Origin: a virus
Virus genome (UHGV): UHGV-0236088
DNA: 14,359 nucleotides
Strand: one strand, 5' to 3'
Part shown: piece by piece, positions 1 through 14,359 of the stretch
How the letters are laid out: every line of letters begins with the position of its first letter
How positions within the stretch are numbered: position 1 is the first letter of the stretch
Made by a program: the position numbers and the translations under genes
The notes under the pieces: generated by a model
Database searches by the model: none
The model's input: the letters and a program-made list of their open reading frames with translations, nothing else
Told to the model about the DNA's origin: nothing

Positions 1-196
1 TATTCCCCATTCGCGCGTCGTGTTCCTCTTGCGCCCGCTTATTCTCCTGTGATTTGAAGTAATAATTAACGGCAAATGTGCCTACGGTTGATAAGATACC
101 CACAAAGACGGCAATGTCATTGATGGTTATCGCGCCGAAAAAAGCAGTTACGGCCCCAGTCACATACGCGCACGCCTCCCGTATTCTGTCGAACAT
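1..196 (-). CDS. Holin, N-terminal 65 codons; gene continues past the window start
   Basis: ATG at 196-194 preceded by GGAGG (208-204). Translation MFDRIREACAYVTGAVTAFFGAITINDIAVFVGILSTVGTFAVNYYFKSQENKRAQEEHDARMGN has two hydrophobic helices followed by a charged tail (YYFK then KRAQEE), the layout of small class II or pinholin-type lambdoid holins. Position directly after a promoter-terminator module fits a first late gene. Confidence 0.55.
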   Translation of the reverse strand, partial: MFDRIREACAYVTGAVTAFFGAITINDIAVFVGILSTVGTFAVNYYFKSQENKRAQEEHDARMGN

Positions 197-208
197 AGAT
201 TTACCTCC

Positions 209-240
209 AACAAAGCAAAAACCCGGCGCGGGGGCCGGGT
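209..240 (-). terminator. Intrinsic terminator-like hairpin plus T-tract immediately upstream of the holin RBS (tR'-like)
   Basis: Minus strand reads CCCGGC-CCCCGC-GCCGGG (239-222), a perfect 6 bp GC stem, followed by TTTTTGCTTTGTT (221-209), then GGAGG and the holin ATG. Confidence 0.5.
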
Positions 241-267
241 AATTACAATTTCGCATTGTTAGGAAAT

Positions 268-296
268 ATTTTAATCCGTTTGTTTACGCTCTACAA
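268..296 (-). promoter_or_regulatory. Candidate sigma70 promoter (possible late promoter, pR'-like)
   Basis: Minus strand TTGTAG (296-291), 17 nt spacer, TAAAAT (273-268). Predicted start near 260, about 40 nt before the terminator T-tract. No ORF lies between it and the terminator. Confidence 0.25.
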
Positions 297-477
297 ATAC
301 GGCTTTACTGCTTTCTGTATATCAGGCCGTTATCAAGCAACATCTGCATATGCCAACGATCCATGCCGCTTGATTCCCAATATTTATTGCCCGCGCTTTG
401 TGTCATCACCTTATCACCTTTAACCAAATAGGCGATGTTAAATAACATGTGCAAATAGATACCGTCTTCGATCTCGT

Positions 478-660
478 TTATAGGTCGCTCACCCTCACCA
501 GTTTACCAGCATCAAGAAATATTTTGATTGTTTCTCGCGTAGTCTTAATGATTGGCGATACCCACTCGCCACAGCCAACGCGGATACGAATATCATCACC
601 TTCCACGCGGTAAAACAACCTGTCGACTACTGTTGCTGCGTACACACCATCTTCAATCAT
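478..660 (-). CDS. Hypothetical protein, 60 aa
   Basis: ORF track entry. AAGGAG 8 nt upstream of ATG at 660. ATGA overlap with the stop of the upstream gene. Confidence 0.5.
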   Translation of the reverse strand: MIEDGVYAATVVDRLFYRVEGDDIRIRVGCGEWVSPIIKTTRETIKIFLDAGKLVRVSDL

Positions 661-857
661 TTCTTGCGCTCCTTAATGGCCCGCATGATGTTGATGCGCA
701 TAGCATCAGCGAAAGCGTATATTGTAATGAAAGGCCAGAAAACCAACTCAAACCAAATAACGCCGTCACTACCTACAGCTTTCTGAAGAGCGCCCATTAA
801 AACTACACCAGCAAGGTAAAGGAGAACTACCGCAATAATAAGACATTCAATCATCAT
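657..857 (-). CDS. Small membrane protein, about 66 aa, two predicted transmembrane helices
   Basis: Translation is dominated by hydrophobic runs (IIAVVLLYLAGVVLMGAL and WFELVFWPFITIYAF). Tandem ATG ATG start with GAGGG upstream. Confidence 0.45.
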   Translation of the reverse strand: MMIECLIIAVVLLYLAGVVLMGALQKAVGSDGVIWFELVFWPFITIYAFADAMRINIMRAIKERKK

Positions 858-1104
858 CGCCCTCGTCTTCTTGTTCAGCTAGGAAATAATCAACTACGCG
901 GTAAGTCACTGGCGGGATGTATTCGAAATCATCCGAATCAAGATCAAGCGTCCGGCTGTCGCCGTCGTCGTCCATTGTGTTCATTCCCAACTCACCGAAA
1001 GGGCCGTACCCAATGTGGCCCAGATATTCGCAACCAATCGTAAAGCCAGGATATTCGCGTTTACATCTGACTTTATACAGCTTATTTGATGCGCTCAATT
1101 TCAA
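847..1104 (-). CDS. Hypothetical protein with a strongly acidic C-terminal half
   Basis: ORF track entry. The last 42 residues contain 17 Asp/Glu and 2 Arg. Start is uncertain: TTG at 1104 or 1098 (GAGGGG just upstream), or ATG at 984. Confidence 0.4.
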   Translation of the reverse strand: MKLSASNKLYKVRCKREYPGFTIGCEYLGHIGYGPFGELGMNTMDDDGDSRTLDLDSDDFEYIPPVTYRVVDYFLAEQEDEGDDD

Positions 1105-1405
1105 CCCCTCTGTTTTCTGCTTCAGTCATTTTGTATTCTGCAACCAGTTCAGCGCCAAGCAATTCCACTTCCATATCAGCGATACCCTGGAACATCAGAT
1201 AGGCAAAAACTAGGCTTTTAATTCTATCCAGGTCTTCAAGATGGTCTGCGTCAAAAGGCGGTTCAGATACGTGGAAGCATTTAACGTGCGCGTCGTCTTC
1301 AGTAGCCACACGGAAACATGCGCCGCGTTTACCTGCGAATTGTCCAATTTCTTTATCTTCTGGAAAAGATCCACGGAAAACTTTAACACTGATAAATTTA
1401 GACAT
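1082..1405 (-). CDS. Hypothetical protein, 107 aa
   Basis: GAAGGAGAG 7 nt upstream of ATG at 1405. No family recognised. Confidence 0.55.
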   Translation of the reverse strand: MSKFISVKVFRGSFPEDKEIGQFAGKRGACFRVATEDDAHVKCFHVSEPPFDADHLEDLDRIKSLVFAYLMFQGIADMEVELLGAELVAEYKMTEAENRGVEIERIK

Positions 1406-1428
1406 TGATTACTCTCCTTCGTAAGGAA

Positions 1429-1728
1429 TTAAAATTCAGCACCAGGTAAGCTACGCGCTTTATTTACCACATCGTGTTTTAACAATAAACTGGCGTGATA
1501 ACTTATGATCCCCATAATACCGACCTGTATTTCATCATTTTTTGACTTTATTATTAACAACTGGTTTTTAGTGAAGATCCTGTCTCCATCAGTGATATAT
1601 AACCAGTCACCACGTTTGCCAACAACAATGTGAGATCTGCCTAAGCTGTCTTTAAATTCATAATTACAGAAAACATCATCGTTAGGAACTTCAACAAAAC
1701 AGCAAGCAATAAATTTAGCGCTTTTCAT
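1429..1728 (-). CDS. Hypothetical protein, 99 aa (start moved to internal ATG)
   Basis: GAAGGGTG about 6 nt upstream of ATG at 1728 (MKSAKFIACCF...). The longer ORF-track start at 1758 has no RBS. Confidence 0.5.
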   Translation of the reverse strand: MKSAKFIACCFVEVPNDDVFCNYEFKDSLGRSHIVVGKRGDWLYITDGDRIFTKNQLLIIKSKNDEIQVGIMGIISYHASLLLKHDVVNKARSLPGAEF

Positions 1729-1771
1729 GATTACACCCTTCTGATTTGATGGGGCCATCCTGCCCCGTGTT

Positions 1772-1912
1772 TTATGCTTCTTCGCCTCCTTTAAACCCTA
1801 AGCACTCCGCGTACTCGTCAATGCTTAATGCTTCTTCACCTTGTGCCAGTAATTCAAAGTATCTTGCGTACAGTTCGAAAACCCAGGCCGGATATTTAGC
1901 GTTAGCGTTCAT
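1772..1912 (-). CDS. Small hypothetical protein, 46 aa (below the ORF-track cutoff)
   Basis: ATG at 1912 preceded by AAGGGGG. Translation MNANAKYPAWVFELYARYFELLAQGEEALSIDEYAECLGFKGGEEA. It fills the gap between neighbouring genes. Confidence 0.35.
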   Translation of the reverse strand: MNANAKYPAWVFELYARYFELLAQGEEALSIDEYAECLGFKGGEEA

Positions 1913-1922
1913 GGTTTCCCCC

Positions 1923-2195
1923 TTATGCCATACGTGCGAATTCAAGTGATTTGCATTCGTAGTCTTCCTCTGCCTGCATCACCACGTTGTTAATCATATG
2001 GTTTGCATCATCGAAGCCGTATTTTTTGGCGAATTCATCAGCACCGCCTTGGTGGTCATGCTCTGCGTTCATCGCTTCTACATAGTGGAACTCAAGATTG
2101 TTCAGGTAGGGACTAGAAACGCCGTCCTCTTTTTCAATCAGATCCCAAATTGCATTGAAGCGGGCTTTTGTTTCTTCGTTAATCCAGCGTTTCAT
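1923..2195 (-). CDS. Hypothetical protein, 90 aa
   Basis: GGAGGGTAG upstream of ATG at 2195. First gene downstream of the operator/promoter-like element at 2231-2276. Confidence 0.5.
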   Translation of the reverse strand: MKRWINEETKARFNAIWDLIEKEDGVSSPYLNNLEFHYVEAMNAEHDHQGGADEFAKKYGFDDANHMINNVVMQAEEDYECKSLEFARMA

Positions 2196-2230
2196 TTTTC
2201 TACCCTCCGCATCGTTCTCTCTTCAGCTTC

Positions 2231-2276
2231 TTTATAACAAAATGGCGCCACCAGAACAATGCCATTTTGTAAACTT
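2231..2276 (-). promoter_or_regulatory. Promoter/operator-like element, copy 1 of a repeated intergenic motif
   Basis: Minus strand TTGTTC (2259-2254), 17 nt spacer, TATAAA (2236-2231). Flanked by the inverted 9-mers ACAAAATGG and CCATTTTGT. Shares a 40 bp module with 8403-8483. Confidence 0.35.
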
Positions 2277-2293
2277 TGAAGGGTAGATCACAT

Positions 2294-2518
2294 TTATGCT
2301 TCTTCCGTAAAAGTAACCTTCATCGCCCCATCCGAACTACGGACAACATAACGACCAATACCGCCTAGCGGCCCTGCATACCATAAGTGACCGTAAGTGT
2401 CAGTCACGACGATAAACGGAAACTTAGGCGACAACCCCATCGGTTTTTCAGCCGTATACTGTGCGCCTTCTTCAAAACAGCCTAATTTCGATTCGTTACA
2501 CGTTAAAATCATTTTCAT
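2294..2518 (-). CDS. Small protein, 74 aa, member D of a four-gene tandem paralog array
   Basis: ATGA overlap with the upstream gene. Shared blocks FEEGAQY and IVVTDTYGHLWYA. Confidence 0.5.
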   Translation of the reverse strand: MKMILTCNESKLGCFEEGAQYTAEKPMGLSPKFPFIVVTDTYGHLWYAGPLGGIGRYVVRSSDGAMKVTFTEEA

Positions 2519-2754
2519 ACCCCTACATACGAAAACGCAGCAAAAGCACCACCACCAGCACGCGCATAAACAAGTGCCGTGCCATACCCCATCTTATAAA
2601 ATCGCCATAACTGACCCTGGTCGTCAGTAATGGCATGAATATATTCCTGATCCTTTGCGTCAACCAATGCCGCGCCAACCTCGTAGATCTTGCCATTCTT
2701 AAAAAACGCGCTGCATCGTGAGTATGTGCACTGGTATCTATGTTTCCGATTCAT
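2515..2754 (-). CDS. Small protein, 79 aa, paralog C
   Basis: GAGGTG upstream of ATG at 2754. Shared blocks FKNGKIYEVG and HAITDDQGQLWRF. Confidence 0.5.
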   Translation of the reverse strand: MNRKHRYQCTYSRCSAFFKNGKIYEVGAALVDAKDQEYIHAITDDQGQLWRFYKMGYGTALVYARAGGGAFAAFSYVGV

Positions 2755-2764
2755 AGCACCTCAC

Positions 2765-3022
2765 TTATTCCGGTTTACTGCCTTCGCGGGCGCAAAACTC
2801 CGCGATCTCACGGAAATCATGCACTATGCGATAAATATACAAACCAGCGGCGTTATTGATATGGCTAACATAAGCGAAATAAACTTTATCATCATCGCCA
2901 GTTATCGCCATTGCACCATCACCGCCCGGTGCGCCGTGGAGTTGAACGCCGCAATAGATCTTCCCTTCTTCAAAAATATTGCGGTCGCGCGTCTGCAATA
3001 CCTCAAAATATAAATGTTTCAT
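2765..3022 (-). CDS. Small protein, 85 aa, paralog B (start moved to internal ATG)
   Basis: AAAGGGG 6 nt upstream of ATG at 3022 (MKHLYF...). Shared blocks FEEGKIYCGV and MAITGDDDKVYFA. Confidence 0.5.
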   Translation of the reverse strand: MKHLYFEVLQTRDRNIFEEGKIYCGVQLHGAPGGDGAMAITGDDDKVYFAYVSHINNAAGLYIYRIVHDFREIAEFCAREGSKPE

Positions 3023-3032
3023 TGTTGCCCCT

Positions 3033-3245
3033 TTAATAACGTTCAAAGCTGGCAGCAAAACCTACACCGGATATTTCACCGCCTTCATAGCTCGGCCTGA
3101 ATACCCATATTTCGTCATGATTATCAATCAAGGCAAGGCAATTACTCATTGTGTGTGCTTCATTGCCATAAACGATGTGAACGTCATAAATACTCCCAAT
3201 CGTGAAAACACTGTCATTGCTTGAGTATGAGCATTTAACTTGCAT
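3033..3245 (-). CDS. Small protein, 70 aa, paralog A
   Basis: AAAGGGG upstream of ATG at 3245; TGATG overlap with the upstream stop. Shared blocks FTIGSIY and ALIDNHDEIWVF. Confidence 0.5.
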   Translation of the reverse strand: MQVKCSYSSNDSVFTIGSIYDVHIVYGNEAHTMSNCLALIDNHDEIWVFRPSYEGGEISGVGFAASFERY

Positions 3246-3496
3246 CAGAAAACCCCTTTATAATCGACCGTGTATTTTGCCACTAATTTCCATTCACAAT
3301 AGTTTTCCATGTCGCGAGGTTGCCAACCCTTCATCCCTACCGCACTCCGCGCAGCGTGACGGCGATAATAATCGTTATGGCTAGCTATGCACCACGGGTA
3401 CAGGACAAACATATATCCTGCCTCGTTAACCAGGATCGCCATCCGCTTTCCAGTTGCCTTATCTTTCGCCCGGAAATAACTTACCTTGATTTTCAT
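3245..3496 (-). CDS. Hypothetical protein, 83 aa
   Basis: GAGGTAA 7 nt upstream of ATG at 3496. Confidence 0.5.
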   Translation of the reverse strand: MKIKVSYFRAKDKATGKRMAILVNEAGYMFVLYPWCIASHNDYYRRHAARSAVGMKGWQPRDMENYCEWKLVAKYTVDYKGVF

Positions 3497-3707
3497 TTTT
3501 AATTACCTCGATCAGCATTTCTTCTTCCAGGTTAGCCGGGCGTTTACGAAATATCCCGGCAAAAACCAAATCATCCAGGTATCCTTTAGTGCAAAACAGC
3601 TTTTCTTCTCTCACCCCGTCAGAATCGCATCTATAAGCCTTTCCATTTATCAGAAAATAAAAGCTATAAGATGAAGGTGCCAGGCAAACATCCTCGTAAA
3701 CGTCCAT
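3459..3707 (-). CDS. Hypothetical protein, 82 aa
   Basis: GAGGGT upstream of ATG at 3707. Overlaps the next gene by 38 nt. Confidence 0.45.
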   Translation of the reverse strand: MDVYEDVCLAPSSYSFYFLINGKAYRCDSDGVREEKLFCTKGYLDDLVFAGIFRKRPANLEEEMLIEVIKNENQGKLFPGER

Positions 3708-3711
3708 AATA

Positions 3712-3939
3712 TTAACCCTCGACTACTTCCAGCCCGCGTCCCTTATCGCCAACGAAGTCGCCCAGGCTGAACGTATACGACCATGCCGGATTTATGTAAT
3801 GGTCATCAGCACCAGCGGCAATGAGATCAGCACCATTAATCATGCAAGTAATCTCATCGCTATGAACGACATTAACGACCTTACCAACAACCTGTTTCAA
3901 TGACGGGTAGCCGTGATCGTGCAAGAATTTAACTTTCAT
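3712..3939 (-). CDS. Hypothetical protein, 75 aa (start moved to internal ATG)
   Basis: AAGGGAAAG 6 nt upstream of ATG at 3939 (MKVKFLHDHG...). The longer ORF-track start has no RBS. Confidence 0.45.
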   Translation of the reverse strand: MKVKFLHDHGYPSLKQVVGKVVNVVHSDEITCMINGADLIAAGADDHYINPAWSYTFSLGDFVGDKGRGLEVVEG

Positions 3940-4222
3940 ATTTCTTTCCCTTGTAAGTAACAGCATCAGCGATAAGCAATACCGCCAGCATTTCTCCGTC
4001 ATGCAACGGGTCTGGAATAGCAAAAAATATGTCGCTGTTTTTGTCCGGCACTACTACGCGCATATTGCCTTGTTTGTCTTCATGAACAAACCACGGCTTT
4101 TCGTGTGGCTCAAACATACCGAAAAGCAATTTAAGATCTATTTCTTCTCCCTTCGTGAATAACGATACATCCGTTGTAGCGATAACTAACGCTTTCTGAT
4201 CTGCTGCTTTCTTTGCTTTCAT
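3929..4222 (-). CDS. Hypothetical protein, 97 aa
   Basis: GGAGG upstream of ATG at 4222; ATGA overlap with the upstream stop. Confidence 0.5.
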   Translation of the reverse strand: MKAKKAADQKALVIATTDVSLFTKGEEIDLKLLFGMFEPHEKPWFVHEDKQGNMRVVVPDKNSDIFFAIPDPLHDGEMLAVLLIADAVTYKGKKYES

Positions 4223-4452
4223 TCACCTGCCTCCCATCGGTCAATGCTGATTAAAAAGTCACGTATAGCGTGTCGTTCGTCGCGCGTTGGCTTGCGCTTT
4301 CTGTAGATCTTGAAGTCAAACCATTCTTTTTCTTGTTCGAAATCCATGTCGTAAGCAAGCGCCTCAATATATCCGCAGTCGTGATACTGGTACGCCACGC
4401 CAGCACGAACAAAAAAGCGGGTTTTATCCCGCTTGTGTTCATAAATACGCAT
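4219..4452 (-). CDS. Hypothetical protein, 77 aa
   Basis: GGGG 7 nt upstream of ATG at 4452. Confidence 0.5.
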   Translation of the reverse strand: MRIYEHKRDKTRFFVRAGVAYQYHDCGYIEALAYDMDFEQEKEWFDFKIYRKRKPTRDERHAIRDFLISIDRWEAGE

Positions 4453-4462
4453 ATTTACCCCG

Positions 4463-4693
4463 TTATGCAGTTGTGTAGCTGTCTACCAGCTTTTCATCCT
4501 TCATTCTTGCAAGCTGTGCAATGTTCATCGTGTAGCCGCCATCAGAGAAAAGCCACTCCGCAGCCTTGCGACGAAAAACAATATCATCATGGTTGTGCGT
4601 CCATGTAGCGATAACCACGCGCTTTCCGTCAGTGGCAAACATTGTTAATTCATTATCAACTACGTCGATAGCCTGCCATATTTTTAGCTCCAT
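4463..4693 (-). CDS. Hypothetical protein, 76 aa
   Basis: GGGGA 7 nt upstream of ATG at 4693. Confidence 0.5.
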   Translation of the reverse strand: MELKIWQAIDVVDNELTMFATDGKRVVIATWTHNHDDIVFRRKAAEWLFSDGGYTMNIAQLARMKDEKLVDSYTTA

Positions 4694-5049
4694 GATTTAT
4701 CCCCGTAAATTTTGAATAATTCCCGTGCTTCTTGATCTTCAAATAACTTCATATGCAGATCATGCAGGCGGCGCATTGTGCGGAAACGCGGTCGGAACTC
4801 CTGTCTGTTTTTAATAAACTTACCGCCAATTGAATAAATATGACCGTATGAATACCATCTATCCCCGACCCAAATTAGATAAATTTCACCCTCATAATTA
4901 AATTTGATTGTAAGCTCGTCAACCTCCATTATTAATCCTTTATCGAGGATATCATTCAGCATGTCGTCCCATTCTTTGAGGAATTGTTGCTGATACATGC
5001 CAAAAATTGTATTTGCAGCGTGGCAAAGGTAATCAAGGATTATTTGCAT
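4684..5049 (-). CDS. Hypothetical protein, 121 aa
   Basis: ORF track entry with a plausible GTGGTGA RBS. Confidence 0.5.
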   Translation of the reverse strand: MQIILDYLCHAANTIFGMYQQQFLKEWDDMLNDILDKGLIMEVDELTIKFNYEGEIYLIWVGDRWYSYGHIYSIGGKFIKNRQEFRPRFRTMRRLHDLHMKLFEDQEARELFKIYGDKSWS

Positions 5050-5053
5050 ATTG

Positions 5054-5266
5054 TCACCACATCATATAATAAACGTTATCGTAAGCTAATTGGTCCGCGT
5101 CTTCTTGCGTCATGTGCCGCGCTTCCAGAAAGAAATCTTCGTTATGCCATTCACAAACAAGCATTCGCGCCCATTTGCGGCGCTGGCGTTTATTGTGTCG
5201 CAGATCATCAAAAACCTTTAACGCTTTGTCATATGACCTTACCAGGCGTTTACGGTTACTTTTCAT
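5054..5266 (-). CDS. Hypothetical basic protein, 70 aa
   Basis: AGGAG/GGTGAG upstream of ATG at 5266. Arg/Lys-rich N-terminal half. Confidence 0.5.
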   Translation of the reverse strand: MKSNRKRLVRSYDKALKVFDDLRHNKRQRRKWARMLVCEWHNEDFFLEARHMTQEDADQLAYDNVYYMMW

Positions 5267-5471
5267 TTCTCACCACTCCTATTTCCTTGATCTCAATATT
5301 GCGCAACCGGACGTCGCACGGCGTTTCAGATTTACCAGTAAGCGCCAGCGTCAGGTTTTCAGGTGTCGTATAGAGAATTATCTCTTTACCCGTGCTAAAT
5401 TTAATTTCTATGCGGATCTCGCTTTCGTCGCCGCACAACACACGACTGATTGACAGGCCAGCTTTTTTCAT
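5256..5471 (-). CDS. Hypothetical protein, 71 aa (start moved to internal ATG)
   Basis: AAGGTGGGGGAG upstream of ATG at 5471; ATGA overlap with the upstream stop. Confidence 0.5.
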   Translation of the reverse strand: MKKAGLSISRVLCGDESEIRIEIKFSTGKEIILYTTPENLTLALTGKSETPCDVRLRNIEIKEIGVVRNEK

Positions 5472-5776
5472 TGCTCCCCCCACCTTAACATCCAATTCAC
5501 ATCACATTTAATTGCGAATACCTTAACAGGATCAGGGCCGAATAATGGATGCGTGATAGTTTTTACTTCGTACCCGAAATAAGGCAGGTTTATGTTCCGG
5601 TGCGCTTCGTGGCTGGCTGGATACCCCAGCTTAATGATCAGGCGTTCATATTCCCGCCCCTCCAGGCGTTTACGCCAATAGTCATTGTAAAGCCTGTATT
5701 CTTCCACCTTCTTTCCCGCCCGGATGGCGTGGAAATATTCCCCTTTCAGGTTCAAGTGTAGGTCTTTACTTGCCAT
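5468..5776 (-). CDS. Hypothetical protein, 102 aa; possible ASCH/PUA-like fold (weak)
   Basis: N-terminal HLNLKGEYFHAIRAGKKVEEYR resembles the ASCH/DUF3850 beta-barrel signature (Y/F..I..G.K..E.R). Recalled from memory only, no search run. Confidence 0.45.
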   Translation of the reverse strand: MASKDLHLNLKGEYFHAIRAGKKVEEYRLYNDYWRKRLEGREYERLIIKLGYPASHEAHRNINLPYFGYEVKTITHPLFGPDPVKVFAIKCDVNWMLRWGEQ

Positions 5777-6035
5777 CGCTATGATCCTGTAAGCAGTCGT
5801 TGTAGCCTTCGATGTATCCGGTTAATCCTGTGTTACTTACTGACCAATCAGCCGAACGGCGCTTGATGGCCTTGTCCATAGTCATCTCGTCACCTGGCCC
5901 GCCTGGCTCGATGTATTTTCTTAAATCCCTTACTATCCACGACCCTAATTGTTGCGTATCACTGCACACACGCGCCGTTAATGTCAGATTATTAACCAGC
6001 TTTGCGAATAGATGTTCTTTTAATTTAGGCTTCAT
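5766..6035 (-). CDS. Hypothetical protein, 89 aa
   Basis: GAGGTGAAGG upstream of ATG at 6035. Confidence 0.5.
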   Translation of the reverse strand: MKPKLKEHLFAKLVNNLTLTARVCSDTQQLGSWIVRDLRKYIEPGGPGDEMTMDKAIKRRSADWSVSNTGLTGYIEGYNDCLQDHSDGK

Positions 6036-6225
6036 CCTTCACCTCGCGACGATAGATTTCTACTGGCTTAACCGGAATAGCGTTAAAATCCCCTTCATCC
6101 AGTGCGGCAATAAACGTTAGCGCCAACCGTGCTTCAACACCGCTTAAATACTTGCACCATGCATCACCGTTATAATCTTCAAAAAGAATAATCACTTTTT
6201 TCATGTTTATCTCTTGTTGTTTCAT
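6025..6225 (-). CDS. Hypothetical protein, 66 aa, translationally coupled to Q
   Basis: TAATG overlap with the Q stop codon. An alternative ATG at 6204 would give MKKVIILF.... Confidence 0.45.
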   Translation of the reverse strand: MKQQEINMKKVIILFEDYNGDAWCKYLSGVEARLALTFIAALDEGDFNAIPVKPVEIYRREVKDEA

Positions 6226-6947
6226 TATTCACCCCGTGTCACTCGTTTAATTTCGTTATCAGCCTGCGCCTCTTCTTTGAACAATTCAGCAATGGCGTCT
6301 TCATAGAAAGCACGGTATTTCTTCCACCACGTTGATCGGCTTACCGGAAATACAAGCTGATTAACCGCACGCCGGACAAGATCTACAGGGAAACGCGAGT
6401 ACCCGCGCCCGCCGCAATGCTGGCACGTTTTGAACACTGGCATTTCCGCTGCTTCACTGGCTGCTTTATCCGGTATCTCGCCGCGCCCTTTGCATCGTTT
6501 ACAATGATTGCGAACTTTTCCATGCCCCTTGCATTTTTTGCAAAGGTGTTTTTCTCCGTAGTCGTCAAACGTAAATTTATATCCGCCGCAATCCATACAA
6601 GTTTTTTCTGTCGCGGCACTCTGGCAGTAATCCCGAAACGCGAAAACGGCAACAAGAATAATAAGATCATTGCGTTTGTCCTCGTCCAGCTCCATGATGT
6701 ATTCGTAATCTTTTGCCATAGCTCTTAAACGCTCTGTAAGCAAAACTACGGCCCTGTGTTTTTCGGCTTGCGATAATTCCATCTTCCCTAAAAAAGCGCT
6801 ATAACCAAGCTCTACGCGCGATTGCGCCATACCTGCTGCGGTTAGTGCATCAGTAGTATTAAGCGAGTCTGGGGACGTGCCCCGGCTTTCATCTGACAAA
6901 CGCGGTGATTTTGGGAGGTGGAATTTAAGAATAGATTCCAAATTCAT
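6225..6947 (-). CDS. Late-gene antitermination protein Q (Phage_antitermQ-type)
   Basis: 240 aa. N-terminus MNLESILKFHLPKSPRLSD..., the segment MAQSRVELGYSAFLGKMELSQAEK, DYCQSAAT, several CxxC pairs, GYSRFP and the C-terminal KEEAQADNEIKRVTR match the Q family of Stx and Qin-type lambdoid phages as I recall it. GGGGG RBS. Confidence 0.7.
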   Translation of the reverse strand: MNLESILKFHLPKSPRLSDESRGTSPDSLNTTDALTAAGMAQSRVELGYSAFLGKMELSQAEKHRAVVLLTERLRAMAKDYEYIMELDEDKRNDLIILVAVFAFRDYCQSAATEKTCMDCGGYKFTFDDYGEKHLCKKCKGHGKVRNHCKRCKGRGEIPDKAASEAAEMPVFKTCQHCGGRGYSRFPVDLVRRAVNQLVFPVSRSTWWKKYRAFYEDAIAELFKEEAQADNEIKRVTRGE

Positions 6948-7129
6948 TATTTACCCCCGTAACGTGCAACCAGTCTTTTGCGATCAGATATTGATTGCAC
7001 TAGCTTTCTTTCAAACTCTTTCAGTGCAAGTAATTCTCGCATGTGAAAAGCCTGAATTTGTCGGACTGTGGCTAAATCACGCTCGTCGCGCTGAATATCT
7101 ATTTGCAGATCTTTAATTTCGTTTTTCAT
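6947..7129 (-). CDS. Small charged, probably coiled-coil protein, 60 aa
   Basis: GGTGGT upstream of ATG at 7129 (MKNEIKDLQIDIQ...). Starts 2 nt after the rusA stop and shares a TAATG overlap with Q. Confidence 0.45.
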   Translation of the reverse strand: MKNEIKDLQIDIQRDERDLATVRQIQAFHMRELLALKEFERKLVQSISDRKRLVARYGGK

Positions 7130-7131
7130 TG

Positions 7132-7533
7132 TTACCACCACATATTAGTCAAGTATTCGTTAATATCCGGTAACAGGTCGCCGCGTTCGCGTACCTTGAT
7201 AAACAACCGCCCTCTTTTTACCTTCCGGCAGCGGACAAATTTCATTGCGTCAACCTGGCTATCATCAGCCCAAAAACCGGAATAAGTTATAGCGTCAAAT
7301 AATGCCTTCCCTACATTGTCAATATCGCGGCGTCTGTTATCTGGCGGTGCAATATACACCGTTATTGATAGCCTACACTTAAGATTAATTTTCAGATTAA
7401 GCAGTTTTATAATGTCTTTTACCTGCTCCCTGTATTCCTTACCTTCCTTGCTTATATAGTGGAAACCGCGCGAATGCCGGTAATATTTATTGTTCGATGG
7501 CGGGTAAGGCAGGCTAAAAGTATATTCATTCAT
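7132..7533 (-). CDS. rusA: RusA-family Holliday junction resolvase
   Basis: 133 aa. MNEYTFSLPYPPSNNKYYRHSRG...SKEGKEYREQV...PPDNRRRDIDNVGKALFDAITYSGFWADDSQV closely parallels E. coli RusA (LPWPPSNNRYYRH...DRRRRDLDN...FWLDDAQV). ATGA overlap with ninG. Confidence 0.8.
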   Translation of the reverse strand: MNEYTFSLPYPPSNNKYYRHSRGFHYISKEGKEYREQVKDIIKLLNLKINLKCRLSITVYIAPPDNRRRDIDNVGKALFDAITYSGFWADDSQVDAMKFVRCRKVKRGRLFIKVRERGDLLPDINEYLTNMWW

Positions 7534-8135
7534 GCTGCCTTTCTCCTTAAGGCGTCCAATTTAGCCTGATAGACTTTTATGATCTCCTTGCATTCTTCGA
7601 TCGCCCATTTATGAGTTTCGTTGTTGTTCTCCAGCGCTTCCACCCTGGCAAGGCCAATTTTCCTAATCAGCGCTGGGCGATATGCTTCTATGTTGCCATC
7701 TAATGTCTGGTTGCAGTGCCTGCATTGTTTGTGGCAATTATCCTCGTTAAAACGAAGGTGCCCGGCGGCGGCAACCGTTCTATAGTGTCCGGCATCTGCT
7801 CCGCATTGTTCGTAACAGTAAGTCCCGCATGATATGCACGGCTGACCCGCGTCACGTTCGCGGATATAGGCATTAAATACCGCTTGTGCCTGCTTCAACC
7901 AATAACTACGCGGATTTAACTGCTTCCGCTTCCGGTTGCGTTCTTCCCGCTGGCTATCACGGCGTTTCTTCCGTTCCATAGCCTTCATAGCCTTCTCACG
8001 GTCGCGGCATAGCTGATCAAACTTCAGCTCTTCCAGACACTCATCACTGCACCACGTTTGATTGTGATATTTAGGCTCAAAAAAAACGCCGCAGCACTTG
8101 CAACGGCGTCTTATTGGTTTTTTAGGTTTCTGCAT
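7530..8135 (-). CDS. ninG: NinG/Rap-like recombination-promoting nuclease
   Basis: Start set at ATG 8135 with AGGGGTGG RBS (MQKPKKPIRRRCKCCGVFFEP...). Motifs RRRCK, WCS.EC, PRSYWLKQAQ, IRERD, PCISCGT, DAGHYRT, LRFNE, HKQC, CNQ, IEECK and YQ.KL follow lambda NinG nearly block for block. The 30-codon N-terminal extension in the ORF track is rejected. Confidence 0.8.
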   Translation of the reverse strand: MQKPKKPIRRRCKCCGVFFEPKYHNQTWCSDECLEELKFDQLCRDREKAMKAMERKKRRDSQREERNRKRKQLNPRSYWLKQAQAVFNAYIRERDAGQPCISCGTYCYEQCGADAGHYRTVAAAGHLRFNEDNCHKQCRHCNQTLDGNIEAYRPALIRKIGLARVEALENNNETHKWAIEECKEIIKVYQAKLDALRRKAA

Positions 8136-8149
8136 AAAAACCACCCCTA

Positions 8150-8326
8150 TTATTTTTGATTCTCTGTTTCGTTCAGCCTTTCGGTGTGTCCGGCCCTTAG
8201 CCAATGATCTAAGCATTCGTTGCACTCGTTACAGCCTCCTTTCTTTGTGCTGCATACATTGCACATTGCACGCATGACGCTTTCTCGTTCATAGTCGTCA
8301 TGCCATTGGTAATTATCAAAAGACAT
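8150..8326 (-). CDS. NinF-like small cysteine-rich protein, 58 aa
   Basis: AAAGGGAGGGAG RBS before ATG at 8326. MSFDNYQWHDDYERESVMRAMCNVCSTKKGGCNECNECLDHWL resembles lambda NinF as recalled (YQKESVERAL.C..C...C..C), and it sits immediately before ninG. Confidence 0.45.
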   Translation of the reverse strand: MSFDNYQWHDDYERESVMRAMCNVCSTKKGGCNECNECLDHWLRAGHTERLNETENQK

Positions 8327-8402
8327 AATGCTCCCTCCCTTTAAGGTGATTTCTACGCATTTCAGCGCTGCCGGATTTTTAAAGAGCATTTCGTTTGCTT
8401 GA

Positions 8403-8483
8403 AGTATACAAAATGGATACGCCAGAACAAGGTGAATGGCGCCATTATGTGATCCACATCACGCAATGGCGCCATTTTGTAAA
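8403..8483 (-). promoter_or_regulatory. Promoter/operator-like element, copy 2 (upstream of the NinF-NinG-RusA-Q block)
   Basis: Minus strand TTGTTC (8430-8425), 16 nt spacer, TATACT (8408-8403). Two perfect 12 bp palindromes AATGGCGCCATT at 8435-8446 and 8465-8476, centres 30 bp apart. 9-mers ACAAAATGG and CCATTTTGT at each edge. Confidence 0.4.
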
Positions 8484-8485
8484 TT

Positions 8486-9250
8486 TCAGTCCGGTAAAAC
8501 GCGGTTAAGCGTAGTACGATTGATGGCCCGGTCGTTAGCCAGGAATACAGCACGGGCAAAGCCGCGCGGCGTTAGTGAGCGGATCATCTTAGTGCGTTTC
8601 GACTTTCCTCCTAACTTCGCGTGCTGTTTGCTGTCTTCCCATTCATCCGGCATAGGTACAGGCCGGAATAGCGGCTGCTTAAATCCATTCCCGCACCAGA
8701 TACAAGTTTTCTTCGTGTATGCGTCGCGGTCGGCGATGTATTCCGGGAAAGCAGGATGTTTGTCGTCTTCCGGCAGGTAGCCACCGTAAGCGCACGGATT
8801 GAAGATAAAATCCGGCTTACGCCATAACGTTGACAGTGCGCCCACCGGATTTTCCACCATCCACGGGACGTGATACATGTCAGCCAGCGTTTCTACCAGT
8901 TTTGCGTTATATGCCGCCTTCACCTGGAAGTCAGGATCTTTTTCACGCTTGCTGGCAAACCAACGAGCGCCGGACACGGCTAGATGGTCGCATGGCGGGA
9001 AGGCCAGAATAATGTCAGGATCTGGATAAACAGACAAATCAGGGGAGAACATCACCAGGAAATGGCTGTCAATCCATACGTTAACGTATTCAATATTCGG
9101 ATGAATGATTTTTACGCCTTCATAGTCGCCGTGGTTAGCGCCGTCATAGTTGAAGCAATAACACTTATAGCCAGCGTCAGCCCAATCTTTAACGGCGTAC
9201 CCGCTGCCGTCGTACAACGACCACACCACCCAATTTTTAAGCCCGCTCAT
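8486..9250 (-). CDS. C5-cytosine DNA methyltransferase-like protein (short, atypical motifs)
   Basis: 254 aa. Motif I-like SLYDGSGYAV, followed by AGYKCYCFNYD; motif IV-like AFPPCDHLAVSG (PPC where PCQ is usual); motif VI-like MVENPVGALS (ENP where ENV is usual). GAGGG RBS. ATGA overlap with the upstream gene. Confidence 0.5.
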   Translation of the reverse strand: MSGLKNWVVWSLYDGSGYAVKDWADAGYKCYCFNYDGANHGDYEGVKIIHPNIEYVNVWIDSHFLVMFSPDLSVYPDPDIILAFPPCDHLAVSGARWFASKREKDPDFQVKAAYNAKLVETLADMYHVPWMVENPVGALSTLWRKPDFIFNPCAYGGYLPEDDKHPAFPEYIADRDAYTKKTCIWCGNGFKQPLFRPVPMPDEWEDSKQHAKLGGKSKRTKMIRSLTPRGFARAVFLANDRAINRTTLNRVLPD

Positions 9251-9750
9251 TTTCTGCCCTCAAACGTAAAATAGCGGCGCATGATGATAGTGATCACCGT
9301 TACCGCTGCCATTTTTGAGATGAATTGAATAGCTGATATTTCCGGCATAAATGCCATAAACGATAGCGTGGGAAAAATTAACGCATCGCCGATAGCTGAA
9401 GCTATATTTGCAGGCCAGCGTTTCGAATCGAAATCACCAGGTAAAACACGGTAAACGCCGCCAGAAATAAGCGCACCGGAAACAACCGCAACGAATGACG
9501 CGATCGCCACCATTCCTGCATCATAGTTTATCAGCACCGTAATTGCGCCAGCGGCGGCGCATGTTGTAGCCGACCATTTCAGGCCGCCGTCATATAACAA
9601 GAAGTCACGGATCATCATATTGACACACACTGCGGCTACCGTGGTGATCGGAATTACCCACGGGCCACAGTGGTTAACAATAAGATTGATGATCACGAAA
9701 ACGGCGACATAAACGCAGGCTAATAACCTGTCAATTGTCACCCTTTTCAT
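9247..9750 (-). CDS. Multi-pass inner-membrane protein, about 167 aa; family uncertain
   Basis: Start set at ATG 9750 (MKRVTIDRLLACVYVAVFVIINLIV...). Four to five hydrophobic segments. The ORF-track start at 9792 is a TTG with no RBS. Confidence 0.45.
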   Translation of the reverse strand: MKRVTIDRLLACVYVAVFVIINLIVNHCGPWVIPITTVAAVCVNMMIRDFLLYDGGLKWSATTCAAAGAITVLINYDAGMVAIASFVAVVSGALISGGVYRVLPGDFDSKRWPANIASAIGDALIFPTLSFMAFMPEISAIQFISKMAAVTVITIIMRRYFTFEGRK

Positions 9751-10030
9751 TTGGATCGTACCTCTTATCACGAATAGCTTCAGCTCTATCAAACTTCAAA
9801 TCAAGTCGAGTTGAAATGCAACCACATTGAGGGTTAAGCATAGAAGGCGGCAATCCCTTACAACTGGTTATAGCTTCATCTTTTATTAATCCACCATTCA
9901 GCGGCATATCAAAAACAGCCTGTTTCTTTCTTTGTTCTTCCTCACGTTCCGTTAATATTTGCTCAGCTTTTAGCGCGTTATAGCTAATTAAATCAATTAG
10001 TGTGTCTGTCGGATCGCTGTTATTGCTCAA
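9731..10030 (-). CDS. Hypothetical protein, 99 aa; TTG start or downstream part of a TGA-interrupted gene
   Basis: In the same reading frame as the 10073-10231 ORF, separated only by a TGA at 10075-10073 and 14 sense codons. GAGG lies 5 nt before the TTG at 10030. Confidence 0.35.
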   Translation of the reverse strand: MSNNSDPTDTLIDLISYNALKAEQILTEREEEQRKKQAVFDMPLNGGLIKDEAITSCKGLPPSMLNPQCGCISTRLDLKFDRAEAIRDKRYDPNEKGDN

Positions 10031-10072
10031 AATAGCCTCTAAACGCGCCTCCTTGAGACAAATTAGCAGATC

Positions 10073-10231
10073 TCATACATCAAGCGTGGTTAAATCTGCC
10101 CCCTTCTTAGCGTTGTAAATAGTGGCTATTTTTGGCGCTGATTTTTCCTCTTTTTTGTCGTAGCCGTTTTGCTTACCTCTTTGCTCTATGGTTTCTGATG
10201 CAAGTCTTAATAAATCTGCTGCCTTAGTCAT
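10073..10231 (-). CDS. Small protein, 52 aa; possibly the N-terminal part of a TGA-interrupted gene
   Basis: ATG at 10231 overlaps the stop of the methyltransferase gene. Translation MTKAADLLRLASETIEQRGKQNGYDKKEEKSAPKIATIYNAKKGADLTTLDV then TGA. Confidence 0.35.
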   Translation of the reverse strand: MTKAADLLRLASETIEQRGKQNGYDKKEEKSAPKIATIYNAKKGADLTTLDV

Positions 10232-10763
10232 TATTTGCGCCTCTCGCGTATAGCTCTTTACGTGTTATCTGCGTGAAAATACATTCATGTCTGCACCGTG
10301 GATGCCAGATCAAGAACAAGCTCCCTTTATTGTTTCCGCTTGCTGGTTTCCCTGTCGCGGCATTTATAAAAGCCAGCCGCCCGCGCGTAATTAATCGGCA
10401 TTCGTTTGCCGTCTCCACGCCGTTCATAAACCAGTTAACAGAAATGTCAGCGGGCAATAACATTACACAGCCAATGTGATTTCGTTGATGTTCAAGCGCC
10501 GCCTTATCAACGAATGGCCCCGGATTAGAATATGGCGGATTCATCCAGACATACTCACCAGGCATCGCCACCGCTCCCCACGGATAATGGAGCGTGTCCA
10601 TTTCTTCGGTTATATATCGCGGTATTAATGCGTTTGCCTTGTTTGCCGCCACATCCGCGACGAATTCGAATTCCAGATCCATTCCTCTAAAAACAGGTTT
10701 CGGCGTCTGCCATAGGTCTTTTATTTCTTTCGGCGTGTTGCTGCCGCCGTAATCATTTTTCAT
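10224..10763 (-). CDS. Phage Dam-family DNA N6-adenine methyltransferase
   Basis: 179 aa. WQTPKPVF near the N-terminus and the catalytic NPPY (VWMNPPYSNPGPFV) are the signature of the small phage Dam family (T1-type). AAGGGGG RBS. Confidence 0.8.
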   Translation of the reverse strand: MKNDYGGSNTPKEIKDLWQTPKPVFRGMDLEFEFVADVAANKANALIPRYITEEMDTLHYPWGAVAMPGEYVWMNPPYSNPGPFVDKAALEHQRNHIGCVMLLPADISVNWFMNGVETANECRLITRGRLAFINAATGKPASGNNKGSLFLIWHPRCRHECIFTQITRKELYARGANND

Positions 10764-10772
10764 TACGCCCCC

Positions 10773-11024
10773 TTAGAAATAATCCTGATCAGTTCCCCAT
10801 CGGTTGTTTAAATACCCCACCAGCCAGACAAAACGCTCGATACTGATTAGCGGGGCGACCTTGCGATAATGCTTGTCTAATATCAGCCGCGTGGCTTTAT
10901 CGCTGTAGCCGTTCTTTTCCACCTCCGCTTTGCAGGCCGAAAGCGCCGCGCGGGCGGCAGTTTTTACGGCGTTAAATTGCGGCTCTGACATATTGAATAA
11001 AGCCATAGGATCACCATGTATCAT
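10773..11024 (-). CDS. Hypothetical protein, 83 aa
   Basis: ORF track entry. Weak RBS; the start could be the internal ATG giving MALFNM.... Confidence 0.4.
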   Translation of the reverse strand: MIHGDPMALFNMSEPQFNAVKTAARAALSACKAEVEKNGYSDKATRLILDKHYRKVAPLISIERFVWLVGYLNNRWGTDQDYF

Positions 11025-11247
11025 CCCAATCCGGCGCGGCAGTCAAGCAAAAACCAATGAATGCGCTCACAGCCAATAAAGCGCGGGCTGCAAAAAGAAT
11101 ATTCCCAATGTTGTTAAATTCAGGCAGCGACCACGTAATAAACATACCCCCCAGCATAATAACACCGATAACAGTCAGGGCCGCCAGGAAAACAAAAAGC
11201 GTAGCCAAAAGCCACGCCCCCAACCAGTTAAAAAAGCTCTTAAGCAT
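11011..11247 (-). CDS. Small membrane protein, about 78 aa, two or three predicted transmembrane helices
   Basis: Start set at ATG 11247 with GAGGACG RBS (MLKSFFNWLGAWLLATLFVFLAALTVIGVIMLGGMF...). The ORF-track start at 11262 is a TTG. Confidence 0.45.
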   Translation of the reverse strand: MLKSFFNWLGAWLLATLFVFLAALTVIGVIMLGGMFITWSLPEFNNIGNILFAARALLAVSAFIGFCLTAAPDWDDTW

Positions 11248-11248
11248 T

Positions 11249-11452
11249 TTAAACGTCCTCAATTACCCCGCCTTTCACGCGCTCTTTAATATCCCATACG
11301 TGAGGCTTGCATATTTCTTGATAGTAGTGATCCGGCCTGCTGCCGAAATACCATTTGCCATCCATATAAAAATAAACGCCAGAAAAATTTCCTGGCGCTG
11401 CCTTTGTTGCTGCTTCTGGAATTTTCCATTCCATGTAATGTTTAAATATCAT
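11249..11452 (-). CDS. Hypothetical protein, 67 aa
   Basis: ORF track entry. The RBS is distant, so the start is uncertain. Confidence 0.4.
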   Translation of the reverse strand: MIFKHYMEWKIPEAATKAAPGNFSGVYFYMDGKWYFGSRPDHYYQEICKPHVWDIKERVKGGVIEDV

Positions 11453-11636
11453 GAGTTTTTAAATAACCCCTTCTGAATGCTTTGATGTAAAGTCCTAGCC
11501 TTCTTATATGCTGAACGCCATCAATGATGCGCACTAAATAAATTGCACCATTTGTGTCAGATACAAAATGACAGCCAAAACCAATACCAACCAACTTCAG
11601 GTTGTCAGGTATTCTATAATCAGTTTTCTGTTCCAT
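11442..11636 (-). CDS. Hypothetical protein, 64 aa
   Basis: GAGGTGAGG upstream of ATG at 11636. Confidence 0.5.
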   Translation of the reverse strand: MEQKTDYRIPDNLKLVGIGFGCHFVSDTNGAIYLVRIIDGVQHIRRLGLYIKAFRRGYLKTHDI

Positions 11637-11644
11637 GCCTCACC

Positions 11645-11732
11645 TCATATGGTATTCAATAAGCCACCTGATAAACAGACATAAGGCAATAAAACCCCAG
11701 CAACAGCACATATAAAACAATGTGTCGTCCAT
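11645..11732 (-). CDS. Candidate hydrophobic micro-protein, 29 aa (below the ORF-track cutoff)
   Basis: ATG at 11732 with GAGG 7 nt upstream. Translation MDDTLFYMCCCWGFIALCLFIRWLIEYHMR. Its stop overlaps the RBS of the next gene. Confidence 0.3.
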
Positions 11733-11734
11733 AA

Positions 11735-11953
11735 TTAAGCCTCAATAACACCGTAATCAAACGTGCCTAAATACCGTTCGATACTTACAACCTCAATACC
11801 ATCAATACACCGTTTCCACACAGACACCTGGCTTTCATTTTCTCTGAAGTGCATATTAGAAAGCACTTCATCGGCTGGATAGTCTTTCCCGGCGACGTAG
11901 GCATCGTGACCTACGCCACCTTCTACGCAATAAAGCATCAATTCGCGTTCCAT
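11735..11953 (-). CDS. Hypothetical protein, 72 aa (start moved to internal ATG)
   Basis: GGAGGAAG 6 nt upstream of ATG at 11953 (MERELMLYCVEGG...). Region 11954-12052 is then intergenic and carries the repeated 13-mer. Confidence 0.45.
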   Translation of the reverse strand: MERELMLYCVEGGVGHDAYVAGKDYPADEVLSNMHFRENESQVSVWKRCIDGIEVVSIERYLGTFDYGVIEA

Positions 11954-12052
11954 TTTTGCTTCCTCCGCACCGTAAACCTTTTGATTTCGGCTTACAAAAT
12001 GGATATGCAATTACAATACAAAATGTATATTTATGTGATCGGAATTACTCGG

Positions 12053-12673
12053 TTAATGCAGTACACGTTTTCCCTGTTCAGGCGTCGGCTGTGCGTTTTT
12101 CCGTGCGTCATTAAGCACAGCGATAGCCGCCTGTACGCCGAAATCATTTGCACGCATATCATTGCCAACCATTTCACCGTAAAACAATGGCATGAGCGAT
12201 TTTACTTCTTCCTCTTTGTGGCCTTCCTCAATGTATTTCTGCAACATCTTAACCTCAAAGATATTTTTCATCAGGCCGCGCATAGAATGCAGTGAAACAC
12301 TACAAAGCTGATCCTTGTTCAACGGGAAAATAACAGCACTTCCGAACGCGAGCGGATCAACCTCTTCCGGCACTGGTACGCGTCCGAATTCTTCCTCCAT
12401 GCGCTTCACAAAAGTAAGAGAGAATACATAACGCGCTACCGATGTTTTTTCTTCCATACTTAAAGACACGTAATCGCGGATTGACGCCCCCATCACAATA
12501 TCAACAACCTGTAGCGCCAGATTCAAATCAGCGTCATACGCGCCAGCTTCCATATCTTTCAATACTTCGTGATAATCTTTAATTTCCACTTCGTGAAAGT
12601 TTGCATCATCTGTATAGCGAGTGATCAACATACCTTCATTACCGAGAGAGTAAGCTGTTTTGATGTCGTTCAT
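12053..12673 (-). CDS. Hypothetical acidic protein, 206 aa
   Basis: Longest unassigned ORF. AAGGA RBS before ATG at 12673. No family recognised by eye. Confidence 0.55.
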   Translation of the reverse strand: MNDIKTAYSLGNEGMLITRYTDDANFHEVEIKDYHEVLKDMEAGAYDADLNLALQVVDIVMGASIRDYVSLSMEEKTSVARYVFSLTFVKRMEEEFGRVPVPEEVDPLAFGSAVIFPLNKDQLCSVSLHSMRGLMKNIFEVKMLQKYIEEGHKEEEVKSLMPLFYGEMVGNDMRANDFGVQAAIAVLNDARKNAQPTPEQGKRVLH

Positions 12674-12686
12674 GATATTTATCCTT

Positions 12687-13019
12687 TTATAGTGGGTGAT
12701 GCCATTTCATTTCTGTTTCTGAATTAAGCGGGTTTCCTTCGCTTGAAAGGAATAAATCACGCTCCCGTTTCAGTTCTTCCGGGCTTATTTCTATTTCATC
12801 AATCTGACCGAACGATCCCGGCATCATTCGTTTTAAATCAGATAGCGGACGCATAAGGCCGCAGCCGCGTAACAGCATATCGACCGCGAATTGTCTACGT
12901 CCGGCGGCGTCATTAAAGCGCCGTGCCCAGGGCACAACCACGATCCTGCGTTCGAATTCGATAAATAGTGATAGCTTGTTTGTTTCGCTATCATATGCTA
13001 TATGGAATTTAATTTTCAT
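12687..13019 (-). CDS. Hypothetical protein, 110 aa
   Basis: GAGGTG upstream of ATG at 13019. Confidence 0.5.
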   Translation of the reverse strand: MKIKFHIAYDSETNKLSLFIEFERRIVVVPWARRFNDAAGRRQFAVDMLLRGCGLMRPLSDLKRMMPGSFGQIDEIEISPEELKRERDLFLSSEGNPLNSETEMKWHHPL

Positions 13020-13200
13020 TTAACACCTCGACGTATTGCTCAAGATGCCATGTACCAACTTCATCCATGTTTTCGTCGTATATAATGACCTCTCCGCCTT
13101 GCCTGAATCTGAAAGCAGTAGCTGTAAATTCACGGCCCCACCACGCCTTTAATCGCTCCCCACCTTTCATGTGTTTAACCTTTACTTCTTTTATGGCCAT
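13009..13200 (-). CDS. Hypothetical protein, 63 aa
   Basis: ORF track entry. Weak RBS; an alternative ATG lies at 13170. Confidence 0.4.
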   Translation of the reverse strand: MAIKEVKVKHMKGGERLKAWWGREFTATAFRFRQGGEVIIYDENMDEVGTWHLEQYVEVLNEN

Positions 13201-13463
13201 ACGCCGAACATCCCATTCAGTCCGGCGAACAATTTCCGCCAGTGGTTTTCAACATAAGCCCGGAACGGCTTAACGCGAACATTGCGGGCCTTCAGTTCAA
13301 TCTTGTCGAAGAAACGCGGCTCTATAATTGTTCCGTCCAGATATTTAACCAGGATCGGGCGCTCAAGATCGTTATATGTCTTGTTCAGCACAACCAGACC
13401 AGGGTCACTACGATATTCAGACAAAACAACAAGATCGCCCTCTTTTACATTCCAAGTAACCAT
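13191..13463 (-). CDS. Hypothetical protein, 90 aa
   Basis: AAGGTGG upstream of ATG at 13463; single-nucleotide overlap with the stop of the preceding micro-ORF. Confidence 0.5.
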   Translation of the reverse strand: MVTWNVKEGDLVVLSEYRSDPGLVVLNKTYNDLERPILVKYLDGTIIEPRFFDKIELKARNVRVKPFRAYVENHWRKLFAGLNGMFGVWP

Positions 13464-13582
13464 CACATCACCACCTTACCAATAAAAGCCAATACCGCAG
13501 CAAGTGCTCCGCAAAATACAATCGTAAACAGGAAACAAATAACGCAAAACGCGACCGTCACAATATCCTTACCGACTTTCAT
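13463..13582 (-). CDS. Candidate single-pass hydrophobic peptide, 39 aa (below the ORF-track cutoff)
   Basis: GAGG 7 nt upstream of ATG at 13582. Translation MKVGKDIVTVAFCVICFLFTIVFCGALAAVLAFIGKVVM. Stop overlaps the next start. Confidence 0.4.
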   Translation of the reverse strand: MKVGKDIVTVAFCVICFLFTIVFCGALAAVLAFIGKVVM

Positions 13583-13590
13583 GATTGGCC

Positions 13591-13704
13591 TCACATGTTA
13601 GTGATGAGTTTAATGATCGCTACCGTGATATAAAGCGATACGCTGAGATACAGCACGGCGATAGATAAAGCCGCAAGCAATGCGGCAATTTTTGCAAGGT
13701 TCAT
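13591..13704 (-). CDS. Candidate single-pass hydrophobic peptide, 37 aa (below the ORF-track cutoff)
   Basis: GGAGGGTGG upstream of ATG at 13704; ATGA overlap with the upstream stop. Translation MNLAKIAALLAALSIAVLYLSVSLYITVAIIKLITNM. Confidence 0.4.
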   Translation of the reverse strand: MNLAKIAALLAALSIAVLYLSVSLYITVAIIKLITNM

Positions 13705-13925
13705 TTGCCACCCTCCGCAATGAACTTATTAAGCCATTTGTTATTAGCCAGCCGTTCGGTATCTTCGCCGAATGATTTACGGTCGCTTAATTCCTGGCGA
13801 GTAAGCTGAGGACATTTATCGTGCCACCCCGCAGACGTTTCGAACTCATACAGGCCGCCGTCAAAATAAATAAGCTCATCACGACCGTCAGGAATTTCCT
13901 TGTCTACTTCTTTTTCTTTAATCAT
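13701..13925 (-). CDS. Hypothetical protein, 74 aa
   Basis: GAGGTG 6 nt upstream of ATG at 13925. Confidence 0.5.
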   Translation of the reverse strand: MIKEKEVDKEIPDGRDELIYFDGGLYEFETSAGWHDKCPQLTRQELSDRKSFGEDTERLANNKWLNKFIAEGGK

Positions 13926-13937
13926 GATAACACCTCA

Positions 13938-14216
13938 TTAATCGTTAATGACCTGGCCCATACGCCCGCGATATTTGCGCATACGTGGATCGACATATTC
14001 AGGCCAATGCATATCCGGTTTTCTTTGCAGTGGGTAAAAACTTGCCTGCCAGTTGTCGAACCATATTTGCTTTGCGTACAGGTCACTAAATCTTTTCGCC
14101 ATCCGATCCGCTGCCGTGCCGCATAAAAAAAGCCCGCGATCGATTTGATCACGGGCTTCTCTTAAAACTTTCTCTTTTGTTCGCGGCGGCGGTGGTGCTT
14201 TTAAATAATTACCCAT
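13938..14216 (-). CDS. Hypothetical protein; start uncertain (92 aa from ATG 14216, or 54 aa from ATG 14102)
   Basis: ORF track entry. The long form would be translated through the terminator-like hairpin at 14124-14158; the short form MAKRFSDLYAKQIWF... starts just downstream of it. Confidence 0.4.
   Translation of the reverse strand: MGNYLKAPPPPRTKEKVLREARDQIDRGLFLCGTAADRMAKRFSDLYAKQIWFDNWQASFYPLQRKPDMHWPEYVDPRMRKYRGRMGQVIND
14124..14158 (-). terminator. Intrinsic terminator-like hairpin downstream of ssb
   Basis: Minus strand AAGCCCG (14158-14152), 15 nt loop, CGGGCTT (14136-14130), followed by a T-run ending TTTTTTTAT at 14124. Lies about 75 nt past the ssb stop. Confidence 0.5.
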
Positions 14217-14231
14217 CGCTAACCTATTGAA

Positions 14232-14359
14232 TCAGAATGGAATATCATCGTCGAAGTCCATCGGCGGCGGATTATTCCCGTTATTATTTTGAGGCGGTGG
14301 CGCTTTCTGCTGCTGGCCTTGCTGCTGGCCTTGTTGGTTAACGTTCATGAATTCAAATT
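14232..14359 (-). CDS. ssb: Single-stranded DNA-binding protein, C-terminal end (gene starts beyond the window)
   Basis: Frame ends ...MNVNQQGQQQGQQQKAPPPQNNNGNNPPPMDFDDDIPF then TGA at 14234-14232. A Gly/Gln/Pro-rich linker followed by the acidic tip DFDDDIPF is diagnostic of bacterial and phage SSB. Confidence 0.85.
   Translation of the reverse strand, partial: FEFMNVNQQGQQQGQQQKAPPPQNNNGNNPPPMDFDDDIPF

Follow-up and report, generated by a model that had tools for sequence, protein, structure and literature searches.

A conserved module before the holin gene of an mEp021-like coliphage: a candidate Q-dependent late-control cassette located away from the Q gene

The DNA analysed in this work (referred to below as the window) is a stretch of 14,359 nucleotides from the virus genome UHGV-0236088. 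According to its ORF map, all of the long ORFs in the window are on the minus strand. The first 1.5 kb of the window shows 85-89% DNA identity to seven phage records (viz. mEp021, mEp010, mEp013, mEp044, mEp515 and mEp554, which are 'mEpimmI' coliphages, and MagusPhagus), and among 5,426 complete E. coli genomes there are 35 with prophages that also match it. The window phage is an mEp021-like (mEpimmI) temperate coliphage (mEp021 genome record: GenBank MH706966), and at this end the window is 85-90% identical in DNA to that group. When the minus strand is read from high to low positions, a nutR2-like site is followed by NinG, RusA, Q, about 24 small ORFs, a gap and the holin gene. The features that are of importance for the work described here are as follows.

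8388-8379 (boxA) and 8368-8355 (boxB), minus strand: nutR2-like site
6947-6225, minus strand: gene for a Q-lambda-family antiterminator of 240 aa (Pfam PF03589, E 1.1e-29)
305-6225, minus strand: array of about 24 small orphan ORFs, closely packed, from Q to the module (ORF map)
304-197, minus strand: non-coding gap of 109 nt before the holin gene
291-296, minus strand: TTGTAG, the proposed -35 (3/6 matches to TTGACA)
274-285, minus strand: conserved spacer block AAACAAACGGAT (3/12 columns vary)
268-273, minus strand: TAAAAT, the -10 (5/6 matches; 17-nt spacer from TTGTAG)
255-260, minus strand: AACAAT, a -10-like hexamer at predicted positions +1 to +6 (start A260), candidate sigma70-dependent pause element
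209-260, minus strand: outer stem around the terminator, in which AACAAUGCGAAA (260-249) pairs at 11/12 positions with UUUUGCUUUGUU (220-209)
221-240, minus strand: intrinsic terminator hairpin ACCCGGC/GCCGGGT (A240-T221, 7 pairs, 6 of them G-C)
1-208, minus strand: RBS GGAGG (208-204) and HP1-family holin gene with ATG at 196-194 (Pfam PF16080, E 1.5e-14)

The holin gene, which is the first late gene, extends past the window end, and in the relatives the genes found 3' of it are those for lysozyme, an Rz-type lysis protein, terminase and portal, i.e. the late lysis genes and then the morphogenesis genes lie 3' of the module, as they do in a Q cassette. The 109-nt gap is the first sizeable gap after Q that contains a strong terminator, and other minus-strand gaps between Q and the holin gene (2196-2293; terminator-like site 4434-4415) are without a matching pattern. 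The order of elements within the gap is TTGTAG-17-TAAAAT-ATTTCCT-AACAAT-GCGAAATTGTAATT-hairpin-TTTTT, and the elements which the preliminary description had placed here, viz. TTGTAG-17-TAAAAT at 296-268, a hairpin with a T-tract and the holin RBS, are all present where it had placed them.

Conservation of this region was determined in 46 IMG/VR loci with Q proteins that are 81-100% identical, in GenBank phages and in prophages, from which 35 distinct sequences were aligned. In this alignment an invariant block runs from about -25 to the RBS. The -10 (0/6 columns), the hexamer AACAAT (0/6) and the segment GCGAAA (0/6) show no variable column in any of the 35 sequences (0/18 when they are taken together), and in the spacer block AAACAAACGGAT 3/12 columns vary, with a mean pi for this block of 0.059 versus 0.41-0.48 just upstream. 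The corresponding numbers of variable columns are 33/63 for third-codon positions of the holin gene and 26/30 for the 30 nt upstream of -25. As judged from this alignment, the module is under purifying selection. The flanks of the block are mosaic, with differing small ORFs upstream and, in three of the loci, a different holin downstream. The module is found once per genome and in this phage group only (phage and prophage records, IMG/VR), and it is directly before the holin gene in 51 of 51 loci. A scan of IMG/VR with the pattern GATTAAAAT-N6/7-AACAATGC returned 47 mEp-type contigs and 23 matches that are apparently due to chance, and in none of these was the pattern directly after Q. Co-variation of the 240-aa and 242-aa variants of Q (81-100% identical) with either the -35 class or the spacer block was also considered, and it is absent.

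The two promoter hexamers by themselves are not above chance. A scan for consensus promoters did not list TTGTAG-17-TAAAAT, as TTGTAG has only 3/6 matches to the -35 consensus, and by a position-weight score written for this analysis the site ranks 16th in the 14.4-kb window. The -35 position in the 51 loci is occupied by TTGTAG (21 loci), TTGTGG (14), TTGTAT (3) or ATCGCG (13), and 4/6 columns of this hexamer are variable among the 35 distinct sequences. The earlier assignment of TTGTAG as a -35 element is overstated or not supported: the hexamer is weak, and unrelated sequence takes its place both in 13 of the 51 close relatives and in those that are more distant; neither in these 13, nor in the more distant relatives L078 (a prophage) and L074 (a type of contig), is there a TTG at the proper distance. 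An extended -10 is also not present. The -10 hexamer TAAAAT is invariant in the 35 distinct sequences, and its counterpart in the distantly related L074 is TATAAT. A second -10-like hexamer, TGTAAT (246-241), was rejected as a functional element as it ends in C in many relatives.

The terminator is more than a chance occurrence. Its hairpin (240-221) is the first-listed terminator-like site in a scan of the window, its loop is CCCCGC (233-228), and it is followed by a run of five T (221-217). Across the relatives the stem is invariant and the loop is variable, and in L074 a different strong hairpin is present at the equivalent place. In the mEp021 and mEp010 records this hairpin carries a terminator annotation (TERM_5, score 100, and T9, respectively), and a 2023 paper on Gp17 may have tested this terminator under the name 't5'. 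A terminator 't5', which may be TERM_5, is among the experimentally demonstrated mEpimmI terminators (Front Microbiol 2025, PMC11893012). The RNA from 260 to 196 folds with -21.9 kcal/mol and z = -2.5 (RNAfold minimum-energy structure). With a start at A260 the hairpin begins at +21 and termination is predicted to release an RNA of about 44-47 nt, so that an intrinsic terminator is found a short distance after the putative pause site.

The Q protein of the window shows 35% identity over its full length to lambda Q (BLASTP, E 6e-49), and across the Q alignment the four cysteines of the zinc ribbon do not vary, nor does much of the N-terminal segment. On the strength of these similarities it is judged to be a true homologue of lambda Q. 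The N-terminal segment in lambda Q forms the RNA-exit 'nozzle' (PMC9388147). The zinc-ribbon, DNA-contacting 'arm' of the window Q carries an extra insert of 31 aa with CxxC pairs, and still longer inserts are present in this arm in the ES18- and HK225-type Q proteins. [quoted passage not shown] PR', pause element and terminator. However, the ATG of the next ORF in the window overlaps the stop codon of Q, due to which there is no intergenic space after Q and the canonical position of PR' is coding sequence.

The arrangement that such a target takes was determined from the DNA after Q in 13 distinct Q-lambda-type sequences, viz. those of the phages lambda, P22, ES18, Bp96115 and HK225, of prophages of Kluyvera, Xenorhabdus, Erwinia, Serratia, Yokenella, Enterobacter and Tatumella, and of the unclassified isolate Bacterium BS0013. 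All 13 share one layout, which begins 25-70 nt after the Q stop. It consists of a -35 (TTGACx, TTTACx or TTGCAA), a spacer of 16-17 nt, a -10 (TAAATT, TAATTT or similar), a further 6-7 nt, a hexamer of the form AAYNNT (AACGAT, AACAGT, AACACT, AATGAT, AATAAT or AATGGT) and, 20-55 nt after this hexamer, an intrinsic terminator. The P22 record annotates PR', qut, tR' and a probable RNA 5' end, the last of these at the first A of AACGAT; its terminator follows 30 nt later, giving a leader of about 60 nt. Based on leaders of the P22 type, a short leader is the norm in this family and the 194 nt of lambda are the outlier. Hence, the difference from lambda that was pointed out in the preliminary description, viz. 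a much shorter leader, is not an anomaly.

The hexamer AACAAT of the window is located 7 nt 3' of the -10, has the critical A and T at its positions 2 and 6, respectively, and is followed after 14 nt by the terminator. In its position and form it is the same as AACGAT in lambda and P22, AACAGT in ES18, AATGAT in Kluyvera and AATAAT in Xenorhabdus, and at the level of sequence it thus has the make-up of a pause element. A composite of a -10, 6-7 nt and AAYNNT is found in the 64 nt before the hairpin in about 6% of dinucleotide shuffles. A looser pattern, -10/N5-8/AAC[AG][AG]T, has 3 matches in the window versus 2.5 expected and is therefore uninformative alone. The hexamer had not been noticed in the preliminary description. 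Upstream of it, the block AAACAAAYRGAT (-25 to -13) occupies the position of lambda's Q-binding element and by this analogy it may be regarded as a candidate QBE; its sequence does not resemble that of the lambda spacer.

The resemblance of the window module to the known cassettes is one of arrangement. An nhmmer profile made from the PR' regions of the 13 family members gave no significant match to the window or to four mEp loci, and it missed 296-240, which indicates that the likeness lies in the order of the elements and not in their sequence. The best match of this profile, at 6010-5975 on the minus strand (E 0.09), was rejected as a relic or alternative PR', as it lies inside an ORF and shows codon-like variation, is without T at position 6 and without a terminator, and is found in only 18 loci. 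In comparison with lambda PR'-qut-tR', the window shares the Q family, a similar -10 (TAAATT in lambda, TAAAAT in the window) with a gap of 6-7 nt, a hexamer at +1 to +6 (AACGAT and AACAAT, respectively), a downstream intrinsic terminator, and late genes that begin with those for lysis. The two differ in that the lambda cassette begins about 45 nt after the Q stop, whereas in the window 5.9 kb and about 24 ORFs intervene; the -35 of lambda (TTGACT) is strong and a TTGACT-like element adjoins its pause hexamer, whereas in the window both are weak or absent; and the leader is 194 nt in lambda but about 45 nt in the window, where the terminator leads straight into the holin RBS. Short leaders are shared by the window with the P22 (late promoter, gene 23 and t-late), ES18 and HK225-type cassettes. 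With ES18, Bp96115 and Serratia it has in common a T/C-rich stretch before the hexamer (TTTCT AACAGT, compared with TTCCT AACAAT in the window) as well as insertions in the zinc-ribbon arm of Q. However, the cassettes of the P22, ES18 and HK225 type are found directly after Q and they have a recognisable -35 (TTGACT, TTTACA and TTTACT).

Two diverged lineages carry the same pattern. In the prophage L078, whose Q is 75% identical, the sequence is TAAAAT-ATCCTC-AACAAT, with a 6-nt spacing, and the stop codon of the upstream ORF is inside the -10. In L074-type contigs of about 53 kb, with Q 47% identical, NinG, RusA, a small ORF and Q are followed by eleven ORFs (ten of them small, spanning about 3 kb in total), a gap and the holin gene, and the gap reads ...TTTTAAACAATATCGGG-TATAAT-TCCCTC-AATAAT-GGCAAAGATGTATTTAT-(AAGGCTGGAA/TTCCGGCCTT hairpin)-TATTTTTTT-GGGAGG-ATG. 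The segment AAACAA is kept at the same place in both L078 and L074. In spite of wholesale divergence of the sequence, the pattern is thus retained, together with a TG at about +15 and, at about -25, the AAACAA block. For each gap, about 6% of the shuffles contain the pattern, and the joint value is about 0.004 if the two lineages are treated as independent.

The unit resembling PR' does not adjoin Q in the window. The distance from the Q stop (6225) to the module (296-209) is 5.9 kb; the preliminary description was correct in locating the module away from Q, and its figure of 5.7 kb is slightly too low. In 50 related loci this distance varies between 1,924 and 6,722 nt and the gene content differs, as compared to 25-70 nt in all 13 of the other family members. 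It is this stretch of orphan genes, 1.9-6.7 kb in length, that is unusual about the module. None of the 23 ORFs tested from the intervening array has a Pfam match, and the array would, in our interpretation, belong to the early transcription unit. A large accessory gene block between Q and the lysis genes is also found in Stx-converting lambdoid phages, where the order is Q-PR'-tR'-accessory genes-lysis. The window resembles these phages in the presence of such a block. However, the accessory genes of Stx phages are downstream of PR'/tR', and they are late and Q-dependent, whereas the array in the window is upstream of the cassette and it is expected to be early and Q-independent.

Taking these results together, we consider it fairly probable that the segment 296-209 on the minus strand is a late-operon control cassette equivalent to lambda PR'-qut-tR', which has become uncoupled from Q by the hypervariable array of early genes. 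The likening of the region to pR' and tR' in the preliminary description is thus partly supported: the Q homologue, the family pattern before the holin gene, its conservation and its recurrence in L074 are in its favour, and the pause-like hexamer strengthens it in one respect, but the two hexamers of the promoter do not support it. That transcription is initiated at the module, where it starts, that the polymerase pauses there, and that Q binds and is required are all predictions from the DNA. According to these predictions, host sigma70 RNA polymerase would start at about A260 from the TAAAAT -10, and sigma region 2 would bind again to AACAAT (+1 to +6) in the non-template strand and so hold the polymerase in a pause close to the promoter, the probable place of which is around the conserved TG at +14/+15. 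When Q is lacking, the polymerase would escape and, after another 20 nt, stop at the hairpin and its T-run, yielding an RNA of about 45 nt. Once Q has accumulated, it may bind just upstream, at the candidate site AAACAA...GAT (-25 to -13), and load onto the paused polymerase, which would then be resistant to the terminator, so that the holin, lysozyme, Rz-type lysis and morphogenesis genes could be transcribed. The terminator at 240-217 would also stop unmodified early transcripts that arrive through the array of small ORFs. This last role was likewise foreseen in the preliminary description; it is not special to the window, as lambda tR' is similarly the first terminator for unmodified early transcripts after Q.

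Of the other interpretations, the one that survives best, which we nevertheless consider unlikely, is that the region represents a terminator and the 5'-UTR of the holin gene, with no promoter. The hairpin would then mark the end of the early/accessory operon, AACAAUGCGAAA would be kept as the outer stem of a nested structure that terminates transcription or stabilises mRNA, and the late genes would be reached by read-through dependent on Gp17 (N-like) or from another promoter. This interpretation accounts well for promoter hexamers that are not above chance and for a -35 that is not conserved, and the phage group has N-like antitermination with a nutR2 site upstream. It also draws on the outer stem, which is predicted in all of the lineages: the nested stem architecture is found in the mEp variants, L078 and L074 despite their sequence differences (z = -2.0 to -4.2), and within the mEp group both arms of the outer stem are invariant. 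Part of the invariance could therefore serve RNA structure and not pausing. An element that is present after the lysis genes, which is considered further below, shows in addition that TATAAAAT can be conserved purely as a part of a long hairpin. However, TAAAAT (TATAAT in L074) and AAACAA are located outside of the predicted stems and yet they are invariant; in L074, AATAAT contributes only two bases to the stem and has still kept its -10-like form; and an intact Q homologue would be left without a target in the 10 kb after Q. Along the same lines, AACAATGCGAAA could be invariant because it pairs with the flank of the U-run, a point that counts against the cassette.

A second possibility, which appears quite improbable, is that of a genuine promoter at which Q is not loaded, or which does not serve for Q loading alone. 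It would be activator-dependent, its terminator would be bypassed in another manner, and Q would act elsewhere, e.g. at the post-lysis element (9900-9965 in locus L001), which in the mEp group reads TAAAAT-6-AACGGT. The absence of a -35 would be in line with a need for an activator, but the ORFs do not reveal any further late activator. The post-lysis element is conserved, has mosaic flanks and fits the loose pattern; that a second conserved element after the lysis genes does so in the mEp group is a further observation that counts against the cassette. However, TATAAAAT and AACGG in this element are the arms of a long hairpin in which a G-C pair has undergone a compensatory change to A-U, the L074 counterpart reads AACATC and so is without the essential T at position 6, and a PR' in this location would place lysis outside of the late operon, unlike in all of the Q-lambda-type phages examined. 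It is highly improbable that the N-like Gp17 has an additional nut-like (boxA/boxB) site in the leader, for although a boxB-type hairpin ACAAU-GCGAA-AUUGU (259-245), with a 5-bp stem and a GNRA-like GCGAA loop, can be drawn and three nut sites are in use in the phage group, a boxA is lacking in the vicinity, the nutR2-like site of the window (8388-8355) looks different, and the 3' arm is ACTGT, ACTAT or AGTGT in about half of the relatives, which breaks a pair without compensation. As it is not maintained in the relatives, this hairpin was rejected both as a boxB and as a 5' hairpin.

If the preferred reading of the module as the Q target is correct, then a Q cassette that is separated from Q is a plausible variant of the textbook system. 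A more elaborate form of this reading, which we put forward as a rather improbable proposal, is that of a split cassette in which Q is at the end of the nin-like region and its target is 2-7 kb away, behind a fast-evolving orphan array that depends upon early N-type antiterminated transcription. The -35 would have been lost, and the long-armed Q (or another phage factor acting at AAACAA) might also recruit polymerase, so that Q would be both an activator and an antiterminator; the switch would further include, as a conserved element with a function of its own, the nested outer stem in which the first 12 nt of the leader pair with the U-run flank. The mEpimmI phages, which were described as a group only recently, occur in the human gut as commonly as lambdoid phages do, and it is their early (N-like) antitermination, not their late switch, that has been studied. 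A late promoter, pause element or Q target is not described in the paper on mEpimmI phages (PMC11893012) or in the database records. If the module is the Q target, it would provide a precise and testable site of late control for the mEpimmI group, and it would mean that the Q gene and its loading site need not adjoin, contrary to the textbook definition of the cassette. The hypervariable array, with about 8-25 orphan genes that are candidates for host takeover or anti-defence, would then be in an early, Q-independent unit, which affects how these genes are to be studied. Further, with a size of about 90 bp from -25 to the RBS, the module could be suitable for in vitro work on Q-lambda-type loading at a very short distance between pause and terminator. 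If it is a terminator only, the finding is an ordinary one.

Lastly, the outer stem of the leader starts exactly at the predicted +1, and a stem in this location would, according to the folding model, fit a 5'-terminal protective stem on the late mRNA. A search of Rfam 15 yielded no family above threshold, the sole match being rnk_pseudo (23.7 bits versus 55, E 0.17), and RNAalifold found no consensus structure for the family leaders, as their 3' partners are misaligned. In folds of single sequences, most of the lambda-type leaders put their first nucleotides in a 5'-terminal hairpin.

Among the Q-lambda-type late leaders that were compared (viz. L007, L054-L066 and L071, which include those of lambda, P22, HK225, Erwinia, Yokenella, Enterobacter, Tatumella and others), most have a pause hexamer, at the first 4-8 nucleotides of the transcript, for which a complementary segment is located 12-25 nt downstream. 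Examples of such complementary pairs are AACGA/UCGUU, AAUGA/UCAUU and AACGAUGG/CCAUAGUU, and based on these sequences there is a 5'-terminal hairpin, with apparent co-variation, in most leaders of this type. This hairpin was not recovered when the late leaders were analyzed by RNAalifold, because the 3' partners were misaligned.

In 12 related loci (L005, L011-L013, L016, L022, L029, L030, L040, L044, L049 and L052), the sequence just upstream of the proposed late-control module contains an insert of about 230 nt. As the boundary sequence TAAAGCCGTATTTGTAG(AGCG) is found at both ends of this insert, the sequence comparison suggests that the boundary stretch, inclusive of the hexamer TTGTAG (296-291, minus strand) that was read as a -35 element in the preliminary description, is a recombination linker between ORF modules.

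The Q protein and the region between it and the holin gene contain the following features, all on the minus strand of the window:

6510-6600, minus strand: a 31-aa insert in Q relative to lambda Q, with two extra CxxC pairs
305-6225, minus strand: a tightly packed array of about 24 small ORFs, each of 49-121 aa, between Q and holin
4415-4434, minus strand: midway along the small-ORF array, a hairpin (AAGCGGGATAAAACCCGCTT, then TTTTTG) with a good resemblance to a terminator

The insert in Q falls in the zinc-ribbon arm, which is the part contacting the Q-binding element and sigma region 4. The Q proteins of the ES18, HK225 and Bp96115 types contain longer inserts at the same point, and due to this the length of the arm differs across the Q family. 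The small-ORF array varies in both content and length (1.9-6.7 kb) among the relatives, with a Lar-like anti-restriction gene present in L080, a HAD/PNKP-like gene in L074 and a PAPS-reductase-like gene in L078. None of the 23 ORFs of the array that were tested showed a Pfam match. Several of the ORFs within 2294-3245 look like diverged paralogues, as judged by eye from an N-terminal '...G.IY...' pattern that they have in common. The hairpin at 4415-4434 falls within the first codons of ORF 4219-4452.

Other elements of the window are as follows:

8388-8355, minus strand: nut-like site, consisting of boxA TGCTCTTTAA (8388-8379) and then a boxB-like hairpin, GCGCU-GAAA-UGCGU (8368-8355)
8476-8465 and 8446-8435, minus strand: two copies, 30 bp apart, of the 12-bp palindrome AATGGCGCCATT
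2240-2262, minus strand: the related GGCGCCATTTT, in the 2196-2293 gap

The nut-like site is located between a methyltransferase-like ORF and NinG, and its position matches that to which nutR2 is assigned in the mEpimmI paper (PMC11893012). The paired palindromes, which sit just upstream of this site, and the related GGCGCCATTTT may either act as operator-like binding sites or form weak hairpins.

Outside the window there is a second non-coding element that is conserved, located after the lysis cassette and before the gene that lies upstream of the small terminase:

L001 (mEp021), 9900-9965; L074, 15470-15535; about 30 other loci: conserved post-lysis element

This element has the form of a hairpin that is long but imperfect (ATAAAATTCTGGAAACGG...CCGTTTTCAGTGTTTTAT), in which a compensatory change, CTGG..CCAG to CTGA..TTAG, is seen. 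Both of its flanks are mosaic, and its sequence is still recognisable in L074, a relative whose Q is 47% identical. It could function in termination or processing, or in connection with packaging.

Follow-up and report, generated by a model that had tools for sequence, protein, structure and literature searches.

A family-wide array of small genes between Q and the holin of mEp021-like coliphages, with a putative late promoter at its holin side

Organisation of the Locus

The window, a stretch of 14,359 nucleotides of the virus genome UHGV-0236088, belongs to a temperate Escherichia coli phage of the mEp021-like ("mEpimmI") coliphage group, which has been described previously (PMC11893012). 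It is 86-88% identical to MagusPhagus and the mEp phages. Q, the array of small genes that follows it, and the holin are all on the minus strand, and along that strand the order is Q (6947-6225), 24 small ORFs (6225-478), and an HP1-type holin.

Q (6225..6947) encodes a lambda-type late antiterminator of 240 aa. This assignment was made in the original prediction and was upheld when a profile search was run (PF03589, 1e-29; phrog_127, 1e-78; PDB 7UBM, 1e-39). Lambda Q aligns with it over the full length at 35% identity (E 6e-49), and on sequence grounds the protein is a genuine full-length lambda-type Q, differing from that of lambda by a 31-aa insertion with extra CxxC pairs. Of the HP1-family holin, the first 65 codons (1..196) are present, starting at 196 and running off the window; the assignment comes from a match to PF16080 (1.5e-14) and from the holin annotation in relatives.

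The array spans approximately 5.7 kb. Its 24 ORFs, as many as had been estimated before, are 46-121 aa each, and the coding density is 96.8%. Overlaps are found at 14 of the 23 junctions (four ATGA, two of a single base, and eight of 10-38 nt), while the remaining nine have spacers of 4-23 nt, save one of 98 nt (2196-2293). G-rich ribosome-binding sites lie 5' of nearly all starts, and 20 of the 24 ORFs match PHROG families. In a comparison set of 47 related genomes or loci, analysed by a presence/absence matrix and gene-order strings, dN/dS is 0.055-0.42 over all 23 families, which are thus under purifying selection. The PHROG matches, the dN/dS values, the ribosome-binding sites, and the coding density together show that these are genuine, translationally coupled small genes.

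Every PHROG family matched is of unknown function, in keeping with the earlier statement that no array member has an assigned role. A Pfam search of the array proteins gave nothing above the cut-off, a PDB sequence search gave no match, and none of the proteins matched in PADLOC or among known anti-defence and defence families. Similarity to replication, morphogenesis, or lysis families was not found either. A host- or defence-directed role of the array proteins is a candidate possibility.

Genes of the Array

The first gene, g1 (66 aa, 6025..6225; phrog_35000, 6e-43; 42/47 loci; dN/dS 0.15), has a start that overlaps the Q stop as TAATG, as had been predicted. It exists as two alleles approximately 50% identical to each other, and the relatives fall into identity classes of 48-57% or 92-100%. 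Next is g2 (89 aa, 5766..6035; phrog_29262, 5e-58; 40/47 loci; dN/dS 0.22), followed by g3 (102 aa, 5468..5776; phrog_625, 5.6e-36; 37/47 loci), the ASCH-like protein recognised earlier. It carries the motif GxKxxExR at G21-R28; its Pfam ASCH score (E 0.019, 16.1 bits) is under the cut-off of 21.2, and PDB 2Z0T aligns at E 0.4 on the same N-terminal motif. Homologs of g3 in Stx and P22-like phages (56-58% identity) are named 'ASCH domain-containing protein'. Both Stx phages and virulent Dhillonvirus phages have homologs of g4 (71 aa, 5256..5471; phrog_1222, 2e-29; 18/47 loci). The basic protein g5 (70 aa, 5054..5266; phrog_8758, 7e-25) is present in 43/47 loci, with a dN/dS of 0.21.

The centre of the array begins with g6 (121 aa, 4684..5049; 46/47 loci; dN/dS 0.088). 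An exhaustive HMMER search retrieved 164 clusters of its family at E<1e-3, all with 'hypothetical' as source name, and neither a Pfam nor a PDB match was found for the family; g6 thus appears to be a member of a broad family not described before. Then come g7 (76 aa, 4463..4693; phrog_38280; 47/47 loci; dN/dS 0.12) and g8 (77 aa, 4219..4452; phrog_30442; 46/47 loci; dN/dS 0.055). The 5' end of g8 contains T_g8 (4404..4443, minus strand), a terminator-like hairpin with a U-tract that was detected by a terminator scan in codons 4-16 (-19 kcal/mol, z -5.1). One and the same sequence is found in 42/47 loci; the variants are in the loop or tail, or still paired as G-U. No other 29-nt stretch of g8 varies so little (2-3 variable columns versus a mean of 9.9). 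Two less widely shared genes, g9 (97 aa, 3929..4222; phrog_33175, 2.5e-62; 29/47 loci; dN/dS 0.11) and g10 (75 aa, 3712..3939; phrog_5009, 6e-31; 42/47 loci; dN/dS 0.083), precede the universal g11 (82 aa, 3459..3707; 47/47 loci; dN/dS 0.11), which is 70% identical to mEp021_41, annotated as 'virion structural protein'. The mEp021 protein, gp41, was found in purified virions by mass spectrometry (PMC11893012). The basic protein g12 (83 aa, 3245..3496; phrog_38609; dN/dS 0.095), also in 47/47 loci, has a 38-nt overlap with g11.

Four paralogs had been claimed for the array. Three of them stand: g13 (70 aa, 3033..3245) and g15 (79 aa, 2515..2754; phrog_31142, 1e-5) form one BLAST family, and g16 (74 aa, 2294..2518) has the conserved residues of the family and the same predicted fold. 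The fourth, g14 (85 aa, 2765..3022; 17/47 loci), is a probable, divergent paralog; BLASTP against g15 gives 33% identity (E 0.009), hhalign gives E 0.006, and the residues common to g14 and the family are only F, G, Y, and D. Relatives of g15 were found only in E. coli phages and prophages among 5.8e9 proteins. In three loci, a PAPS-reductase gene takes the place of the paralog block, and an Erwinia lambdoid phage has a gene of the same kind upstream of Q.

For g13, g15, and g16, and probably for g14, the predicted fold is the rare six-stranded beta-barrel known from Gp54 of phage Bas11. The AF2 models of the paralogs have pLDDT values of 87.8 and 88.4, both having been built on a mostly common alignment. 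Sequence and profile comparisons of the paralogs with Gp54 gave no similarity, and the link is at the level of the fold. Gp54 is non-essential and is sensed directly by the bacterial immunity protein CapRelSJ46 (PMC11578894). As a predicted fold, this barrel in tandem paralogs is the most specific functional lead in the array.

Beyond the 98-nt spacer are two acidic proteins, g17 (90 aa, 1923..2195; phrog_7287, 3e-42; 17/47 loci) and g18 (46 aa, 1772..1912; phrog_22232, 4e-34; 29/47 loci; dN/dS 0.061). For g19 (109 aa, or 99 aa if the second ATG is used; 1429..1758; 33/47 loci; dN/dS 0.21) PHROG and Pfam searches were without a match, and g20 (107 aa, 1082..1405; phrog_23107, 3e-63) is in 43/47 loci with a dN/dS of 0.35. 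The very acidic protein of the original prediction is g21 (85 aa, 847..1104; phrog_25234), with a pI of 4.2, 20 D+E, and an acidic tail. Similarity to the paralog family extends over its N-terminal half; in the natural chimeras P0041 and P0051, the C-terminal half of g21 is fused to the N-terminal half of a paralog, with the DDxGD motif as the junction. The two-helix membrane protein is likewise there: g22 (66 aa, 657..857; phrog_10061) is the only array protein with hydrophobic windows of transmembrane grade (Kyte-Doolittle >=1.6), and it has two alleles, approximately 50% identical to each other.

As a rule, a locus has two genes of the family of g23 (60 aa, 478..660; phrog_15318, 3e-32), of which 76 were counted in 45 loci. 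The second copy is here reduced to g24 (305..406, minus strand), a remnant of 33 codons at the mEp021 gp45 position (phrog_15318, 9.5e-11; hhalign against g23, 98.7%), where MagusPhagus and mEp021 have a full-length gene of 58 aa. The 280 bp gap that had been reported before the holin is therefore not empty, since the remnant occupies part of it (406-305) and the real non-coding DNA 5' of the holin is approximately 108 nt (304-197).

Conservation among Relatives

All 47 relatives have a single collinear array between Q and the holin, with 8-28 genes in 2.0-6.8 kb, drawn from approximately 50 families. In the 5.7-kb stretch we see this phage's version of an accessory array that all mEp021-like phages carry between Q and the lysis genes. 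The earlier view of an island of variable accessory DNA thus survives, as plaque-forming mEp021 has only eight of these genes, but the island is not peculiar to this phage. The DNA right after Q varies, with two g1 alleles, or with g6 or g7 directly next to Q. A near-universal central module consists of g6-g8 and g11-g12 (46-47 of 47 loci), with g10 in 42; the remaining genes are gained and lost as blocks, and the flanking blocks are freely lost, duplicated, and fused.

Might replication, virion assembly, or lysis timing depend on the array, or at least on its centre from g6 to g12, rather than the array being host-directed accessory DNA? The presence of g7, g11, and g12 in every locus and of g6 and g8 in all but one, their low dN/dS (0.055-0.12), the conserved hairpin embedded in g8, and the virion-associated homolog of g11 are in its favour. 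However, at most 5-7 central genes qualify, approximately 17 others are missing from at least one viable or complete relative, no similarity links any of them to the families concerned, and conservation by itself does not prove essentiality. We regard such a core function as unlikely. The five near-universal genes and the g11 homolog in virions nevertheless argue that the central module is more than merely accessory.

A Conserved Hairpin in the Only Long Spacer

The 98-nt spacer contains T_gap (2231..2270, minus strand), a conserved hairpin with promoter-like hexamers and exactly complementary arms. It is kept at its junction in 30/47 loci, whichever genes flank it. Its motif, TTGTTCTGG-N5-CCATTTTGT, recurs in the window at 8408-8430 and 11994-12016, where 0.02 occurrences are expected by chance. 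Because of these hexamers in the spacer, some of the array could be expressed separately.

One consequence might be lysogenic conversion, in which genes such as g17-g23 are expressed in the prophage from an internal promoter and protect the lysogen, with g22 as an exclusion factor. The conserved element TTGTTC-17-TATAAA, the two divergent alleles of a small membrane protein, and the higher dN/dS of distal genes (0.32-0.40) would fit this. Yet the same element also folds as a hairpin with a T-rich tail, and an ARNold terminator is annotated within the Q-holin interval of the mEp010 record; the genes do not have the usual moron layout of own promoter and own terminator, PADLOC found no match, and the known exclusion lipoproteins of the group map elsewhere (PMC11893012). 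Conversion is, on this evidence, improbable.

The Putative Late Promoter

In the array itself, promoter-like sites are fewer than chance (11 found versus 14.9 expected from shuffles). The original prediction, in which a promoter finds no space until the gap beside the holin, was essentially right, and the only conserved promoter-like block is in that gap, 5.9 kb from Q. This pR'-like block (255..296, minus strand) comprises TTGTAG (296-291), a 17-nt spacer, TAAAAT (273-268), 7 nt, and AACAAT (260-255), the last being a -10-like element that resembles a sigma pause, and is followed by a strong intrinsic terminator (211..240, minus strand; -25.3 kcal/mol, z -4.45) found by a terminator scan and then directly by the holin. 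The layout parallels lambda pR' (TTGACT-17-TAAATT-6-AACGAT), although the -35-like TTGACT that adjoins the pause element in lambda has no clear counterpart. The -35 hexamer is weak (3/6), with TCGCGC instead in about a third of relatives, and a simple consensus promoter scan did not list the promoter among its sites. Between the terminator and the ribosome-binding site of the holin there is too little space for a promoter. The terminator is equivalent to t5 of mEp021 (TERM_5), described as experimentally demonstrated (PMC11893012).

Across the 47 loci, with 30 distinct sequences, the block hardly varies from AAACAAA to the terminator, and the genes that precede it are of several unrelated kinds. 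It is present once in the window. A search of 2.9 million viral contigs for its core motif found only 47 that have it; 44 of these bear Q, and another two are from samples that also yielded truncated Q contigs. We infer from sequence that this is the late promoter.

Stx phages carry their Q-dependent cargo downstream of pR'-tR'; in lambda, 45 nt separate Q from the pR' start. The position between Q and the lysis genes, the proximity of pR' to Q in lambda, and the variable, cargo-like DNA could suggest that the 24 genes are Q-dependent or constitutive morons, as stx is, between a late promoter at or within the 3' end of Q and a distant terminator, but this is very improbable, given that there is no conserved non-coding or promoter-like sequence 3' of Q, whose stop overlaps a gene that varies among relatives, that promoter-like sites in the array are fewer than in shuffles, and that the sole pR'-like block, found once per genome and co-occurring with this Q clade, is at the holin end. 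The analogy with the Stx cargo site, drawn originally, fails on regulation, since here the pR'-like promoter, pause, and terminator come after the array.

Proposed Regulation of the Array

We consider it reasonably likely that this is a family-wide accessory array with the late promoter at its holin side, and that it forms the distal part of the early operon and a nin-like gene pool. Since the pR'-like promoter, pause, and terminator follow the array, the array most probably shares a transcript with Q. A single strand carries Q together with the N-like gene, erf, ssb, abc2, dam, ninG, and rusA. Loading of a lambda-type Q requires a promoter-proximal sigma-dependent pause, and the Q-dependent late promoter would be not beside Q but in the conserved block just upstream of the holin (promoter-like region, AACAAT, and t5).

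Transcription of the early operon would proceed from the immunity region, with RNA polymerase that the N-like Gp17 has modified at nut sites. A boxA-like sequence, TGCTCTTTAAAAA, is located upstream of ninF, and nutR2 has been placed at this site (PMC11893012). On its way along the array, the modified polymerase would pass both internal terminator-like hairpins. The same transcript would supply Q, which would then act in trans 5.9 kb downstream, and polymerase would be carried through t5 into the lysis and morphogenesis genes. The N-like-modified polymerase may also pass t5, which would blur the boundary between early and late transcription.

In Stx and P22-like phages, the homologs of g3 and g4 belong to early accessory regions, as in a nin-like gene pool. 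The array would thus function like the lambda nin region, shifted to the far side of Q, and would provide mEp021-like phages with a pool of mostly dispensable early proteins, which may act on the host or its defences.

Phage Group and Genome Setting

Over most of its length, the window shares 86-88% identity with Escherichia phage MagusPhagus and with the phages mEp010, mEp013, mEp021, mEp044, mEp515 and mEp554, and prophages in 35 complete E. coli genomes are 84-91% identical to it. It belongs to the mEpimmI phages, an already published group, which PMC11893012 describes as Nus-dependent, non-lambdoid temperate coliphages. The minus strand carries every gene of the window. In annotated relatives, the genes from the repressor to the terminase are all co-directional, in the order repressor, N-like antiterminator (Gp17), erf, ssb, abc2, many small ORFs, dam, membrane protein, cytosine methylase, ninF, ninG, rusA, Q, small ORFs, holin, lysozyme, spanin and terminase.

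The antiterminator gene Q (6947-6225, minus strand) was assigned correctly in the original prediction. Its product matches PF03589 (E 1e-29, 102.8 bits against a cut-off of 26.7) and phrog_127, is similar to lambda Q from end to end (residues 1-238, 35% identity, E 6e-49), and matches the solved structure of lambda Q, PDB 7UBM (1e-39). The zinc-binding cysteine pairs of the C-terminal domain are kept, CKRCKG...CQHCGG aligning with CRDCHG...CGRCKG of lambda. Residues ~117-147 form a 31-residue insertion relative to lambda Q, bearing extra CxxC pairs. The Q proteins of mEpimmI phages share >80% identity among themselves and <37% with all 243 other phage Q matches. A 64-aa coiled-coil-like ORF (6947-7141, minus strand; phrog_18514, 6e-26) lies between rusA and Q, its stop overlapping the Q start; no gene is annotated there in mEp021.

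The Small-Gene Array Between Q and the Holin

Exactly 24 ORFs of 46-121 aa, numbered here from g1 beside Q, lie between Q and the holin at a coding density of 96.8%. The Q stop and the g1 start overlap as TAATG. Overlaps occur at 14 of the 23 junctions (four ATGA, two of a single base, eight of 10-38 nt), and the remaining nine are spacers of 4-23 nt, with one exception of 98 nt. A G-rich ribosome-binding site stands ahead of nearly every start. The observation that set off this analysis, a string of small coupled genes after Q, is thereby confirmed in both flanks, in ORF count and in coupling. These ORFs are not chance, since 20 of the 24 match PHROG families (all labelled unknown function) and dN/dS is 0.055-0.42 in all 23 families that can be compared across relatives. 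The 280 bp gap noted earlier before the holin is not empty: it holds g24 (406-305, minus strand), a 33-codon remnant of a second g23-family gene (phrog_15318, 9.5e-11; hhalign 98.7%) whose counterpart is full length in relatives, and the truly non-coding part is only ~108 nt.

The longest overlap, 38 nt, is that of g11 and g12 (3459-3496, minus strand). In several relatives g11 stops 11 codons sooner, with another C-terminus (…EEEMLIDEVLK), exactly at the g12 start.

The array is not exceptional in gene density here, since small ORFs are just as plentiful in the early operon ahead of Q. At 9247-14216 on the minus strand, ~20 small unassigned ORFs lie between abc2 and ninG, interspersed with two DNA methylases and a multi-pass membrane protein. 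An origin of the array as recently acquired foreign DNA was rejected, because its GC content (0.38-0.48) and strand skew match the rest of the window.

Pfam gave nothing above cut-off for any array ORF, NCBIfam gave no match for ten array proteins, and a homologous-protein search with six proteins as one concatenated query returned nothing. The 24 proteins had no match among PDB sequences when concatenated, nor any PADLOC family at E<=1 when run as two concatenated queries, a format that may slightly lower the sensitivity of both searches. Rfam found no family over the whole window, and no toxin genes or, on the basis of Rfam, tRNA genes were found.

Conservation and Exchange Across Relatives

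With Q as the anchor, 46 IMG/VR loci were fetched, of which 44 were analysed, two lacking the holin end. With MagusPhagus, mEp021 and the window added, the set comes to 47 loci. A Q-anchored scan of genome contigs, in a collection with one genome per species, gave no confirmed locus.

Across the 47 loci, the Q-to-holin interval is shortest in mEp021 (2.0 kb, 8 genes) and reaches 6.8 kb, with 28 genes, at the other extreme; its 988 ORFs fall into 51 families. Gene order is strictly kept. Genomes differ in the presence or absence of genes and blocks, in divergent alleles (those of g1, g22 and g23 form classes ~50% identical to each other), and in copy number, with one to four copies of the g13/g15 family per locus and usually two of the g23 family. 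A zinc-ribbon protein is encoded between g1 and g2 in 20 loci, and a gene with a PAPS-reductase domain (PF01507, 2.4e-9) stands in place of the block of paralogs around g13-g16 in three of the 47 (L015, L017, L031). The conserved genes are g7, g11 and g12, found in all 47 loci, and g6 and g8, found in 46, dN/dS being lowest in these five (0.055-0.12). The rest are variable, each being present in 17-45 loci, and for several of them dN/dS is higher, reaching 0.40.

Because the relatives share a collinear array with a conserved centre, what was originally taken for an island is a family-wide accessory array. The part of that reading concerning variable accessory genes stands; the array is not peculiar to this phage, being collinear in 47 loci. 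The same locus in the group archetype is gp38-gp45 of mEp021 (MH706966), with homologs of g7, g8, g10, g11, g12, g19 and the g23 family. It is likewise followed by the terminator t5 and the holin, and differs in having only 8 genes in 2.0 kb. Flexible genes and t5 are reported in PMC11893012; no description of the array, a late promoter or the paralog family was found in the parts consulted.

One relative, L003 (IMGVR_UViG_3300045988_059992), encodes a Q 100% identical to that of the window, while its g5, g22 and g23 alleles are only 49-64% identical. This shows that mosaic exchange within the array has been very recent.

A Candidate Late Promoter Next to the Holin

Directly before the holin (HP1 family, PF16080; start at 196, minus strand) lies a candidate late promoter block at 296-255 on the minus strand. 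It consists of TTGTAG (296-291), 17 nt, TAAAAT (273-268), ATTTCCT and AACAAT (260-255), and then GCGAAATTGTAATT. This is followed by a G+C-rich hairpin and T-tract (240-211), and then by the holin ribosome-binding site and ATG. The lambda late promoter pR' has TTGACT, 17 nt, TAAATT, TGACTC, AACGAT and GGG; in it, the -10-like element AACGAT brings about the sigma70-dependent pause used by lambda Q for loading. As sequences, the two layouts correspond position by position: a -35 element, a 17-nt spacer, a -10 element and, 6-7 nt on, a -10-like hexamer (AACGAT in lambda, AACAAT here). As in the lambda pR'/6S RNA/tR' module, an intrinsic terminator stands ahead of the holin, and the cognate Q is a full-length homolog of lambda Q. 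The hairpin at 240-221 with its T-tract is a strong terminator (-25.3 kcal/mol, z -4.45) and corresponds to TERM_5/t5 of mEp021, which a figure legend in PMC11893012 lists among experimentally demonstrated terminators.

The block differs from lambda pR' in several respects. Its -35 element, TTGTAG, is weak, and about a third of relatives have TCGCGC instead, so that in some this element is weak or absent. The TTGACT-like element beside the pause hexamer has no counterpart, the corresponding bases being ATTTCCT. The predicted terminated RNA is ~46 nt, compared with 194 nt in lambda. A promoter consensus scan of the window did not pick out the block.

Aligned across the 47 loci (30 distinct sequences), the 160 nt ahead of the holin are almost invariant from AAACAAA through GATTAAAAT, CTAACAATGCGAAA and the terminator. 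The -10 TAAAAT and the pause hexamer AACAAT are invariant in all 47, whereas the DNA farther upstream is of several unrelated types, depending on the last gene. The block is present as a single copy in the window, and a second copy near Q was rejected, there being one match only. Of 2.9 million viral contigs, only 47 contain its 28-nt core; 44 of these carry this Q clade, and two more share samples with truncated Q contigs. Downstream of Q nothing is conserved, the gene that its stop overlaps being either g1, with two divergent alleles, or, in shorter arrays, g6 or g7. Between the terminator and the holin there is no space for a promoter, and a lambda-type Q requires a promoter-proximal pause site. 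From the layout, near-invariance, single copy and co-occurrence with Q, together with these constraints on position, we infer that the block is a Q-dependent late promoter, which would lie 5,929 nt from the Q stop, compared with 45 nt in lambda.

This placement bears on the proposal that the array resembles the cargo of Stx phages. There, stx genes and tRNAs lie between Q and S downstream of pR'-tR' and so are expressed only with Q. The array is like this in being variable cargo between Q and the lysis cassette, but the sole pR'-like block and the terminator come after it, and the analogy with late cargo is not borne out. The interpretation in the original prediction holds in part.

The Array as a Probable Early Accessory Region

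A late promoter placed after the array would put the array in the early transcription unit, the one from which Q is made as well. A boxA-like sequence, TGCTCTTTAAAAA (8388-8376, minus strand), lies upstream of ninF, ninG, rusA and Q and is followed by a small A-rich hairpin. PMC11893012 places nutR2 upstream of the same four genes, where the boxA-like sequence lies. Polymerase reaching the array would, therefore, already be Gp17-modified. Ahead of the boxA-like sequence, ATGGCGCCAT forms the basis of a large inverted repeat (8400-8490; -31.5 kcal/mol, z -5.0).

Two terminator-like hairpins occur within the array. The first, with a U-tract, spans g8 codons 4-16 (4443-4404, minus strand; -19 kcal/mol, z -5.1). 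It is identical in 42 of 47 loci, the variants being in the loop or the tail or retaining pairing as G-U, and it is the least variable stretch of g8, a gene with a median dS of ~0.5. Its possible roles are termination, RNA processing and an action in translation. The second (2270-2231, minus strand) lies in the 98-nt spacer and is kept at this junction in 30 of 47 loci, whichever genes flank it.

The motif TTGTTCTGG-N5-CCATTTTGT (minus strand) is found at the second hairpin (2237-2259) and again at 8408-8430 and 11994-12016, compared with a chance expectation of 0.02. All three sites are intergenic and within the early operon. The motif includes promoter-like hexamers, and a TATA-like hexamer follows each copy; it is a candidate promoter, terminator or binding site. 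The copy at 8408-8430 immediately precedes the boxA-like sequence. The idea that the array generally contains internal sigma70 promoters was rejected, since promoter-like sites are fewer than shuffled sequences would give.

Most array genes are missing in one or another natural variant, and its ORFs are coupled and co-oriented with the early genes. On balance, we favour the view that the array is the mEpimmI version of an early accessory-gene array. It would be co-transcribed with Q under N-like antitermination and would end at a displaced pR'-like promoter and terminator, where Q would act in trans. Most of its genes would be dispensable and exchangeable, while genes of the conserved centre, g6-g12, may have a more direct role for the phage. 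Host-directed or counter-defence roles of array genes are plausible.

A close parallel may be the nin region of lambda, ninA to ninI, which lies between P and Q and is removed by the nin5 deletion. Like it, the array would be a set of small, overlapping or coupled, mostly dispensable ORFs with internal terminators in an N-antiterminated early operon. Genes of the ninF/ninG/rusA type adjoin in the early operon of both phages, here just upstream of Q and outside the array. A gene of the PAPS-reductase kind, present in the array of three relatives, is also found just upstream of Q in a lambdoid phage, Erwinia phage Midgardsormr38 (L052). Unlike the nin region, the array follows Q and separates it from the promoter presumed to be its target. 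The array contains 8-28 genes, compared with about 10 in lambda nin, and its families are almost all unrelated to nin genes and without annotation.

Individual Array Proteins

The g3 protein is ASCH-like in sequence. It carries the GxKxxExR signature at its N-terminus (G21-K-K23-V-E-E26-Y-R28), and its match to Pfam ASCH (PF04266) covers residues 8-32 only, at 16.1 bits (E 0.019), below the gathering threshold of 21.2. The signature stretch aligns weakly (E 0.4) to PH0355, an ASCH protein (PDB 2Z0T). Homologs of g3 in Stx and P22-like phages (56-58% identity) bear the RefSeq name ASCH and lie beside early-left genes of the EaA type. Homologs of g4 are found in Stx phages and in virulent Dhillonvirus phages.

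The g6 family is broad and not previously described: an exhaustive search gave 164 clusters of stand-alone proteins of ~120 aa at E<1e-3. Its profile has no match in PDB or Pfam, and the source names are all 'hypothetical'. The g22 product is the sole array protein with transmembrane-grade hydrophobic segments, and that of g21 has 20 acidic residues out of 85. The g11 homolog of mEp021, gp41, was found in virions by mass spectrometry, according to PMC11893012.

The Paralog Family and the Gp54 Fold

Four array proteins, g13-g16, had been put forward as paralogs. This stands for g13 and g15, which form one BLAST family, and for g16, which has the conserved family residues (C, F, G, Y, D, W and F); g14 has only part of this set (hhalign E 0.006). 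The N-terminal half of g21 also follows the paralog pattern and is found naturally recombined with family members. In the chimeric proteins P0041, P0051 and P0056, the N-terminal half of a paralog is joined, at a shared DDxGD motif, to another C-terminus, either the C-terminal half of g21 or one of g24/gp45 type. This is evidence that recombination between paralogs deletes intervening genes and makes fusions. A profile search of 5.8 billion proteins found the family in only 61 clusters, none of them named and none from outside E. coli and its phages.

AlphaFold2 models of g13 (pLDDT 87.8, pTM 0.74) and g16 (pLDDT 88.4, pTM 0.76), for which the family sequences served as input, are of high confidence and have six strands in the same order. 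For the g13/g15/g16 family, the predicted fold matches PDB 9AXB clearly above all other folds. This entry is Gp54 of Escherichia phage Bas11, a non-essential protein of 66 aa with a six-stranded barrel 'very rare in nature' (PMC11578894). The g13 and g16 models share most of the alignment; thus, the match is a fold-level resemblance of predicted structures. The paralog profile did not find 9AXB in a search of PDB, and hhalign against Gp54 gave a probability of 0.2%. The paralogs are predicted to resemble Gp54 at the level of the fold only. Among viral models, Foldseek matched small uncharacterised proteins of T1-like phages (best E 5e-4, TM 0.73-0.79).

Gp54 directly binds and activates the defence protein CapRelSJ46, even close Gp54 homologs fail to activate CapRel, and the authors suggest that Gp54 may inhibit another defence system (PMC11578894). 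Its gene lies in a run of small hypothetical genes in Bas11. Like Gp54, the paralogs are small (70-79 aa), presumably non-essential, and encoded in an array of small, apparently early genes. Unlike Gp54, they occur as one to four tandem copies per locus and have no detectable sequence or profile similarity to it; they belong to temperate mEpimmI phages, whereas the phage encoding Gp54 is a virulent member of the Drexlerviridae.

A bolder proposal is that the array is an early counter-defence locus with the Gp54-like paralogs (g13-g16, the N-terminal half of g21 and, in relatives, the array family F27) as its engine. The paralogs would be rapidly shuffling small binders directed at immune sensors of the host, a different one for each, which they would neutralise or decoy, and their recombination would continually yield new combinations and fusions. 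We consider this rather unlikely as it stands.

Implications

Accessory early regions of temperate phages are known as a kind, and the phage group is published. What is new is an array placed between Q and its apparent target, the conserved hairpins embedded in it, and the predicted Gp54-like paralog family. These features leave current models standing. They do mean that a gene found between Q and the lysis cassette should not be read by default as late cargo dependent on Q.

The array is a compact natural library of ~50 small, apparently early protein families with presence and absence variants, and is convenient material for host-takeover or anti-defence screens. The early operon may be regulated through the invariant g8 hairpin and the repeated intergenic motif. 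The predicted Gp54-like barrels link an orphan family of temperate phages to the only solved member of a rare fold; if true, a counter-defence role would give this fold its first functional context. In this abundant group of gut coliphages, up to 28 genes appear to separate Q from its target. If this is true, Q acting kilobases from its own gene would be the normal arrangement in a whole phage family.

Follow-up and report, generated by a model that had tools for sequence, protein, structure and literature searches.

Ocr and ArdA block type I restriction-modification systems, and Ocr also acts against BREX; both are elongated helical or alpha/beta dimers, larger than the protein described here, and the carboxylates of Ocr trace the course of bent B-DNA. 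CarS1 of Myxococcus xanthus, an 86-residue protein with a pI of 4.1, sequesters the DNA-recognition helix of a repressor, and the structure of CarS (PDB 2KSS) shows a five-stranded SH3-like fold in which acidic residues are arranged round a hydrophobic pocket (PMC2926617). In Enterococcus phage phi47, TifA (Orf65) inhibits BrxU and other type IV restriction enzymes by direct binding; it comprises 135 residues in two globular domains, of which the N-terminal is SH3-like, about 21% of its residues are acidic, and its authors refrain from describing it as a DNA mimic (PMC11322646). The gene considered here lies in a window of 14,359 nucleotides, the whole stretch of DNA analysed, from the virus genome UHGV-0236088, and an original prediction based on composition had likened its acidic product to the Ocr and ArdA decoys.

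The open reading frame at 847-1104, from which that prediction started, was confirmed on the minus strand, but its start has to be shifted to the TTG at 1098. This codon is kept in 12 of 12 orthologous loci, which are 84-96% identical at the DNA level and carry a GGAGGGG/GGGGGA Shine-Dalgarno sequence 6-9 nt 5' of it, while the codon at 1104 is not conserved and encodes W, Q, R or L in relatives. By this comparison translation begins at the conserved TTG at 1098, not at 1104, and yields a protein of 83 residues. The gene and its surroundings are arranged as follows.

847-1098, minus strand: corrected coding sequence, 83 amino acids plus TGA stop, with the TTG start at 1098-1096 (coordinates confirmed by translation)
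1105-1110, minus strand: Shine-Dalgarno sequence GAGGGG, 6 nt 5' of the TTG start and within the 3' end of the upstream gene; a purine-rich Shine-Dalgarno sequence occupies the equivalent site in relatives
1082-1405, minus strand: upstream gene for a 107-residue acidic protein (phrog_23107), its stop 14 nt within the coding sequence of the target
657-857, minus strand: downstream gene for a 66-residue membrane protein (phrog_10061), its ATG overlapping the last codons of the target (GATGATGATTGA)
221-240, minus strand: strong intrinsic terminator, ACCCGGCCCCCGCGCCGGGT followed by TTTTTGC, which separates the holin gene from the array of small genes

The overall dN/dS ratio of the coding sequence is 0.15, falling to 0.12 over codons 2-38 and 0.08 over codons 39-61, and the 83-residue protein is real, conserved and under purifying selection. 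Since the N-terminal half is itself under such selection, the versions of 45-46 residues found in GenBank and RefSeq are truncated, and a recurrent annotation error, in which an 83-residue protein is called as a gene of 45-46 residues, is thereby corrected. Among the PHROGs v4 profiles the protein matches phrog_25234 (residues 3-85 of the 85 in the longer open reading frame against positions 1-83 of 83, E 1.1e-53, 180 bits), which has no assigned function in that release; it was the only family found, and no profile match to a family of unrelated role was obtained. The family is small and restricted to mEp021-like (mEpimmI) E. coli phages and prophages, being found in 26 of 5426 complete E. 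coli genomes. Four of the eight matching phage records, which correspond to seven related phages, contain the gene, mEp010 and mEp044 possess it and mEp021 itself lacks it, and full-length forms dominate the 58 clusters. Only 17 matches were returned when 1.84 billion representatives were searched with the family profile, and besides the family these include four barrel-only relatives and four repeat proteins of the Big_9 type. The gene is an accessory gene of a small group of temperate coliphages.

In all contexts seen, the gene is positioned two to five genes 5' of the holin-endolysin-spanin lysis cassette and is followed by the gene for the 66-residue membrane protein, sometimes with a 43-residue open reading frame inserted between the two. 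The counterpart of the terminator is annotated as T9 in mEp010 and as TERM_5 in mEp021, and a promoter is proposed at about 379-406. The gene sits in a hypervariable array of small genes, and arrays of this type are the usual site of phage inhibitors of host proteins. However, it is not obvious that the array is a block for early host takeover, since a neighbouring gene in it has an mEp021 orthologue whose product carries the annotation of a virion structural protein.

The acidic composition noted in the original prediction was borne out by a recount, in which 17 of the last 42 residues (MDDDGDSRTLDLDSDDFEYIPPVTYRVVDYFLAEQEDEGDDD) are Asp or Glu against two Arg and no Lys, giving a net charge of about -15.5. 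The N-terminal 43 residues of the longer open reading frame are basic (pI 9.1), and the 83-residue protein as a whole contains 20 acidic residues (24%), has a pI of about 4.1 and is the most acidic product of the window, where Asp and Glu make up 13.7% of the other 45 products and the next most acidic stretch of 42 residues holds 12. The probability of at least 17 acidic residues in 42 is 1.7e-5 for a single 42-residue segment and 0.044 when corrected for the 2629 segments, so that composition by itself is only marginally beyond chance within the window. Conservation of the acidity is the stronger argument: an acidic excess of 10-20 (median 15) is seen in 44 of 44 aligned homologues, among which conservation reaches 90% or more at D43, D44, D47, D54, D57, E59, D70, E75, D78 and D82. 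The acidity does not, however, form a single uniform C-terminal tail, as residues 43-61 make up the final two strands and the loops of a predicted folded barrel and only residues 62-83 belong to an extension beyond it, in the following layout.

916-1077, minus strand: SH3-like beta-barrel predicted by AlphaFold2, residues 8-61, with strands at 8-12, 24-31, 37-42, 48-51 and 58-61
958-972, minus strand: turn DDDGD of the beta3-beta4 hairpin, residues 43-47, with D43, D44, G46 and D47 at least 90% conserved
922-945, minus strand: beta4-beta5 connection and start of beta5, DLDSDDFE, residues 52-59, with D54, D57 and E59 at least 90% conserved and F58 invariant
877-915, minus strand: extension, residues 62-74, PPVTYRVVDYFLA, clade-specific and modelled at low confidence as an amphipathic helix
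850-876, minus strand: polyacidic tip EQEDEGDDD, residues 75-83, the mean pLDDT of the last block being about 50

The five-stranded SH3-like barrel is confidently predicted, the AlphaFold2 model having an overall mean pLDDT of 80.5 and averages of 88-95 in the 10-residue blocks over residues 11-60. The best Foldseek matches in the PDB are SH3, Tudor, PetP and R67 DHFR structures, all weak (E 0.05-0.9, TM 0.3-0.5; for the first three kinds E 0.05-0.5 and TM 0.4-0.5), and the best viral structural match is a 58-residue protein of phage LL5 (E 6.7e-5, TM 0.82). About half of the acidic residues are held by barrel loops that are also found in tail-less relatives. The D-D-x-G turn recurs in these relatives and in the paralogs of the window and looks like a turn motif of the whole family, which could be purely structural, and at the position of DLDSDDFE the tail-less relatives show ID(L/F)ETEDF. 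The barrel region contains 12 Asp or Glu against 6 Lys or Arg and the extension 8 against 1, and because both parts of the protein are acidic, the barrel itself is unlikely to be a nucleic-acid binder.

Beyond the barrel, residues 67-77 are drawn as a helix by AlphaFold2, with mean pLDDT values of 67 and 56 for the blocks over residues 61-80. The extension, in which P62, D70 and F72 are invariant, has a dN/dS of 0.26 and a hydrophobic moment of 1.04 as a helix versus 0.26 as a strand, and it is missing from the relatives of 52-58 residues. The tip, by comparison, occurs in 25 different forms among the 44 homologues, of 7-10 residues and 83% Asp or Glu, and its dN/dS of about 1.35 reflects mainly exchanges between Asp and Glu. 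A composition that is kept while the sequence drifts is the pattern that would be expected of a functional polyanion.

The 52-58-residue proteins of LL5 and of phages of about 46-48 kb (P0061-P0063 and P0067; UniProt A0A2Z4Q2J7) are true homologues of residues 9-58 and have the DDDGDxR hairpin and the ExEDF motif in common with the target, but they stop right after beta5, and neither the acidic tip nor the PPVTY...FLAE extension is present. In P0061 and P0063, the two loci viewed, the barrel-only gene directly follows a HAD/PNKP-like gene and is not located beside a lysis cassette. These LL5-type proteins are likewise uncharacterised. Related barrels are also encoded within the window itself.

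3033-3245, minus strand: closest barrel paralog, 70 amino acids, barrel HMM score 33 bits
2294-2518, 2515-2754 and 2765-3022, minus strand: weaker barrel paralogs, barrel HMM scores 10.5, 15.7 and 10.9 bits, respectively
3929-4222, minus strand: fifth, weak barrel paralog, 97 amino acids, matching phrog_33175, barrel HMM score 12.7 bits

Shuffled controls (n=2300) reached at most 7.5 bits with the same HMM, and the scores of the paralogs at 2294-3022 exceed every shuffled and plus-strand control. For the paralog at 3033-3245, alignment of the target's family profile (A2) with A3 by hhalign gave a probability of 91% (E 1e-6, 24 columns); as the structural model of this paralog is unusable (mean pLDDT 52.9), kinship in fold is drawn here from sequence profiles. 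The upstream 107-residue gene was rejected as a further barrel paralog at -1.1 bits. Chimeric or truncated open reading frames are common, for example fusions to the C-terminus of the Q-like protein or of the open reading frame 305-454, and in one of them (P0048) the N-terminus of the upstream 107-residue protein is fused to the C-terminal module of the target, probably by way of a short microhomology of the GACGACG type. Retention of the C-terminal module in chimeras was rejected as evidence of selection, since no further paralog follows the target in the array and a deletion between any paralogs would therefore keep the 3' half of the target. The array, with six related mini-barrels and frequent chimeras in other prophages, is a natural illustration, in compact form, of the way in which very small proteins are diversified by phages.

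Searches for a known function gave no Pfam match for the target at E<=1, no match in NCBIfam or PADLOC, nothing among all PDB sequences at E<=10 with the family profile, and no enzyme family, signal peptide or transmembrane segment. Nor was any Ocr, ArdA or other DNA-mimic family of Pfam found at E<=10 for the 44 family members, and no DNA-mimic structure appears among the top Foldseek matches in the PDB. The original prediction had claimed no homology, and none to Ocr, ArdA or any characterised decoy emerged from Pfam, NCBIfam, PADLOC or the PDB sequences; its likening of the protein to Ocr and ArdA in particular finds no support in profile matches at E<=10 or in the all-beta predicted fold. 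Short interaction motifs were considered by eye as well, namely the beta-clamp consensus QL[SD]LF, the FtsZ C-terminal peptide DIPAFLRKQ and the SSB tip DDDIPF. The beta-clamp candidate TLDLD was dropped, as it has no terminal Phe and forms part of the predicted strand beta4, VDYFLAEQ has only FL..Q in common with the FtsZ peptide, and the tips of the family end in D (some in YD or HD), none of them in a hydrophobic residue, which led to rejection of an SSB-type tip.

One explanation of the charge is that the protein is a true anti-restriction DNA mimic of the Ocr/ArdA kind, with rigid carboxylates copying the phosphate backbone and blocking type I restriction-modification, BREX or a similar system. 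An acidic residue content of 24%, a pI of about 4.1 and a small accessory phage gene would fit, and the annotation of close relatives includes an abc2 anti-RecBCD gene and two orphan DNA methyltransferases, which indicates that the phage already invests in anti-restriction. However, the all-beta fold does not agree with it, nor does the failure of every member to match a profile of Ocr or ArdA at E<=10, and nine of the acidic residues are placed in a tip that is modelled at low confidence and variable in sequence, unlike a rigid mimic. The DNA-mimic reading is a composition-based hypothesis that was not refuted, although in this strict form we regard it as improbable. Unlikely, too, is an adaptor or regulator acting between proteins with no nucleic-acid mimicry, for instance a partner of the 66-residue membrane protein that tunes lysis timing or superinfection exclusion, in which the tip serves solubility or auto-inhibition. 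The constant position 5' of the lysis cassette, the membrane protein gene next to it with overlapping frames in the window, and the general use of SH3-like barrels as interaction modules (PMC11322646) all speak for such a role, but the 43-residue open reading frame parts the two genes in several genomes, so that their coupling is not conserved, a strong terminator, probably with a late promoter, divides the array from the lysis genes, and so extreme a conserved charge would be left without a reason.

The Asp-rich loops may alternatively bind Ca2+ or Mg2+ in a mini-domain that goes back to a bacterial repeat of the Ig-like or cadherin-like (Big_9) kind. Indeed, the sole matches outside the family among the 1.84 billion representatives are Big_9/Cadherin_4/Cadherin_5 repeat proteins, in which F-x-Y-x-P-x3-aromatic-x3-D-x-F and a preceding Asp-rich loop (PF17963, PF17892 and PF17803) align with residues 38-78; the invariant F58, Y60, P62, D70 and F72, together with Y66, match the hallmark spacing F-x-Y-x-P...aromatic...D-x-F exactly, hhalign gave a probability of 40% (E 2.9e-4, 33 columns) with repeat units chosen because they already matched, and DDDGDS loosely resembles a DxDxDG loop. 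Single repeats, however, score 8-13 bits and the whole-protein E-values are inflated by summing near-identical repeats, the 44 members have no Big_9 or Cadherin match in Pfam (the same three families) at E<=10, and position 3 of the loop varies among A, H, N, E and C in homologues. A calcium loop of the EF-hand/DxDxDG type was rejected, as position 6 of DDDGDS is Ser and position 3 is variable. The E. coli cytoplasm moreover contains very little free Ca2+, which also counts against cation binding, and Big_9 repeats are extracellular units of about 90 residues in giant adhesins, their likeness to the target being at the motif level only. A cation-binding domain is accordingly judged very unlikely. 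Hardly credible is the notion that the protein has no current function and is a recombination remnant or by-product of a fast-shuffling paralog array; many chimeric and truncated versions exist and half of the related phages lack the gene, but strong purifying selection extends over 75 codons, the start codon and Shine-Dalgarno sequence are kept in the 12 loci, and full-length forms predominate in the clusters.

The reading preferred here, tentatively and at somewhat less than even odds, is that the protein, as a polyanion, binds a basic host protein stoichiometrically. On this view it is a cytoplasmic accessory protein of 83 residues from temperate coliphages of the mEp021-like (mEpimmI) group, begun at a TTG and translationally coupled to its neighbours, in which the barrel (residues 8-61) with two conserved acidic loops represents a phage-specific family present in several tandem copies. 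Having no catalytic activity and working stoichiometrically, it would use the barrel and the amphipathic segment for specific contacts, while the acidic loops and the polyanionic tip would occupy and block the basic nucleic-acid-binding surface of a host, or possibly phage, protein, in the manner of an electrostatic decoy that is flexible, not of a rigid replica of B-DNA. That the target binds another protein, that this partner in turn binds nucleic acid, and any part in anti-defence or host takeover are what we infer. A bolder extension, to which we give little credence, is that mEp021-like coliphages have a tandem family of SH3-like mini-proteins that recombine with one another, and that the protein is its tailed end-member. 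Unequal recombination at the shared D-D-x-G hairpin would then join different target-recognition halves to one constant polyanionic effector module, and the protein would be a new class of SH3-fold, flexible-tail nucleic-acid mimic that disables a nucleoid protein of E. coli or one of its DNA-targeting defences. Should the decoy reading prove true, an SH3-fold, flexible-tail type joins the short list of phage polyanionic inhibitors, and its source is temperate coliphages common in the human gut; if it is wrong, the target is one more conserved hypothetical phage protein.

Compared with the described systems, the protein resembles Ocr and ArdA in its high content of Asp and Glu, its low pI and its carriage by a phage or mobile element, but it differs from both in having part of its charge in a flexible tip. 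Unlike Ocr (PF08684), it is modelled as a five-stranded barrel with one uncertain helix and has no Ocr-like Foldseek match in the PDB, and unlike ArdA (PF07275), which is larger and multi-domain, it is a single barrel of 83 residues with no Pfam match. With TifA the likeness is one of design only, both being small, acidic (about 21% versus 24%) and equipped with an SH3-like domain. Homology was rejected, as hhalign of the family profile with the phi47 open reading frame that is the likely TifA, which was picked by its length (135 residues), acidity (21.5%) and Leu32, gave a probability of 0.14%, and the barrel HMM did not return that reading frame at E<=10. CarS is a cellular regulator rather than a phage protein and carries no polyacidic C-terminal tip; no relation to it was detected with the family profile among PDB sequences at E<=10, and 2KSS falls outside the top 50 Foldseek matches. 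The two are similar in length (86 versus 83 residues) and in a pI of about 4.1 and may share a five-stranded SH3-like fold, five strands being predicted with high pLDDT for the target, and CarS provides the best precedent for the mode of action of an acidic SH3-like decoy.

The minus-strand ORF at 847..1104 is real, and its last 42 residues hold 17 Asp or Glu, two Arg and no Lys, as counted in the original prediction; their net charge is about -15.5, and the first 43 residues are basic. Against a background of 13.7% D+E in the other 45 products of this DNA stretch, none of which exceeds 12 acidic residues per 42, such acidity has a P of 1.7e-5 per 42-residue stretch, or 0.044 when corrected for all such stretches, and by itself the composition is only marginally beyond chance. 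The acidic excess is 10-20 in all 44 aligned homologues, with most single Asp/Glu positions at least 90% conserved, and because of this conservation the feature is accepted as real.

The acidic observation is thus confirmed, with a corrected start. The TTG at 1104 chosen originally is not kept, as orthologous loci carry Trp, Gln, Arg or Leu codons there, and the TTG at window position 1098 is invariant in 12 orthologous loci, with GGAGGGG or GGGGGA 6-9 nt upstream. Across the 12 loci, estimates by the Nei-Gojobori method differ along the gene:

dN/dS by segment, 12 orthologous loci
Codons 2-38, upstream of the internal ATG: 0.12
Codons 39-61, end of the barrel: 0.08
Codons 62-75, extension: 0.26
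Codons 76-end, acidic tip (changes mostly D/E swaps): 1.35

In both halves of the gene the variable sites cluster at third codon positions, which together with the conserved TTG and the dN/dS values indicates a protein of 83 aa (847..1098, minus strand). Its start overlaps the end of an upstream 107-aa gene and its stop overlaps the ATG of a 66-aa membrane protein. In several relatives an extra acidic ORF of ~43 aa (MEEWYKNLL...GGEDD) lies between the gene and that of the membrane protein (L002 2346-2477, mEp010_70; also loci L004, L006, L008-L011 and L013), which breaks the start/stop overlap seen in the window. In the MagusPhagus annotation the product starts at the internal ATG and is just 45-46 aa long; PGAP makes the same call in four of eight E. 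coli genomes examined and gives 81-83 aa in the other four, and phanotate has a split or shortened gene in mEp010 and mEp044. Public gene calls are inconsistent; many are of 43-59 aa or misplaced and so leave out the conserved TTG start as well as the N-terminal half, which is under selection:

Inconsistent annotations of the gene, by locus in relatives
L001, 2344-2484
L002, 2478-2609
L007, 1619-1756
L009, 1618-1752
L011, 1621-1755
L012, 1618-1758
L014, 1576-1755

An AlphaFold2 model built on the 44-sequence alignment (mean pLDDT 80.5, block means 88-95 over residues 11-60) predicts five strands, at residues 8-12, 24-31, 37-42, 48-51 and 58-61, and, far less certainly, a helix at 67-77 and the tail (pLDDT 67, 56, 50). 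Foldseek searches against the PDB returned weak matches (E 0.05-1, TM 0.3-0.5) to SH3, Tudor, PetP, KOW-type ribosomal proteins and R67 DHFR, which point to the fold class of small SH3-like barrels and to no specific relative. Among predicted viral structures an uncharacterised 58-aa protein from phage LL5 matches best (E 6.7e-5, 44% identity, TM 0.82), the rest being other small uncharacterised phage proteins. On this model the acidic half resolves into three components, namely in-barrel loops, an extension and a tip:

Acidic segments of the protein
Residues 43-47: beta3-beta4 hairpin DDDGD, within the barrel
Residues 52-59: beta4-beta5 connection DLDSDDFE, within the barrel
Residues 62-74: amphipathic extension PPVTYRVVDYFLA; P62, D70 and F72 invariant
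Tip of 7-10 residues: 83% D/E, 25 different sequences among 44 homologues

Since the barrel region (12 D/E vs 6 K/R) and the extension (8 vs 1) are both acidic, nucleic-acid binding by the barrel itself is unlikely.

The protein belongs to phrog_25234 (function unknown), which it matches over the full length. Searching 5.8 billion proteins by word index gave 58 clusters, with all source names E. coli, bacteriophage or Caudoviricetes, and only 17 of 1.84 billion representatives were matched in an exhaustive HMMER profile search, those beyond the family being four giant surface proteins and four barrel-only proteins of 52-58 aa. The latter carry the DDDGDxR and ExEDF motifs and end directly after beta5; at the two loci examined (L016 3236-3939, L017 4516-5171), in phages of ~46-48 kb, they (P0061, 58 aa; P0063, 56 aa) lie directly downstream of a HAD/PNKP-like phosphatase gene and overlap its stop. 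The gene is present in four of eight matching phage records, representing seven related phages, and in 26 of 5426 complete E. coli genomes, where it is chromosomal and single copy; it is absent from mEp021, which has only eight ORFs between Q and holin.

Along most of the window the sequence shares 86-88% identity with the Escherichia phages MagusPhagus, mEp010, mEp013, mEp044, mEp515, mEp554 and mEp021, Nus-dependent, non-lambdoid temperate 'mEpimmI' coliphages whose variable genes are mostly placed in the regulation cluster (2025; PMC11893012). All window genes are on the minus strand. Gene order in close relatives runs from an N-like antiterminator, Erf, SSB and abc2 through small ORFs with two DNA methyltransferases to NinG, RusA and the Q-like antiterminator (window 6225-6947), followed by ~25-30 small ORFs and, just past window position 1, by holin, endolysin and spanin; the acidic protein is encoded by the fourth gene upstream of holin. 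The Q-like protein contains CxxC repeats, and its 240-aa counterparts at L003 and L004 match PF03589 (Antiterm) and, weakly, a DnaJ-type zinc-finger signature. Two orphan methyltransferase genes lie in the same operon (8486-9250 and 10224-10763, minus strand), their mEp021 equivalents being annotated as cytosine and N6-adenine methyltransferases, and ORF 13938-14216 occupies the position annotated as the anti-RecBCD gene abc2 in MagusPhagus; the phage is thus already equipped with several counter-defence functions. A further paralog pair lies 8 kb apart (12687-13019 and 4463-4693, minus strand; blastp E 2e-6, 29% identity over 65 aa), both members being matched by the mEp021_38 orthologue.

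A strong intrinsic terminator (240-221, minus strand), annotated at the same site in mEp010 and mEp021, separates the small-ORF array from holin, and ~140 nt before it lies a sigma-70-like, promoter-like site (406-379, minus strand; ATGACA-16-AATATT). The next small ORF follows the Q-like gene directly, leaving no intergenic room for a late promoter. By analogy with lambda pR'-tR', which the arrangement resembles despite the 6 kb to the Q-like gene, the late promoter may lie at 406-379, and the array, with the acidic protein's gene in it, would be read from upstream in an early-right transcript that also holds Q. At odds with the latter reading, array ORF 3459-3707 (minus strand, 82 aa) is orthologous, at 70% identity, to mEp021_41, whose annotation as a virion structural protein is odd for a gene between Q and the lysis cassette.

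A barrel HMM built from the protein, its divergent N-terminal variants and barrel-only relatives detects five paralogs within the array; controls peaked at 7.5 bits (2300 shuffled products) and 1.6 bits (69 plus-strand ORFs):

Barrel paralogs in the array, all minus strand
3033-3245: 33.0 bits
2515-2754: 15.7 bits
3929-4222: 12.7 bits
2765-3022: 10.9 bits
2294-2518: 10.5 bits

They have in common the pattern x-K-C...F..G..Y...h-h-D-D-x-G; none was assigned to a family of known function, and mEp021 lacks all five. Profile-profile comparison with the 3033-3245 family gave 91% probability (E 1e-6) over 24 columns only, and the structure model of that paralog is too poor for use (pLDDT 53). Chimeric ORFs in other E. 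coli prophages (homologues P0042, P0044, P0045, P0046, P0048, P0050, P0054, P0055, P0057 and P0059; loci L003-L005) fuse the acidic protein's segment from DGDSRTL to the C-terminus to foreign N-terminal strands, donated by a paralog, the upstream 107-aa gene or an mEp021_44-like gene, or, conversely, attach its N-terminus to a C-terminus taken from the Q-like protein or from ORF 305-454. Such fusions indicate frequent deletion and recombination inside the array; it is no proof of selection on the C-terminal module, since the acidic protein is the last paralog and any such deletion keeps its 3' half. The tandem mini-barrel array is arguably more interesting than the protein itself.

The four giant matches are Big_9/Cadherin_4/Cadherin_5 repeat proteins, with whose hallmark dGsFtYtP..GFsGvDsF residues 38-78 (window 850-975, minus strand) align, the invariant F58, Y60, P62, D70 and F72 and also Y66 being identically spaced. 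Should this reflect descent, residues 62-78 may form a strand in place of the helix modelled at low confidence, and Ca-binding loops may be the origin of the Asp-rich ones. Yet single Big_9-type repeats score 8-13 bits only, the whole-protein E-values arising from summed near-identical repeats; hhalign of the family against 29 repeat units gave 40% probability, no family member matches the Big_9/Cadherin Pfam models, and a DxDxDG reading is weak as the loop positions vary among homologues. The resemblance is treated as one of motif level, and a cation-binding remnant of an Ig-like repeat seems very improbable.

Our tentative preference is for a non-enzymatic, stoichiometric binder that would mask a basic surface on a host protein, probably a surface that binds nucleic acid. 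Specificity would come from the barrel together with the amphipathic segment, and that surface would be covered by the acidic loops and the flexible polyanionic tip. An adaptor linked to the neighbouring membrane protein or to lysis is distinctly less likely, though wherever the gene is found its position is constant, shortly before the 66-aa membrane protein and lysis cassette. The original prediction of an Ocr- or ArdA-like DNA mimic, a composition-based hypothesis, is as such neither supported nor refuted; a specific likeness to those proteins is not borne out, as Ocr, ArdA and other DNA-mimic families gave zero matches at permissive thresholds and the predicted fold is not of their type, so that a rigid Ocr-like anti-restriction mimic is improbable. 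That the protein is a functionless product of recombination is scarcely credible.

For a masking binder, precedents exist. CarS1 of Myxococcus (86 aa, pI 4.1) captures a repressor's DNA-recognition helix by acidic residues around a hydrophobic pocket (PMC2926617), and TifA of Enterococcus phage phi47 (135 aa, 21% acidic, SH3-like N-terminal domain) binds and inhibits type IV restriction enzymes (PMC11322646). Neither is homologous to the acidic protein: hhalign against the phi47 ORF identified as TifA gave 0.1% probability, and the family profile matched nothing among PDB sequences, CarS1 included. These precedents make a decoy mechanism possible for this fold, but do not establish it for the present protein. 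The family, uncharacterised but catalogued, is a variation on an established theme, that of the small acidic phage protein, and its design in common with CarS1 and TifA is that of a small acidic SH3-like binder.

Follow-up and report, generated by a model that had tools for sequence, protein, structure and literature searches.

The systems closest to the element analysed here are the terminators of N-antiterminated early operons (tR2 to tR4 of lambda, t1 to t5 of phage mEp021), the pR-nutR arrangement of lambda, Class I CRP promoters such as lac P1, and the signals that accompany accessory phage genes. Among the latter, morons (a concept attributed to Hendrix and Juhala) are said to be accessory genes that carry their own promoter and terminator, and mobile promoters are homologous promoter segments found upstream of unrelated genes. 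The phages of the mEpimmI group are common temperate coliphages of the human gut. The mEp021-type phages that form this group are Nus-dependent and non-lambdoid, and about half of their genes are variable accessory genes concentrated in the early-right regulatory region (PMC11893012). Phage mEp021 and its kind use an N-like antiterminator, Gp17, together with nut sites, of which nutR2 lies downstream of the cytosine methyltransferase gene (PMC11893012, section 3.5). In the same study, terminator t5 of mEp021 is reported as demonstrated by experiment, no promoters were mapped and no operators were defined for the CI-like repressor Rep021 (PMC11893012).

The window, i.e., the whole stretch of 14,359 nucleotides analysed (UHGV virus genome UHGV-0236088), is the early-right/Q/accessory region of such a phage, and shows 86-88% identity to Escherichia phage MagusPhagus and the Mexican E. 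coli phages mEp010, mEp044, mEp554, mEp013, mEp021 and mEp515. Minus is the gene strand for every gene in the window and transcription therefore runs from high to low coordinates, passing abc2 (anti-RecBCD), the Dam and cytosine methyltransferase genes, a gap that holds a site referred to here as site B, ninF-like, NinG and RusA-like genes, Q, about 25 small ORFs and finally the holin gene. Site A, the subject of this analysis, lies among these small ORFs in a 98-nt gap, and appears to be one copy of a palindromic intergenic cassette of about 75-85 bp that is specific to the mEpimmI family. The reading we prefer, to which we give roughly even odds (about 50%), is that site A is a dual cassette in which an intrinsic terminator lies over a weak promoter of the CRP-box/UP-box type and which acts in addition as a recombination linker. 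In the RNA, ACAAAAUGGC, GCCAUUUUGU and the sequence between them would fold into a long hairpin followed by (A/G)UUUUGUUAU, which is the form of an intrinsic terminator. This hairpin would stop unmodified RNA polymerase arriving from upstream, and read-through into the distal accessory genes would need polymerase modified by Gp17. In the DNA, the same bases would constitute a weak and probably activator-dependent sigma-70 promoter, composed of a CRP-like box at about -60.5, an A-rich box at -46 to -38, a TTGTTY -35 element, a 17-bp spacer and a TGn-TATAAA -10 element, that would allow the gene or genes downstream a measure of independent expression. In the window copy, termination would probably be leaky, and the promoter-like hexamers are intact. 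The cassette also serves as a short stretch of homology where accessory modules have been exchanged. The sequences show the anatomy of the cassette, its conservation, strand-specific pairing, paralogy and recombination pattern; termination, initiation and CRP binding are inferred.

All motif positions given for site A in the original prediction were confirmed (Table 1). On the gene strand the site reads TTTACAAAATGGC-A-TTGTTC-17 nt-TATAAA, with TGT directly before TATAAA, and the gap as a whole reads TAA-A-TGTGATCTACCCTTCA-AAG-TTTACAAAATGGC-A-TTGTTC-TGGTGGCGCCATTTTGT-TATAAA, with the ATG of the next gene 35 nt beyond. TATAAA also closes the U-rich tail, AUUUUGUUAUA, behind the hairpin. Searches of the genes flanking site A against Pfam and PHROGs returned only families of unknown function, and an Rfam search of the window gave no match at gathering thresholds.

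Table 1. Features of the window and cassette relatives in two phages (positions refer to the window unless a phage is named).
Feature	Position	Strand	Remarks
Site A	2231-2292	minus	between ORF 2294-2518 and ORF 1923-2195
Upstream gene	2294-2518	minus	74 aa; without family match; stop codon abuts cassette
CRP-like box TGTGATCTACCCTTCA	2277-2292	minus	starts one base past the stop codon of ORF 2294-2518
Left box TTTACAAAATGG	2262-2273	minus	5' arm of hairpin; -46 to -38 relative to hexamers; resembles UP-element proximal subsite
Palindrome ACAAAAUGGC ... GCCAUUUUGU	2237-2270	minus	predicted RNA hairpin on sense strand; 10-bp arms in the window
-35-like hexamer TTGTTC	2254-2259	minus	3/6 matches to TTGACA
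-10-like hexamer TATAAA	2231-2236	minus	preceded by TGT (extended -10, TGn); without T at -7
Site A motif TTTATA	2231-2236	plus	
Site A motif ACAAAATGGC	2237-2246	plus	
Site A motif GAACAA	2254-2259	plus	
Site A motif GCCATTTTGT	2261-2270	plus	
Downstream gene	1923-2195	minus	90 aa; phrog_7287, function unknown; RBS GGAGGG at ~2202-2207
Cytosine methyltransferase gene	8486-9250	minus	
Site B cassette	8403-8488	minus	outer inverted repeat TGAAATTTACAAAATGG / CCATTTTGTATACTTCA
Site B inner hairpin	8435-8476	minus	annotated TERM_4 (predicted t4) in mEp021; CRP-like CGTGATGTGGATCACA at centre (8448-8463)
Site B -35-like hexamer TTGTTC	8425-8430	minus	16-nt spacer to -10
Site B -10 hexamer TATACT	8403-8408	minus	
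Site B copy of shared piece ACAAAATGG	8408-8416		
Site B copy of shared piece CCAGAACAA	8422-8430		
Site B copy of shared piece GCCATTTTGTAAA	8471-8483		
nutR2-like site	8354-8388	minus	boxA TGCTCTTTA 8380-8388; boxB-like hairpin AGCGCUGAAAUGCGU ~8355-8369
Q	6225-6947	minus	PF03589
Third cassette, degenerate	11989-12049	minus	gap between gp25 and gp26 homologues
Holin gene	start at 195	minus	runs off the low-coordinate end of the window
Moron-heading cassettes, mEp021 (L003)	37614-37718, 42023-42101, 43962-44028		
Moron/Lpp-heading cassettes, MagusPhagus (L004)	8349-8419, 15143-15215, 16738-16816, 19971-20074		

The original prediction regarded site A as a second copy of a module present at 8407-8483, i.e., at site B, and this kinship is real, the two sites being paralogous. 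Site B has about 40 extra bases, the inner hairpin, between the second and third shared pieces, and was recovered at E=0.003 by a profile of site-A-type and gp63-type cassettes that was built without site B sequences. The exact 9-mer ACAAAATGG occurs five times in the window (twice in site A, twice in site B and once at 11994-12002) against 0.26 expected, a count reached in none of 200 shuffles, and ten times in mEp021 against 0.97 expected; with one mismatch allowed, the 9-mer is not enriched (10 versus 6.2 expected). In IMG/VR, the arrangement ACAAAATGG-N16-CCATTTTGT gives 29 matches at gap 16 versus about two for each other gap length, and 27 of them stand in the context of a site-A or gp63-type cassette, the two others (L022 and L070) looking unrelated. 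Site-A and gp63-type cassettes can be aligned across about 85 bp, from AAATGTGATCT to the purine-rich leader. The shared 9-mer TTGTTCTGG is peculiar to the alleles of this window, its relatives keeping only TTGTT. The third cassette of the window consists of a CRP-like right half-site (GATCACA) followed by ACATTTTGT, TTGTAA, 16 nt and TAAGCC, with CCATTTTGT at 11994-12002. Its -10 (TAAGCC) is degenerate and its CRP-like box weak; the mEp021 copy has CGTGATTGCGATCACA and a proper -10, TAAACT. Cassette copies are many and dispersed, and occur in both orientations.

The case for site A turned in part on whether the module is conserved at this position in related phages. Homologues were found there in 13 other phages and prophages, namely MagusPhagus, mEp044, mEp010, mEp554 and nine E. 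coli prophages, the latter from 21 complete E. coli genomes that contain the region; in mEp021 itself this gap element is absent. The cassette is about 92% identical column by column in the alignment of homologues, and TTGTT is conserved in 12 of the 13 distinct ones. In the homologue PAR, both hexamers are mutated (TTATTG and TACAAA) and the arms are kept. The genes on either side behave differently: upstream there are three unrelated gene types and downstream two or three, and the box upstream of the hairpin is kept across the three unrelated upstream genes. Around the cassette, each of the upstream types U1 and U2 is found with each of the downstream types D1 and D2, so that recombination must have taken place within some 75 bp. 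Site A lies at a mosaic junction. As a separate observation, the right arm of site A in the window reads GGCGCCATTTTGT, which is site-B-like, instead of the usual AGTGCCATTTTGT, and may reflect sequence exchange between cassettes.

The inverted 9-mers, which the original prediction took as framing the promoter in the manner of an operator, make up, in the relatives, the lower part of an uninterrupted sense-strand hairpin of 15 bp with a UUCG or UCCG loop. An example is ACGAAAUGGCAUUGU-UUCG-GCAGUGCCGUUUUGU, with 15 pairs and a four-base loop followed by UAUAAAG or UAUAUAU. Over these 15 pairs, 98.5% of the cells are paired in the 13 distinct homologues, versus 40-62% when the registers are slid by 1-3 columns. 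Five stem pairs vary, each only by way of G·U and with no compensatory double substitutions, and a hand count of the alignment gives about eight wobble-compatible stem changes versus two that are not (p ~0.05); variation at site A is concentrated in the loop. Hairpin z-scores in the relatives range from -4.3 to -6.3. As it is G·U pairs on the sense strand that make up the imperfections, RNA of this strand exceeds antisense RNA in stability, by 6.8 kcal/mol on average, and this strand bias argues for selection on RNA instead of on a DNA dyad, as a dyad bound by a protein would lack it. The upper stem of the relatives, GGCAUUGU-UUCG-GCAGUGCC, has a stability of -10.0 kcal/mol (about -19 kcal/mol for the full stem), which compares with -10.6 and -13.1 kcal/mol for two other terminator-like hairpins in the window, the second of which is the homologue of mEp021 terminator t5. 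Directly behind the upper stem, the window and all homologues have a U-rich tract, AUUUUGUUAU, which is partly paired with the upstream A-tract. The element is annotated in GenBank as a Rho-independent terminator predicted by ARNold in mEp044 (T7), mEp010 (T8) and mEp554 (T10); a simple consensus scan called no terminator at site A, either in the window or in strain M1/5. With a terminator predicted at this position in the relatives, read-through into the distal genes should depend on antitermination of the Gp17 type.

The window carries a decayed allele of this hairpin. Three substitutions that change CAGTGCC into TGGCGCC reduce the upper stem from -10.0 to -2.6 kcal/mol, the difference between sense and antisense strands is gone, and the fold cannot be distinguished from that of shuffled sequence (z -1.4). 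The allele is also present in IMG/VR contig L043, and strain FAH is 99.1% identical over the region, which argues against a sequencing error as the origin of the inner-stem decay. If the element is a terminator, the loss of its inner stem probably makes termination leaky in this phage. Judged from these pairing patterns, the inverted repeats of site A are best read as the RNA hairpin arms of a predicted terminator, decayed in this copy, and not as a repressor operator. A further terminator-like hairpin, AAGCGGGAUAAAACCCGCUU-UUUUGUU, is found at 4415-4434 (minus) in the accessory region between Q and holin, near the start of ORF 4219-4452, and is conserved in mEp021 at 22593-22612.

The promoter-like part of site A is less clear-cut. 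Its -35, TTGTTC, matches at three of six positions and falls below the scan threshold, which is four of six for this element, and the simple consensus scan called no promoter at site A in the window or in strain M1/5. In all homologues the -10 is TATAAA, TATATA or TACAAA; TATAAA has A-11, T-7 is replaced by A, and no register of the -10 supplies both bases. T at -7 is one of the two most conserved bases of sigma-70 promoters. The spacer is of 17 bp with TGn and shows no indels in the 13 homologues. The hexamers share bases with the hairpin arms and the U-tract, so that the hairpin by itself could account for some of their conservation. The weak -35, the missing T-7 and the lack of a scan call imply that any promoter at site A is weak or activator-dependent. 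The original prediction proposed that the gene at 1923-2195 and those beyond it have their own promoter. This part is plausible, as relatives of the cassette sit elsewhere at positions where promoters are needed, but the hexamers are weak and TTGTTC-17-TATAAA without T-7 can only be regarded as a weak, putative promoter.

Upstream of these hexamers lies the CRP-like box, which in the window matches at seven of ten positions, its left half with flank, AAATGTGATCTA (which equals the CRP consensus), being perfect and its right half matching at two of five. A perfect TGTGA-N6-TCACA (10/10) is present at site A in four relatives, i.e., M1/5, N25, mEp044 and mEp554. With at most one mismatch, this motif occurs seven times in mEp021 versus 1.56 expected, and four of the seven lie inside cassettes; it is not enriched in the window. 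In hexamer-based numbering, the box is centred at about -60.5 in site A, site B, the gp63-type cassette and the third cassette, at about -70.5 (one helical turn further) in the gp68-type and at -62.5 in the gp74-type.

Site B offers a comparison within the same phage. Its inner hairpin is 7.5 kcal/mol more stable on the sense than on the antisense strand, and in relatives the two ACAAAATGG boxes form an outer stem of 16-17 bp. In seven distinct homologues, CTTGTT is a conserved island between variable stretches that stays unpaired in RNA folds, the spacer is always 16 nt and TATACT is invariant. The boxA of nutR2 starts about 15 nt downstream of the -10 hexamer. By its sequence, site B is thus a promoter-type footprint followed by a nut site; no promoter at this place has been reported in the accessible literature on the phage group. 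Between 2231 and 2195, i.e., downstream of site A, no nut site (boxA plus boxB) was found, and transcripts started at site A would therefore not be N-modified. This divides the proposal that site A is under the same control as the nin/Q block: the cassette is indeed shared, but site B is followed by nutR2 and site A is not, and the two sites are consequently not under identical control.

Relatives of the cassette were also found at loci with a clearer need for a promoter. A box of the form T(A/T)TACAAAATGG(C/A) lies directly upstream of a -35-like hexamer at several loci. At pR of mEp021 it is followed by TTGACT-17-TATATT, which the consensus scan calls (10/12 matches), without a hairpin. In the tail region, a cassette relative immediately precedes the leading gene of every opposite-strand cluster, namely gp63, gp68 and gp74. 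These clusters must have a promoter of their own for which the cassette is the only candidate, and the cassette is thus associated with promoters. The moron clusters concerned are gp63, gp68-65 and gp74-71, each headed by a cassette relative that is oriented with the cluster; the Lpp exclusion gene of MagusPhagus is headed by one more weakly (E=0.06). Side observations were made in the immunity region of mEp021. Read on the other strand, the box upstream of pR (11923-11950, minus) is TCCATTTTGTATACTT, which has a 16-nt run in common with the site B -10 region. Here the scan calls TATACA-16-TATACT as a leftward promoter; it would stand back-to-back with pR and run antisense to the last part of the repressor gene. 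At 11167-11218, an in-frame ATG that precedes the annotated start of Rep021 by 51 nt would lengthen the protein by MKTKWYDLAKQLMRAQG, an extension that matches the N-terminal arm with two lysines described for Rep021 (PMC11893012). Within this stretch lies ACAAAATGGTATGACT, with 88% identity to the pR box plus -35.

Three other explanations of the site have to be weighed against the dual cassette. The simplest, which we consider somewhat unlikely, sees only a decayed intrinsic terminator of an N-antiterminated early-right operon, the hexamers and the TTTACA box being by-products of the composition of A-tract, stem and U-tract. It accommodates the ARNold annotations in three relatives, the strand-specific conservation of the hairpin, the -10 without T-7, the 3/6 -35 and the absent promoter call, as well as the loss of both hexamers in PAR, which yet keeps the arms. 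However, it leaves unexplained why a TGTGATCT box, located 20 nt before the hairpin, is retained beside three unrelated upstream genes, why the element is paralogous with cassettes that head opposite-strand clusters, where a promoter is required and a terminator has no role, and why site B contains a conserved unpaired CTTGTT island. The dispersal of many copies in both orientations, with all four combinations of flanking genes around the cassette, also suits a REP-like palindrome or recombination linker without any role in transcription, which would promote module exchange or act as an mRNA-stabilising or RNase III-processed hairpin, a purpose for which the long, near-perfect stems of 15-19 bp are appropriate. 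Against this very unlikely explanation speak the fact that every copy points the same way as its downstream gene and keeps a constant spacing to promoter-like hexamers, the position of site B immediately upstream of a nut site, and the conservation of the U-rich tail and the upstream box.

The original prediction, in which a sigma-70 promoter is flanked by inverted 9-10-mers that serve as the operator of a phage regulator, would let a single protein switch control sites A and B, and possibly pR and the morons as well. We regard this as decidedly unlikely. The strong enrichment of the exact 9-mer, its identity in paralogues with differing centres, its solitary occurrence beside the -35 both at pR and in the gp68-type cassette, neither of which has a hairpin, and a one-mismatch copy, TTTACAGAATGG, in the pL region all agree with an operator. 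The departures from dyad symmetry are, however, almost all of the G·U type and on the sense strand only, and in relatives the palindrome runs continuously through its centre, a continuity for which an operator of two half-sites, here 24 bp apart from centre to centre, has no need. Moreover, the multiple copies expected at the immunity promoters of a CI/Cro-type system are lacking, pR having a single box and the pL region only the one-mismatch box, and the GenBank records of three relatives label the element as a Rho-independent terminator. The two perfect 12-bp palindromes of site B, AATGGCGCCATT at 8435-8446 and 8465-8476, fare no better as operators: they belong to the allele of this window only, and at their positions six relatives read AATGGCGTCATT and AATGGCGCT(A/T)T(A/T), which are non-palindromic and pair with one another via G·U. 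For Rep021 in particular, the immunity region holds single copies only, one of them probably inside the true start of the rep gene, and an operator of this repressor was rejected; no candidate protein for binding such an operator came to light. The dual cassette, in which the arms would act as RNA, remains the preferred reading.

Further identities were considered for site A and discarded. A sigma-54 promoter (TGGCA-N7-GGCA; consensus TGGCAC-N5-TTGCW, with GG and GC 12 nt apart) was suggested by the relatives, which read TGGCATTGTTTCGGCA. Its GC, which is located in the variable loop, is missing from the window, MLI107 and 2017C and is therefore not conserved. Consensus sequences of IHF, Fis, TyrR and LexA were compared by eye and none fits. 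The leader of the downstream gene contains AACGAT (2203-2216, minus), at about +9 to +14 of a putative site-A transcript; the hexamer is identical to the pause-inducing element of lambda pR'. Since AACGAT is absent from the alternative leader type of MagusPhagus and mEp044, it is probably coincidental, and a Q-dependent late promoter at site A was rejected for the same reason and because a better late pair precedes the holin gene. This pair, at 221-298 (minus), is likely a late promoter and a terminator just upstream of holin. TTGTAG-17-TAAAAT comes first, followed at about +2 to +7 by AACAAT, which is -10-like, then by a strong hairpin, ACCCGGCCCCCGCGCCGGGU-UUUUU, the homologue of mEp021 t5, and by the ATG at 195. 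From TAAAAT onward, mEp021 and MagusPhagus have conserved the sequence, including where another gene lies upstream. Should it be the late promoter, the site of Q action would lie about 6 kb downstream of the Q gene.

A wider interpretation, which we consider unlikely, is that each cassette joins an intrinsic terminator to a portable Class I promoter that responds to cAMP-CRP. The cassettes would insulate and restart transcription at accessory junctions throughout the mEpimmI phages, tie the expression of morons and delayed-early accessory genes to the catabolite state of the host, include an internal promoter that feeds nutR2 and so explains the third nut site, and be the linkers behind mosaicism. 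If a promoter indeed lies directly upstream of nutR2, the unusual third nut site of mEp021 would gain a rationale. Likewise, a reusable stop-and-restart cassette with module recombination would, if true, account for the way in which incoming genes acquire their regulation ready-made, and explain which of the accessory genes a prophage can express. There are also consequences for annotation, as cassette palindromes should not be read as operators and the terminator labels in GenBank may tell half of the story.

Compared with known systems, site A resembles tR2 to tR4 of lambda and t1 to t5 of mEp021 in having a sense-strand hairpin and a U-rich tract after a stop codon within a long co-directional early operon that is served by the N-like Gp17 and nut sites, with an upstream A-tract complementary to the U-tract and an ARNold prediction in three relatives. 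It differs from them in that the lower stem of the predicted terminator is AU-rich and long, the GC-containing upper stem has decayed in the window, and an extra conserved TGTGATCT box, unneeded by a terminator, lies upstream. Site B is comparable to lambda pR-nutR, since TTGTTC-16-TATACT is followed 15 nt later by boxA (TGCTCTTTA) and a boxB-like hairpin at the published position of nutR2, whereas site A has neither boxA nor boxB downstream. With Class I CRP promoters (lac P1, CRP at -61.5) the cassettes share a CRP-like TGTGA-N6-TCACA motif at constant distance from the -35 in four cassette types, weak -35 hexamers and an A/T-rich stretch at the position of the alpha-CTD; in contrast, only the left half-site is good in the window, and the putative CRP site is centred at -60.5 (-62.5 in the gp74-type) by hexamer-based numbering and not at a measured -61.5. 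As with morons and mobile promoters, at least six unrelated genes of a single phage genome, among them the first of every opposite-strand moron cluster, are preceded by homologous cassettes of about 80 bp, the accessory genes on either side vary in presence, and the module boundary carries terminator and promoter signals. Here, however, the cassette superimposes a predicted terminator and a putative promoter in a single palindrome instead of flanking a gene with them, and copies are also found inside the early operon and at pR. The family-wide architecture of the cassette with its sense-strand hairpin signature, and its presence, with the CRP-like box, at pR, nutR2 and every opposite-strand moron cluster head are not described in PMC11893012. 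Terminators, moron promoters and reused promoter segments are nevertheless known kinds of element, and site A is already labelled as a predicted terminator in three records; the cassette findings are modest additions to these systems and not a new kind of system.

Follow-up and report, generated by a model that had tools for sequence, protein, structure and literature searches.

A fixed-order cassette of anciently diverged small paralogues in an mEpimmI-group coliphage, with a predicted Gp54-like fold

Four consecutive small genes of a temperate coliphage are, on the evidence of sequence profiles, anciently diverged paralogues of one small protein, and models of two of them share a predicted fold whose one other known example is Gp54 of Escherichia phage Bas11. 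The DNA analysed is a 14,359-nucleotide stretch of virus genome UHGV-0236088 (the window), which belongs to a temperate coliphage of the mEpimmI group (mEp021-like). The explanation we favour combines paralogous six-stranded barrels, a collinear cassette and a binding-protein mechanism; taken as a whole we consider it probable, though not strongly so.

A reading of the sequence alone had described four consecutive genes of 70–85 aa at 2294–3245. The open reading frames are there, tightly packed on the minus strand:

3033–3245, minus strand: member A, 70 aa (MQVKCSYS...FERY), acidic, pI 4.6
2765–3022, minus strand: member B, 85 aa from the ATG at 3022
2515–2754, minus strand: member C, 79 aa, pI 9.2, the sole basic one of the four
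2294–2518, minus strand: member D, 74 aa; starting at the ATG at 2512, as most orthologues do, gives 72 aa

The stop codon of the upstream gene overlaps the start of A by 1 nt (TGATG), spacers of 10 nt containing AGGGG and GAGGTG separate A from B and B from C, respectively, and the stop of C overlaps the start of D by 4 nt (ATGA). Every start in the array has either a Shine-Dalgarno sequence or a start/stop overlap. For B, the AGGGG lies 5 nt 5′ of the ATG at 3022, and the NCBI orthologues are 85 aa long; the mechanical ORF, which begins at an upstream TTG, is 97 aa. Mean dN/dS within orthologue groups is 0.06–0.21 (A 0.21, B 0.13), a purifying regime that, together with these start signals, marks A–D as genuine genes. 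Whole-gene dN/dS gave no positive selection in the orthologue groups, and the host-driven selection suggested earlier was not demonstrated; the visible variation consists of gain and loss of whole members and of a few variable loops. The proteins are small, single-domain and 8–10 kDa in mass. Inspection of the sequences by eye showed no N-terminal hydrophobic segment in A–D, and we therefore take them to be cytoplasmic. None of the four matched Pfam (E up to 1), NCBIfam or PADLOC (E up to 0.1), in agreement with the initial impression of an unrecognised family.

Pairwise identity among A–D is 16–29%. In a first set of profile comparisons, which comprised A–D and their close orthologues only, hhalign linked A to C (P 5.6e-6) and B to C (P 6.3e-6), making C the hub of similarity inside the window. 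D scored P 0.03–0.04 against each of A, B and C, and 6 of 2000 shuffled sequences reached its score against an A+B+C profile, so that on this set its membership was suggestive. Intermediate subfamilies, E1/E2, F, X and D2, were found in the same slot of related prophages, and these tie D to A, B and C: BLASTP aligned D with E2 at 36% identity over 44 aa (E 4e-5), and hhalign joined D to E at P 6.3e-5. Subfamily profiles of the enlarged family gave hhalign P values of 4e-6 for A–C, 6e-6 for B–C, 7e-8 for C–E, 1e-9 for A–E, 4e-8 for A–F and 2e-10 for E–F. With each subfamily left out of the profile in turn, the window members scored 27.0 (A), 15.1 (B), 43.0 (C) and 13.4 bits (D); scores across subfamilies ranged from 13 to 45 bits, and none of them was reached in 2000 shuffles. 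Whichever member was left out, it ranked first among the window ORFs once the members used for the profile were set aside. The proposal of repeated duplication and divergence is thus upheld by profile links, intermediates and leave-out recovery. The expected profile linkage held directly for A–C and B–C, and D joined only through the intermediate subfamilies. The duplications appear to be old, since DNA-level repetition in the array amounts to one 17-nt match.

Orthologues of A in E. coli prophages are 63–99% identical, and word-indexed protein searches with a four-sequence profile, or with D as sole query, found nothing but E. coli orthologues, all at least 63% identical. A profile search of 1.8 billion proteins added one divergent A-like protein, P0070, and did not retrieve the D group; its other matches were to the block-2 hairpin in repeat proteins and were rejected as non-homologous. 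With the A+B+C profile, no PDB sequence scored below E 0.6. Two further window ORFs, 3929–4222 and 11442–11636, reached only E 0.03–0.05 and were not accepted as members.

The two motif blocks reported from the sequence are present exactly as quoted. Across the family, the conserved positions are a Cys in strand 1, F-x-x-G-x-x-Y opening strand 2 (block 1), a D-x-x-G turn followed by Trp or Tyr (block 2) and a C-terminal Phe, and judged by residue type they look like core and turn positions. B has its own peculiarities: Tyr replaces the block-2 Trp, strand 1 has no Cys, and the C-terminal extension is longer. Variation is greatest in the loop separating block 1 from block 2, most clearly among A orthologues, and in a Gly-rich loop. 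The latter had been taken for a Gly-rich tail in each protein; it is really the loop between strands 5 and 6 and is absent in B. Block 2 (h-h-x-D-x-x-G-x-h-W/Y) is in itself a generic β-hairpin signature that also matches RCC1-type and 'DDxGxIWxFW'-type repeats in large unrelated multi-repeat proteins, the second of which look like β-propeller blades by their sequence. The family alignment extends beyond it, from strand 1 through strand 6.

Models of C and D, built from separate alignments and with no templates, are six-stranded β-barrels with a long strand 1–2 loop, and the common fold anticipated for the family is thus seen in two independently modelled members. The five D models ranged in pLDDT from 40 to 83.5. 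For both proteins the top structural match by a wide margin was Gp54 of Bas11 (PDB 9AXB; Pfam PF25180, 'Phage antiviral trigger protein Gp54'), likewise a six-stranded barrel with a prominent strand 1–2 loop, whose topology its authors termed very rare in 2024 (PMC11578894). SH3, Tudor and KOW barrels have five strands and a 3-10 helix in place of the sixth (PMC11578894), and their structural scores were far below the Gp54 match. Gp54 is also a small (66 aa), acidic and dispensable phage accessory protein, and by eye its F-x-x-G before strand 2 and its G-x-x-W hairpin occupy roughly matching positions. It is non-essential and without known activity, and the CapRelSJ46 immune sensor binds it directly through a surface made of strands 2–5 and a refolded strand 1–2 loop, including G24, I25, S39, L41 and W43 (PMC11578894). 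From the strand order, these contact residues would lie approximately at family blocks 1 and 2. CapRelSJ46 does not respond to the closely related Gp54 homologues of SECphi27, Bas5 and Bas8 (PMC11578894).

The two systems also differ. Gp54 is encoded by a single gene in a virulent T1-like phage, whereas here four tandem paralogues occur in a temperate mEpimmI phage, and the interval from block-1 Gly to block-2 Gly, counted from the sequences, is 16 residues in Gp54 and 22–27 in the family (6–11 longer). No A–D hit to PF25180 was obtained at E up to 1 (the gathering score is 27 bits and Gp54 itself scores 116 bits). The A+B+C profile against the Gp54 alignment gave an hhalign P of 0.33, the family HMM scored Gp54 at −1.3 bits, every subfamily profile gave P 0.14 or higher, and no significant link emerged through candidate T1-like intermediates. 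Because sequence homology to Gp54 is undetectable, the shared fold could be convergent in so small a barrel.

Several other phage protein families show sequence similarity to the array members. PHROG 31142, which is unannotated, corresponds to subfamily E1 of this cassette (153 bits) and also matches F (3e-9), P0070 (7e-7), C (E 1e-5) and A (E 8e-5); B, D and X give no match to it, and it covers the family only in part. A motif pattern of K-C-x-x-S, F-x-x-G-x-x-Y and h-h-x-D-x-x-G is common to T1p58-like proteins (PHROG 4927), bas11_0071 (PHROG 9181) and the C-terminal half of bas11_0048 (PHROG 2684). SA12KD_78, recorded as similar to T1p58, scored 27.8 bits with the family HMM and P 1e-8 by hhalign; against the family, bas11_0071 gave 6e-5 and the C-terminal half of bas11_0048 gave 1.7e-4, and the PHROG 4927 profile matched A at E 0.027 and C at E 0.018. 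On these sequence comparisons the T1p58-like proteins are a related family, not the same one. All three types are dispersed single genes in virulent Drexlerviridae, in contrast to the tandem array here. A tblastn search with F and P0070 across 50,697 phage records found only mEpimmI phages and one weak T1-like hit, which was confirmed by HMM.

The array occupies a variable stretch flanked by the Q antiterminator gene and the lysis genes. The interval from Q to the holin is about 6 kb here against about 2 kb in mEp021, in which the array is entirely absent, and the region is accessory, as had been supposed. Pfam searches with 19 other ORFs between Q and the holin returned nothing, and the whole window had no Rfam match. 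A survey of copy number in related prophages had been proposed, and a census of 36 related loci found 0–5 members per phage. Their order is always F-E/X-A-B-C-D, with eight subfamilies in at least 11 natural arrangements. D, the last gene of the cassette, is found in nearly all arrays. Among phage isolates, MagusPhagus carries five members, mEp010 three and mEp021 none. Of 5426 complete E. coli genomes, only some 35 contain a phage of this type, and most of the D-C-B-A arrangement is present in about 10. The prophage of E. coli FAH (NZ_CP116035.1) matches the array region at 99.5% identity.

We infer that the proteins are most plausibly non-enzymatic binders of host proteins, possibly acting on host defence, because Gp54 binds a protein, most members are acidic, and no enzyme or defence domain was hit. 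Having no catalytic motif, A–D would act as stoichiometric binding proteins, each paralogue presenting a different surface on the common scaffold and so binding a different host protein during lytic growth. Counter-defence would be the leading candidate role, and a target in a rival phage is also conceivable; the authors of the Gp54 study speculate that it inhibits another defence system (PMC11578894). By analogy with Gp54, such barrels could also be recognised by host immune sensors, for example by the CapRel antitoxin domain. The anti-defence or 'receptor-like binder' role put forward in the sequence-only reading is a conjecture, and its sole circumstantial support is the analogy of the Gp54 fold. 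If the array genes are late (Q-dependent) rather than expressed by delayed-early read-through, a role against early-acting defences would be less likely.

The array lies upstream of the holin and endolysin genes and shares their strand, and its products might be auxiliary parts of the lysis module. They would then be standalone SH3-like barrels with a modulating effect on the endolysin or an affinity for the cell wall, as proposed for DUF7244 (PF23896). Proteins of that family are small, all-β and encoded upstream of lysis genes. They belong to the SH3 clan, in 188 of 522 Drexlerviridae they are encoded next to the lysis cassette, and a part in assisting lysis has been hypothesised for them (PMC13164509). 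The family profile has a weak similarity to one of them, bas11_0041 (DUF7244 by Pfam; hhalign P 1e-4). However, DUF7244 proteins are five-stranded, of SH3 type, and lie immediately beside the holin, whereas the array lies at a distance of about 2 kb and eight genes, with a strong terminator-like hairpin (240–221) immediately before the holin. A–D had no match to PF23896 (E up to 1) or to other SH3-clan Pfam models, and lacking a visible N-terminal hydrophobic segment they would not reach the periplasm before lysis. Furthermore, mEp021, an isolated phage with purified virions, is entirely without the array (PMC11893012), and the lysis role of DUF7244 is itself a hypothesis. We consider a lysis function improbable.

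Alternatively, the products might be small nucleic-acid-binding barrels of the Sm, KOW, Tudor or cold-shock-like kinds, with a regulatory effect on transcription, translation or DNA transactions in phage or host. The basic character of C is compatible with such a role, as is the location of the array, which follows the Q antiterminator in the genome's regulatory arm. Most members are nonetheless acidic, with pI 4.2–6.0 for A, B, D and subfamilies D2, E2, F and X and exceptions only in C (9.2) and E1 (7.7). No nucleic-acid-binding family was matched, and the sole known interaction of Gp54, the best structural match, is with a protein (PMC11578894). We consider nucleic-acid binding improbable.

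The genes might instead be prophage-expressed 'morons' whose benefit goes to the lysogen and not to lytic growth of the phage itself, for instance by superinfection exclusion or by protecting the cell from other phages. In favour of this, the phage is temperate and occurs in chromosomes as a prophage (PMC11893012), its array region consists of variable accessory DNA, a structured hairpin lies 3′ of gene D, and in mEp010 (locus L002) an annotated terminator at 2310–2354 lies just downstream of the D-type gene. Against expression from the prophage, promoter-like sites were no commoner than in shuffled sequence and none preceded the array, which is packed head-to-tail with the flanking genes in one long same-strand run. 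PADLOC gave no match, and an 8-kDa barrel with no effector domain is an unlikely stand-alone defence, so this role, too, seems to us a poor prospect. Lastly, that A–D are unrelated and arrived at a generic β-hairpin motif by chance or convergence, as their low identity, the promiscuity of block 2 and the non-significant scores of D against A, B and C on their own might suggest, is essentially refuted by an alignment spanning all six strands, the leave-out profiles, the intermediates bridging D to the others, the independent C and D models matching the same rare fold, and the fixed order of all subfamilies in the same genomic slot.

For the binding-protein reading, a broader form can be drawn, which we regard as speculative and on balance rather doubtful: Gp54-fold barrels would be a general class of phage counter-defence binders, and the cassette a combinatorial toolkit in which each paralogue neutralises a separate host immune sensor or effector, and immune sensors such as the CapRel pseudo-zinc-finger domain would have evolved to recognise the scaffold. 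If this were true, the family would explain why Gp54 exists and would provide a natural set of variants for mapping sensor specificity. Our results indicate that the Gp54 fold is the scaffold of a wider, largely unannotated set of small accessory proteins. This set occurs in temperate phages of the mEpimmI group and, on sequence links, extends to T1-like phages, among them Bas11, which encodes several such relatives beside Gp54. Even if the genes prove dispensable and without phenotype, about 1 kb of phage 'dark matter' would be usefully annotated. The fixed order and variable membership of the cassette constitute a natural experiment, in which the targets of the barrels, and whether they inhibit immunity or trigger it, become directly testable.

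The array consists of four consecutive minus-strand ORFs within window positions 2294-3245, here called A to D. It lies between the Q antiterminator gene and a holin/endolysin cassette at the low-coordinate end of the window.

3033-3245, minus strand, ORF, member A, 70 aa
2765-3022, minus strand, ORF, member B, 85 aa counted from its ATG
2515-2754, minus strand, ORF, member C, 79 aa
2294-2518, minus strand, ORF, member D, 74 aa
6225-6947, minus strand, Q antiterminator (Pfam PF03589, 102.8 bits)

All genes of the window lie on the minus strand. The stop codon of the preceding gene overlaps the ATG of A (TGATG), the A-B and B-C gaps are each 10 nt long and contain the Shine-Dalgarno sequences AGGGG and GAGGTG, respectively, and the start of D overlaps the stop of C (ATGA). 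The sequence-only reading had described a paralogous array sharing two motifs, block 1 (F-x-x-G-x-[I/Q]-Y) and block 2 ([I/V]-[T/D]-[D/N]-x-x-[G/D]-x-[L/V/I]-[W/Y]); every motif string it gave occurs in A-D exactly as given, and its observation is confirmed and extended here.

At 86-88% identity, the window as a whole matches Escherichia phage MagusPhagus and mEp010, mEp013, mEp021, mEp044, mEp515 and mEp554. These phages are the 'mEpimmI' Nus-dependent, non-lambdoid temperate siphoviruses (PMC11893012). The array region (2200-3300, 1.1 kb) is 99.5% identical to a prophage in E. coli strain FAH; 26 complete E. coli genomes show some match to it and 10 match at least 80% of it, and the Q gene of the window is carried by about 35 of 5426. 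The interval from Q to the holin (256-6225, minus strand) spans about 6 kb in the window versus about 2 kb in mEp021, and none of the 19 other ORFs tested there matched Pfam. Across mEpimmI phages this run of uncharacterised small ORFs is a hotspot for changes in gene content; the mEp021 homologue of 3459-3707 carries an annotation as a virion structural protein found by mass spectrometry (PMC11893012). Residues 136-183 of Q match the DnaJ CXXCXGXG zinc-finger domain at 26 bits, below the 32.7 cutoff. A second paralogue pair flanks the Q/methylase region: a 76-aa protein (4463-4693, minus strand; no Pfam match) and a 110-aa protein (12687-13019, minus strand), which align over 65 aa at 29% identity (BLASTP within the window ORF set, E 1.7e-6). 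The pair recurs in MagusPhagus, mEp010 and mEp021.

Taken as four sequences alone, A-D are 16-29% identical in pairs, and C searched against the window ORF set found A at E 0.002, B at 0.02 and D at 0.24. We gathered orthologues of each member for profile tests. With close orthologues included, hhalign linked A to C (P 5.6e-6) and B to C (P 6.3e-6), and D to each other member at P 0.03-0.04; 6 of 2000 shuffles scored as high as D against the A+B+C profile. Related prophages carry extra subfamilies in the same slot, out of reach of the sequence-only reading: E1 and E2 (71 aa each), F (74 aa), X (94 aa) and D2, a form of D that shares 57% identity with it and carries a different sequence in its C-terminal half. 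These bridge the family, and their evidence is decisive. BLASTP joined D to E2 (36% over 44 aa, E 4e-5), C to E2 (E 4e-5), C to F (E 1e-5) and E1 to F (E 3e-8), and hhalign joined D to E (P 6.3e-5), A to E (P 1e-9) and E to F (P 2e-10). When each subfamily was left out of the profile in turn, its real score was reached by none of 2000 shuffles.

Scores of each subfamily against the profile built with it left out
A: 27.0 bits
B: 15.1 bits
C: 43.0 bits
D: 13.4 bits
E: 45.4 bits
F: 38.3 bits
X: 18.2 bits

The hhalign links, bridging subfamilies and leave-out profiles bear out the claim that the array is a tandem cassette of diverged paralogues; that the resemblance arose by chance is extremely improbable. 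The full family alignment spans the proteins end to end, with h-x-C-x-x-S in strand 1, F-x-x-G-x-x-Y at the start of strand 2, h-h-x-D-x-x-G-x-x-W/Y-x-F in the strand 3-4 hairpin, then a Gly-rich loop and a last strand with an invariant Phe. At the DNA level, the only repeat among the copies is a single 17-nt match between the strand 5-6 regions of A and C, and any duplication is therefore old. Among 70 ORFs, the best non-member matches to the family HMM were 3929-4222 (minus strand, E 0.03) and 11442-11636 (minus strand, E 0.05), neither significant; by eye both carry F-x-x-G and h-x-D-x-x-G-like motifs and may represent highly diverged barrels of this type.

Copy number was surveyed in 36 loci (the window, 3 phage isolates, 6 complete E. 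coli genomes, 23 IMG/VR contigs and 3 NCBI assemblies), with ORFs assigned by subfamily HMMs. Members are present or absent within a single conserved order, F - E/X - A - B - C - D. D occurs in 34 of 36 loci (truncated in 2) and is invariably last.

Arrangements in the census; frequencies are biased because the IMG/VR loci were chosen for carrying C
A-B-C-D: 11 loci (D truncated in 2)
E-C-D: 6 loci
X-A-B-C-D: 4 loci
F-E-C-D: 4 loci
X-A-D: 4 loci
F-E-B-C-D: 2 loci
E-B-C-D: 2 loci
E-A-B-C-D: 1 locus
E-A-D: 1 locus
A-B-C: 1 locus (C truncated)
none: 1 locus (mEp021)

Pairwise mean dN/dS within orthologue groups was 0.06-0.21: these genes are genuinely protein-coding, and purifying selection acts on them. 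Divergence is highest in A (dN 0.15), whose orthologues vary chiefly in the loop that separates block 1 from block 2. Inside C, a different frame (2523-2696, minus strand) contains a 57-aa ORF that is open in all related loci. Database proteins P0014, P0028 and P0034 fuse the C N-terminus to this frame, and the annotated mEp010_63 (133 aa, mEp010) joins it to D2; such fusions are probably frameshifts or assembly/gene-calling artefacts.

Promoter-like sites showed no excess in the window (11 found versus 14.9 expected from shuffled sequence), and none lay in front of the array. The array genes are accessory and subject to purifying selection; they share the orientation of the neighbouring genes and sit close against them. 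That they are morons benefiting the lysogen is improbable. Only two intergenic gaps between Q and the holin are long. One of them, 98 nt directly downstream of D (2196-2293, minus strand), has a fold more stable than that of shuffled sequence (-28.9 kcal/mol, z -2.8), in which CUACCCUUC pairs with GGAGGGUAG at the Shine-Dalgarno sequence of the following gene (1923-2195). mEp010 has an annotated Rho-independent terminator (2310-2354) just downstream of its D-type gene. The folded gap of the window could be a terminator or a translational control element that marks the cassette 3' end. Just upstream of the holin start, a strong terminator-like hairpin (240-221, minus strand; 7-bp stem, 6 of its pairs G-C, followed by a T-run) corresponds to terminators that are annotated for mEp021 and mEp010 at the equivalent place. 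It may be a tR'-like terminator acted on by Q, in which case the late promoter would lie far from the Q gene.

Structure prediction, made without templates, gave C and D, the two members modelled, the same small six-stranded barrel. The AlphaFold2 model of C, on the A+B+C alignment, reached pLDDT 75.6; the best D model, from D orthologues only, reached 83.5 with the same strand order, the remaining four scoring 39.8-75.8. The barrel is that of Gp54, the phage Bas11 protein bound by the CapRelSJ46 immune sensor (PDB 9AXB), released in 2024; the AlphaFold2 weights are older. Against BFVD, Foldseek returned many small proteins (TM 0.6-0.7, E only 0.003 or weaker) that are uncharacterised and come from T1-like or other enterobacterial phages.

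Gp54 (sequence from MZ501085) belongs to Pfam PF25180 (116 bits), which A-D do not match, and profile-profile comparison with Gp54 was not significant (P 0.33; at least 0.14 for all subfamilies). The fold is therefore what the family has in common with Gp54, the sequence membership test having failed. By eye, Gp54 has F21-K-K-G24 ahead of strand 2, resembling block 1, and G40-L-T-W43 in the strand 3-4 hairpin, resembling block 2; counted from the sequences, the family is 6-11 residues longer between the two block glycines. G24, I25, S39, L41 and W43 contact CapRel, and G24D is an escape mutation (PMC11578894). From strand order rather than superposition, these contacts would correspond to blocks 1 and 2.

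The family does connect, at the sequence level, to small proteins of T1-like phages: T1p58-like SA12KD_78 (PHROG 4927; 27.8 bits, hhalign P 1e-8), bas11_0071 (6e-5), bas11_0041 (DUF7244; 1e-4) and the C-terminal half of bas11_0048 (1.7e-4). The E1 subfamily corresponds to PHROG 31142, which also has weak matches to A, C and F. Bas11 (MZ501085) thus encodes, besides Gp54, at least three small proteins similar in sequence to the family, bas11_0071, bas11_0048 and bas11_0041 (at 20148-20339, 12579-12944 and 8760-8930). On visual inspection, bas11_0048 resembles a tandem pair of barrel domains; T1-like phages, too, seem to have several copies of such barrels. NCBIfam and PADLOC gave no match to A-D. 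We found no paper discussing the family, nor any mention in the searched passages of the mEpimmI paper. The family is a variant of the Gp54-type small barrel that is distinct in sequence, lacks annotation and has expanded into a combinatorial cassette of tandem genes.

As for function, we infer that the family lacks a catalytic signature. Judging by residue type, the conserved positions seem to fall mainly in the core and the turns, with some loops variable, and Gp54, the only characterised protein with this fold, works solely through binding to a protein partner (PMC11578894). Stoichiometric binding is therefore the most likely mode: A-D would bind host proteins, or possibly rival-phage proteins, each paralogue with a separate target. 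Counter-defence is the leading candidate role, put forward with fairly low confidence; the authors of the Gp54 study speculate likewise for Gp54 (PMC11578894). The earlier suggestion of host-driven selection and defence inhibition is unproven, and the fold lends it circumstantial support. All sequence-linked relatives are annotated 'unknown function' except DUF7244, proposed without experiment as an SH3-type lysis-module accessory (2026 paper, PMC13164509); inspection of the family sequences by eye revealed no N-terminal hydrophobic segment, and a lysis-accessory role for A-D is unlikely. Nucleic-acid binding is doubtful as well: C is basic (pI 9.2) and E1 near neutral (pI 7.7), and A, B and D (pI 4.6-5.7) and D2, E2, F and X (pI 4.2-6.0) are acidic, in a family of 7.8-11 kDa.

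The array does not represent a new type of system; it sets the Gp54 fold in a broader context, and the cassette supplies a concrete, testable panel of natural variants.

Follow-up and report, generated by a model that had tools for sequence, protein, structure and literature searches.

The window, by which we mean the whole 14,359-nt stretch of DNA that was analysed (UHGV virus genome UHGV-0236088), belongs to a temperate mEpimmI coliphage of the mEp021 group. Near its middle, a gap at 8327–8485 separates two minus-strand genes: upstream, a 254-aa gene (8486–9250) annotated in relatives as a DNA cytosine methyltransferase, with no Pfam match, and downstream a 58-aa ninF-like ORF (8150–8326), which is NinF by mEp021 annotation only. 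The latter is followed on the same strand by NinG (7530–8225), RusA (7132–7533) and Q (6225–6947, antiterminator family PF03589). A preliminary description made from the sequence had named a NinF-NinG-RusA-Q block here; Pfam confirms NinG, RusA and Q, and the annotation of relatives agrees with the block.

The part of the gap next to the methyltransferase gene (8403–8484, hereafter cassette A or region A) holds operator-like sites, a CRP-like site and a promoter-like core. Between this cassette and ninF lies an element resembling a nut site (8355–8388). The Q-dependent late promoter was considered as an identity for the locus and rejected, as it lies elsewhere (approximately 268–296, with a terminator at 221–240) and lacks the motif described below.

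A repeated motif, a promoter-like core and a probable nut site

A string search of both strands found the 9-mer ACAAAATGG or its complement five times in the window, at 2237–2245(+), 2262–2270(−), 8408–8416(+), 8472–8480(−) and 11994–12002(+). Four of the positions given in the preliminary description were exact, while the first copy had been placed one base off, at 2238–2246. Dinucleotide-preserving shuffles of the window contained on average 0.26 copies (maximum 3) and reached five in 0 of 200 cases, so that the proposal of a non-random motif withstood a shuffled-sequence control. As also proposed, each copy falls between minus-strand ORFs, in the gaps 2196–2293, 8327–8485 and 11954–12052; one-mismatch copies at 8442–8450 and 12018–12026 had been overlooked. 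The motif was likewise present in the equivalent gaps of related phages, and was near-invariant across the region-A alignment of 31 distinct orthologous sequences. Enrichment and conservation together bear out its reading as an operator-like cis element.

The 9-mer forms the centre of a 17-bp pseudo-dyad with the consensus (G)TATnCA-TTT-TGTATAC and an approximate two-fold symmetry, as seen in GTATCCA-TTT-TGTATAC at 8404–8420 and ATATACA-TTT-TGTATTG at 12014–12030. When the position weight matrix (PWM) of the 17-mer was compared with its own reverse complement, CA/TG proved symmetric, the outer positions moderately symmetric, and C/T at positions 5 and 13 asymmetric; the half-sites are also asymmetric, one having CCA where the other has TGTA. 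This PWM, trained only on mEp021 sites, found seven intergenic sites in the window, all within regions A, B and C (see below for B and C). In mEp021, 19 of its 24 matches were intergenic, against an intergenic share of 12.5% of the genome, and shuffled sequences gave 4.6 matches. A crude dyad-only scan (ATACA-N3-TGTAT, at least 8/10 matches) was too noisy and did not rise above background genome-wide. Scanning IMG/VR with the exact 14-mer TCCATTTTGTATAC returned at least 120 matches, mostly single ones on contigs outside mEpimmI loci, and was uninformative; a full-text literature search with the motif strings yielded only unrelated primers, and Rfam, run on the whole window at gathering thresholds, reported no family.

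Three operator-like 17-mers occur in region A. The distal one, O_A3 (8468–8484; plus strand GGCGCCATTTTGTAAAT; PWM score 19.8), begins 2 nt past the methyltransferase stop codon and holds the 9-mer at 8472–8480; its TTTACAAAATGG is nearly invariant in the 31 orthologues. O_A2 (8438–8454; PWM 12.8) is weaker, with the core ACATAATGG at 8442–8450, and overlaps the promoter-proximal half of the CRP-like site; its CACATAATGGCGC is invariant in the region-A orthologues. The proximal O_A1 (8404–8420; gene strand GTATCCATTTTGTATAC), which holds the 9-mer at 8408–8416, has the top PWM score in the window (22.8). It agrees at 15 of 17 positions with the site that borders the −35 of the principal early promoter in mEp021 and in L003, a twin contig of the window. 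Its layout, an operator abutting a −10, matches OL of lambdoid prophages that carry homologues of the mEp021 repressor Rep021.

The promoter-like core described earlier as TTGTTC-16-TATACT on the gene strand was found as such, with TTGTTC at 8430–8425 and TATACT at 8408–8403. O_A1 fills the spacer between the two hexamers and overlaps the −10. In the 31 orthologues the TTGT of the −35-like hexamer (8425–8430, minus strand) is invariant next to hypervariable bases, and the −10-like hexamer (8403–8408, minus strand) is invariant throughout, with a predicted transcription start near 8396. We refer to the predicted promoter as P_A; its elements are the operator-like CCATTTTGT, the CRP-like half-sites GTGA/TCAC, TTGTTC and TATACT. 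The position of the −35-like hexamer recurs in cassettes B and C and in pL, whose layout (TTGATC-16-TAAACT, then nutL) P_A parallels. A promoter scan at standard stringency did not call P_A because its −35 matches the consensus at only three of six positions. The gap as a whole is about 90% conserved, and conservation alone therefore cannot delimit the elements; within it, however, invariant motif positions contrast sharply with saturated variable ones. The suggestion that the gap upstream of ninF looks like a regulated promoter thus agrees with the predicted architecture of operator-like sites and −35/−10 hexamers.

Just downstream of P_A lies a boxA/boxB element (8355–8388) that the preliminary description had missed. 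Its boxA, TGCTCTTTAAAAATCCGG (8371–8388, minus strand), resembles CGCTCTTTA, and the 19 nt of ATGCTCTTTAAAAATCCGG recur unchanged in the boxA region that follows pL (nutL) in L003. The boxB stem-loop, GCGC-UGAAAU-GCGU (8355–8368, minus strand), has an A-rich, GNRA-like loop; its outermost pair covaries among the 31 sequences (G-U in 23, A-U in 4, C-G in 4), and no variation occurs at the remaining three. In mEp021, nutR2 lies downstream of the methyltransferase gene and supports antitermination by an N-like protein, as summarised in PMC11893012. The element at 8355–8388 is most likely this published nutR2. It resembles lambda-type nut sites in the order of boxA and boxB, in the A-rich loop and in a boxA identical to that of nutL. 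The nut sites of mEp021 are reportedly the subject of Valencia-Toxqui et al. 2023 (Arch Virol 168:92). The predicted P_A is not mentioned in PMC11893012 (Negrete-Mendez et al. 2025), and the supplements of that paper hold no nut or operator sequences.

CRP-like sites and cassettes B and C

The 22-mer TTGCGTGATGTGGATCACATAA at 8445–8466 is the best CRP-like site in the window (20/24), with a 16-bp core, CGTGA-N6-TCACA, at 8448–8463. The window core CGTGATGTGGATCACA agrees with TGTGA-N6-TCACA at nine of ten consensus positions, and 23 of 43 orthologues agree at all ten. When the test site was the 16-mer whose end falls exactly 31 nt upstream of the proximal copy of the 9-mer, a match of at least 9/10 was found in 42/43 A copies, in which the 4-bp centre is hypervariable, whereas a 9/10 core match has a background frequency of 1.7e-4; matches of at least 8/10 were found in 25/32 B copies and 39/39 C copies. 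In each of the three cassettes the site lies exactly 17 nt upstream of the −35-like hexamer, placing its centre 25 bp upstream of that hexamer; the diverged phage L180 keeps this geometry even though the intervening sequence is unrelated.

A CRP centre 25 bp upstream of the −35 matches lac P1, although spacers of 16–17 bp put it at about −59.5/−60.5 from the predicted start rather than at −61.5. P_A is also like lac P1 in its TGTGA-N6-TCACA with a free centre, weak −35 and reasonable −10, and unlike it in standing in a phage genome, overlapped and flanked by candidate repressor operators. We therefore read the geometry of the three cassettes as putatively class I, of the lac P1 kind, and cassette A as probably an internal promoter that responds to sugar starvation through CRP. 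The possibility that GTGA-N6-TCAC is itself a repressor operator was rejected, as these sequences lie about 60 bp upstream of promoters, are absent from pR and occur just once in the switch region.

Cassette B (2231–2292, minus strand) has a CRP-like site, TGTGATCTACCCTTCA (2277–2292), whose right half is degenerate in the window, while relatives have a perfect TGTGATCTGTATCACA. It is followed by O_B2 (2258–2274, 9-mer at 2262–2270), a −35-like TTGTTC (2254–2259), O_B1 (2233–2249, 9-mer at 2237–2245) and a −10-like TATAAA (2231–2236). Cassette C (11989–12049, minus strand) repeats the order with the CRP-like site AGTAATTCCGATCACA (12034–12049, left half degenerate in the window), O_C2 (12014–12030, ATATACATTTTGTATTG), a −35-like TTGTAA (12011–12016), O_C1 (11990–12006, 9-mer at 11994–12002) and a weak −10-like TAAGCC (11989–11994). 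An OL operator with exactly the sequence of O_C2 occurs in a Tatumella lambdoid prophage that carries a gene for a Rep021 homologue. Operator centres are 25 bp apart in B, 24 bp in C and 25 bp between sites 6 and 7 of mEp021; those of region A, centred at 8412, 8446 and 8476, are spaced 34, 30 and 64 bp, as against the canonical 24–25 bp. Cassettes B and C, together with further copies in mEp021, appear to be paralogous operator/CRP/promoter modules. Common descent may account in part for the presence of a CRP-like site in each of these paralogues.

In different relatives the conserved cassette B has non-homologous genes on either side, as would be seen at a recombination joint, and the repeats might accordingly be relics without a function, for instance joints of mosaic recombination or duplicated junk. 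The strong enrichment of the motif, its invariance beside saturated variable positions of the same gap and the fixed internal geometry across diverged paralogues and the very diverged L180 make this highly improbable.

The 12-bp palindromes and the hairpin

The two perfect 12-bp palindromes AATGGCGCCATT, with centres 30 bp apart, are present at 8435–8446 and 8465–8476 as first described, and had been taken for operators bound cooperatively by a dimeric helix-turn-helix (HTH) regulator. Their identity, their spacing directly upstream of the promoter-like core and the invariance of the AATGGCG core in relatives would suit such a role, yet orthologues typically carry the non-palindromic forms AATGGCGTCATT and AATGGCGCTTTT: of the 31 sequences, 2 have a palindrome as their first 12-mer and 1 as the second, and only the twin contig of the window has both in perfect form. 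No further AATGGCGCCATT palindrome was found in cassettes B or C or elsewhere. Behind the 30-bp periodicity stand two operator-like direct repeats, ACA(A/T)AATGGCG.., with dyad centres at 8476 and 8446, 5.5 bp off the GGCGCC centres; overlap with these ACA(A/T)AATGG copies and with a hairpin stem explains the conservation. Cooperative binding to the palindromes thus has very little to recommend it; judged from the alignment, the perfect palindromes appear to be a strain-specific by-product and not operators. Since the palindrome is not kept in relatives, we also rejected the idea that GGCGCC is a C-box or is recognised by the neighbouring methyltransferase.

The palindromes flank the CRP-consensus site, which the preliminary description did not report, and form the arms of a 42-bp inverted repeat (8435–8476, minus strand) with the core GTGAT-gtgg-ATCAC. 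This repeat, likewise passed over in that description, corresponds to TERM_4/t4, a predicted terminator annotated in mEp021 (MH706966), and t4 is listed as a predicted terminator of mEp021 in PMC11893012. The palindromes may be understood as the GC-rich parts of two operator-like direct repeats flanking the CRP palindrome, which would jointly form the t4 hairpin. A 96-nt RNA fragment of the window folded with a minimum free energy (MFE) of −33.4 kcal/mol and z = −4.3; in one relative z was −5.3, and in relatives the MFE structure takes in an outer stem formed by the 9-mers. After the stem the window reads CAUUCACC (variant GCGCCAUU), without a U-run, whereas most relatives read GCGCUUUU. The window thus has the hairpin of an intrinsic terminator but no U-tract, and a terminator scan does not report it; in relatives, three to five U follow the stem, making a borderline terminator. 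The window copy may be a hairpin variant in which the U-tract was lost.

The locus could therefore act at the RNA level, the hairpin being the intrinsic terminator t4 or an RNase III site on the upstream early transcript and the outer ACAAAAUGG/CCAUUUUGU arms a long-range stem, with the likeness to operators and a CRP site incidental. The annotation of TERM_4 exactly here in MH706966, the prediction of t4 in PMC11893012, folds far more stable than those of shuffled sequences, the outer 9-mer stem in the MFE fold of relatives and the GCGCUUUU after the stem in most of them all speak for such a role, as do single-sided changes in the stem, all of which keep gene-strand pairing (G-U to G-C, U-A to U-G). 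Against it, an RNA covariation test on the 31 sequences found no double-sided compensatory changes in either the hairpin or the outer 9-mer stem, and the stem has a C-A mismatch in 17/31 sequences and one pair unpaired in 29/31. Besides the U-tract missing from the window copy, the 9-mer stands alone at pR and in the gap before the helicase gene, and is directly repeated in cassette C and at mEp021 site 7, arrangements that make pairing impossible. The CRP-like palindromes of B and C lack terminator features, and the motif stands at OR/OL beside repressor genes of unrelated prophages. An action through RNA alone is therefore unlikely in our judgement; weak terminator function in relatives would fit the operator and CRP interpretation as well, making the RNA-level reading only partly a rival to it.

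Rep021 and the proposed control of region A

No regulator is encoded in the window, as had been noted; judging from its position in L003, the gene for Rep021 lies about 5 kb past the upstream end. Rep021 is a true homologue of lambda CI with a well conserved C-terminal (cooperativity) domain (3BDN, E = 4e-19) and is 93–99% conserved in all motif-carrying loci. The adjoining HTH protein in the Cro position, gp14, is only 32–39% identical in most of these motif-keeping loci, and was rejected as the binder for that reason. Homologues of Rep021 with the same or a similar recognition helix were found in a very diverged mEpimmI-like phage and in Citrobacter, Enterobacter, Serratia and Tatumella prophages; a scan of GTDB genomes with Rep021 peptide words found no relatives.

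In four heterologous prophages, 17-mers of the form (T)ATAC(A/G)TTT(T/C)GTAT(A) flank the Rep021 homologues at canonical OR and OL. Each OR has three sites with centre spacings of 33 and 25–26 bp. At OL, 25 bp separate the members of the promoter-proximal pairs, with one site abutting the −10 and one overlapping the TTG of the −35. Because the same 17-mers stand at OR/OL beside Rep021 homologues on four unrelated backbones, they are very probably Rep021 operators, and comparison of these loci makes the 9-mer most likely the core of a binding site for this lambda-CI-like repressor. In mEp021 and L003 themselves, motif sites lie over the pL −10, at −42 and +2..+18 of the repressor promoter, and abutting the pR −35; a tripartite cluster separates the early promoter from the divergent promoter of the repressor. 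At pR only one site is recognisable, centred near −42, a position that in lambda pRM is activating and not repressing.

The number and dispersal of the sites are unusual for a CI-type repressor, and the 17-mer might instead be bound by a non-CI factor (Cro-like, middle-gene regulator or host), or be no more than a spacer/−10 block inherited by duplicated sigma-70 promoters. Gene-strand copies are indeed always fused to a −10-like hexamer, CCATTTTG-TA(A/T)A(C/A)T, and pL, A, B and C look paralogous; CTTGCA-N4-TGCAAG palindromes downstream of pL could serve as alternative operators. A promoter block is nevertheless hard to reconcile with copies in both orientations in gaps of about 30 bp that leave no room for a promoter (mEp021 6062, 7720 and 12606), and another binder with a motif that is invariant while gp14 is hypervariable and that is found at OR/OL only beside Rep021-family genes, with lambda-like spacing, in four otherwise unrelated prophage backbones. 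Compared by eye, no host-factor consensus known to us (TyrR, OmpR, CpxR, PhoP, IHF, Fis, DnaA, ArgR, MarA) fits the 17-mer, nor do those that we know for sigma-32, -54, -28, -S and the extended −10. We regard these non-CI readings as rather unlikely, and the CI-like repressor Rep021 and host CRP as the likely regulators of region A.

The presence, enrichment and conservation pattern of these sequences, their fixed geometry, the co-occurrence of the motif with one repressor family and the covariation in boxB lead us to consider it reasonably probable that the gap at 8327–8485 is a composite control region combining Rep021 operators, a CRP-type promoter and nutR2. The 17-bp operators would be recognised by a Rep021-family repressor whose gene lies outside the window. 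Since the proximal operator fills the spacer and overlaps the −10 of the sigma-70 promoter, repressor dimers, probably acting cooperatively on region A, would silence P_A in a lysogen. Once the repressor is absent, cAMP-CRP, centred 25 bp upstream of a weak −35, would activate P_A, and transcripts from about 8396 would at once copy the boxA and boxB of nutR2. The N-like protein Gp17 could then render these transcripts resistant to terminators and carry them into ninF, ninG, rusA and Q. L180 keeps the operators and the CRP-like site and has no nut site at this place, so that this coupling of promoter and nut site is not universal.

A broader mode of regulation is conceivable, though we put it forward only tentatively: a single CI-type repressor would, in the manner of P1 with its many dispersed operators, silence many internal promoters, with pL, A, B, C and moron promoters of the tail region being CRP-dependent promoters of class I. 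Under such a scheme cAMP would gate lysis, nutR2 would be P_A's own loading site for antitermination, and CRP control of pL, through a site overlapping the repressor's promoter, could be the physiological signal for the lysis-lysogeny decision of a family reported not to be UV-inducible.

Like lambda OL/OR, the candidate sites are 17-bp pseudo-palindromes overlapping early promoters at the −10 or the −35. The likeness extends to the tripartite cluster noted above, to the 24–25 bp centre-to-centre pairs in B and C, which recall OR1-OR2 and suit pairwise cooperativity, and to the proposed cognate protein, a CI homologue with HTH and S24 domains. They differ in sequence (TATCACCGC in lambda, ATACA-TTT-TGTAT in mEpimmI), in the non-canonical spacings of region A, and in their spread beyond two operator regions, to internal early-operon promoters (A, B, C), short gaps between genes and the region of the tail genes. 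Sites dispersed over a phage genome are also known for P1 C1, a protein unrelated to CI/LexA-type repressors, and as the 13-bp stoperators of L5 and Bxb1. P1 has one immunity repressor acting at 22 dispersed 17-bp operators on many separate promoters, but its operators are asymmetric (PMC8546580), whereas the sites here are pseudo-symmetric and often paired. Stoperators likewise occupy many short intergenic gaps, some of them promoterless, but are asymmetric and bound by a monomeric two-domain repressor that blocks elongation (PMC9283540); the repressor here is CI-like. In mEp021, 30-bp promoterless gaps do hold sites (6062, 7720, 12606), but both orientations occur, the orientation bias being only partial, unlike that of stoperators, and most sites overlap −10-like hexamers of promoter cores. 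Direct action of host CRP on several phage promoters, coupling phage development to host metabolism, has a precedent in T1 (Laganenka et al. 2019, PMC6737242). That phage belongs to another family, and CRP represses its pir, dam and recE (PMC6737242), whereas the geometry here predicts activation.

The individual parts of the region are all of known kinds, and if the reading of dispersed operators and CRP control fails, what remains is an ordinary conserved intergenic control region. The mEpimmI family was defined only recently, and its phages are common in the human gut; PMC11893012 gives no promoter or operator sequences for it and never mentions CRP. That paper treats nutR2 as a third nut site in the rightward operon, without an explanation; in our reading a promoter of its own precedes nutR2, with a predicted start about 12 nt upstream, and nutR2 would then play a role like that of nutL behind pL. 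If correct, our interpretation would supply the operator sequence of the mEpimmI immunity repressor and a map of the family's internal promoters, give a rationale for the puzzling third nut site, and link the carbon status of the host, through cAMP-CRP, to expression of the late-gene activator Q. It would also mean that a CI-type repressor works through many dispersed operators, beyond OL and OR.

Genomic setting and distribution of the motif

The window is 84–89% identical to the Escherichia phages mEp554, MagusPhagus, mEp010, mEp013, mEp044, mEp021 and mEp515, and the IMG/VR contig L003 is identical to it over the region of interest. These relatives are included in mEpimmI, a recently described group of non-lambdoid, Nus-dependent phages (PMC11893012). 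Window genes are on the minus strand throughout; Pfam searches confirmed NinG, RusA, the Q-type antiterminator (PF03589) and Dam methylase, and the gap with region A (8403–8484 within 8327–8485) lies between a 254-aa gene, annotated as a cytosine methyltransferase in relatives, and a ninF-like ORF. In the more distant phages L042–L053 (methyltransferase identity 57–62%), another conserved element, AAATAGCAC(T/A)5GTTAAAA followed by a GC-rich hairpin, stands 0–80 nt past the methyltransferase gene, and its first part resembles, by eye, a MarA/SoxS/Rob 'marbox' or a boxA.

Other hairpins that resemble terminators and have U-tracts lie on the gene (minus) strand at 11375–11399, 11195–11221, 13670–13686 (the position equivalent to TERM_2/t2 of mEp021) and 4415–4434. 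A probable Q-dependent late promoter (minus strand, 221–296; TTGTAG at 291–296, 17 nt, TAAAAT at 268–273) is followed ~30 nt 3' by the strong terminator ACCCGGCCCCCGCGCCGGGTTTTT (221–240), the equivalent of the experimentally shown t5 of mEp021, and then by the holin start. The layout is similar to lambda pR'-tR', but the Q gene is ~6 kb upstream of it, and no 9-mer was found at this promoter (221–296). Iteron-like tandem repeats (units CATGACCC / TCATGACC) within or beside the replication gene of the leftward operon, at ~1330–1405 of locus L006 and correspondingly in relatives, probably mark the replication origin.

The operator-like 9-mer singled out in the preliminary description does occur five times in the window, counting its complement, against 0.26 expected, and none of 200 dinucleotide-preserving shuffles gave five. 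All five copies are intergenic and lie where they had been placed, except that the first, at 2237–2245, had been placed one base off. One-mismatch copies are also present at 8442–8450 (ACATAATGG) and 12018–12026 (ACATTTTGT). With its flanks, the 9-mer forms a 17-bp pseudo-dyad, exemplified by GTATCCA-TTT-TGTATAC (8404–8420) and ATATACA-TTT-TGTATTG (12014–12030). In mEp021 (50 kb), 7 of 10 exact 9-mers are intergenic; these include a copy that abuts the strong rightward early promoter at its -35 (GTATACAAAATGGA-TTGACT-17-TATATT), and copies in region A, in the gap upstream of the helicase gene and in three divergent-promoter gaps of the tail region. One-mismatch copies overlap the -10 of TTGATC-16-TAAACT, the leftward early promoter that precedes nutL, and another adjoins the repressor promoter's -35. 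Scanning mEp021 with a PWM built from its own sites gave 24 matches (4.6 in shuffled sequence), 19 of them in the 12.5% of the genome that is intergenic, a partly circular figure as training sites are counted in. Applied to the window, an mEp021-only version of the PWM found 7 intergenic sites, every one in region A, B (2231–2292) or C (11989–12049). Site centres are 25 bp apart in B and 24 bp apart in C; those of A (8412, 8446 and 8476) are separated by 34, 30 and 64 bp.

Cassette B, with its equivalents in L003–L016, is conserved while both flanking genes vary among relatives (at least five upstream contexts and two or three downstream), which suggests a mosaic recombination joint. The genes downstream of B and C (1923–2195 and 11735–11953) share similar leaders and first codons, CG(A/G)TGCGGAGG..AAAAATG(A/G)AACGC, and neither protein has a Pfam match. 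Paired 17-mers 25 bp apart, together with CRP-like sites, also occur in the mEp021 gaps that separate opposite-strand 'moron' clusters from the next tail genes (37646–37709, 42022–42093 and 43917–44019). In the first two gaps, a promoter-like core faces the moron genes and the CRP-like site is at a class I position (-60.5 or -70.5) relative to it.

A candidate repressor for the motif

Two proteins of the early region were compared across motif-keeping loci. The Cro-position HTH protein gp14, encoded by the first gene of the leftward operon, is only 32–39% identical in most of them; Rep021, the CI-like repressor of the mEp021 group, is 93–99% identical in all. The hypervariable gp14 gene, adjacent to the conserved repressor gene, lies at ~2.0–2.3 kb of each locus in L003–L056. 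Rep021 is truly homologous to lambda CI, and its C-terminal domain is well conserved (3BDN, E = 4e-19). L180, a very diverged mEpimmI-like phage, encodes a homologue 56% identical with an identical HTH (ITKGGLSHWLNGRREPN), and the motif recurs in its pR, pL/pRM, C-like and A-like gaps.

This homologue and others came from a search outside the mEpimmI group, and their genomic contexts were retrieved. Prophages of Citrobacter, Enterobacter, Serratia and Tatumella, whose backbones are quite different (one is fully lambdoid, with cro, cII, O, P and N), encode proteins 41–51% identical to Rep021 with similar recognition helices, each flanked by (T)ATAC(A/G)TTT(T/C)GTAT(A) 17-mers at canonical OR and OL positions. 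Their OR clusters have three sites each, with centre spacings of 33 and 25–26 bp, and their promoter-proximal OL pairs have a spacing of 25 bp, with one OL site abutting the -10 and another overlapping the TTG of the -35. One Tatumella OL site equals window 12014–12030 at every base. Mainly because this co-occurrence spans unrelated backbones, we assign the motif, on comparative sequence grounds, to the Rep021 family of repressors.

In mEp021, the repressor ORF start (ATG, 11167; region 11153–11185) appears to fall on the predicted transcription start, so that the mRNA would be leaderless, as for lambda cI, and an exact 9-mer lies inside repressor codons 2–6 (MKTKW), where an OR3-like autoregulatory operator would be. 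In L180, an exact 9-mer overlaps the boxA/boxB spacer of a nutR1-like element (10815–10860) with a lambda-type boxB loop, GGCTCTTTAACAAAATGGAACGCUGAAAAGCG; this is probably coincidence.

The region A hairpin and CRP-like sites

Both AATGGCGCCATT palindromes and the TTGTTC-16-TATACT core are present in region A, where they had been read, together with the 9-mer, as a regulated promoter of the NinF-NinG-RusA-Q block. The operator idea stands for the 9-mer and falls for the palindromes: in an alignment of 31 distinct orthologous region A sequences, the 12-mers are usually AATGGCGTCATT (first) and AATGGCGCTTTT (second), and both are perfect palindromes in the window's twin contig only. They are instead the two arms of one long inverted repeat with the core (T/C)GTGAT-NNNN-(A/G)TCACA, whose 4-bp centre is hypervariable.

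This repeat could act in RNA or in DNA. The hairpin is annotated as TERM_4 in GenBank MH706966 and corresponds to the predicted terminator t4 (PMC11893012), and its RNA fold is very stable (z = -4.3 to -5.3). Pair counting found no double-sided compensatory change in either the hairpin or the outer 9-mer/9-mer stem, and a C-A mismatch in 17 of 31 sequences. In the window copy, CAUUCACC replaces the GCGCUUUU that follows the hairpin in relatives, so by definition this copy is not an intrinsic terminator.

At the DNA level, the window's hairpin core agrees with 9 of the 10 positions of the CRP consensus TGTGA-N6-TCACA, and in 23 of 43 orthologues all 10 agree; by a crude weighted-consensus score, the core is the window's best CRP-like site. 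Matches of at least 9/10 occur in 42 of 43 copies of region A (background frequency of a 9/10 match, 1.7e-4), and matches of at least 8/10 in 25 of 32 copies of region B and 39 of 39 of region C; in the window, the degenerate half-site is the right one in B and the left one in C. The 16-mer ends exactly 31 nt before the promoter-proximal 9-mer in each of A, B and C, 17 nt before a -35-like TTGTnn, and the sequence between CRP site and -35 is unrelated among the three. L180, with ~65–70% nucleotide identity left in a few genes only, again has TTTGA-N6-TCACA 17 nt ahead of the -35 position in the equivalent gap. The distance from site centre to -35 hexamer, 25 bp, is that of lac P1. Since the B and C palindromes lack terminator features, all three sites are more economically read as putative DNA-level elements than as RNA-level ones.

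A further CRP-like sequence, TGTGACTTGCATCAAA (mEp021 11123–11144; L003 ~2330–2350), overlaps the repressor promoter's -35 (TTGCAT); relative to the -35 of pL, the divergent early promoter, it is 26 bp upstream. With this placement, CRP could favour pL and occlude the repressor promoter simultaneously.

Predicted promoter, nut site and proposed regulation

Variation among the aligned sequences of the highly conserved gap A is confined to the CRP centre, 5 nt following the hairpin and 6–7 nt within the spacer, with no change in TTGT or (G)TATCCATTTTGTATACT. The order -35, 8 nt, CCATTTTG, -10 is common to A, pL and the OL of the heterologous prophages. About 14 nt past the -10 begins ATGCTCTTTAAAAATCCGG, identical to the boxA region 3' of pL, and after it comes a boxB hairpin that covaries at its outer pair (G-U, A-U, C-G). 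The position of this element agrees with that of nutR2, the published third nut site, downstream of the methyltransferase gene (PMC11893012); promoter, operators and CRP go unmentioned in that study.

From these features and their comparative behaviour, we infer all binding and transcription steps of the following model. In a lysogen, Rep021 dimers would occupy the three region A sites, the proximal one (8412) occluding the spacer and -10 and the middle one (8446) overlapping the promoter-proximal half of the CRP site. The outer pair (8412 and 8476) is 64 bp apart, ~6.1 helical turns; for lambda CI, cooperative looping is possible when sites stand an integral number of turns apart. When repressor is absent, cAMP-CRP at a class I position would activate the promoter with its weak -35, and at nutR2 the transcript would acquire Nus factors and the N-like Gp17, then continue through to ninF, ninG, rusA and Q. 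The hairpin and U-run of relatives may also stop part of the transcription arriving from upstream.

None of the parts is new in kind: CI-type operators, class I CRP promoters and N-type nut sites are all known. What is unusual is that CI-type operators are dispersed over many internal promoters and systematically paired with CRP sites, and that a nut site lies behind one such module. P1 C1 likewise has dispersed operators, 22 of them (PMC8546580), and the dispersal of mycobacteriophage stoperators is comparable (PMC9283540). Phage T1 provides a precedent for CRP control of phage promoters, with CRP as a repressor (PMC6737242). Promoter-nut coupling is not universal, because the equivalent gap of L180 has no nut site. 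With a promoter directly upstream of it, the third nut site would have a rationale like that of pL-nutL.

Follow-up and report, generated by a model that had tools for sequence, protein, structure and literature searches.

A compact phage gene for a probable DNA cytosine-C5 methyltransferase in an mEp021-related temperate coliphage or prophage

Introduction

Phages K42 and KarlJaspers share 95.4% identity across their genomes, and K42 carries a 711-bp dcm gene that has been tied to the retron Ec86 (bioRxiv 10.1101/2023.08.16.553469): phages that escape this retron all had lesions in dcm, and expression of the K42 Dcm was toxic only in the presence of the retron. With K42 Dcm, the msDNA contained high levels of 5mC, as determined by LC-MS against a 5mC standard, and this rise was lost in a C82A/E128A/K175A/K176A mutant of the enzyme (bioRxiv 10.1101/2023.08.16.553469). 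Mutation of a CCTGG in the msDNA stem abolished defence, and CCWGG was proposed as the K42 site, which was inferred from host Dcm and not mapped; the msDNA of control cells was low in 5mC, the test strain being MG1655 (bioRxiv 10.1101/2023.08.16.553469). MG1655 is dcm+. Later papers cite the published version of the K42 work and repeat its conclusion.

Other C5 enzymes differ in several respects from the 254-aa phage protein considered here. E. coli Dcm and its M.EcoRII-type relatives (PF00145) belong to the same superfamily and share the predicted chemistry, but Dcm has 472 aa, a large target-recognition domain (TRD) and a partner, Vsr. The catalytic domain of DNMT3A/DNMT3B (PDB 5YX2, 6U8P) shares only 12–17% sequence identity with the phage protein, and DNMT3 itself has clear motifs IX and X and forms an oligomer with DNMT3L. 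CmoX is a phage DNA cytosine C5-carboxymethyltransferase that uses Cx-SAM and is characterised by an SPPC motif and by Arg350 in motif X (PMC12783734). The CmoX of Synechococcus phage S-B43 (PDB 8YF3) comprises 372 aa with full motifs VIII–X, and cmoA and ligase genes are located next to its gene. In clades III–VI of the TET-associated C5-methyltransferases from metaviromes, motifs VIII–X are lost or disrupted, and the proteins are weakly active or inactive (Burke et al., 2021, PMC8256090).

Here, a gene of this kind is described from a 14,359-nucleotide stretch of virus genome UHGV-0236088; this whole stretch is referred to as the window. A preceding sequence-only reading had proposed a C5-methyltransferase-like protein that is small for its class.

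Results

A full-length gene of a widespread phage family

The gene, predicted to encode a compact C5-cytosine DNA methyltransferase, occupies exactly positions 8486–9250 on the minus strand and reads from an ATG at 9250 to a TGA at 8486–8488. The sequence-only reading had named the same interval and a product of 254 aa but no strand; translation bears this out and places the ORF on the minus strand, while translation of the plus strand of this interval yields many stop codons. A Shine-Dalgarno-like GAGGG (9257–9261, minus strand) lies 6 nt ahead of the ATG and may function as such. The ORF is intact and full length compared to its homologs. A chance ORF or a wrong-strand artefact was considered and ruled out by the homolog counts and the invariant residues described below.

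The exact 254-aa sequence is present in NCBI RefSeq as WP_272450247.1, “DNA cytosine methyltransferase [Escherichia coli],” which belongs to a 90% cluster with 626 members. A database search returned 2,613 homologs at E ≤ 1e-3; the family amounts to 1,386 clusters at 50% identity and was found by tblastn in 1,517 phage records, including Drexlerviridae, rV5-like phages and phage JSE, as well as phages of Klebsiella, Salmonella, Vibrio, Campylobacter, and Arthrobacter. Nearly all members are 220–260 aa long, and most relatives fall within 226–262 aa, as does the 254-aa protein. Residues 5–247 match PHROG 757, “DNA methyltransferase” (E 4e-88). The family has a single domain, and most members end right after an RSLTPRGFA.AV element, a pattern to which the 254-aa protein conforms.

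The K42 work bears on this gene via KarlJaspers (Drexlerviridae, BASEL), whose Bas06_0055 (QXV82308.1) is 61% identical over 232 residues (E 5e-101). Bas06_0055 is a 711-bp gene annotated as “Dcm-like C5 cytosine methyltransferase,” with a product of 236 instead of 254 aa. The KarlJaspers/K42 protein belongs to the same family and has the same architecture, with the Cys, the Glu, and the pair of Lys residues at matching positions: in a pairwise alignment with Bas06_0055, C82, E128, K175 and K176 of K42 correspond to C87, E133, K180 and K181 of the 254-aa protein. KarlJaspers also carries a Dam-type methyltransferase gene, as is the case here. The two proteins differ in the residues around the catalytic Cys (PPCDH here, PPCTD in KarlJaspers) and in an extra tail of the 254-aa protein (residues 240–254). 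The phages differ as well, since a temperate mEp021-like phage or prophage is concerned here and a virulent T1-like phage in the case of KarlJaspers.

Pfam and NCBIfam scans of the 254-aa protein gave nothing above threshold, and PF00145 was absent at E ≤ 0.1. Among the relatives, PF00145 was the only recurring Pfam family (11 of 69 at E ≤ 1); two of them, P0015 (24.7 bits) and P0096 (28.5 bits), exceed its 22-bit cut-off, over motifs I–IV only. A PDB sequence search with the single protein found nothing, a 30-sequence profile retrieved only DNMT3B at an insignificant E of about 0.8, and a 69-sequence profile gave only chance matches to dehydrogenases. The proposed relationship to C5-methyltransferases is supported: the protein has a C5-methyltransferase fold, so that the lack of this fold named as refuting by the sequence-only reading did not occur, and is, with 254 aa, small for the class. 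By itself it stays below the Pfam and NCBIfam thresholds.

Among 5,426 complete E. coli genomes, 32 have the gene in their chromosome, which is consistent with a prophage. There, PGAP annotates it as “DNA cytosine methyltransferase” in some cases and as “hypothetical protein” in others; of 12 E. coli genomes listed, 9 have the region as a “hypothetical protein” that bears no methyltransferase name. Structure comparison also brought up proteins of more than 1,100 aa from uncultured phages, which are split into segments in BFVD and of which one segment matches the compact methyltransferase fold. Two such entries, A0A6J5SE15 and A0A6J5NPY6, show 25–29% identity and Foldseek E-values of 3e-10 to 3.5e-12 to the methyltransferase; one of the two is described as “Helicase/UvrB, N-terminal.”

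The catalytic half of the protein

Conservation was assessed in an alignment of 69 diverse family members, down to 33% identity, and canonical enzymes were compared with the family profile by hhalign; the HhaI and DNMT3A sequences used are identical to PDB chains 10mh_A and 5yx2_A. The three motifs that had been recognised by eye, LYDGSG, PPC (within FPPC) and ENP, are present, with LYDGSG at residues 12–17, FPPC at 84–87 and ENP at 133–135. Motif I (LYDGSG; 9200–9217, minus strand) is the SAM-binding glycine loop after strand beta-1, and a strand at residues 8–12 precedes it in the structure model. Its counterparts in the hhalign alignments are LFDG in DNMT3A, LFAGIGG in E. coli Dcm and FAGGGG in CmoX. 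Motif IV (FPPC; 8990–9001, minus strand) contains Cys87, the predicted catalytic nucleophile, which is invariant among the 69 members; the motif lines up with the PC found in DNMT3A, in Dcm and in CmoX. In motif VI (ENP; 8846–8854, minus strand), Glu133, the predicted general acid acting on the cytosine N3, and Pro135 are invariant, Asn134 is at least 90% conserved, and the motif aligned weakly with the ENV present in both E. coli Dcm and DNMT3A.

The residue that follows the catalytic Pro-Cys is an Asp here and a Thr in most of the family (consensus PPCTD), compared to Asn in DNMT3A (S-P-C-N) and Gln in HhaI and Dcm. The catalytic motifs had been called atypical and taken to leave room for an altered activity; they do not point to a different chemistry, as the Pro-Cys is intact and ENP is fixed across the family. 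The family profile aligned to DNMT3A at E 5.7e-4, with motifs I and IV superimposed, to CmoX at E 2.7e-4 over motifs I–IV only, and to E. coli Dcm at E 0.14 over motifs I–VI only. Judged by these alignments, only the N-terminal half (motifs I–VI) is alignable to canonical C5 enzymes. Because the Dcm alignment is limited to motifs I–VI, at E 0.14, “Dcm-like” is a label and no evidence for a common specificity; no similarity to the recognition half of Dcm was detected in the phage protein by hhalign.

A short C-terminal half

Downstream of motif VI, the segment DAYTKKTCIWCGNGF (residues 176–190; 8681–8725, minus strand) contains K180/K181 and resembles a motif VIII strand, the match to QxRxR having been made by eye only. 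D176, Y178, K180, T182 and W185 are invariant or at least 90% conserved among the 69 members, and the structure model places a strand at 182–187, preceded by the conserved Y178-T-K180-K181-T182. Alignments of a motif VIII segment HMM with HhaI, DNMT3A, CmoX and Dcm were insignificant. Past this strand, only about 65 residues follow, all of them helical or loop in the model. Between the motif VIII-like and motif IX-like segments lie residues 191–223, a strongly conserved, basic stretch of about 30 residues for which neither hhalign nor segment HMMs (HhaI, DNMT3A, CmoX, Dcm) detected homology to a known TRD. The impression that no target-recognition domain can be identified by eye is hence shared by these searches: a large TRD is absent, and only about 30 residues are available.

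Overlapping with this stretch is a conserved basic C-terminal element, KLGGKSKRTKMIRSLTPRGFARAVF (residues 212–236; 8543–8617, minus strand), a candidate for a mini recognition element joined to a segment that resembles motif IX. Its highly conserved core, KLGGKS.RTK.IRSLTPRGFA.AV, forms the protein end in most members, and R224, P228, G230 and A234 are at least 90% conserved. By eye, the element resembles motif IX of E. coli Dcm, RRLTPRECARLMGF, while segment HMMs were insignificant; likewise, RSLTPRGFARAV looks motif IX-like (Dcm RRLTPRECARLM, HhaI RKLHPRECARVM), a resemblance that carries no statistical support. For R224-S-L-T-P-R-G-F-A-R-A-V, the best local HMM match in Dcm was at RRLTPRECARLM, with a negative bit score, and RSLTPRGFARAVF scored insignificantly as either motif IX or motif X in hhalign comparisons of the C-terminal half with M.HhaI and DNMT3A and with segment HMMs. 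A position equivalent to Arg350 of CmoX was returned by neither hhalign nor segment HMMs.

No GN-type motif X (G-N-x-V) occurs after residue 236. Most relatives stop 3–6 residues past “AVF.AN,” and the 254-aa protein has a 15-residue C-terminal tail (residues 240–254) of low model confidence. In the structure model, helix 229–239 might be a structural substitute for the motif X helix. The family is thus a C5-methyltransferase in trimmed form; in structure, the closest analogue is the DNMT3 catalytic domain with its small TRD. Metavirome clades III–VI resemble it in that the catalytic Cys is kept and motifs VIII–X are disrupted or missing (PMC8256090). These clades are tied to TET/JBP genes, whereas no TET/JBP match was found among the window ORFs scanned with Pfam; moreover, unlike in these clades, a member of the compact phage family has been reported to be active.

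A nin-like operon with a companion Dam-family gene

Eight phage records match the 2.8 kb around the gene; the identity is 92.5% for Escherichia phage MagusPhagus and 86–88% for temperate coliphages of the mEp021 group (mEp010, mEp554, mEp013, mEp021, and others). The gene order is that of mEp021, i.e., Dam, DUF6378 protein, membrane protein with six transmembrane segments, cytosine methyltransferase, terminator, NinF-like, NinG, Holliday-junction resolvase (RusA), and Q. The counterpart in mEp021 is mEp021_33, a “putative DNA cytosine methyltransferase.” A vsr partner is absent among the neighbours of the gene (membrane protein, NinF-like, NinG).

Two ORFs upstream and in the same direction, positions 10224–10763 (minus strand) encode a Dam-family N6-adenine DNA methyltransferase of 179 aa. 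The N6-adenine methyltransferase proposed for this interval is well supported: the product matches PF05869 (E 1.9e-51; 174.5 bits, cut-off 28.1), TIGR01712, “phage N-6-adenine-methyltransferase” (140 bits, cut-off 97), and PHROG 111 (E 4e-63), and its translation contains an NPPY motif. The two methyltransferase genes had been described as lying side by side. They do share an operon, but are separated by two ORFs, one of DUF6378 type and one for a membrane protein. With a protein of C5-methyltransferase fold and a Dam-type enzyme in one operon, the phage probably methylates both adenine and cytosine, as had been suggested.

The DUF6378 ORF (9731–10231, minus strand) is homologous to mEp021_31, which has 165 aa (Pfam DUF6378, E 1.9e-8). 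An in-frame stop at 10073–10075, where mEp021 has Trp53 (LDV*DLL versus LDVWDLM), splits it into pieces of 52 and 99 aa; this broken ORF is either a pseudogene or a variant of the strain, unless the stop stems from an error in sequencing. The membrane-protein ORF (9247–9792, minus strand) encodes a predicted multi-pass protein of 181 aa that belongs to PHROG 4899 (unknown function). Its stop codon shares bases with the ATG of the methyltransferase (ATGA), an overlap that suggests translational coupling of the two genes. Pfam and NCBIfam scans of the membrane protein were empty, and an assignment as a YhhQ/VUT-type transporter was dropped, PHROG 4899 being the only match. The link to a membrane protein is not family-wide, because the dcm gene of KarlJaspers has no neighbour of a size comparable to the 181-aa membrane-protein gene.

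Some observations concern the remainder of the window. The Q-type antiterminator (6225–6947, minus strand; PF03589, E 1.1e-29) contains several CxxC pairs and a sub-threshold match to the DnaJ CXXCXGXG zinc finger (E 1.1e-5; 26.0 bits, cut-off 32.7). The NinG ORF (7530–8225, minus strand) has a GTG start and encodes 231 aa compared to 201 aa annotated in mEp021, and the NinF-like ORF (8150–8389, minus strand), which overlaps it, encodes 79 aa compared to 58 aa in mEp021. The true starts of both ORFs are probably internal, since the PHROG and Pfam matches begin at residue 22 in NinG and at residue 35 in the NinF-like protein. The minus-strand ORFs in 1–6000 and 10770–14359 are nearly all small (50–206 aa) and either belong to PHROGs of unknown function or have no match, and none has a Pfam domain; such a content of small ORFs is typical of the early region of the mEp021 group.

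A hairpin downstream of the gene, and CCWGG and GATC sites

Just 3′ of the stop codon, a strong hairpin (8432–8477, minus strand) is formed by two copies of the 12-bp palindrome AATGGCGCCATT, located at 8435–8446 and 8465–8476, i.e., 30 bp apart (two exact copies, with 0.07 expected), and includes an inner GTGAT/ATCAC pair. The fold of the surrounding 96-nt RNA (8395–8490) has an energy of -33.4 kcal/mol (z -4.3), and the annotation of mEp021 has a terminator at the corresponding position. The hairpin is not a canonical intrinsic terminator, because it has no U-tract; it is probably the 3′ boundary of the gene or a terminator-like element, and, alternatively, its palindromes might represent paired sites of operator type.

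Neither CCWGG nor GATC is avoided in the window. There are 30 CCWGG sites (13.4 ± 3.4 expected) and 68 GATC sites (43.4 ± 5.9 expected), each above every dinucleotide-preserving shuffle. This excess was rejected as evidence for specificity, phage methylation being indistinguishable from that by host Dam and Dcm.

Discussion

The 254-aa protein is most probably (at a rough probability of 0.85) an orphan SAM-dependent DNA cytosine-C5 methyltransferase of the compact “Dcm-like” phage family (PHROG 757), carried by an mEp021-related temperate coliphage or prophage. The gene, its fold, the conservation of its motifs, its homology and its context are established here, whereas 5mC formation and retron triggering are taken from the literature on a close relative of the 61% ortholog. 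Ordinary methyl transfer is the most likely activity, because the K42 relative is reported to make 5mC and the four residues mutated in that enzyme are conserved here.

By the standard mechanism of C5-methyltransferases, a cytosine would be flipped into the pocket, Cys87 of motif IV would attack C6, and Glu133 of motif VI would protonate N3. SAM, bound in the motif I loop, would then donate its methyl group to C5, and beta-elimination would free the 5-methylcytosine. Expression is presumed to take place during lytic growth, because the gene lies in an early “nin-like” operon. In conjunction with Dam, the enzyme might pre-methylate progeny DNA against restriction enzymes that are blocked by 5mC or m6A, which would amount to an anti-restriction role, and a predicted side effect is the triggering of retron Ec86/Eco1 in hosts that carry it. 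In the BASEL study, no simple link was found between these methyltransferase genes and restriction resistance (PMC8594841).

Several alternatives to this assignment of an ordinary DNA methyltransferase have to be weighed. A real C5-methyltransferase whose main substrate is not site-specific double-stranded DNA, but single-stranded or hairpin DNA, or RNA/tRNA as for DNMT2, is highly unlikely. Even less likely is the transfer of a group other than methyl, e.g., of a carboxymethyl group from Cx-SAM, the product of E. coli CmoA, by a CmoX-like enzyme, a kind of modification for which the sequence-only reading had left room. For an enzyme close to the 61% ortholog, LC-MS with a 5mC standard showed 5mC as the product, and the hhalign match to CmoX, which spans motifs I–IV only, is no better than that to DNMT3A. 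FPPC stands where CmoX has SPPC, so that the Ser is a Phe here. As to an Arg in the position of motif X, R233 is variable in the family (K, L, A, C, E) and R229 is less than 90% conserved in the diverse set; DNMT3A, too, has an Arg in motif X (GRSW), yet uses SAM. Finally, a Pfam scan for accessory genes, which covered 22 of the longest ORFs of the window, gave no match to CmoA, a ligase, TET/JBP or a glycosyltransferase. The suggestion of a non-methyl modification thus loses ground on both counts, the scanned ORFs and the 5mC reported for the K42 relative.

Least probable of all is a catalytically dead or degenerate relic that has only a DNA-binding or regulatory role, or no function. This would fit with scores below the Pfam and NCBIfam thresholds, the lack of a recognisable motif X, and the inactivity of truncated phage C5-methyltransferases in another study (PMC8256090); the premature stop in the neighbouring DUF6378 ORF also indicates that the region is not free of decay. 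Against it stand the intact, full-length ORF and the catalytic Cys and Glu, which, like many further residues, are invariant across hundreds of clusters at 50% identity. In addition, mutation of the catalytic site abolished the effect of the K42 enzyme.

A different question is what an active enzyme of this kind would recognise. A minimal C5-methyltransferase that lacks motif X and in which about 30 residues stand in for a TRD might possess a specificity other than CCWGG, which could be shorter or relaxed, dependent on structures such as stem-loops, or reliant on dimerisation as in DNMT3. This reading is tentative and rather unlikely, but it stays in consideration for two reasons: CCWGG was deduced for K42 from host Dcm and not mapped, and host Dcm apparently left the same msDNA unmethylated in a dcm+ strain.

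Much of this is already known: RefSeq lists the exact protein under the correct name, and the family, of which one member has been characterised, is common among phages. For annotation, the case is of value in that the Pfam and NCBIfam HMMs miss the 254-aa protein. The main scientific point is how so small an enzyme recognises its target, and which sequence this is, a modest biochemical question. For the bacterial host, a prophage gene is flagged whose product could act as a DNA methylase and might activate retron Ec86; if the reading as a minimal enzyme with another specificity were true, the prophage copy would combine broad protection of the phage with a built-in trigger of retron Ec86.

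Follow-up and report, generated by a model that had tools for sequence, protein, structure and literature searches.

A premature TGA codon in the DUF6378 gene of mEp021-like gut coliphages, a probable loss-of-function allele

Nonsense and frameshift pseudogenes are an ordinary feature of the accessory genes of prophages. In Q-beta a UGA is read as tryptophan at low frequency to give a longer product, the A1 extension of the coat protein; there the stop is conserved and the extension essential. The stop that is described here differs from that of Q-beta A1 in lying inside a domain, in not being conserved outside one haplotype and in coexisting with plain knock-outs. UGA is the leakiest stop codon of E. 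coli, where it is read by tryptophan tRNA in competition with RF2, and reporters in E. coli K-12 put the background level of such read-through at ~2% for 37 °C and 4% for 25 °C (PMC10570021). The present locus resembles such leaky termination in that UGA replaces a tryptophan codon, and a leak would therefore restore the wild-type protein, but it has no conserved context, structure or stop conservation that would suggest enhanced or selected read-through.

Described counterparts of the gene itself are mEp021_31 (AXN54150.1) and CDS0099 of phage MagusPhagus (XNS39425.1), both of which lie at the same position, between Dam and a protein with six predicted transmembrane domains, are 82-83% identical to the gene studied here at the nucleotide level and have the same single DUF6378 domain, whilst a further protein, P0123, is 100% identical to its product apart from W53. 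The locus differs from mEp021_31 and CDS0099 in having TGA for TGG at codon 53, which leaves ORFs of 52 and 99 aa. As in ordinary prophage pseudogenes a single-base lesion has struck a seemingly non-essential gene of the early region, and both this gene and the methyltransferase nearby have sister lesions in the form of homopolymer frameshifts. Unlike the genes of one decaying prophage, the TGA allele is present on phage-sized contigs (one carrier contig, at 54.7 kb, has the size of a whole phage) and on several mosaic backgrounds, and it therefore circulates; a further difference from ordinary prophage pseudogenes is the TTA (Leu) allele, which is probably a pseudo-revertant of natural origin.

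Genomic setting

The window, by which we mean the whole stretch of 14,359 nucleotides that was analysed (from virus genome UHGV-0236088), is 100% identical to a metagenome scaffold in ENA (ERZ28626709 MURP18-1_SAMN09278192 scaffold_620). A Logan contig of run SRR7351976, probably a run of sample SAMN09278192, likewise matches it at 100%. Judged by its similarities, the locus belongs to a temperate coliphage of the human gut of mEp021-like (mEpimmI) type, of which it makes up the early, nin-like region. The mEpimmI phages are a Nus-dependent group from human faeces (PMC11893012); the group itself is defined by its immunity region, and the window is placed in it on the nucleotide similarity and synteny of its early region, which is 86-93% identical over 1.6-4.6 kb to MagusPhagus, mEp010, mEp554, mEp021, mEp515, mEp013 and mEp044. 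Along the minus strand the order is small ORFs, Dam, DUF6378, membrane protein, a PHROG-757 DNA methyltransferase, NinG, RusA and a Q-like antiterminator, and the same order is found in mEp021, mEp010 and related phages. A scan of genome contigs based on Dam returned only an unrelated Glaciecola locus.

The coordinates of the features are collected in Table 1. The membrane protein downstream starts at an ATG 20 nt short of the DUF6378 gene's end, with its own AGAGG upstream; it has no match in Pfam or NCBIfam, and its sole match is to PHROG 4899, a family of unknown function. Of the genes in the module it is also the best conserved, being unbroken in all 46 related loci, where its identity is 96-99%. 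The 254-aa methyltransferase that follows it matched no Pfam family, and it is frameshifted, stop-containing or absent in ~8 of the 46 related loci.

Table 1. Features of the locus and alleles of the DUF6378 gene (window coordinates).
Feature	Position	Strand	Basis or carriers
Ancestral single DUF6378-domain gene, 166 codons, broken at codon 53	9731-10231	-	PF19905 match; homologs of 161-170 aa
Premature TGA, codon 53, from TGG (Trp) via G-to-A at 10073	10073-10075	-	DNA alignment, 85 loci
N-terminal fragment ORF, 52 aa; helices 1-2 and first residues of helix 3	10076-10231	-	AF2 helix limits
Bridging segment, 14 sense codons D54-I67, in neither ORF; most of helix 3	10031-10072	-	AF2 model
AAGGAGG, Shine-Dalgarno look-alike, coding for K60-E61-A62	10048-10054	-	Sequence, homolog alignment
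C-terminal fragment ORF, 99 aa, TTG start; helix 4 and variable low-confidence tail	9731-10030	-	Translation
Dam-type N6-adenine DNA methyltransferase, upstream neighbour	10224-10763	-	Pfam PF05869, E = 1.9e-51
Predicted membrane protein, 167 aa, downstream neighbour	9247-9750	-	mEp021_32 annotation '6 transmembrane domains', PHROG 4899
DNA methyltransferase, 254 aa	8486-9250	-	PHROG 757, E = 4e-88; cytosine DNA methyltransferase in mEp021 annotation
Frameshift allele +A, A6 run	10156-10151		Includes complete E. coli chromosome CP164219.1
Frameshift allele +G, G5 run	10103-10099		
Frameshift allele -G, G5 run	10103-10099		
Frameshift allele -T, T4 run	10032-10029		
Flank type A with TGA			Window, L004, L007, L009
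Flank type B with TGA			L005, L008, L010-L012

Two open reading frames and one domain

The minus strand has a 52-aa ORF (10231-10073) and a 99-aa TTG ORF (10030-9731) in one common frame, and both have been annotated by gene callers. The former opens with an ATG at 10231 and ends ...GADLTTLDV before the TGA at 10075-10073, 14 in-frame sense codons follow (DLLICLKEARLEAI, 10072-10031), and the latter then runs from its TTG (10030-10028) to its own terminator, a TGA at 9733-9731. The first-pass annotation, made from the sequence of the window, had described two in-frame ORFs parted by a TGA and 14 sense codons, and every coordinate that it gave checked out; it was also correct that the downstream ORF has TTG and no ATG as its start, the earliest in-frame ATG after the premature stop being codon 109. 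The AAGGAGG motif that it had picked out as the strongest ribosome binding site lies where it was placed (10054-10048), but its proposed role did not stand, as it is 17 nt 5' of the TTG and is coding sequence (codons K60-E61-A62) that the DNA alignment finds unaltered in uninterrupted homologs. A distance of 17 nt exceeds the normal limits of Shine-Dalgarno spacing. A weaker Shine-Dalgarno-like GAGG (10039-10036) is found 5 nt 5' of the TTG.

When the two ORFs are joined with tryptophan at position 53, the translation matches PF19905 with 30.3 bits against a cut-off of 27.1 (residues 7-90, positions 2-79 of the 81 in the profile), in keeping with the 31.9 and 34.9 bits of two homologs, and the match is to a single domain that spans the stop. 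Annotated relatives have one unbroken gene of 165-170 codons at the position of the two ORFs (mEp021_31, mEp010_43 and MagusPhagus CDS0099), and more than 120 uninterrupted homologs of 161-170 aa have TGG (Trp53) in place of the TGA of the window. Among 5.8 billion proteins a search found 242 relatives, and the 120 of these that are listed are 133-170 aa long and nearly all named 'DUF6378 domain-containing protein [Escherichia coli]'. With 1.84 billion cluster representatives and a profile search the family extends to over 3000 proteins, mostly stand-alone and ~90-100 aa long. Since PF19905 matches residues 7-90 as one domain and all homologs are continuous at this point, the sequence comparisons indicate that the two ORFs are one gene. 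In the alignment of homologs that the first-pass annotation had called for, the homologs are uninterrupted, and an arrangement of two genes with independent starts was found in none of them. The frame through the DUF6378 domain is interrupted in the window by the TGA at codon 53, the locus is a disrupted rather than an intact member of the family, and 9731-10231 should be annotated as one disrupted DUF6378 gene and not as two hypothetical proteins.

An AlphaFold2 (AF2) model built on a 128-sequence alignment has helices at residues 4-21, 31-43, 49-69 and 75-107, with a block-mean pLDDT above 90 over most of residues 1-100 and lower values at 21-30, followed by a C-terminal tail that is modelled with low confidence and is also variable in sequence; a model from a shallow alignment was poor (pLDDT 56). 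The conserved columns of the family are R18, E29, R/K30, S31, N40, W53, L59, K60, R63, D76, D80, Y84, L87 and E90, and the window holds every one of them except W53, where the stop stands. They fall on either side of the stop and within the bridge: R18, E29, K30, S31 and N40 are carried by the 52-aa fragment, the invariant L59, K60 and R63 are encoded by the bridging segment, and D76, D80, Y84, L87 and E90 belong to helix 4 in the 99-aa fragment.

Seven relatives (L043, L044, L047, L065, L067, L069 and L079) have a shorter gene of 110 or 135 aa downstream of Dam. These shorter versions keep the whole N-terminal domain and have lost or replaced the variable C-terminal tail, and the tail of DUF6378 proteins therefore looks dispensable or modular.

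Alleles of the DUF6378 gene

In the DNA alignment codon 53 is TGG in MagusPhagus, mEp021 and mEp010 and TGA in the window, a difference of one transition, and over 85 fetched loci it is TGG in 67, TGA in 11, TTA in seven and TTG in none. At the protein level W53 is kept by 124 of 128 close homologs and, among 147 distant representatives, by 125 (85%), and it is invariant in alignment A5. Codon comparison thus identifies TGG as the ancestral codon. Median dN/dS in intact homologs is 0.12 over codons 1-99, 0.13 over codons 1-52 and 0.10 over codons 54-99, values that describe the intact homologs only, as the TGA alleles are all identical over the gene and make a dN/dS within their own lineage impossible. 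By this measure the gene is normally under purifying selection, and what the stop interrupts is therefore a normally functional gene.

The exact 52-aa product is encoded on at least 11 contigs in Logan, ENA and JGI, from different runs and assemblers, and it is adjoined by the same 99-aa ORF in nine of the ten contigs shown. Some of these assemblies may share one sample; allowing for that, the number of distinct genomes with the allele is still at least five or six. Over its 501 nt the gene shows 100% identity among the carriers, the phages themselves range from identical down to 94.7% identity over 13.5 kb with mosaic differences, and the TGA is found on two flank haplotypes (Table 1), of which type B differs at gene coordinates -128, 596, 1162 and 1194. 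No complete E. coli genome has exactly this haplotype from end to end of the gene, the highest match being 95%. Taken together the contigs indicate that the TGA allele is real and naturally circulating and not a sequencing error.

In L013:386-2465 (JGI 3300029307, Ga0167511_109121) the TGA allele is present for the first 319 nt of the gene, after which the sequence runs into an ORF for the large subunit of a class I ribonucleotide reductase (PF02867, PF00317); a chimeric assembly is the probable cause and a rearrangement a possible one. In L008:123-2058 and L010:2-517 the place directly to the left of the 206-aa phage gene, which in other relatives is taken by early genes of the phage, is occupied by genes that do not look like those of a phage. 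In L008 these comprise OsmC, an ABC-transporter ATPase and a 180-aa ORF, and in L010 an unannotated 172-aa ORF only; the left flanks of both may come from the remnant of a prophage or from chimeric assembly.

Within a 90% identity cluster codon 53 is W, stop or L on an otherwise identical protein. By index blocks L53 (P0121), with 186 blocks that include E. coli chromosomes, is the most frequent state of the haplotype, compared with 47 for W53 (P0123) and 103 for the 99-aa ORF (P0122), counts that mirror sampling and clonal expansion and not independent events. The codon for L53 is TTA in all seven loci examined (L014-L019 and L042), and it sits on the exact type-B flanks of the TGA allele with one base of difference in 1.9 kb. 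One substitution separates TTA from TGA and two separate it from TGG, and the TTG that would be an intermediate between TGG and TTA was not seen in the 85 loci. The most parsimonious order of events would be TGG to TGA to TTA, and with TTA lying on the TGA haplotype and nearer to TGA than to TGG, L53 is probably a natural pseudo-revertant.

The 99-aa ORF P0122 is found downstream of five different upstream lesions. Besides the stop there are four further frameshift alleles, all with TGG at codon 53 (loci L030-L036, L038-L040 and L045), which occur in isolate genomes as well as metagenomes; the four, all in homopolymers, are independent of each other. To these can be added a sample of 46 IMG/VR loci that was anchored on Dam and not chosen on the state of the DUF6378 gene, in which the DUF6378 N-terminal domain is frameshifted in two, each time by +G in the G5 run and each on a haplotype of its own; L53 is found in one and TGA in none. 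The DUF6378 gene is broken less often here than the 254-aa methyltransferase (2/46 against ~8/46), and on these two frequencies sporadic loss of accessory genes is normal in this phage group. Most of the lesions lie in homopolymer runs, so that mutation bias together with weak selection is sufficient to account for them and adaptive on/off switching is not required.

Explanations for the premature stop

We put at about 0.85 the probability that the window carries a segregating nonsense allele, W53* (TGG to TGA), of one accessory DUF6378 gene, with ordinary loss of function. This reading is carried by the lesion itself, its TGG ancestry, the presence of the allele in many assemblies, the lack of recoding signals and the architecture of the domain, each of which the comparisons demonstrate. 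A nonsense mutation was one of three options offered by the first-pass annotation and it is the one borne out by the homologs, which have TGG at codon 53 and are uninterrupted. The stop cuts a four-helix domain of ~100 residues at the start of helix 3, with translation ending after 52 residues. Were ribosomes to restart at the TTG, 42 nt downstream, their product would be without helix 3, L59, K60 and R63, and as these invariant residues and their helix are missing from the pair, the two ORFs cannot rebuild the domain between them. Full-length protein would be made only through unprogrammed background misreading of the UGA by tryptophan tRNA. As such a leak would insert the ancestral tryptophan, the allele may be a strong hypomorph and not a null; we infer either a knock-out or, at the most, such a hypomorph. 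The DUF6378 gene would accordingly seem dispensable, at least sufficiently so for the allele to persist and to spread by recombination among mosaic relatives. Against plain neutral decay it can be said that the allele is fairly widespread and that TTA is found on the same haplotype, and the state of the codon may matter for fitness.

An 81-nt fold around and downstream of the TGA has a free energy of -18.8 kcal/mol, with z = -0.41 compared to shuffles, and an Rfam scan at the TGA gave no match at E <= 1; no stimulatory structure or known element, SECIS included, was found there. Neither is a stop conserved at codon 53 among relatives, TGA being found in 11 of 85 loci and on one haplotype. In the region as a whole TGA terminates 16 of 44 called genes, all 79 tryptophan codons are TGG, no other gene has an internal TGA, and TTG starts are used by three of 44 genes. 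Reassignment of UGA to tryptophan, as in a table 4-like code, was rejected on the terminators, the tryptophan codons and the lack of other internal TGA codons, and selenocysteine or another structured recoding was rejected as there is no fold beyond chance, no Rfam match, and tryptophan rather than cysteine in the homologs.

That the TGA is an error of sequencing or assembly, with a true TGG and an intact gene, might be thought from the single base involved and from the window being a metagenome scaffold, and it was another of the options of the first-pass annotation. It is effectively refuted, and can be given hardly any credence, as at least 11 contigs that stem from different runs, assemblers and archives (Logan, ENA and JGI) share the identical TGA, as it occurs on two flank haplotypes and in phages that have diverged by 5% elsewhere, and as the derived TTA allele is most simply explained by a real TGA. 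The probability that the 52-aa and 99-aa ORFs are two genuine, separate genes with their own starts is close to nil, for the arrangement is conserved in no homolog, the AAGGAGG (17 nt) and GAGG (5 nt) upstream of the TTG that would speak for it are coding sequence conserved in intact genes, TTG starts are rare (3/44), and the two ORFs between them lack helix 3 and its invariant L59, K60 and R63; that gene callers annotate both ORFs is the other point on its side. The last option of the first-pass annotation, a programmed and selected UGA read-through that would give the 52-aa product and the full-length 166-aa product in a set ratio, found no support and must be considered very unlikely. In its favour UGA is the leakiest stop in E. 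coli and tryptophan tRNA would restore the ancestral residue (PMC10570021). The allele also persists in nature, and the stop is followed by a G and has an acidic residue at -2. In the older literature a next-base G and an acidic -2 residue are not among the strongest termination contexts. What speaks against a programmed event is that the TGA is limited to a single haplotype whilst other family members encode tryptophan directly, that the fold (z = -0.41) and Rfam provide no stimulatory structure or known RNA element, that TGA is a working terminator in 16 of 44 genes, that the same gene haplotype bears four frameshift knock-outs, by which plain inactivation is tolerated, and that a sense revertant, TTA, exists, which would be unexpected were the stop selected.

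Adaptive inactivation and repair, in which loss of DUF6378 would be favoured in some hosts and its regain in others, for example through toxicity to lysogens or the triggering of host defence, is unlikely but accords with several of the observations above: five independent lesions (W53*, +A, +G, -G and -T) are found on one nearly invariant haplotype, the index blocks divide into 103 for the disrupted 99-aa ORF, 47 for W53 and 186 for L53, and TTA is one step from TGA on an identical flank haplotype. Set against it, the block counts are shaped by sampling and clonal expansion, homopolymer runs hold four of the five lesions, for which mutation bias may be enough, only two of 46 loci are broken in the unselected sample, fewer than the ~8 of the methyltransferase, and NCBIfam and PDB, in which the protein has no match, give no function, toxicity or link to defence. 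In its more specific form, as fluctuating selection with repeated knock-out (W53* and slippage in A6, G5 and T4) and repair of TGA to TTA (Leu53), the proposal has only a slender chance of being correct. Were it so, the TGA, leaky to tryptophan, would be an intermediate state of low dose and not a dead gene, and a possible reason would be that the product is costly or sensed in some hosts and useful in others.

Under the preferred reading of an ordinary nonsense allele, an apparent split gene and candidate for read-through resolves into a clean negative. The TGG/TGA/TTA series and the four frameshifts illustrate how, in natural populations of gut phages, a gene is knocked out and probably pseudo-reverted, and the widespread DUF6378 is marked as probably dispensable yet normally under purifying selection (dN/dS ~0.12). 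Function was sought for the family by several routes. In PHROGs the joined protein matches phrog_9871 (unknown function), phrog_474 and phrog_1167, and the 'phosphofructokinase' label of the latter two is unsupported by any match in Pfam, NCBIfam or PDB. Searches of the PDB by sequence and by profile found no relatives, only spurious helical matches, NCBIfam had no match to the DUF6378 protein, Foldseek with the DUF6378 model returned nothing at E < 0.001, BFVD returned only other DUF6378 proteins, and Pfam scans found no second domain in ten longer members of the family; Pfam, PHROGs, NCBIfam, PDB, the AF2 model and BFVD yielded no functional assignment of DUF6378. The probable dispensability of the gene, together with the purifying selection on it, could guide a search for its role beside the phage Dam methylase.

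As to that neighbour, the stop of Dam overlaps the start of the DUF6378 gene (ATGACTAA, 10224-10231), and in BFVD a 348-aa viral protein that is named Dam (A0A8S5SUM2) matches the DUF6378 model (Foldseek, E = 5.3e-6), which together with the overlap suggests a fusion of Dam with DUF6378 and a functional link between the two.

Follow-up and report, generated by a model that had tools for sequence, protein, structure and literature searches.

Two conserved micro-proteins, each a predicted single membrane helix, in the early operon of mEp021-like coliphages

AcrZ, MgrB, MgtR, SgrT, CydX and KdpF are small membrane proteins with a single helix that act as regulators of larger membrane proteins. 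Among phage proteins, T4 Imm and HK97 gp15 are injection-blocking exclusion proteins; they are larger than the two peptides described here and have more than one helix. Many of the characterised bacterial proteins that are shorter than 50 aa and have one membrane helix bind larger membrane proteins (PMC12648545; PMC11188072). In this study, we analysed a window of 14,359 nucleotides (the whole stretch of DNA, from the UHGV virus genome UHGV-0236088), which belongs to a mEp021-like (mEpimmI) temperate coliphage. The mEpimmI phages were reported to be just as common in human faeces as lambdoid phages (PMC11893012). The virion proteomics in the same paper would miss non-structural early peptides.

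Two short genes, orfA and orfB, occupy the gap between a 74-aa gene (orf74) and a 90-aa gene (orf90). The first-pass annotation, made from the sequence alone, had proposed two ORFs of 37 and 39 aa at 13463-13704, and both were present there on the minus strand. Gene orfA (13591-13704, minus strand) starts with ATG and encodes 37 aa, MNLAKIAALLAALSIAVLYLSVSLYITVAIIKLITNM. Gene orfB (13463-13582, minus strand) also starts with ATG and encodes 39 aa, MKVGKDIVTVAFCVICFLFTIVFCGALAAVLAFIGKVVM; an alternative GTG start 12 nt upstream would extend the product to 43 aa. Good Shine-Dalgarno sites had been claimed for both, and we confirmed them. That of orfA is GGAGG (13712-13716, minus strand), 7 nt before the ATG and within the last codons of orf74. 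The motif GCGGAGG was kept at this site in all listed relatives, and the codons after it vary. That of orfB is TGAGG (13589-13593, minus strand), which overlaps the stop codon of orfA and leaves 6 nt between GAGG and the ATG; all relatives had GTGAGG or GGGGTGAG here. Stop/start overlaps with the neighbours had also been claimed. They were found at the two outer junctions, where the TGA of orf74 and the ATG of orfA overlap as ATGA, and the TGA of orfB and the ATG of orf90 have one base in common (TGATG). The claim did not hold between orfA and orfB, which are separated by a spacer of 8 nt in the window and of 2-9 nt across relatives.

Both genes lie in the early operon, between nutR1 and nutR2, and this operon is antiterminated by the N-like protein Gp17 (PMC11893012). 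The setting in a phage early operon, assumed in the first-pass annotation, was confirmed by synteny with mEp021, in which the order is gp17(N-like)-erf-ssb-abc2-gp22-[orfA-orfB]-gp23...ipe...nutR2 (PMC11893012, section 3.5). The upstream neighbour orf74 (13701-13925, minus strand) is the homolog of mEp021 gp22 (PHROG 28542), and the downstream neighbour orf90 (13191-13463, minus strand) is the homolog of gp23 (PHROG 28396). The position between these two homologs, downstream of erf-ssb-abc2, was occupied by orfA and orfB in all seven sequenced phages; the same held for 11 E. coli prophages and for 43 IMG/VR contigs, which are ~52-57 kb long. At all loci orf74 was found upstream of orfA. The most distant match of orf74 (P0162) turned out to be frameshifted and to come from the same phage group; this locus also has both micro-ORFs. 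We found no promoter-like site on either strand within 13020-14359; the sole promoter-like site in the scanned region was at 12990-13019 on the minus strand.

A lone open frame of ~37 codons is weak evidence for a gene, because ~17% of random frames of this length stay open by a first-principles estimate. The decisive evidence is comparative. We compared 62 related loci, whose mean pairwise difference within orfA/orfB was ~23%. Frame conservation in related phages had been named in the first-pass annotation as a test; we ran it, and the frames were conserved, with intact copies of orfB at 62/62 loci and of orfA at 61/62. The in-frame dN/dS was 0.19 for orfA and 0.33 for orfB, similar to that of the neighbouring orf74 (0.21). 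Four of the other five frames of this stretch gave values of 0.77-1.9, and the antisense frame that shares the wobble positions gave 0.30-0.40, as expected. Substitutions fell mostly at third codon positions (31/22/66 and 32/27/54 for codon positions 1/2/3). Length variants differed by whole codons, the products being 35, 37 or 39 aa long for orfA and 38, 39 or 40 aa for orfB. The ATGA overlap of orf74 and orfA was retained at every locus with a readable orfA, and an overlap of 1 or 4 nt between orfB and orf90 was retained at 62/62 loci. In three STEC genomes, a KilA-N gene was inserted exactly at the start of orfB. Both micro-ORFs remained intact there and kept their own ribosome-binding sites, which marks orfA and orfB as separate cistrons. 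The purifying selection on the two genes is frame-specific. From these sequence comparisons, we are nearly certain that orfA and orfB are real, conserved genes.

Frameshifted copies of the two genes exist and are rare (L038, P0023-P0026). An alternative overlapping frame (MPNAW..., ~50 aa), which is open in many relatives, was rejected as coding because its dN/dS was 1.0-1.6. The possibility that orfA and orfB are tandem duplicates of one gene was also rejected; the profile-profile probability in hhalign was 1.5%.

The stretch might instead be non-coding in function, as an internal terminator or RNA structure, or its ORFs might merely relay ribosomes to orf90. The GenBank record of mEp021 has no CDS for orfA or orfB; what it shows within orfA is a predicted terminator, 'TERM_2'. 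PGAP also leaves a gap of ~237 nt unannotated in most E. coli prophages. A terminator-like hairpin is indeed present in the window at codons 7-12 of orfA (GCCGCA-TTGCT-TGCGGC followed by TTTATCT; 13670-13686, minus strand) and corresponds to TERM_2. However, the hairpin with its T-tract occurred at only 18/61 loci, compared with a peptide that was kept at 61. It is thus not a conserved element, and we rejected a terminator as the main function; most likely, the hairpin is a by-product of Ala/Leu codons. Rfam gave no match in the window. A pure ribosome relay would leave non-synonymous sites unconstrained, whereas selection was found to be purifying on the amino-acid sequences in a frame-specific way. 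On this comparative evidence, a non-coding role appears scarcely credible and already largely refuted.

A third candidate had been described as a cysteine-rich ORF of 29 aa at 11645-11732. Such an ORF exists and is conserved, and its size and position need correction to 30 aa at 11640-11732 on the minus strand (MDDTLFYMCCCWGFIALCLFIRWLIEYHMR). It is hydrophobic as well as cysteine-rich, and GAGG lies 7 nt before its ATG. It was intact in 7/7 related phages and at 38/38 readable loci, the metagenomic ones having been chosen by a back-translated pattern, which makes the set biased. Its dN/dS was 0.18 in frame and 0.86 and 1.64 out of frame. Searches of Pfam, PHROGs, NCBIfam and PADLOC gave no significant match for the 30-aa product. 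This third micro-ORF is probably a real gene too.

In several related phages orfA and orfB have already been annotated, as hypothetical proteins: mEp010_29/_30, mEp013_28/_29, mEp044_27/_28, mEp515_31/_32, mEp554_27/_28 and MagusPhagus CDS0113/CDS0112. PGAP annotated orfB once (WP_263906574.1, 40 aa). Across the seven phages, orfB was 46-82% identical by tblastn, and the variants of orfA were 46-97% identical. Neither gene had a significant family in Pfam, PHROGs, NCBIfam or PADLOC. An exhaustive HMMER search of 1.84 billion representative proteins with the orfB profile returned only this phage group's own family. A concatenated profile of orfA and orfB returned only 40-aa variants of orfB and frameshift products, from a library that apparently has no entries below 40 aa. 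With orfB as the query, tblastn matched the seven mEpimmI phages only when searched against phages, and gave no match against plasmids. With orfA it gave no match against phages, a result tentatively attributed to the low-complexity filter. Among species-representative genomes, no relative of orf90 or orfB was found. Judged from these searches, orfA and orfB are restricted to the mEp021-like phage group.

Each micro-protein had been described earlier as essentially one transmembrane helix. This agreed with hydropathy for both products and with an AlphaFold2 model for orfB only. The hydrophobic core of orfA spans about residues 6-31, with K5 and K32 on either side, and its C-terminal half, YLSVSLYITVAIIKLIT, is the best conserved part. 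The product of orfB begins with MKVGKD and has a core of about residues 7-34 that is rich in Phe and Cys. Residues F12, G25 and A28-A29 of orfB are invariant, and C13 is nearly so. The GRAVY values were 1.76 for orfA and 2.04 for orfB; the Hessa insertion energies, simply summed, came to -1.8 and -4.9 kcal/mol, respectively. In the AlphaFold2 model, orfB formed one continuous helix from residue 2 to 38 (pLDDT 89). The tails of both products have at most six residues and one Lys each, and neither helix contains a charged residue. Hydropathy and the Hessa sum support a predicted single span for each product, and for orfB the modelled helix does so too. Both peptides would then be expected to insert into the membrane. 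The helical periodicity of conservation was not significant, since a helical moment as large as the observed one arose in 731 and 1723 of 5000 shuffles, and a single binding face therefore does not stand out. Overall, the sequence evidence favours the view of the first-pass annotation that orfA and orfB are real genes, linked in translation, whose products are hydrophobic micro-proteins with a single helix.

We propose that orfA and orfB are two separately initiated genes whose products would each span the inner membrane with one helix. They belong to a fixed four-gene string, orf74-orfA-orfB-orf90, in which the cistrons overlap or nearly touch. With cistrons so close, ribosomes probably pass from gene to gene and the four products would be made together. 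As the early operon is antiterminated by Gp17, the peptides would be expected soon after infection or induction, and not from a resting prophage. Because they have no domain outside the membrane, they could act only within the bilayer. The likeliest mechanism is that the two helices work as a pair, through helix-helix contacts with each other and with a larger membrane protein, which could be a membrane protein of the host or a product of the same cassette. Such binding would change envelope physiology in the early lytic phase. We infer, in short, that both peptides are translated and inserted early and act by binding. By analogy with the small regulators of bacteria, we assign helix-helix binding to a membrane protein early in lytic growth a probability of roughly 0.45, and the same value applies to the whole explanation, genes and mechanism together.

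Another explanation is that orfA and orfB are membrane-damaging toxins, which would form pores or depolarise the inner membrane. Their action would then be like that of type I toxins or small holins, and their role, host shutdown early in lytic growth, like that of lambda Kil. Both products are very hydrophobic, and their length of 37-39 aa falls in the size class of type I toxins (PMC8309996, PMC2887945). The conserved hydroxyl residues within the helix of orfA (Y19, S23, Y25 and T27) could line a pore, although the helices are without internal charged residues. The same operon encodes Ipe, the overexpression of which causes vesiculation, HlyE release and cell death (PMC6379469, PMC11893012); its homolog in the window is at 10773-11024. 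Envelope-active early genes thus exist in this phage. However, nothing of a type I architecture was found for orfA and orfB, neither a promoter of their own nor an antisense promoter, Rfam antitoxin or hok-type RNA. Pfam, NCBIfam, PHROGs and PADLOC gave no significant match to the type I toxin families (Hok, Ldr, TisB, Ibs, Sho, Zor, Fst and others), and there was no match to toxin, holin or Kil families. The two genes are also outside the lysis cassette. In mEp021 the genes for holin, lysozyme and lysis (gp46-48) lie ~9 kb further downstream, after the Q gene. Moreover, a phage that needs about another hour of host metabolism would be harmed by the early death of its host. We therefore consider a toxin role unlikely. 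A role as a holin or pinholin was rejected on account of the early operon location and the lack of a charged hydrophilic C-terminal tail.

The two genes behave as one cassette and are inherited as a pair. In a Mantel test, the nucleotide distance matrices of orfA and orfB were correlated with a rho of 0.55 (p = 0.0005); two halves of one gene gave 0.53. Comparatively, the rho between the 3' end of orf74 and orfA was 0.08, despite their physical overlap. Each of three deep allele types of orfA occurred with its own type of orfB and never with another (44, 11 and 6 loci), and the variants of orf74 and orf90 were reshuffled around these types. As the two genes are 8 nt apart, the perfect allele pairing could reflect plain physical linkage. 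They also form the most divergent stretch nearby, with mean nucleotide differences of 0.24 and 0.23 versus 0.08-0.19 in the flanks. Such divergence would also fit an arms-race role, for example in exclusion or toxicity.

As early-phase superinfection-exclusion factors, orfA and orfB might block the entry of other phages' DNA via an inner-membrane component during replication, in a way that would be like T4 Imm or HK97 gp15. Being the most divergent segment nearby, with three deep and co-inherited allele types, they have the pattern expected of specificity or arms-race genes, and the predicted membrane location and early expression would suit this role. Nevertheless, the selection on them is purifying and not diversifying (dN/dS 0.19 and 0.33), and experiments have already accounted for exclusion in this group through Lpp lipoproteins (PMC11893012, section 3.7). 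The lipobox [LVI][ASTVI][GAS]C given in that section is absent from both peptides. On direct reading, orfA has no Cys, and the contexts of Cys in orfB (VAFC, CVIC and IVFC) are unfit because Phe or Ile precedes. A promoter of their own for expression in the lysogen was not found either. Early-phase exclusion is thus quite unlikely. Exclusion by a resting prophage through orfA and orfB is disfavoured, because there is no promoter-like site nearby on their strand and no lipobox, and because Lpp has already been shown to act.

Some homologs of orf90 carry the PGAP label 'toxin-antitoxin system toxin subunit'. It has to be considered whether orfA and orfB are antitoxin-like or anchoring membrane partners of orf90, so that the four genes would form a membrane-linked toxin or regulatory module. 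The 1- or 4-nt overlap of orfB and orf90 at 62/62 loci is the usual layout of an antitoxin followed by a toxin. All orf90 loci have both micro-ORFs (46/46 of the complete IMG/VR loci with orf90), and the hydrophobic and strongly conserved C-terminus of orf90, WRKLFAGLNGMFGVWL, could conceivably touch the membrane. However, the toxin label received no support from Pfam, NCBIfam or PADLOC, from a PDB sequence search, which found no relative, or from a fold search. The AlphaFold2 model of orf90 is poor (pLDDT 56), and its best matches, weak ones, were generic SH3, Tudor or KOW-like barrels with E values of 0.2 or worse, not MazF or CcdB. The variants of orf90 were shuffled relative to the types of orfA and orfB (Mantel rho of 0.33 with orfB and 0.08 with orfA). 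Toxin-antitoxin modules are also normally self-regulated and are not cistrons of an early lytic operon. Such a partnership is highly improbable. It is very unlikely, too, that orf74-orfA-orfB-orf90 is an undescribed four-part early module, in which orfA and orfB, as a co-evolving pair of unrelated micro-proteins, would form a membrane hetero-oligomer that gates or anchors a soluble small-barrel orf90 and determines its specificity; each of the three allele pairs would then be a specificity type. If this were true, the types might reflect, for example, different host membrane targets or discrimination between related phages.

By our comparisons orfA and orfB are almost certainly real, and they are ordinary; the early regions of phages commonly contain small hydrophobic ORFs. 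Two real genes, probably three, are absent from the record of the archetype mEp021 and from most RefSeq prophage annotations. The 'terminator' predicted in that record sits inside orfA and is unconserved, and correcting these points alters the gene map of the phage group. The pair offers a clean, narrow test case for single-membrane-helix phage peptides, with three co-inherited allele pairs in a cultivable phage of E. coli K-12 for which a genetic system is established. Identification of a host target would add one more to the few phage micro-proteins with known partners.

Among described systems, the annotated hypothetical proteins of related phages are identical to orfA and orfB in kind and in position, and their records give no function. 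Within the same early operon, Ipe (mEp021 gp29, 77 aa, 'inducer of pleiotropic effects') is encoded ~2.4 kb downstream of orfA and orfB. It is likewise a small accessory product, with envelope-related effects on overexpression (PMC6379469), but its sequence is unrelated to theirs, its length is double, and it does not consist of a plain membrane helix. T4 Imm, HK97 gp15 and the Lpp/Cor lipoproteins found in mEpimmI and lambdoid phages (PMC11893012) resemble orfA and orfB as small, phage-encoded accessory proteins located in the envelope. Lpp/Cor differ in having a lipobox and in acting from the prophage. The type I toxins Hok, Ldr, TisB, Ibs, Sho and Zor (PMC2887945, PMC8309996) are similar in size and hydrophobicity, and some of these systems are found in prophages. 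In contrast, orfA and orfB lack both a promoter of their own and an antisense RNA gene, and they match no family; they lie within a long operon as coupled cistrons, and their helices contain no charged residues. Regulators of the AcrZ/MgrB type (PMC12648545) are, like orfA and orfB, shorter than 50 aa, with one membrane helix and hardly any soluble part. This class is defined by function and has no sequence relation to orfA and orfB, and its members are chromosomal and stress-regulated, whereas orfA and orfB are phage early genes. The helix-helix binding within the bilayer that has been proposed for these regulators is the mode of action that we favour for orfA and orfB.

The first-pass annotation had placed two short ORFs at 13463-13704, and its coordinates and description were correct save for two small points. 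The minus strand carries every gene in this part of the window. The first ORF, orfA (13591-13704, minus strand, 37 aa: MNLAKIAALLAALSIAVLYLSVSLYITVAIIKLITNM), is flanked upstream by orf74, a 74-aa gene (13701-13925, minus strand). The second, orfB (13463-13582, minus strand, 39 aa: MKVGKDIVTVAFCVICFLFTIVFCGALAAVLAFIGKVVM), is flanked downstream by orf90, a 90-aa gene (13191-13463, minus strand). The stop codon of orf74 and the ATG of orfA overlap as ATGA, and the TGA of orfB and the ATG of orf90 have one base in common. Stop/start overlaps with the neighbours had been described; they exist at these two outer junctions but not between orfA and orfB, where 8 nt separate the orfA stop from the orfB ATG. 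The Shine-Dalgarno sequence of orfA is GGAGG, 7 nt 5′ of its ATG, and that of orfB is GAGG, 6 nt 5′ of its ATG and overlapping the orfA stop codon. A third, cysteine-rich hydrophobic micro-ORF also exists as proposed, although it encodes 30 aa at 11640-11732 rather than 29 aa at 11645-11732.

We compared 62 loci (the window, seven phages, 11 E. coli prophages and 43 IMG/VR contigs). Conservation of the frames in related phages had been suggested as a check, and it was borne out: orfB was intact in 62/62 loci and orfA in 61/62, the sole broken copy (L038) having a frameshift at its start. The ATGA overlap was present in every locus with a readable orfA, the gap between orfA and orfB was always 2-9 nt in this set, and the overlap of orfB with orf90 measured 1 or 4 nt throughout. 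Lengths varied by whole codons (orfA 35, 37 or 39 aa; orfB 38, 39 or 40 aa), and substitutions were concentrated at third codon positions. The constraint was frame-specific. Pooled Nei-Gojobori dN/dS was 0.19 for orfA and 0.33 for orfB, compared with 0.21 for the annotated neighbour orf74; four of the five other frames gave 0.77-1.9, and the antisense frame that shares the wobble positions gave 0.30-0.40, as expected. In three STEC genomes, a KilA-N domain gene (237 aa) was inserted exactly between orfA and orfB, at the orfB start (L012, E. coli STEC308, NZ_CP091020.1, 380-1093 of the extracted region; also STEC306 and STEC307). The ribosome-binding site that normally serves orfB now serves the inserted gene, and orfB follows with a new one. 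Such an insertion is a textbook mark of a cistron boundary. We conclude that orfA and orfB are confirmed as real, conserved genes.

Rare single-base frameshifts were seen in orfA, orfB or orf74 (L038, P0023, P0024, P0025, P0026 and L148), and one of them, P0026 (130 aa), fuses orfB to orf90. Read-archive and metagenome assemblies are the source of most of these copies, so sequencing error or sporadic decay may explain them. Another frame (13610-13720, minus strand; 36 aa with a TTG start in the window) covers most of orfA together with the last part of orf74, and in many relatives it is open to about 50 aa (MPNAW...SLYHGSDH); it was rejected as coding (dN/dS 1.0-1.6).

The mEp021 record predicts a terminator, TERM_2, within orfA, and the window has the same hairpin with a short T-run at 13670-13686. 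A hairpin with a T-tract was found in only 18/61 loci; the remaining loci have other GC-rich folds from Ala codons, without a T-run, and keep the peptide. The hairpin is thus not a conserved feature of this stretch and, at least in that sense, is incidental to the coding sequence.

Both micro-ORFs were present in all 46 complete IMG/VR loci with orf90. Their nucleotide distance matrices were correlated (Mantel rho 0.55, p 0.0005) as strongly as those of the two halves of orf90 (rho 0.53). Three deep orfA allele types paired perfectly with three orfB types (44, 11 and 6 loci, none mixed), and the type II pair adjoins at least four orf74 variants and three orf90 variants. The two thus travel as one cassette, and the genes around them form a mosaic. 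No other stretch nearby is as divergent, with mean nucleotide differences of 0.24 (orfA) and 0.23 (orfB) vs 0.08-0.19 in the flanks. For orfB and the 5′ end of orf90, rho was 0.33. The last 150 nt of orf74 and orfA gave only 0.08 despite their physical overlap, which suggests a recombination hotspot at this junction (about 13700-13760). The 3′ end of orf74 is highly conserved, but which variant of it a locus has shows no correlation with the orfA variant. The co-inheritance fits a functional pairing of orfA and orfB, but close linkage alone could yield the same pattern.

The region matches seven phages (mEp021, mEp010, mEp013, mEp044, mEp515, mEp554 and MagusPhagus) at 85-88% identity. Among 5,426 complete E. 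coli genomes, about 31-35 have prophages that match it too. These phages form the mEpimmI group, which is temperate, Nus-dependent and non-lambdoid (PMC11893012). No family for either peptide was found in Pfam, PHROGs, NCBIfam or PADLOC. An exhaustive HMMER search of 1.84 billion representative proteins with the orfB profile returned, apart from the two clusters of the family itself, nothing but a frameshift product and a spurious repeat protein. In 185,579 species-representative genomes neither orfB nor orf90 had a relative, no orfB relatives were found in plasmids, and homologs of orf74 and orf90 likewise came only from E. coli. By these searches, this is an orphan family that does not extend beyond a single phage group.

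The gene order is syntenic with mEp021: gp17 (the N-like antiterminator), gp18, erf, ssb, abc2, gp22 (orf74), orfA, orfB, gp23 (orf90) and, further along, ipe, methyltransferases and nutR2. Gp17 antiterminates the early operon between nutR1 and nutR2 (PMC11893012 section 3.5), and the synteny places orfA and orfB in this operon, as the first-pass annotation had supposed. The recombination module immediately upstream is recognisable from an Abc2-type anti-RecBCD gene (13938-14216, minus strand; PHROG 656, E 2e-30) and from the part of an SSB gene (14232-14348, minus strand) that encodes the C-terminus, with its typical acidic tail ...DFDDDIPF. The same operon contains, at 10773-11024 (minus strand), a homolog of ipe ('inducer of pleiotropic effects', mEp021 gp29), an 83-aa frame with several in-frame starts that fits the published ORF-4 description (83, 82, 77 and 72 aa). 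Directly upstream of ipe and overlapping it is a strongly hydrophobic 83-aa ORF (MRTFKMLKSFFNWLGAWLLATLFVFLAALTVIGVIMLGG..., 11011-11262, minus strand), probably with two or three membrane spans and placed where mEp021 has gp28; the early operon would thus encode several membrane proteins. No sigma-70-like promoter was predicted near orfA and orfB on their strand, and they should be made only while the early operon is on. A role in exclusion by the resident prophage is disfavoured: no dedicated promoter was found, neither peptide has a lipobox, and exclusion in the mEpimmI group is already explained by Lpp lipoproteins (PMC11893012 section 3.7). A role in exclusion while early lytic growth is under way is unlikely.

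Six related phage records annotate both ORFs as hypothetical proteins, and PGAP annotates a 40-aa orfB once. In the mEp021 record and in most PGAP annotations, about 237 nt at this place are left without a gene. Micro-ORFs are common in the early operon as a whole, and annotation pipelines do not handle them consistently; some relatives have other annotated genes of 29-40 aa (L003 443-544, mEp010_35; L006 455-544, mEp554_33), and mEp021 gp16 and gp18 are likewise very short. For many orf90 homologs the PGAP product name is 'toxin-antitoxin system toxin subunit', and the entry in mEp021 reads 'putative toxin-antitoxin system subunit'. This label is the only basis for regarding orfA and orfB as partners of an orf90 toxin, which is very unlikely, as profile libraries, a PDB sequence search and a fold search gave it no support. 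The predicted fold of orf90 is a low-confidence small beta-barrel with a C-terminal helix. The useful outcome is a set of annotation corrections and a tractable, co-inherited micro-protein pair in a cultivable K-12 phage.

Each peptide consists of a single, very hydrophobic stretch with lysines on both sides (orfA K5 and K32; orfB K2, K5, D6 and K36), with GRAVY values of 1.76 and 2.04 and negative Hessa energies by simple sums. The claim of one transmembrane helix each agrees with the hydropathy predictions for both and, for orfB, with an AlphaFold2 model from 23 homologous sequences (single helix, residues 2-38, pLDDT 89). Conservation of orfA is highest in the C-terminal half (YLSVSLYITVAIIKLIT), with hydroxyl residues inside the helix. 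In orfB, F12, F17, F19, G25 and A28-A29 are invariant; C13 did not vary among the first 15 variants, and the wider set had one replacement, to Tyr. Helical periodicity of this conservation was not significant, and the two peptides were rejected as relatives of each other (hhalign probability 1.5%). The main rival reading, that they are membrane-damaging toxins, is unlikely, considering that the helices carry no internal charges, a type I architecture is absent and the lysis cassette is unconnected with them.

As their tails have at most 6 residues, the peptides would be able to act only within the bilayer. By analogy, we infer a function, with a probability of roughly 0.45, in which paired orfA and orfB would bind a larger membrane protein, encoded by the host or by the cassette, through helix-helix contacts in the early lytic phase. 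The two belong with the single-pass membrane micro-proteins that phages are known to encode, and several GenBank records list both as hypothetical. Many characterised bacterial single-helix micro-proteins work by helix-helix binding to larger membrane proteins (PMC12648545, PMC11188072).
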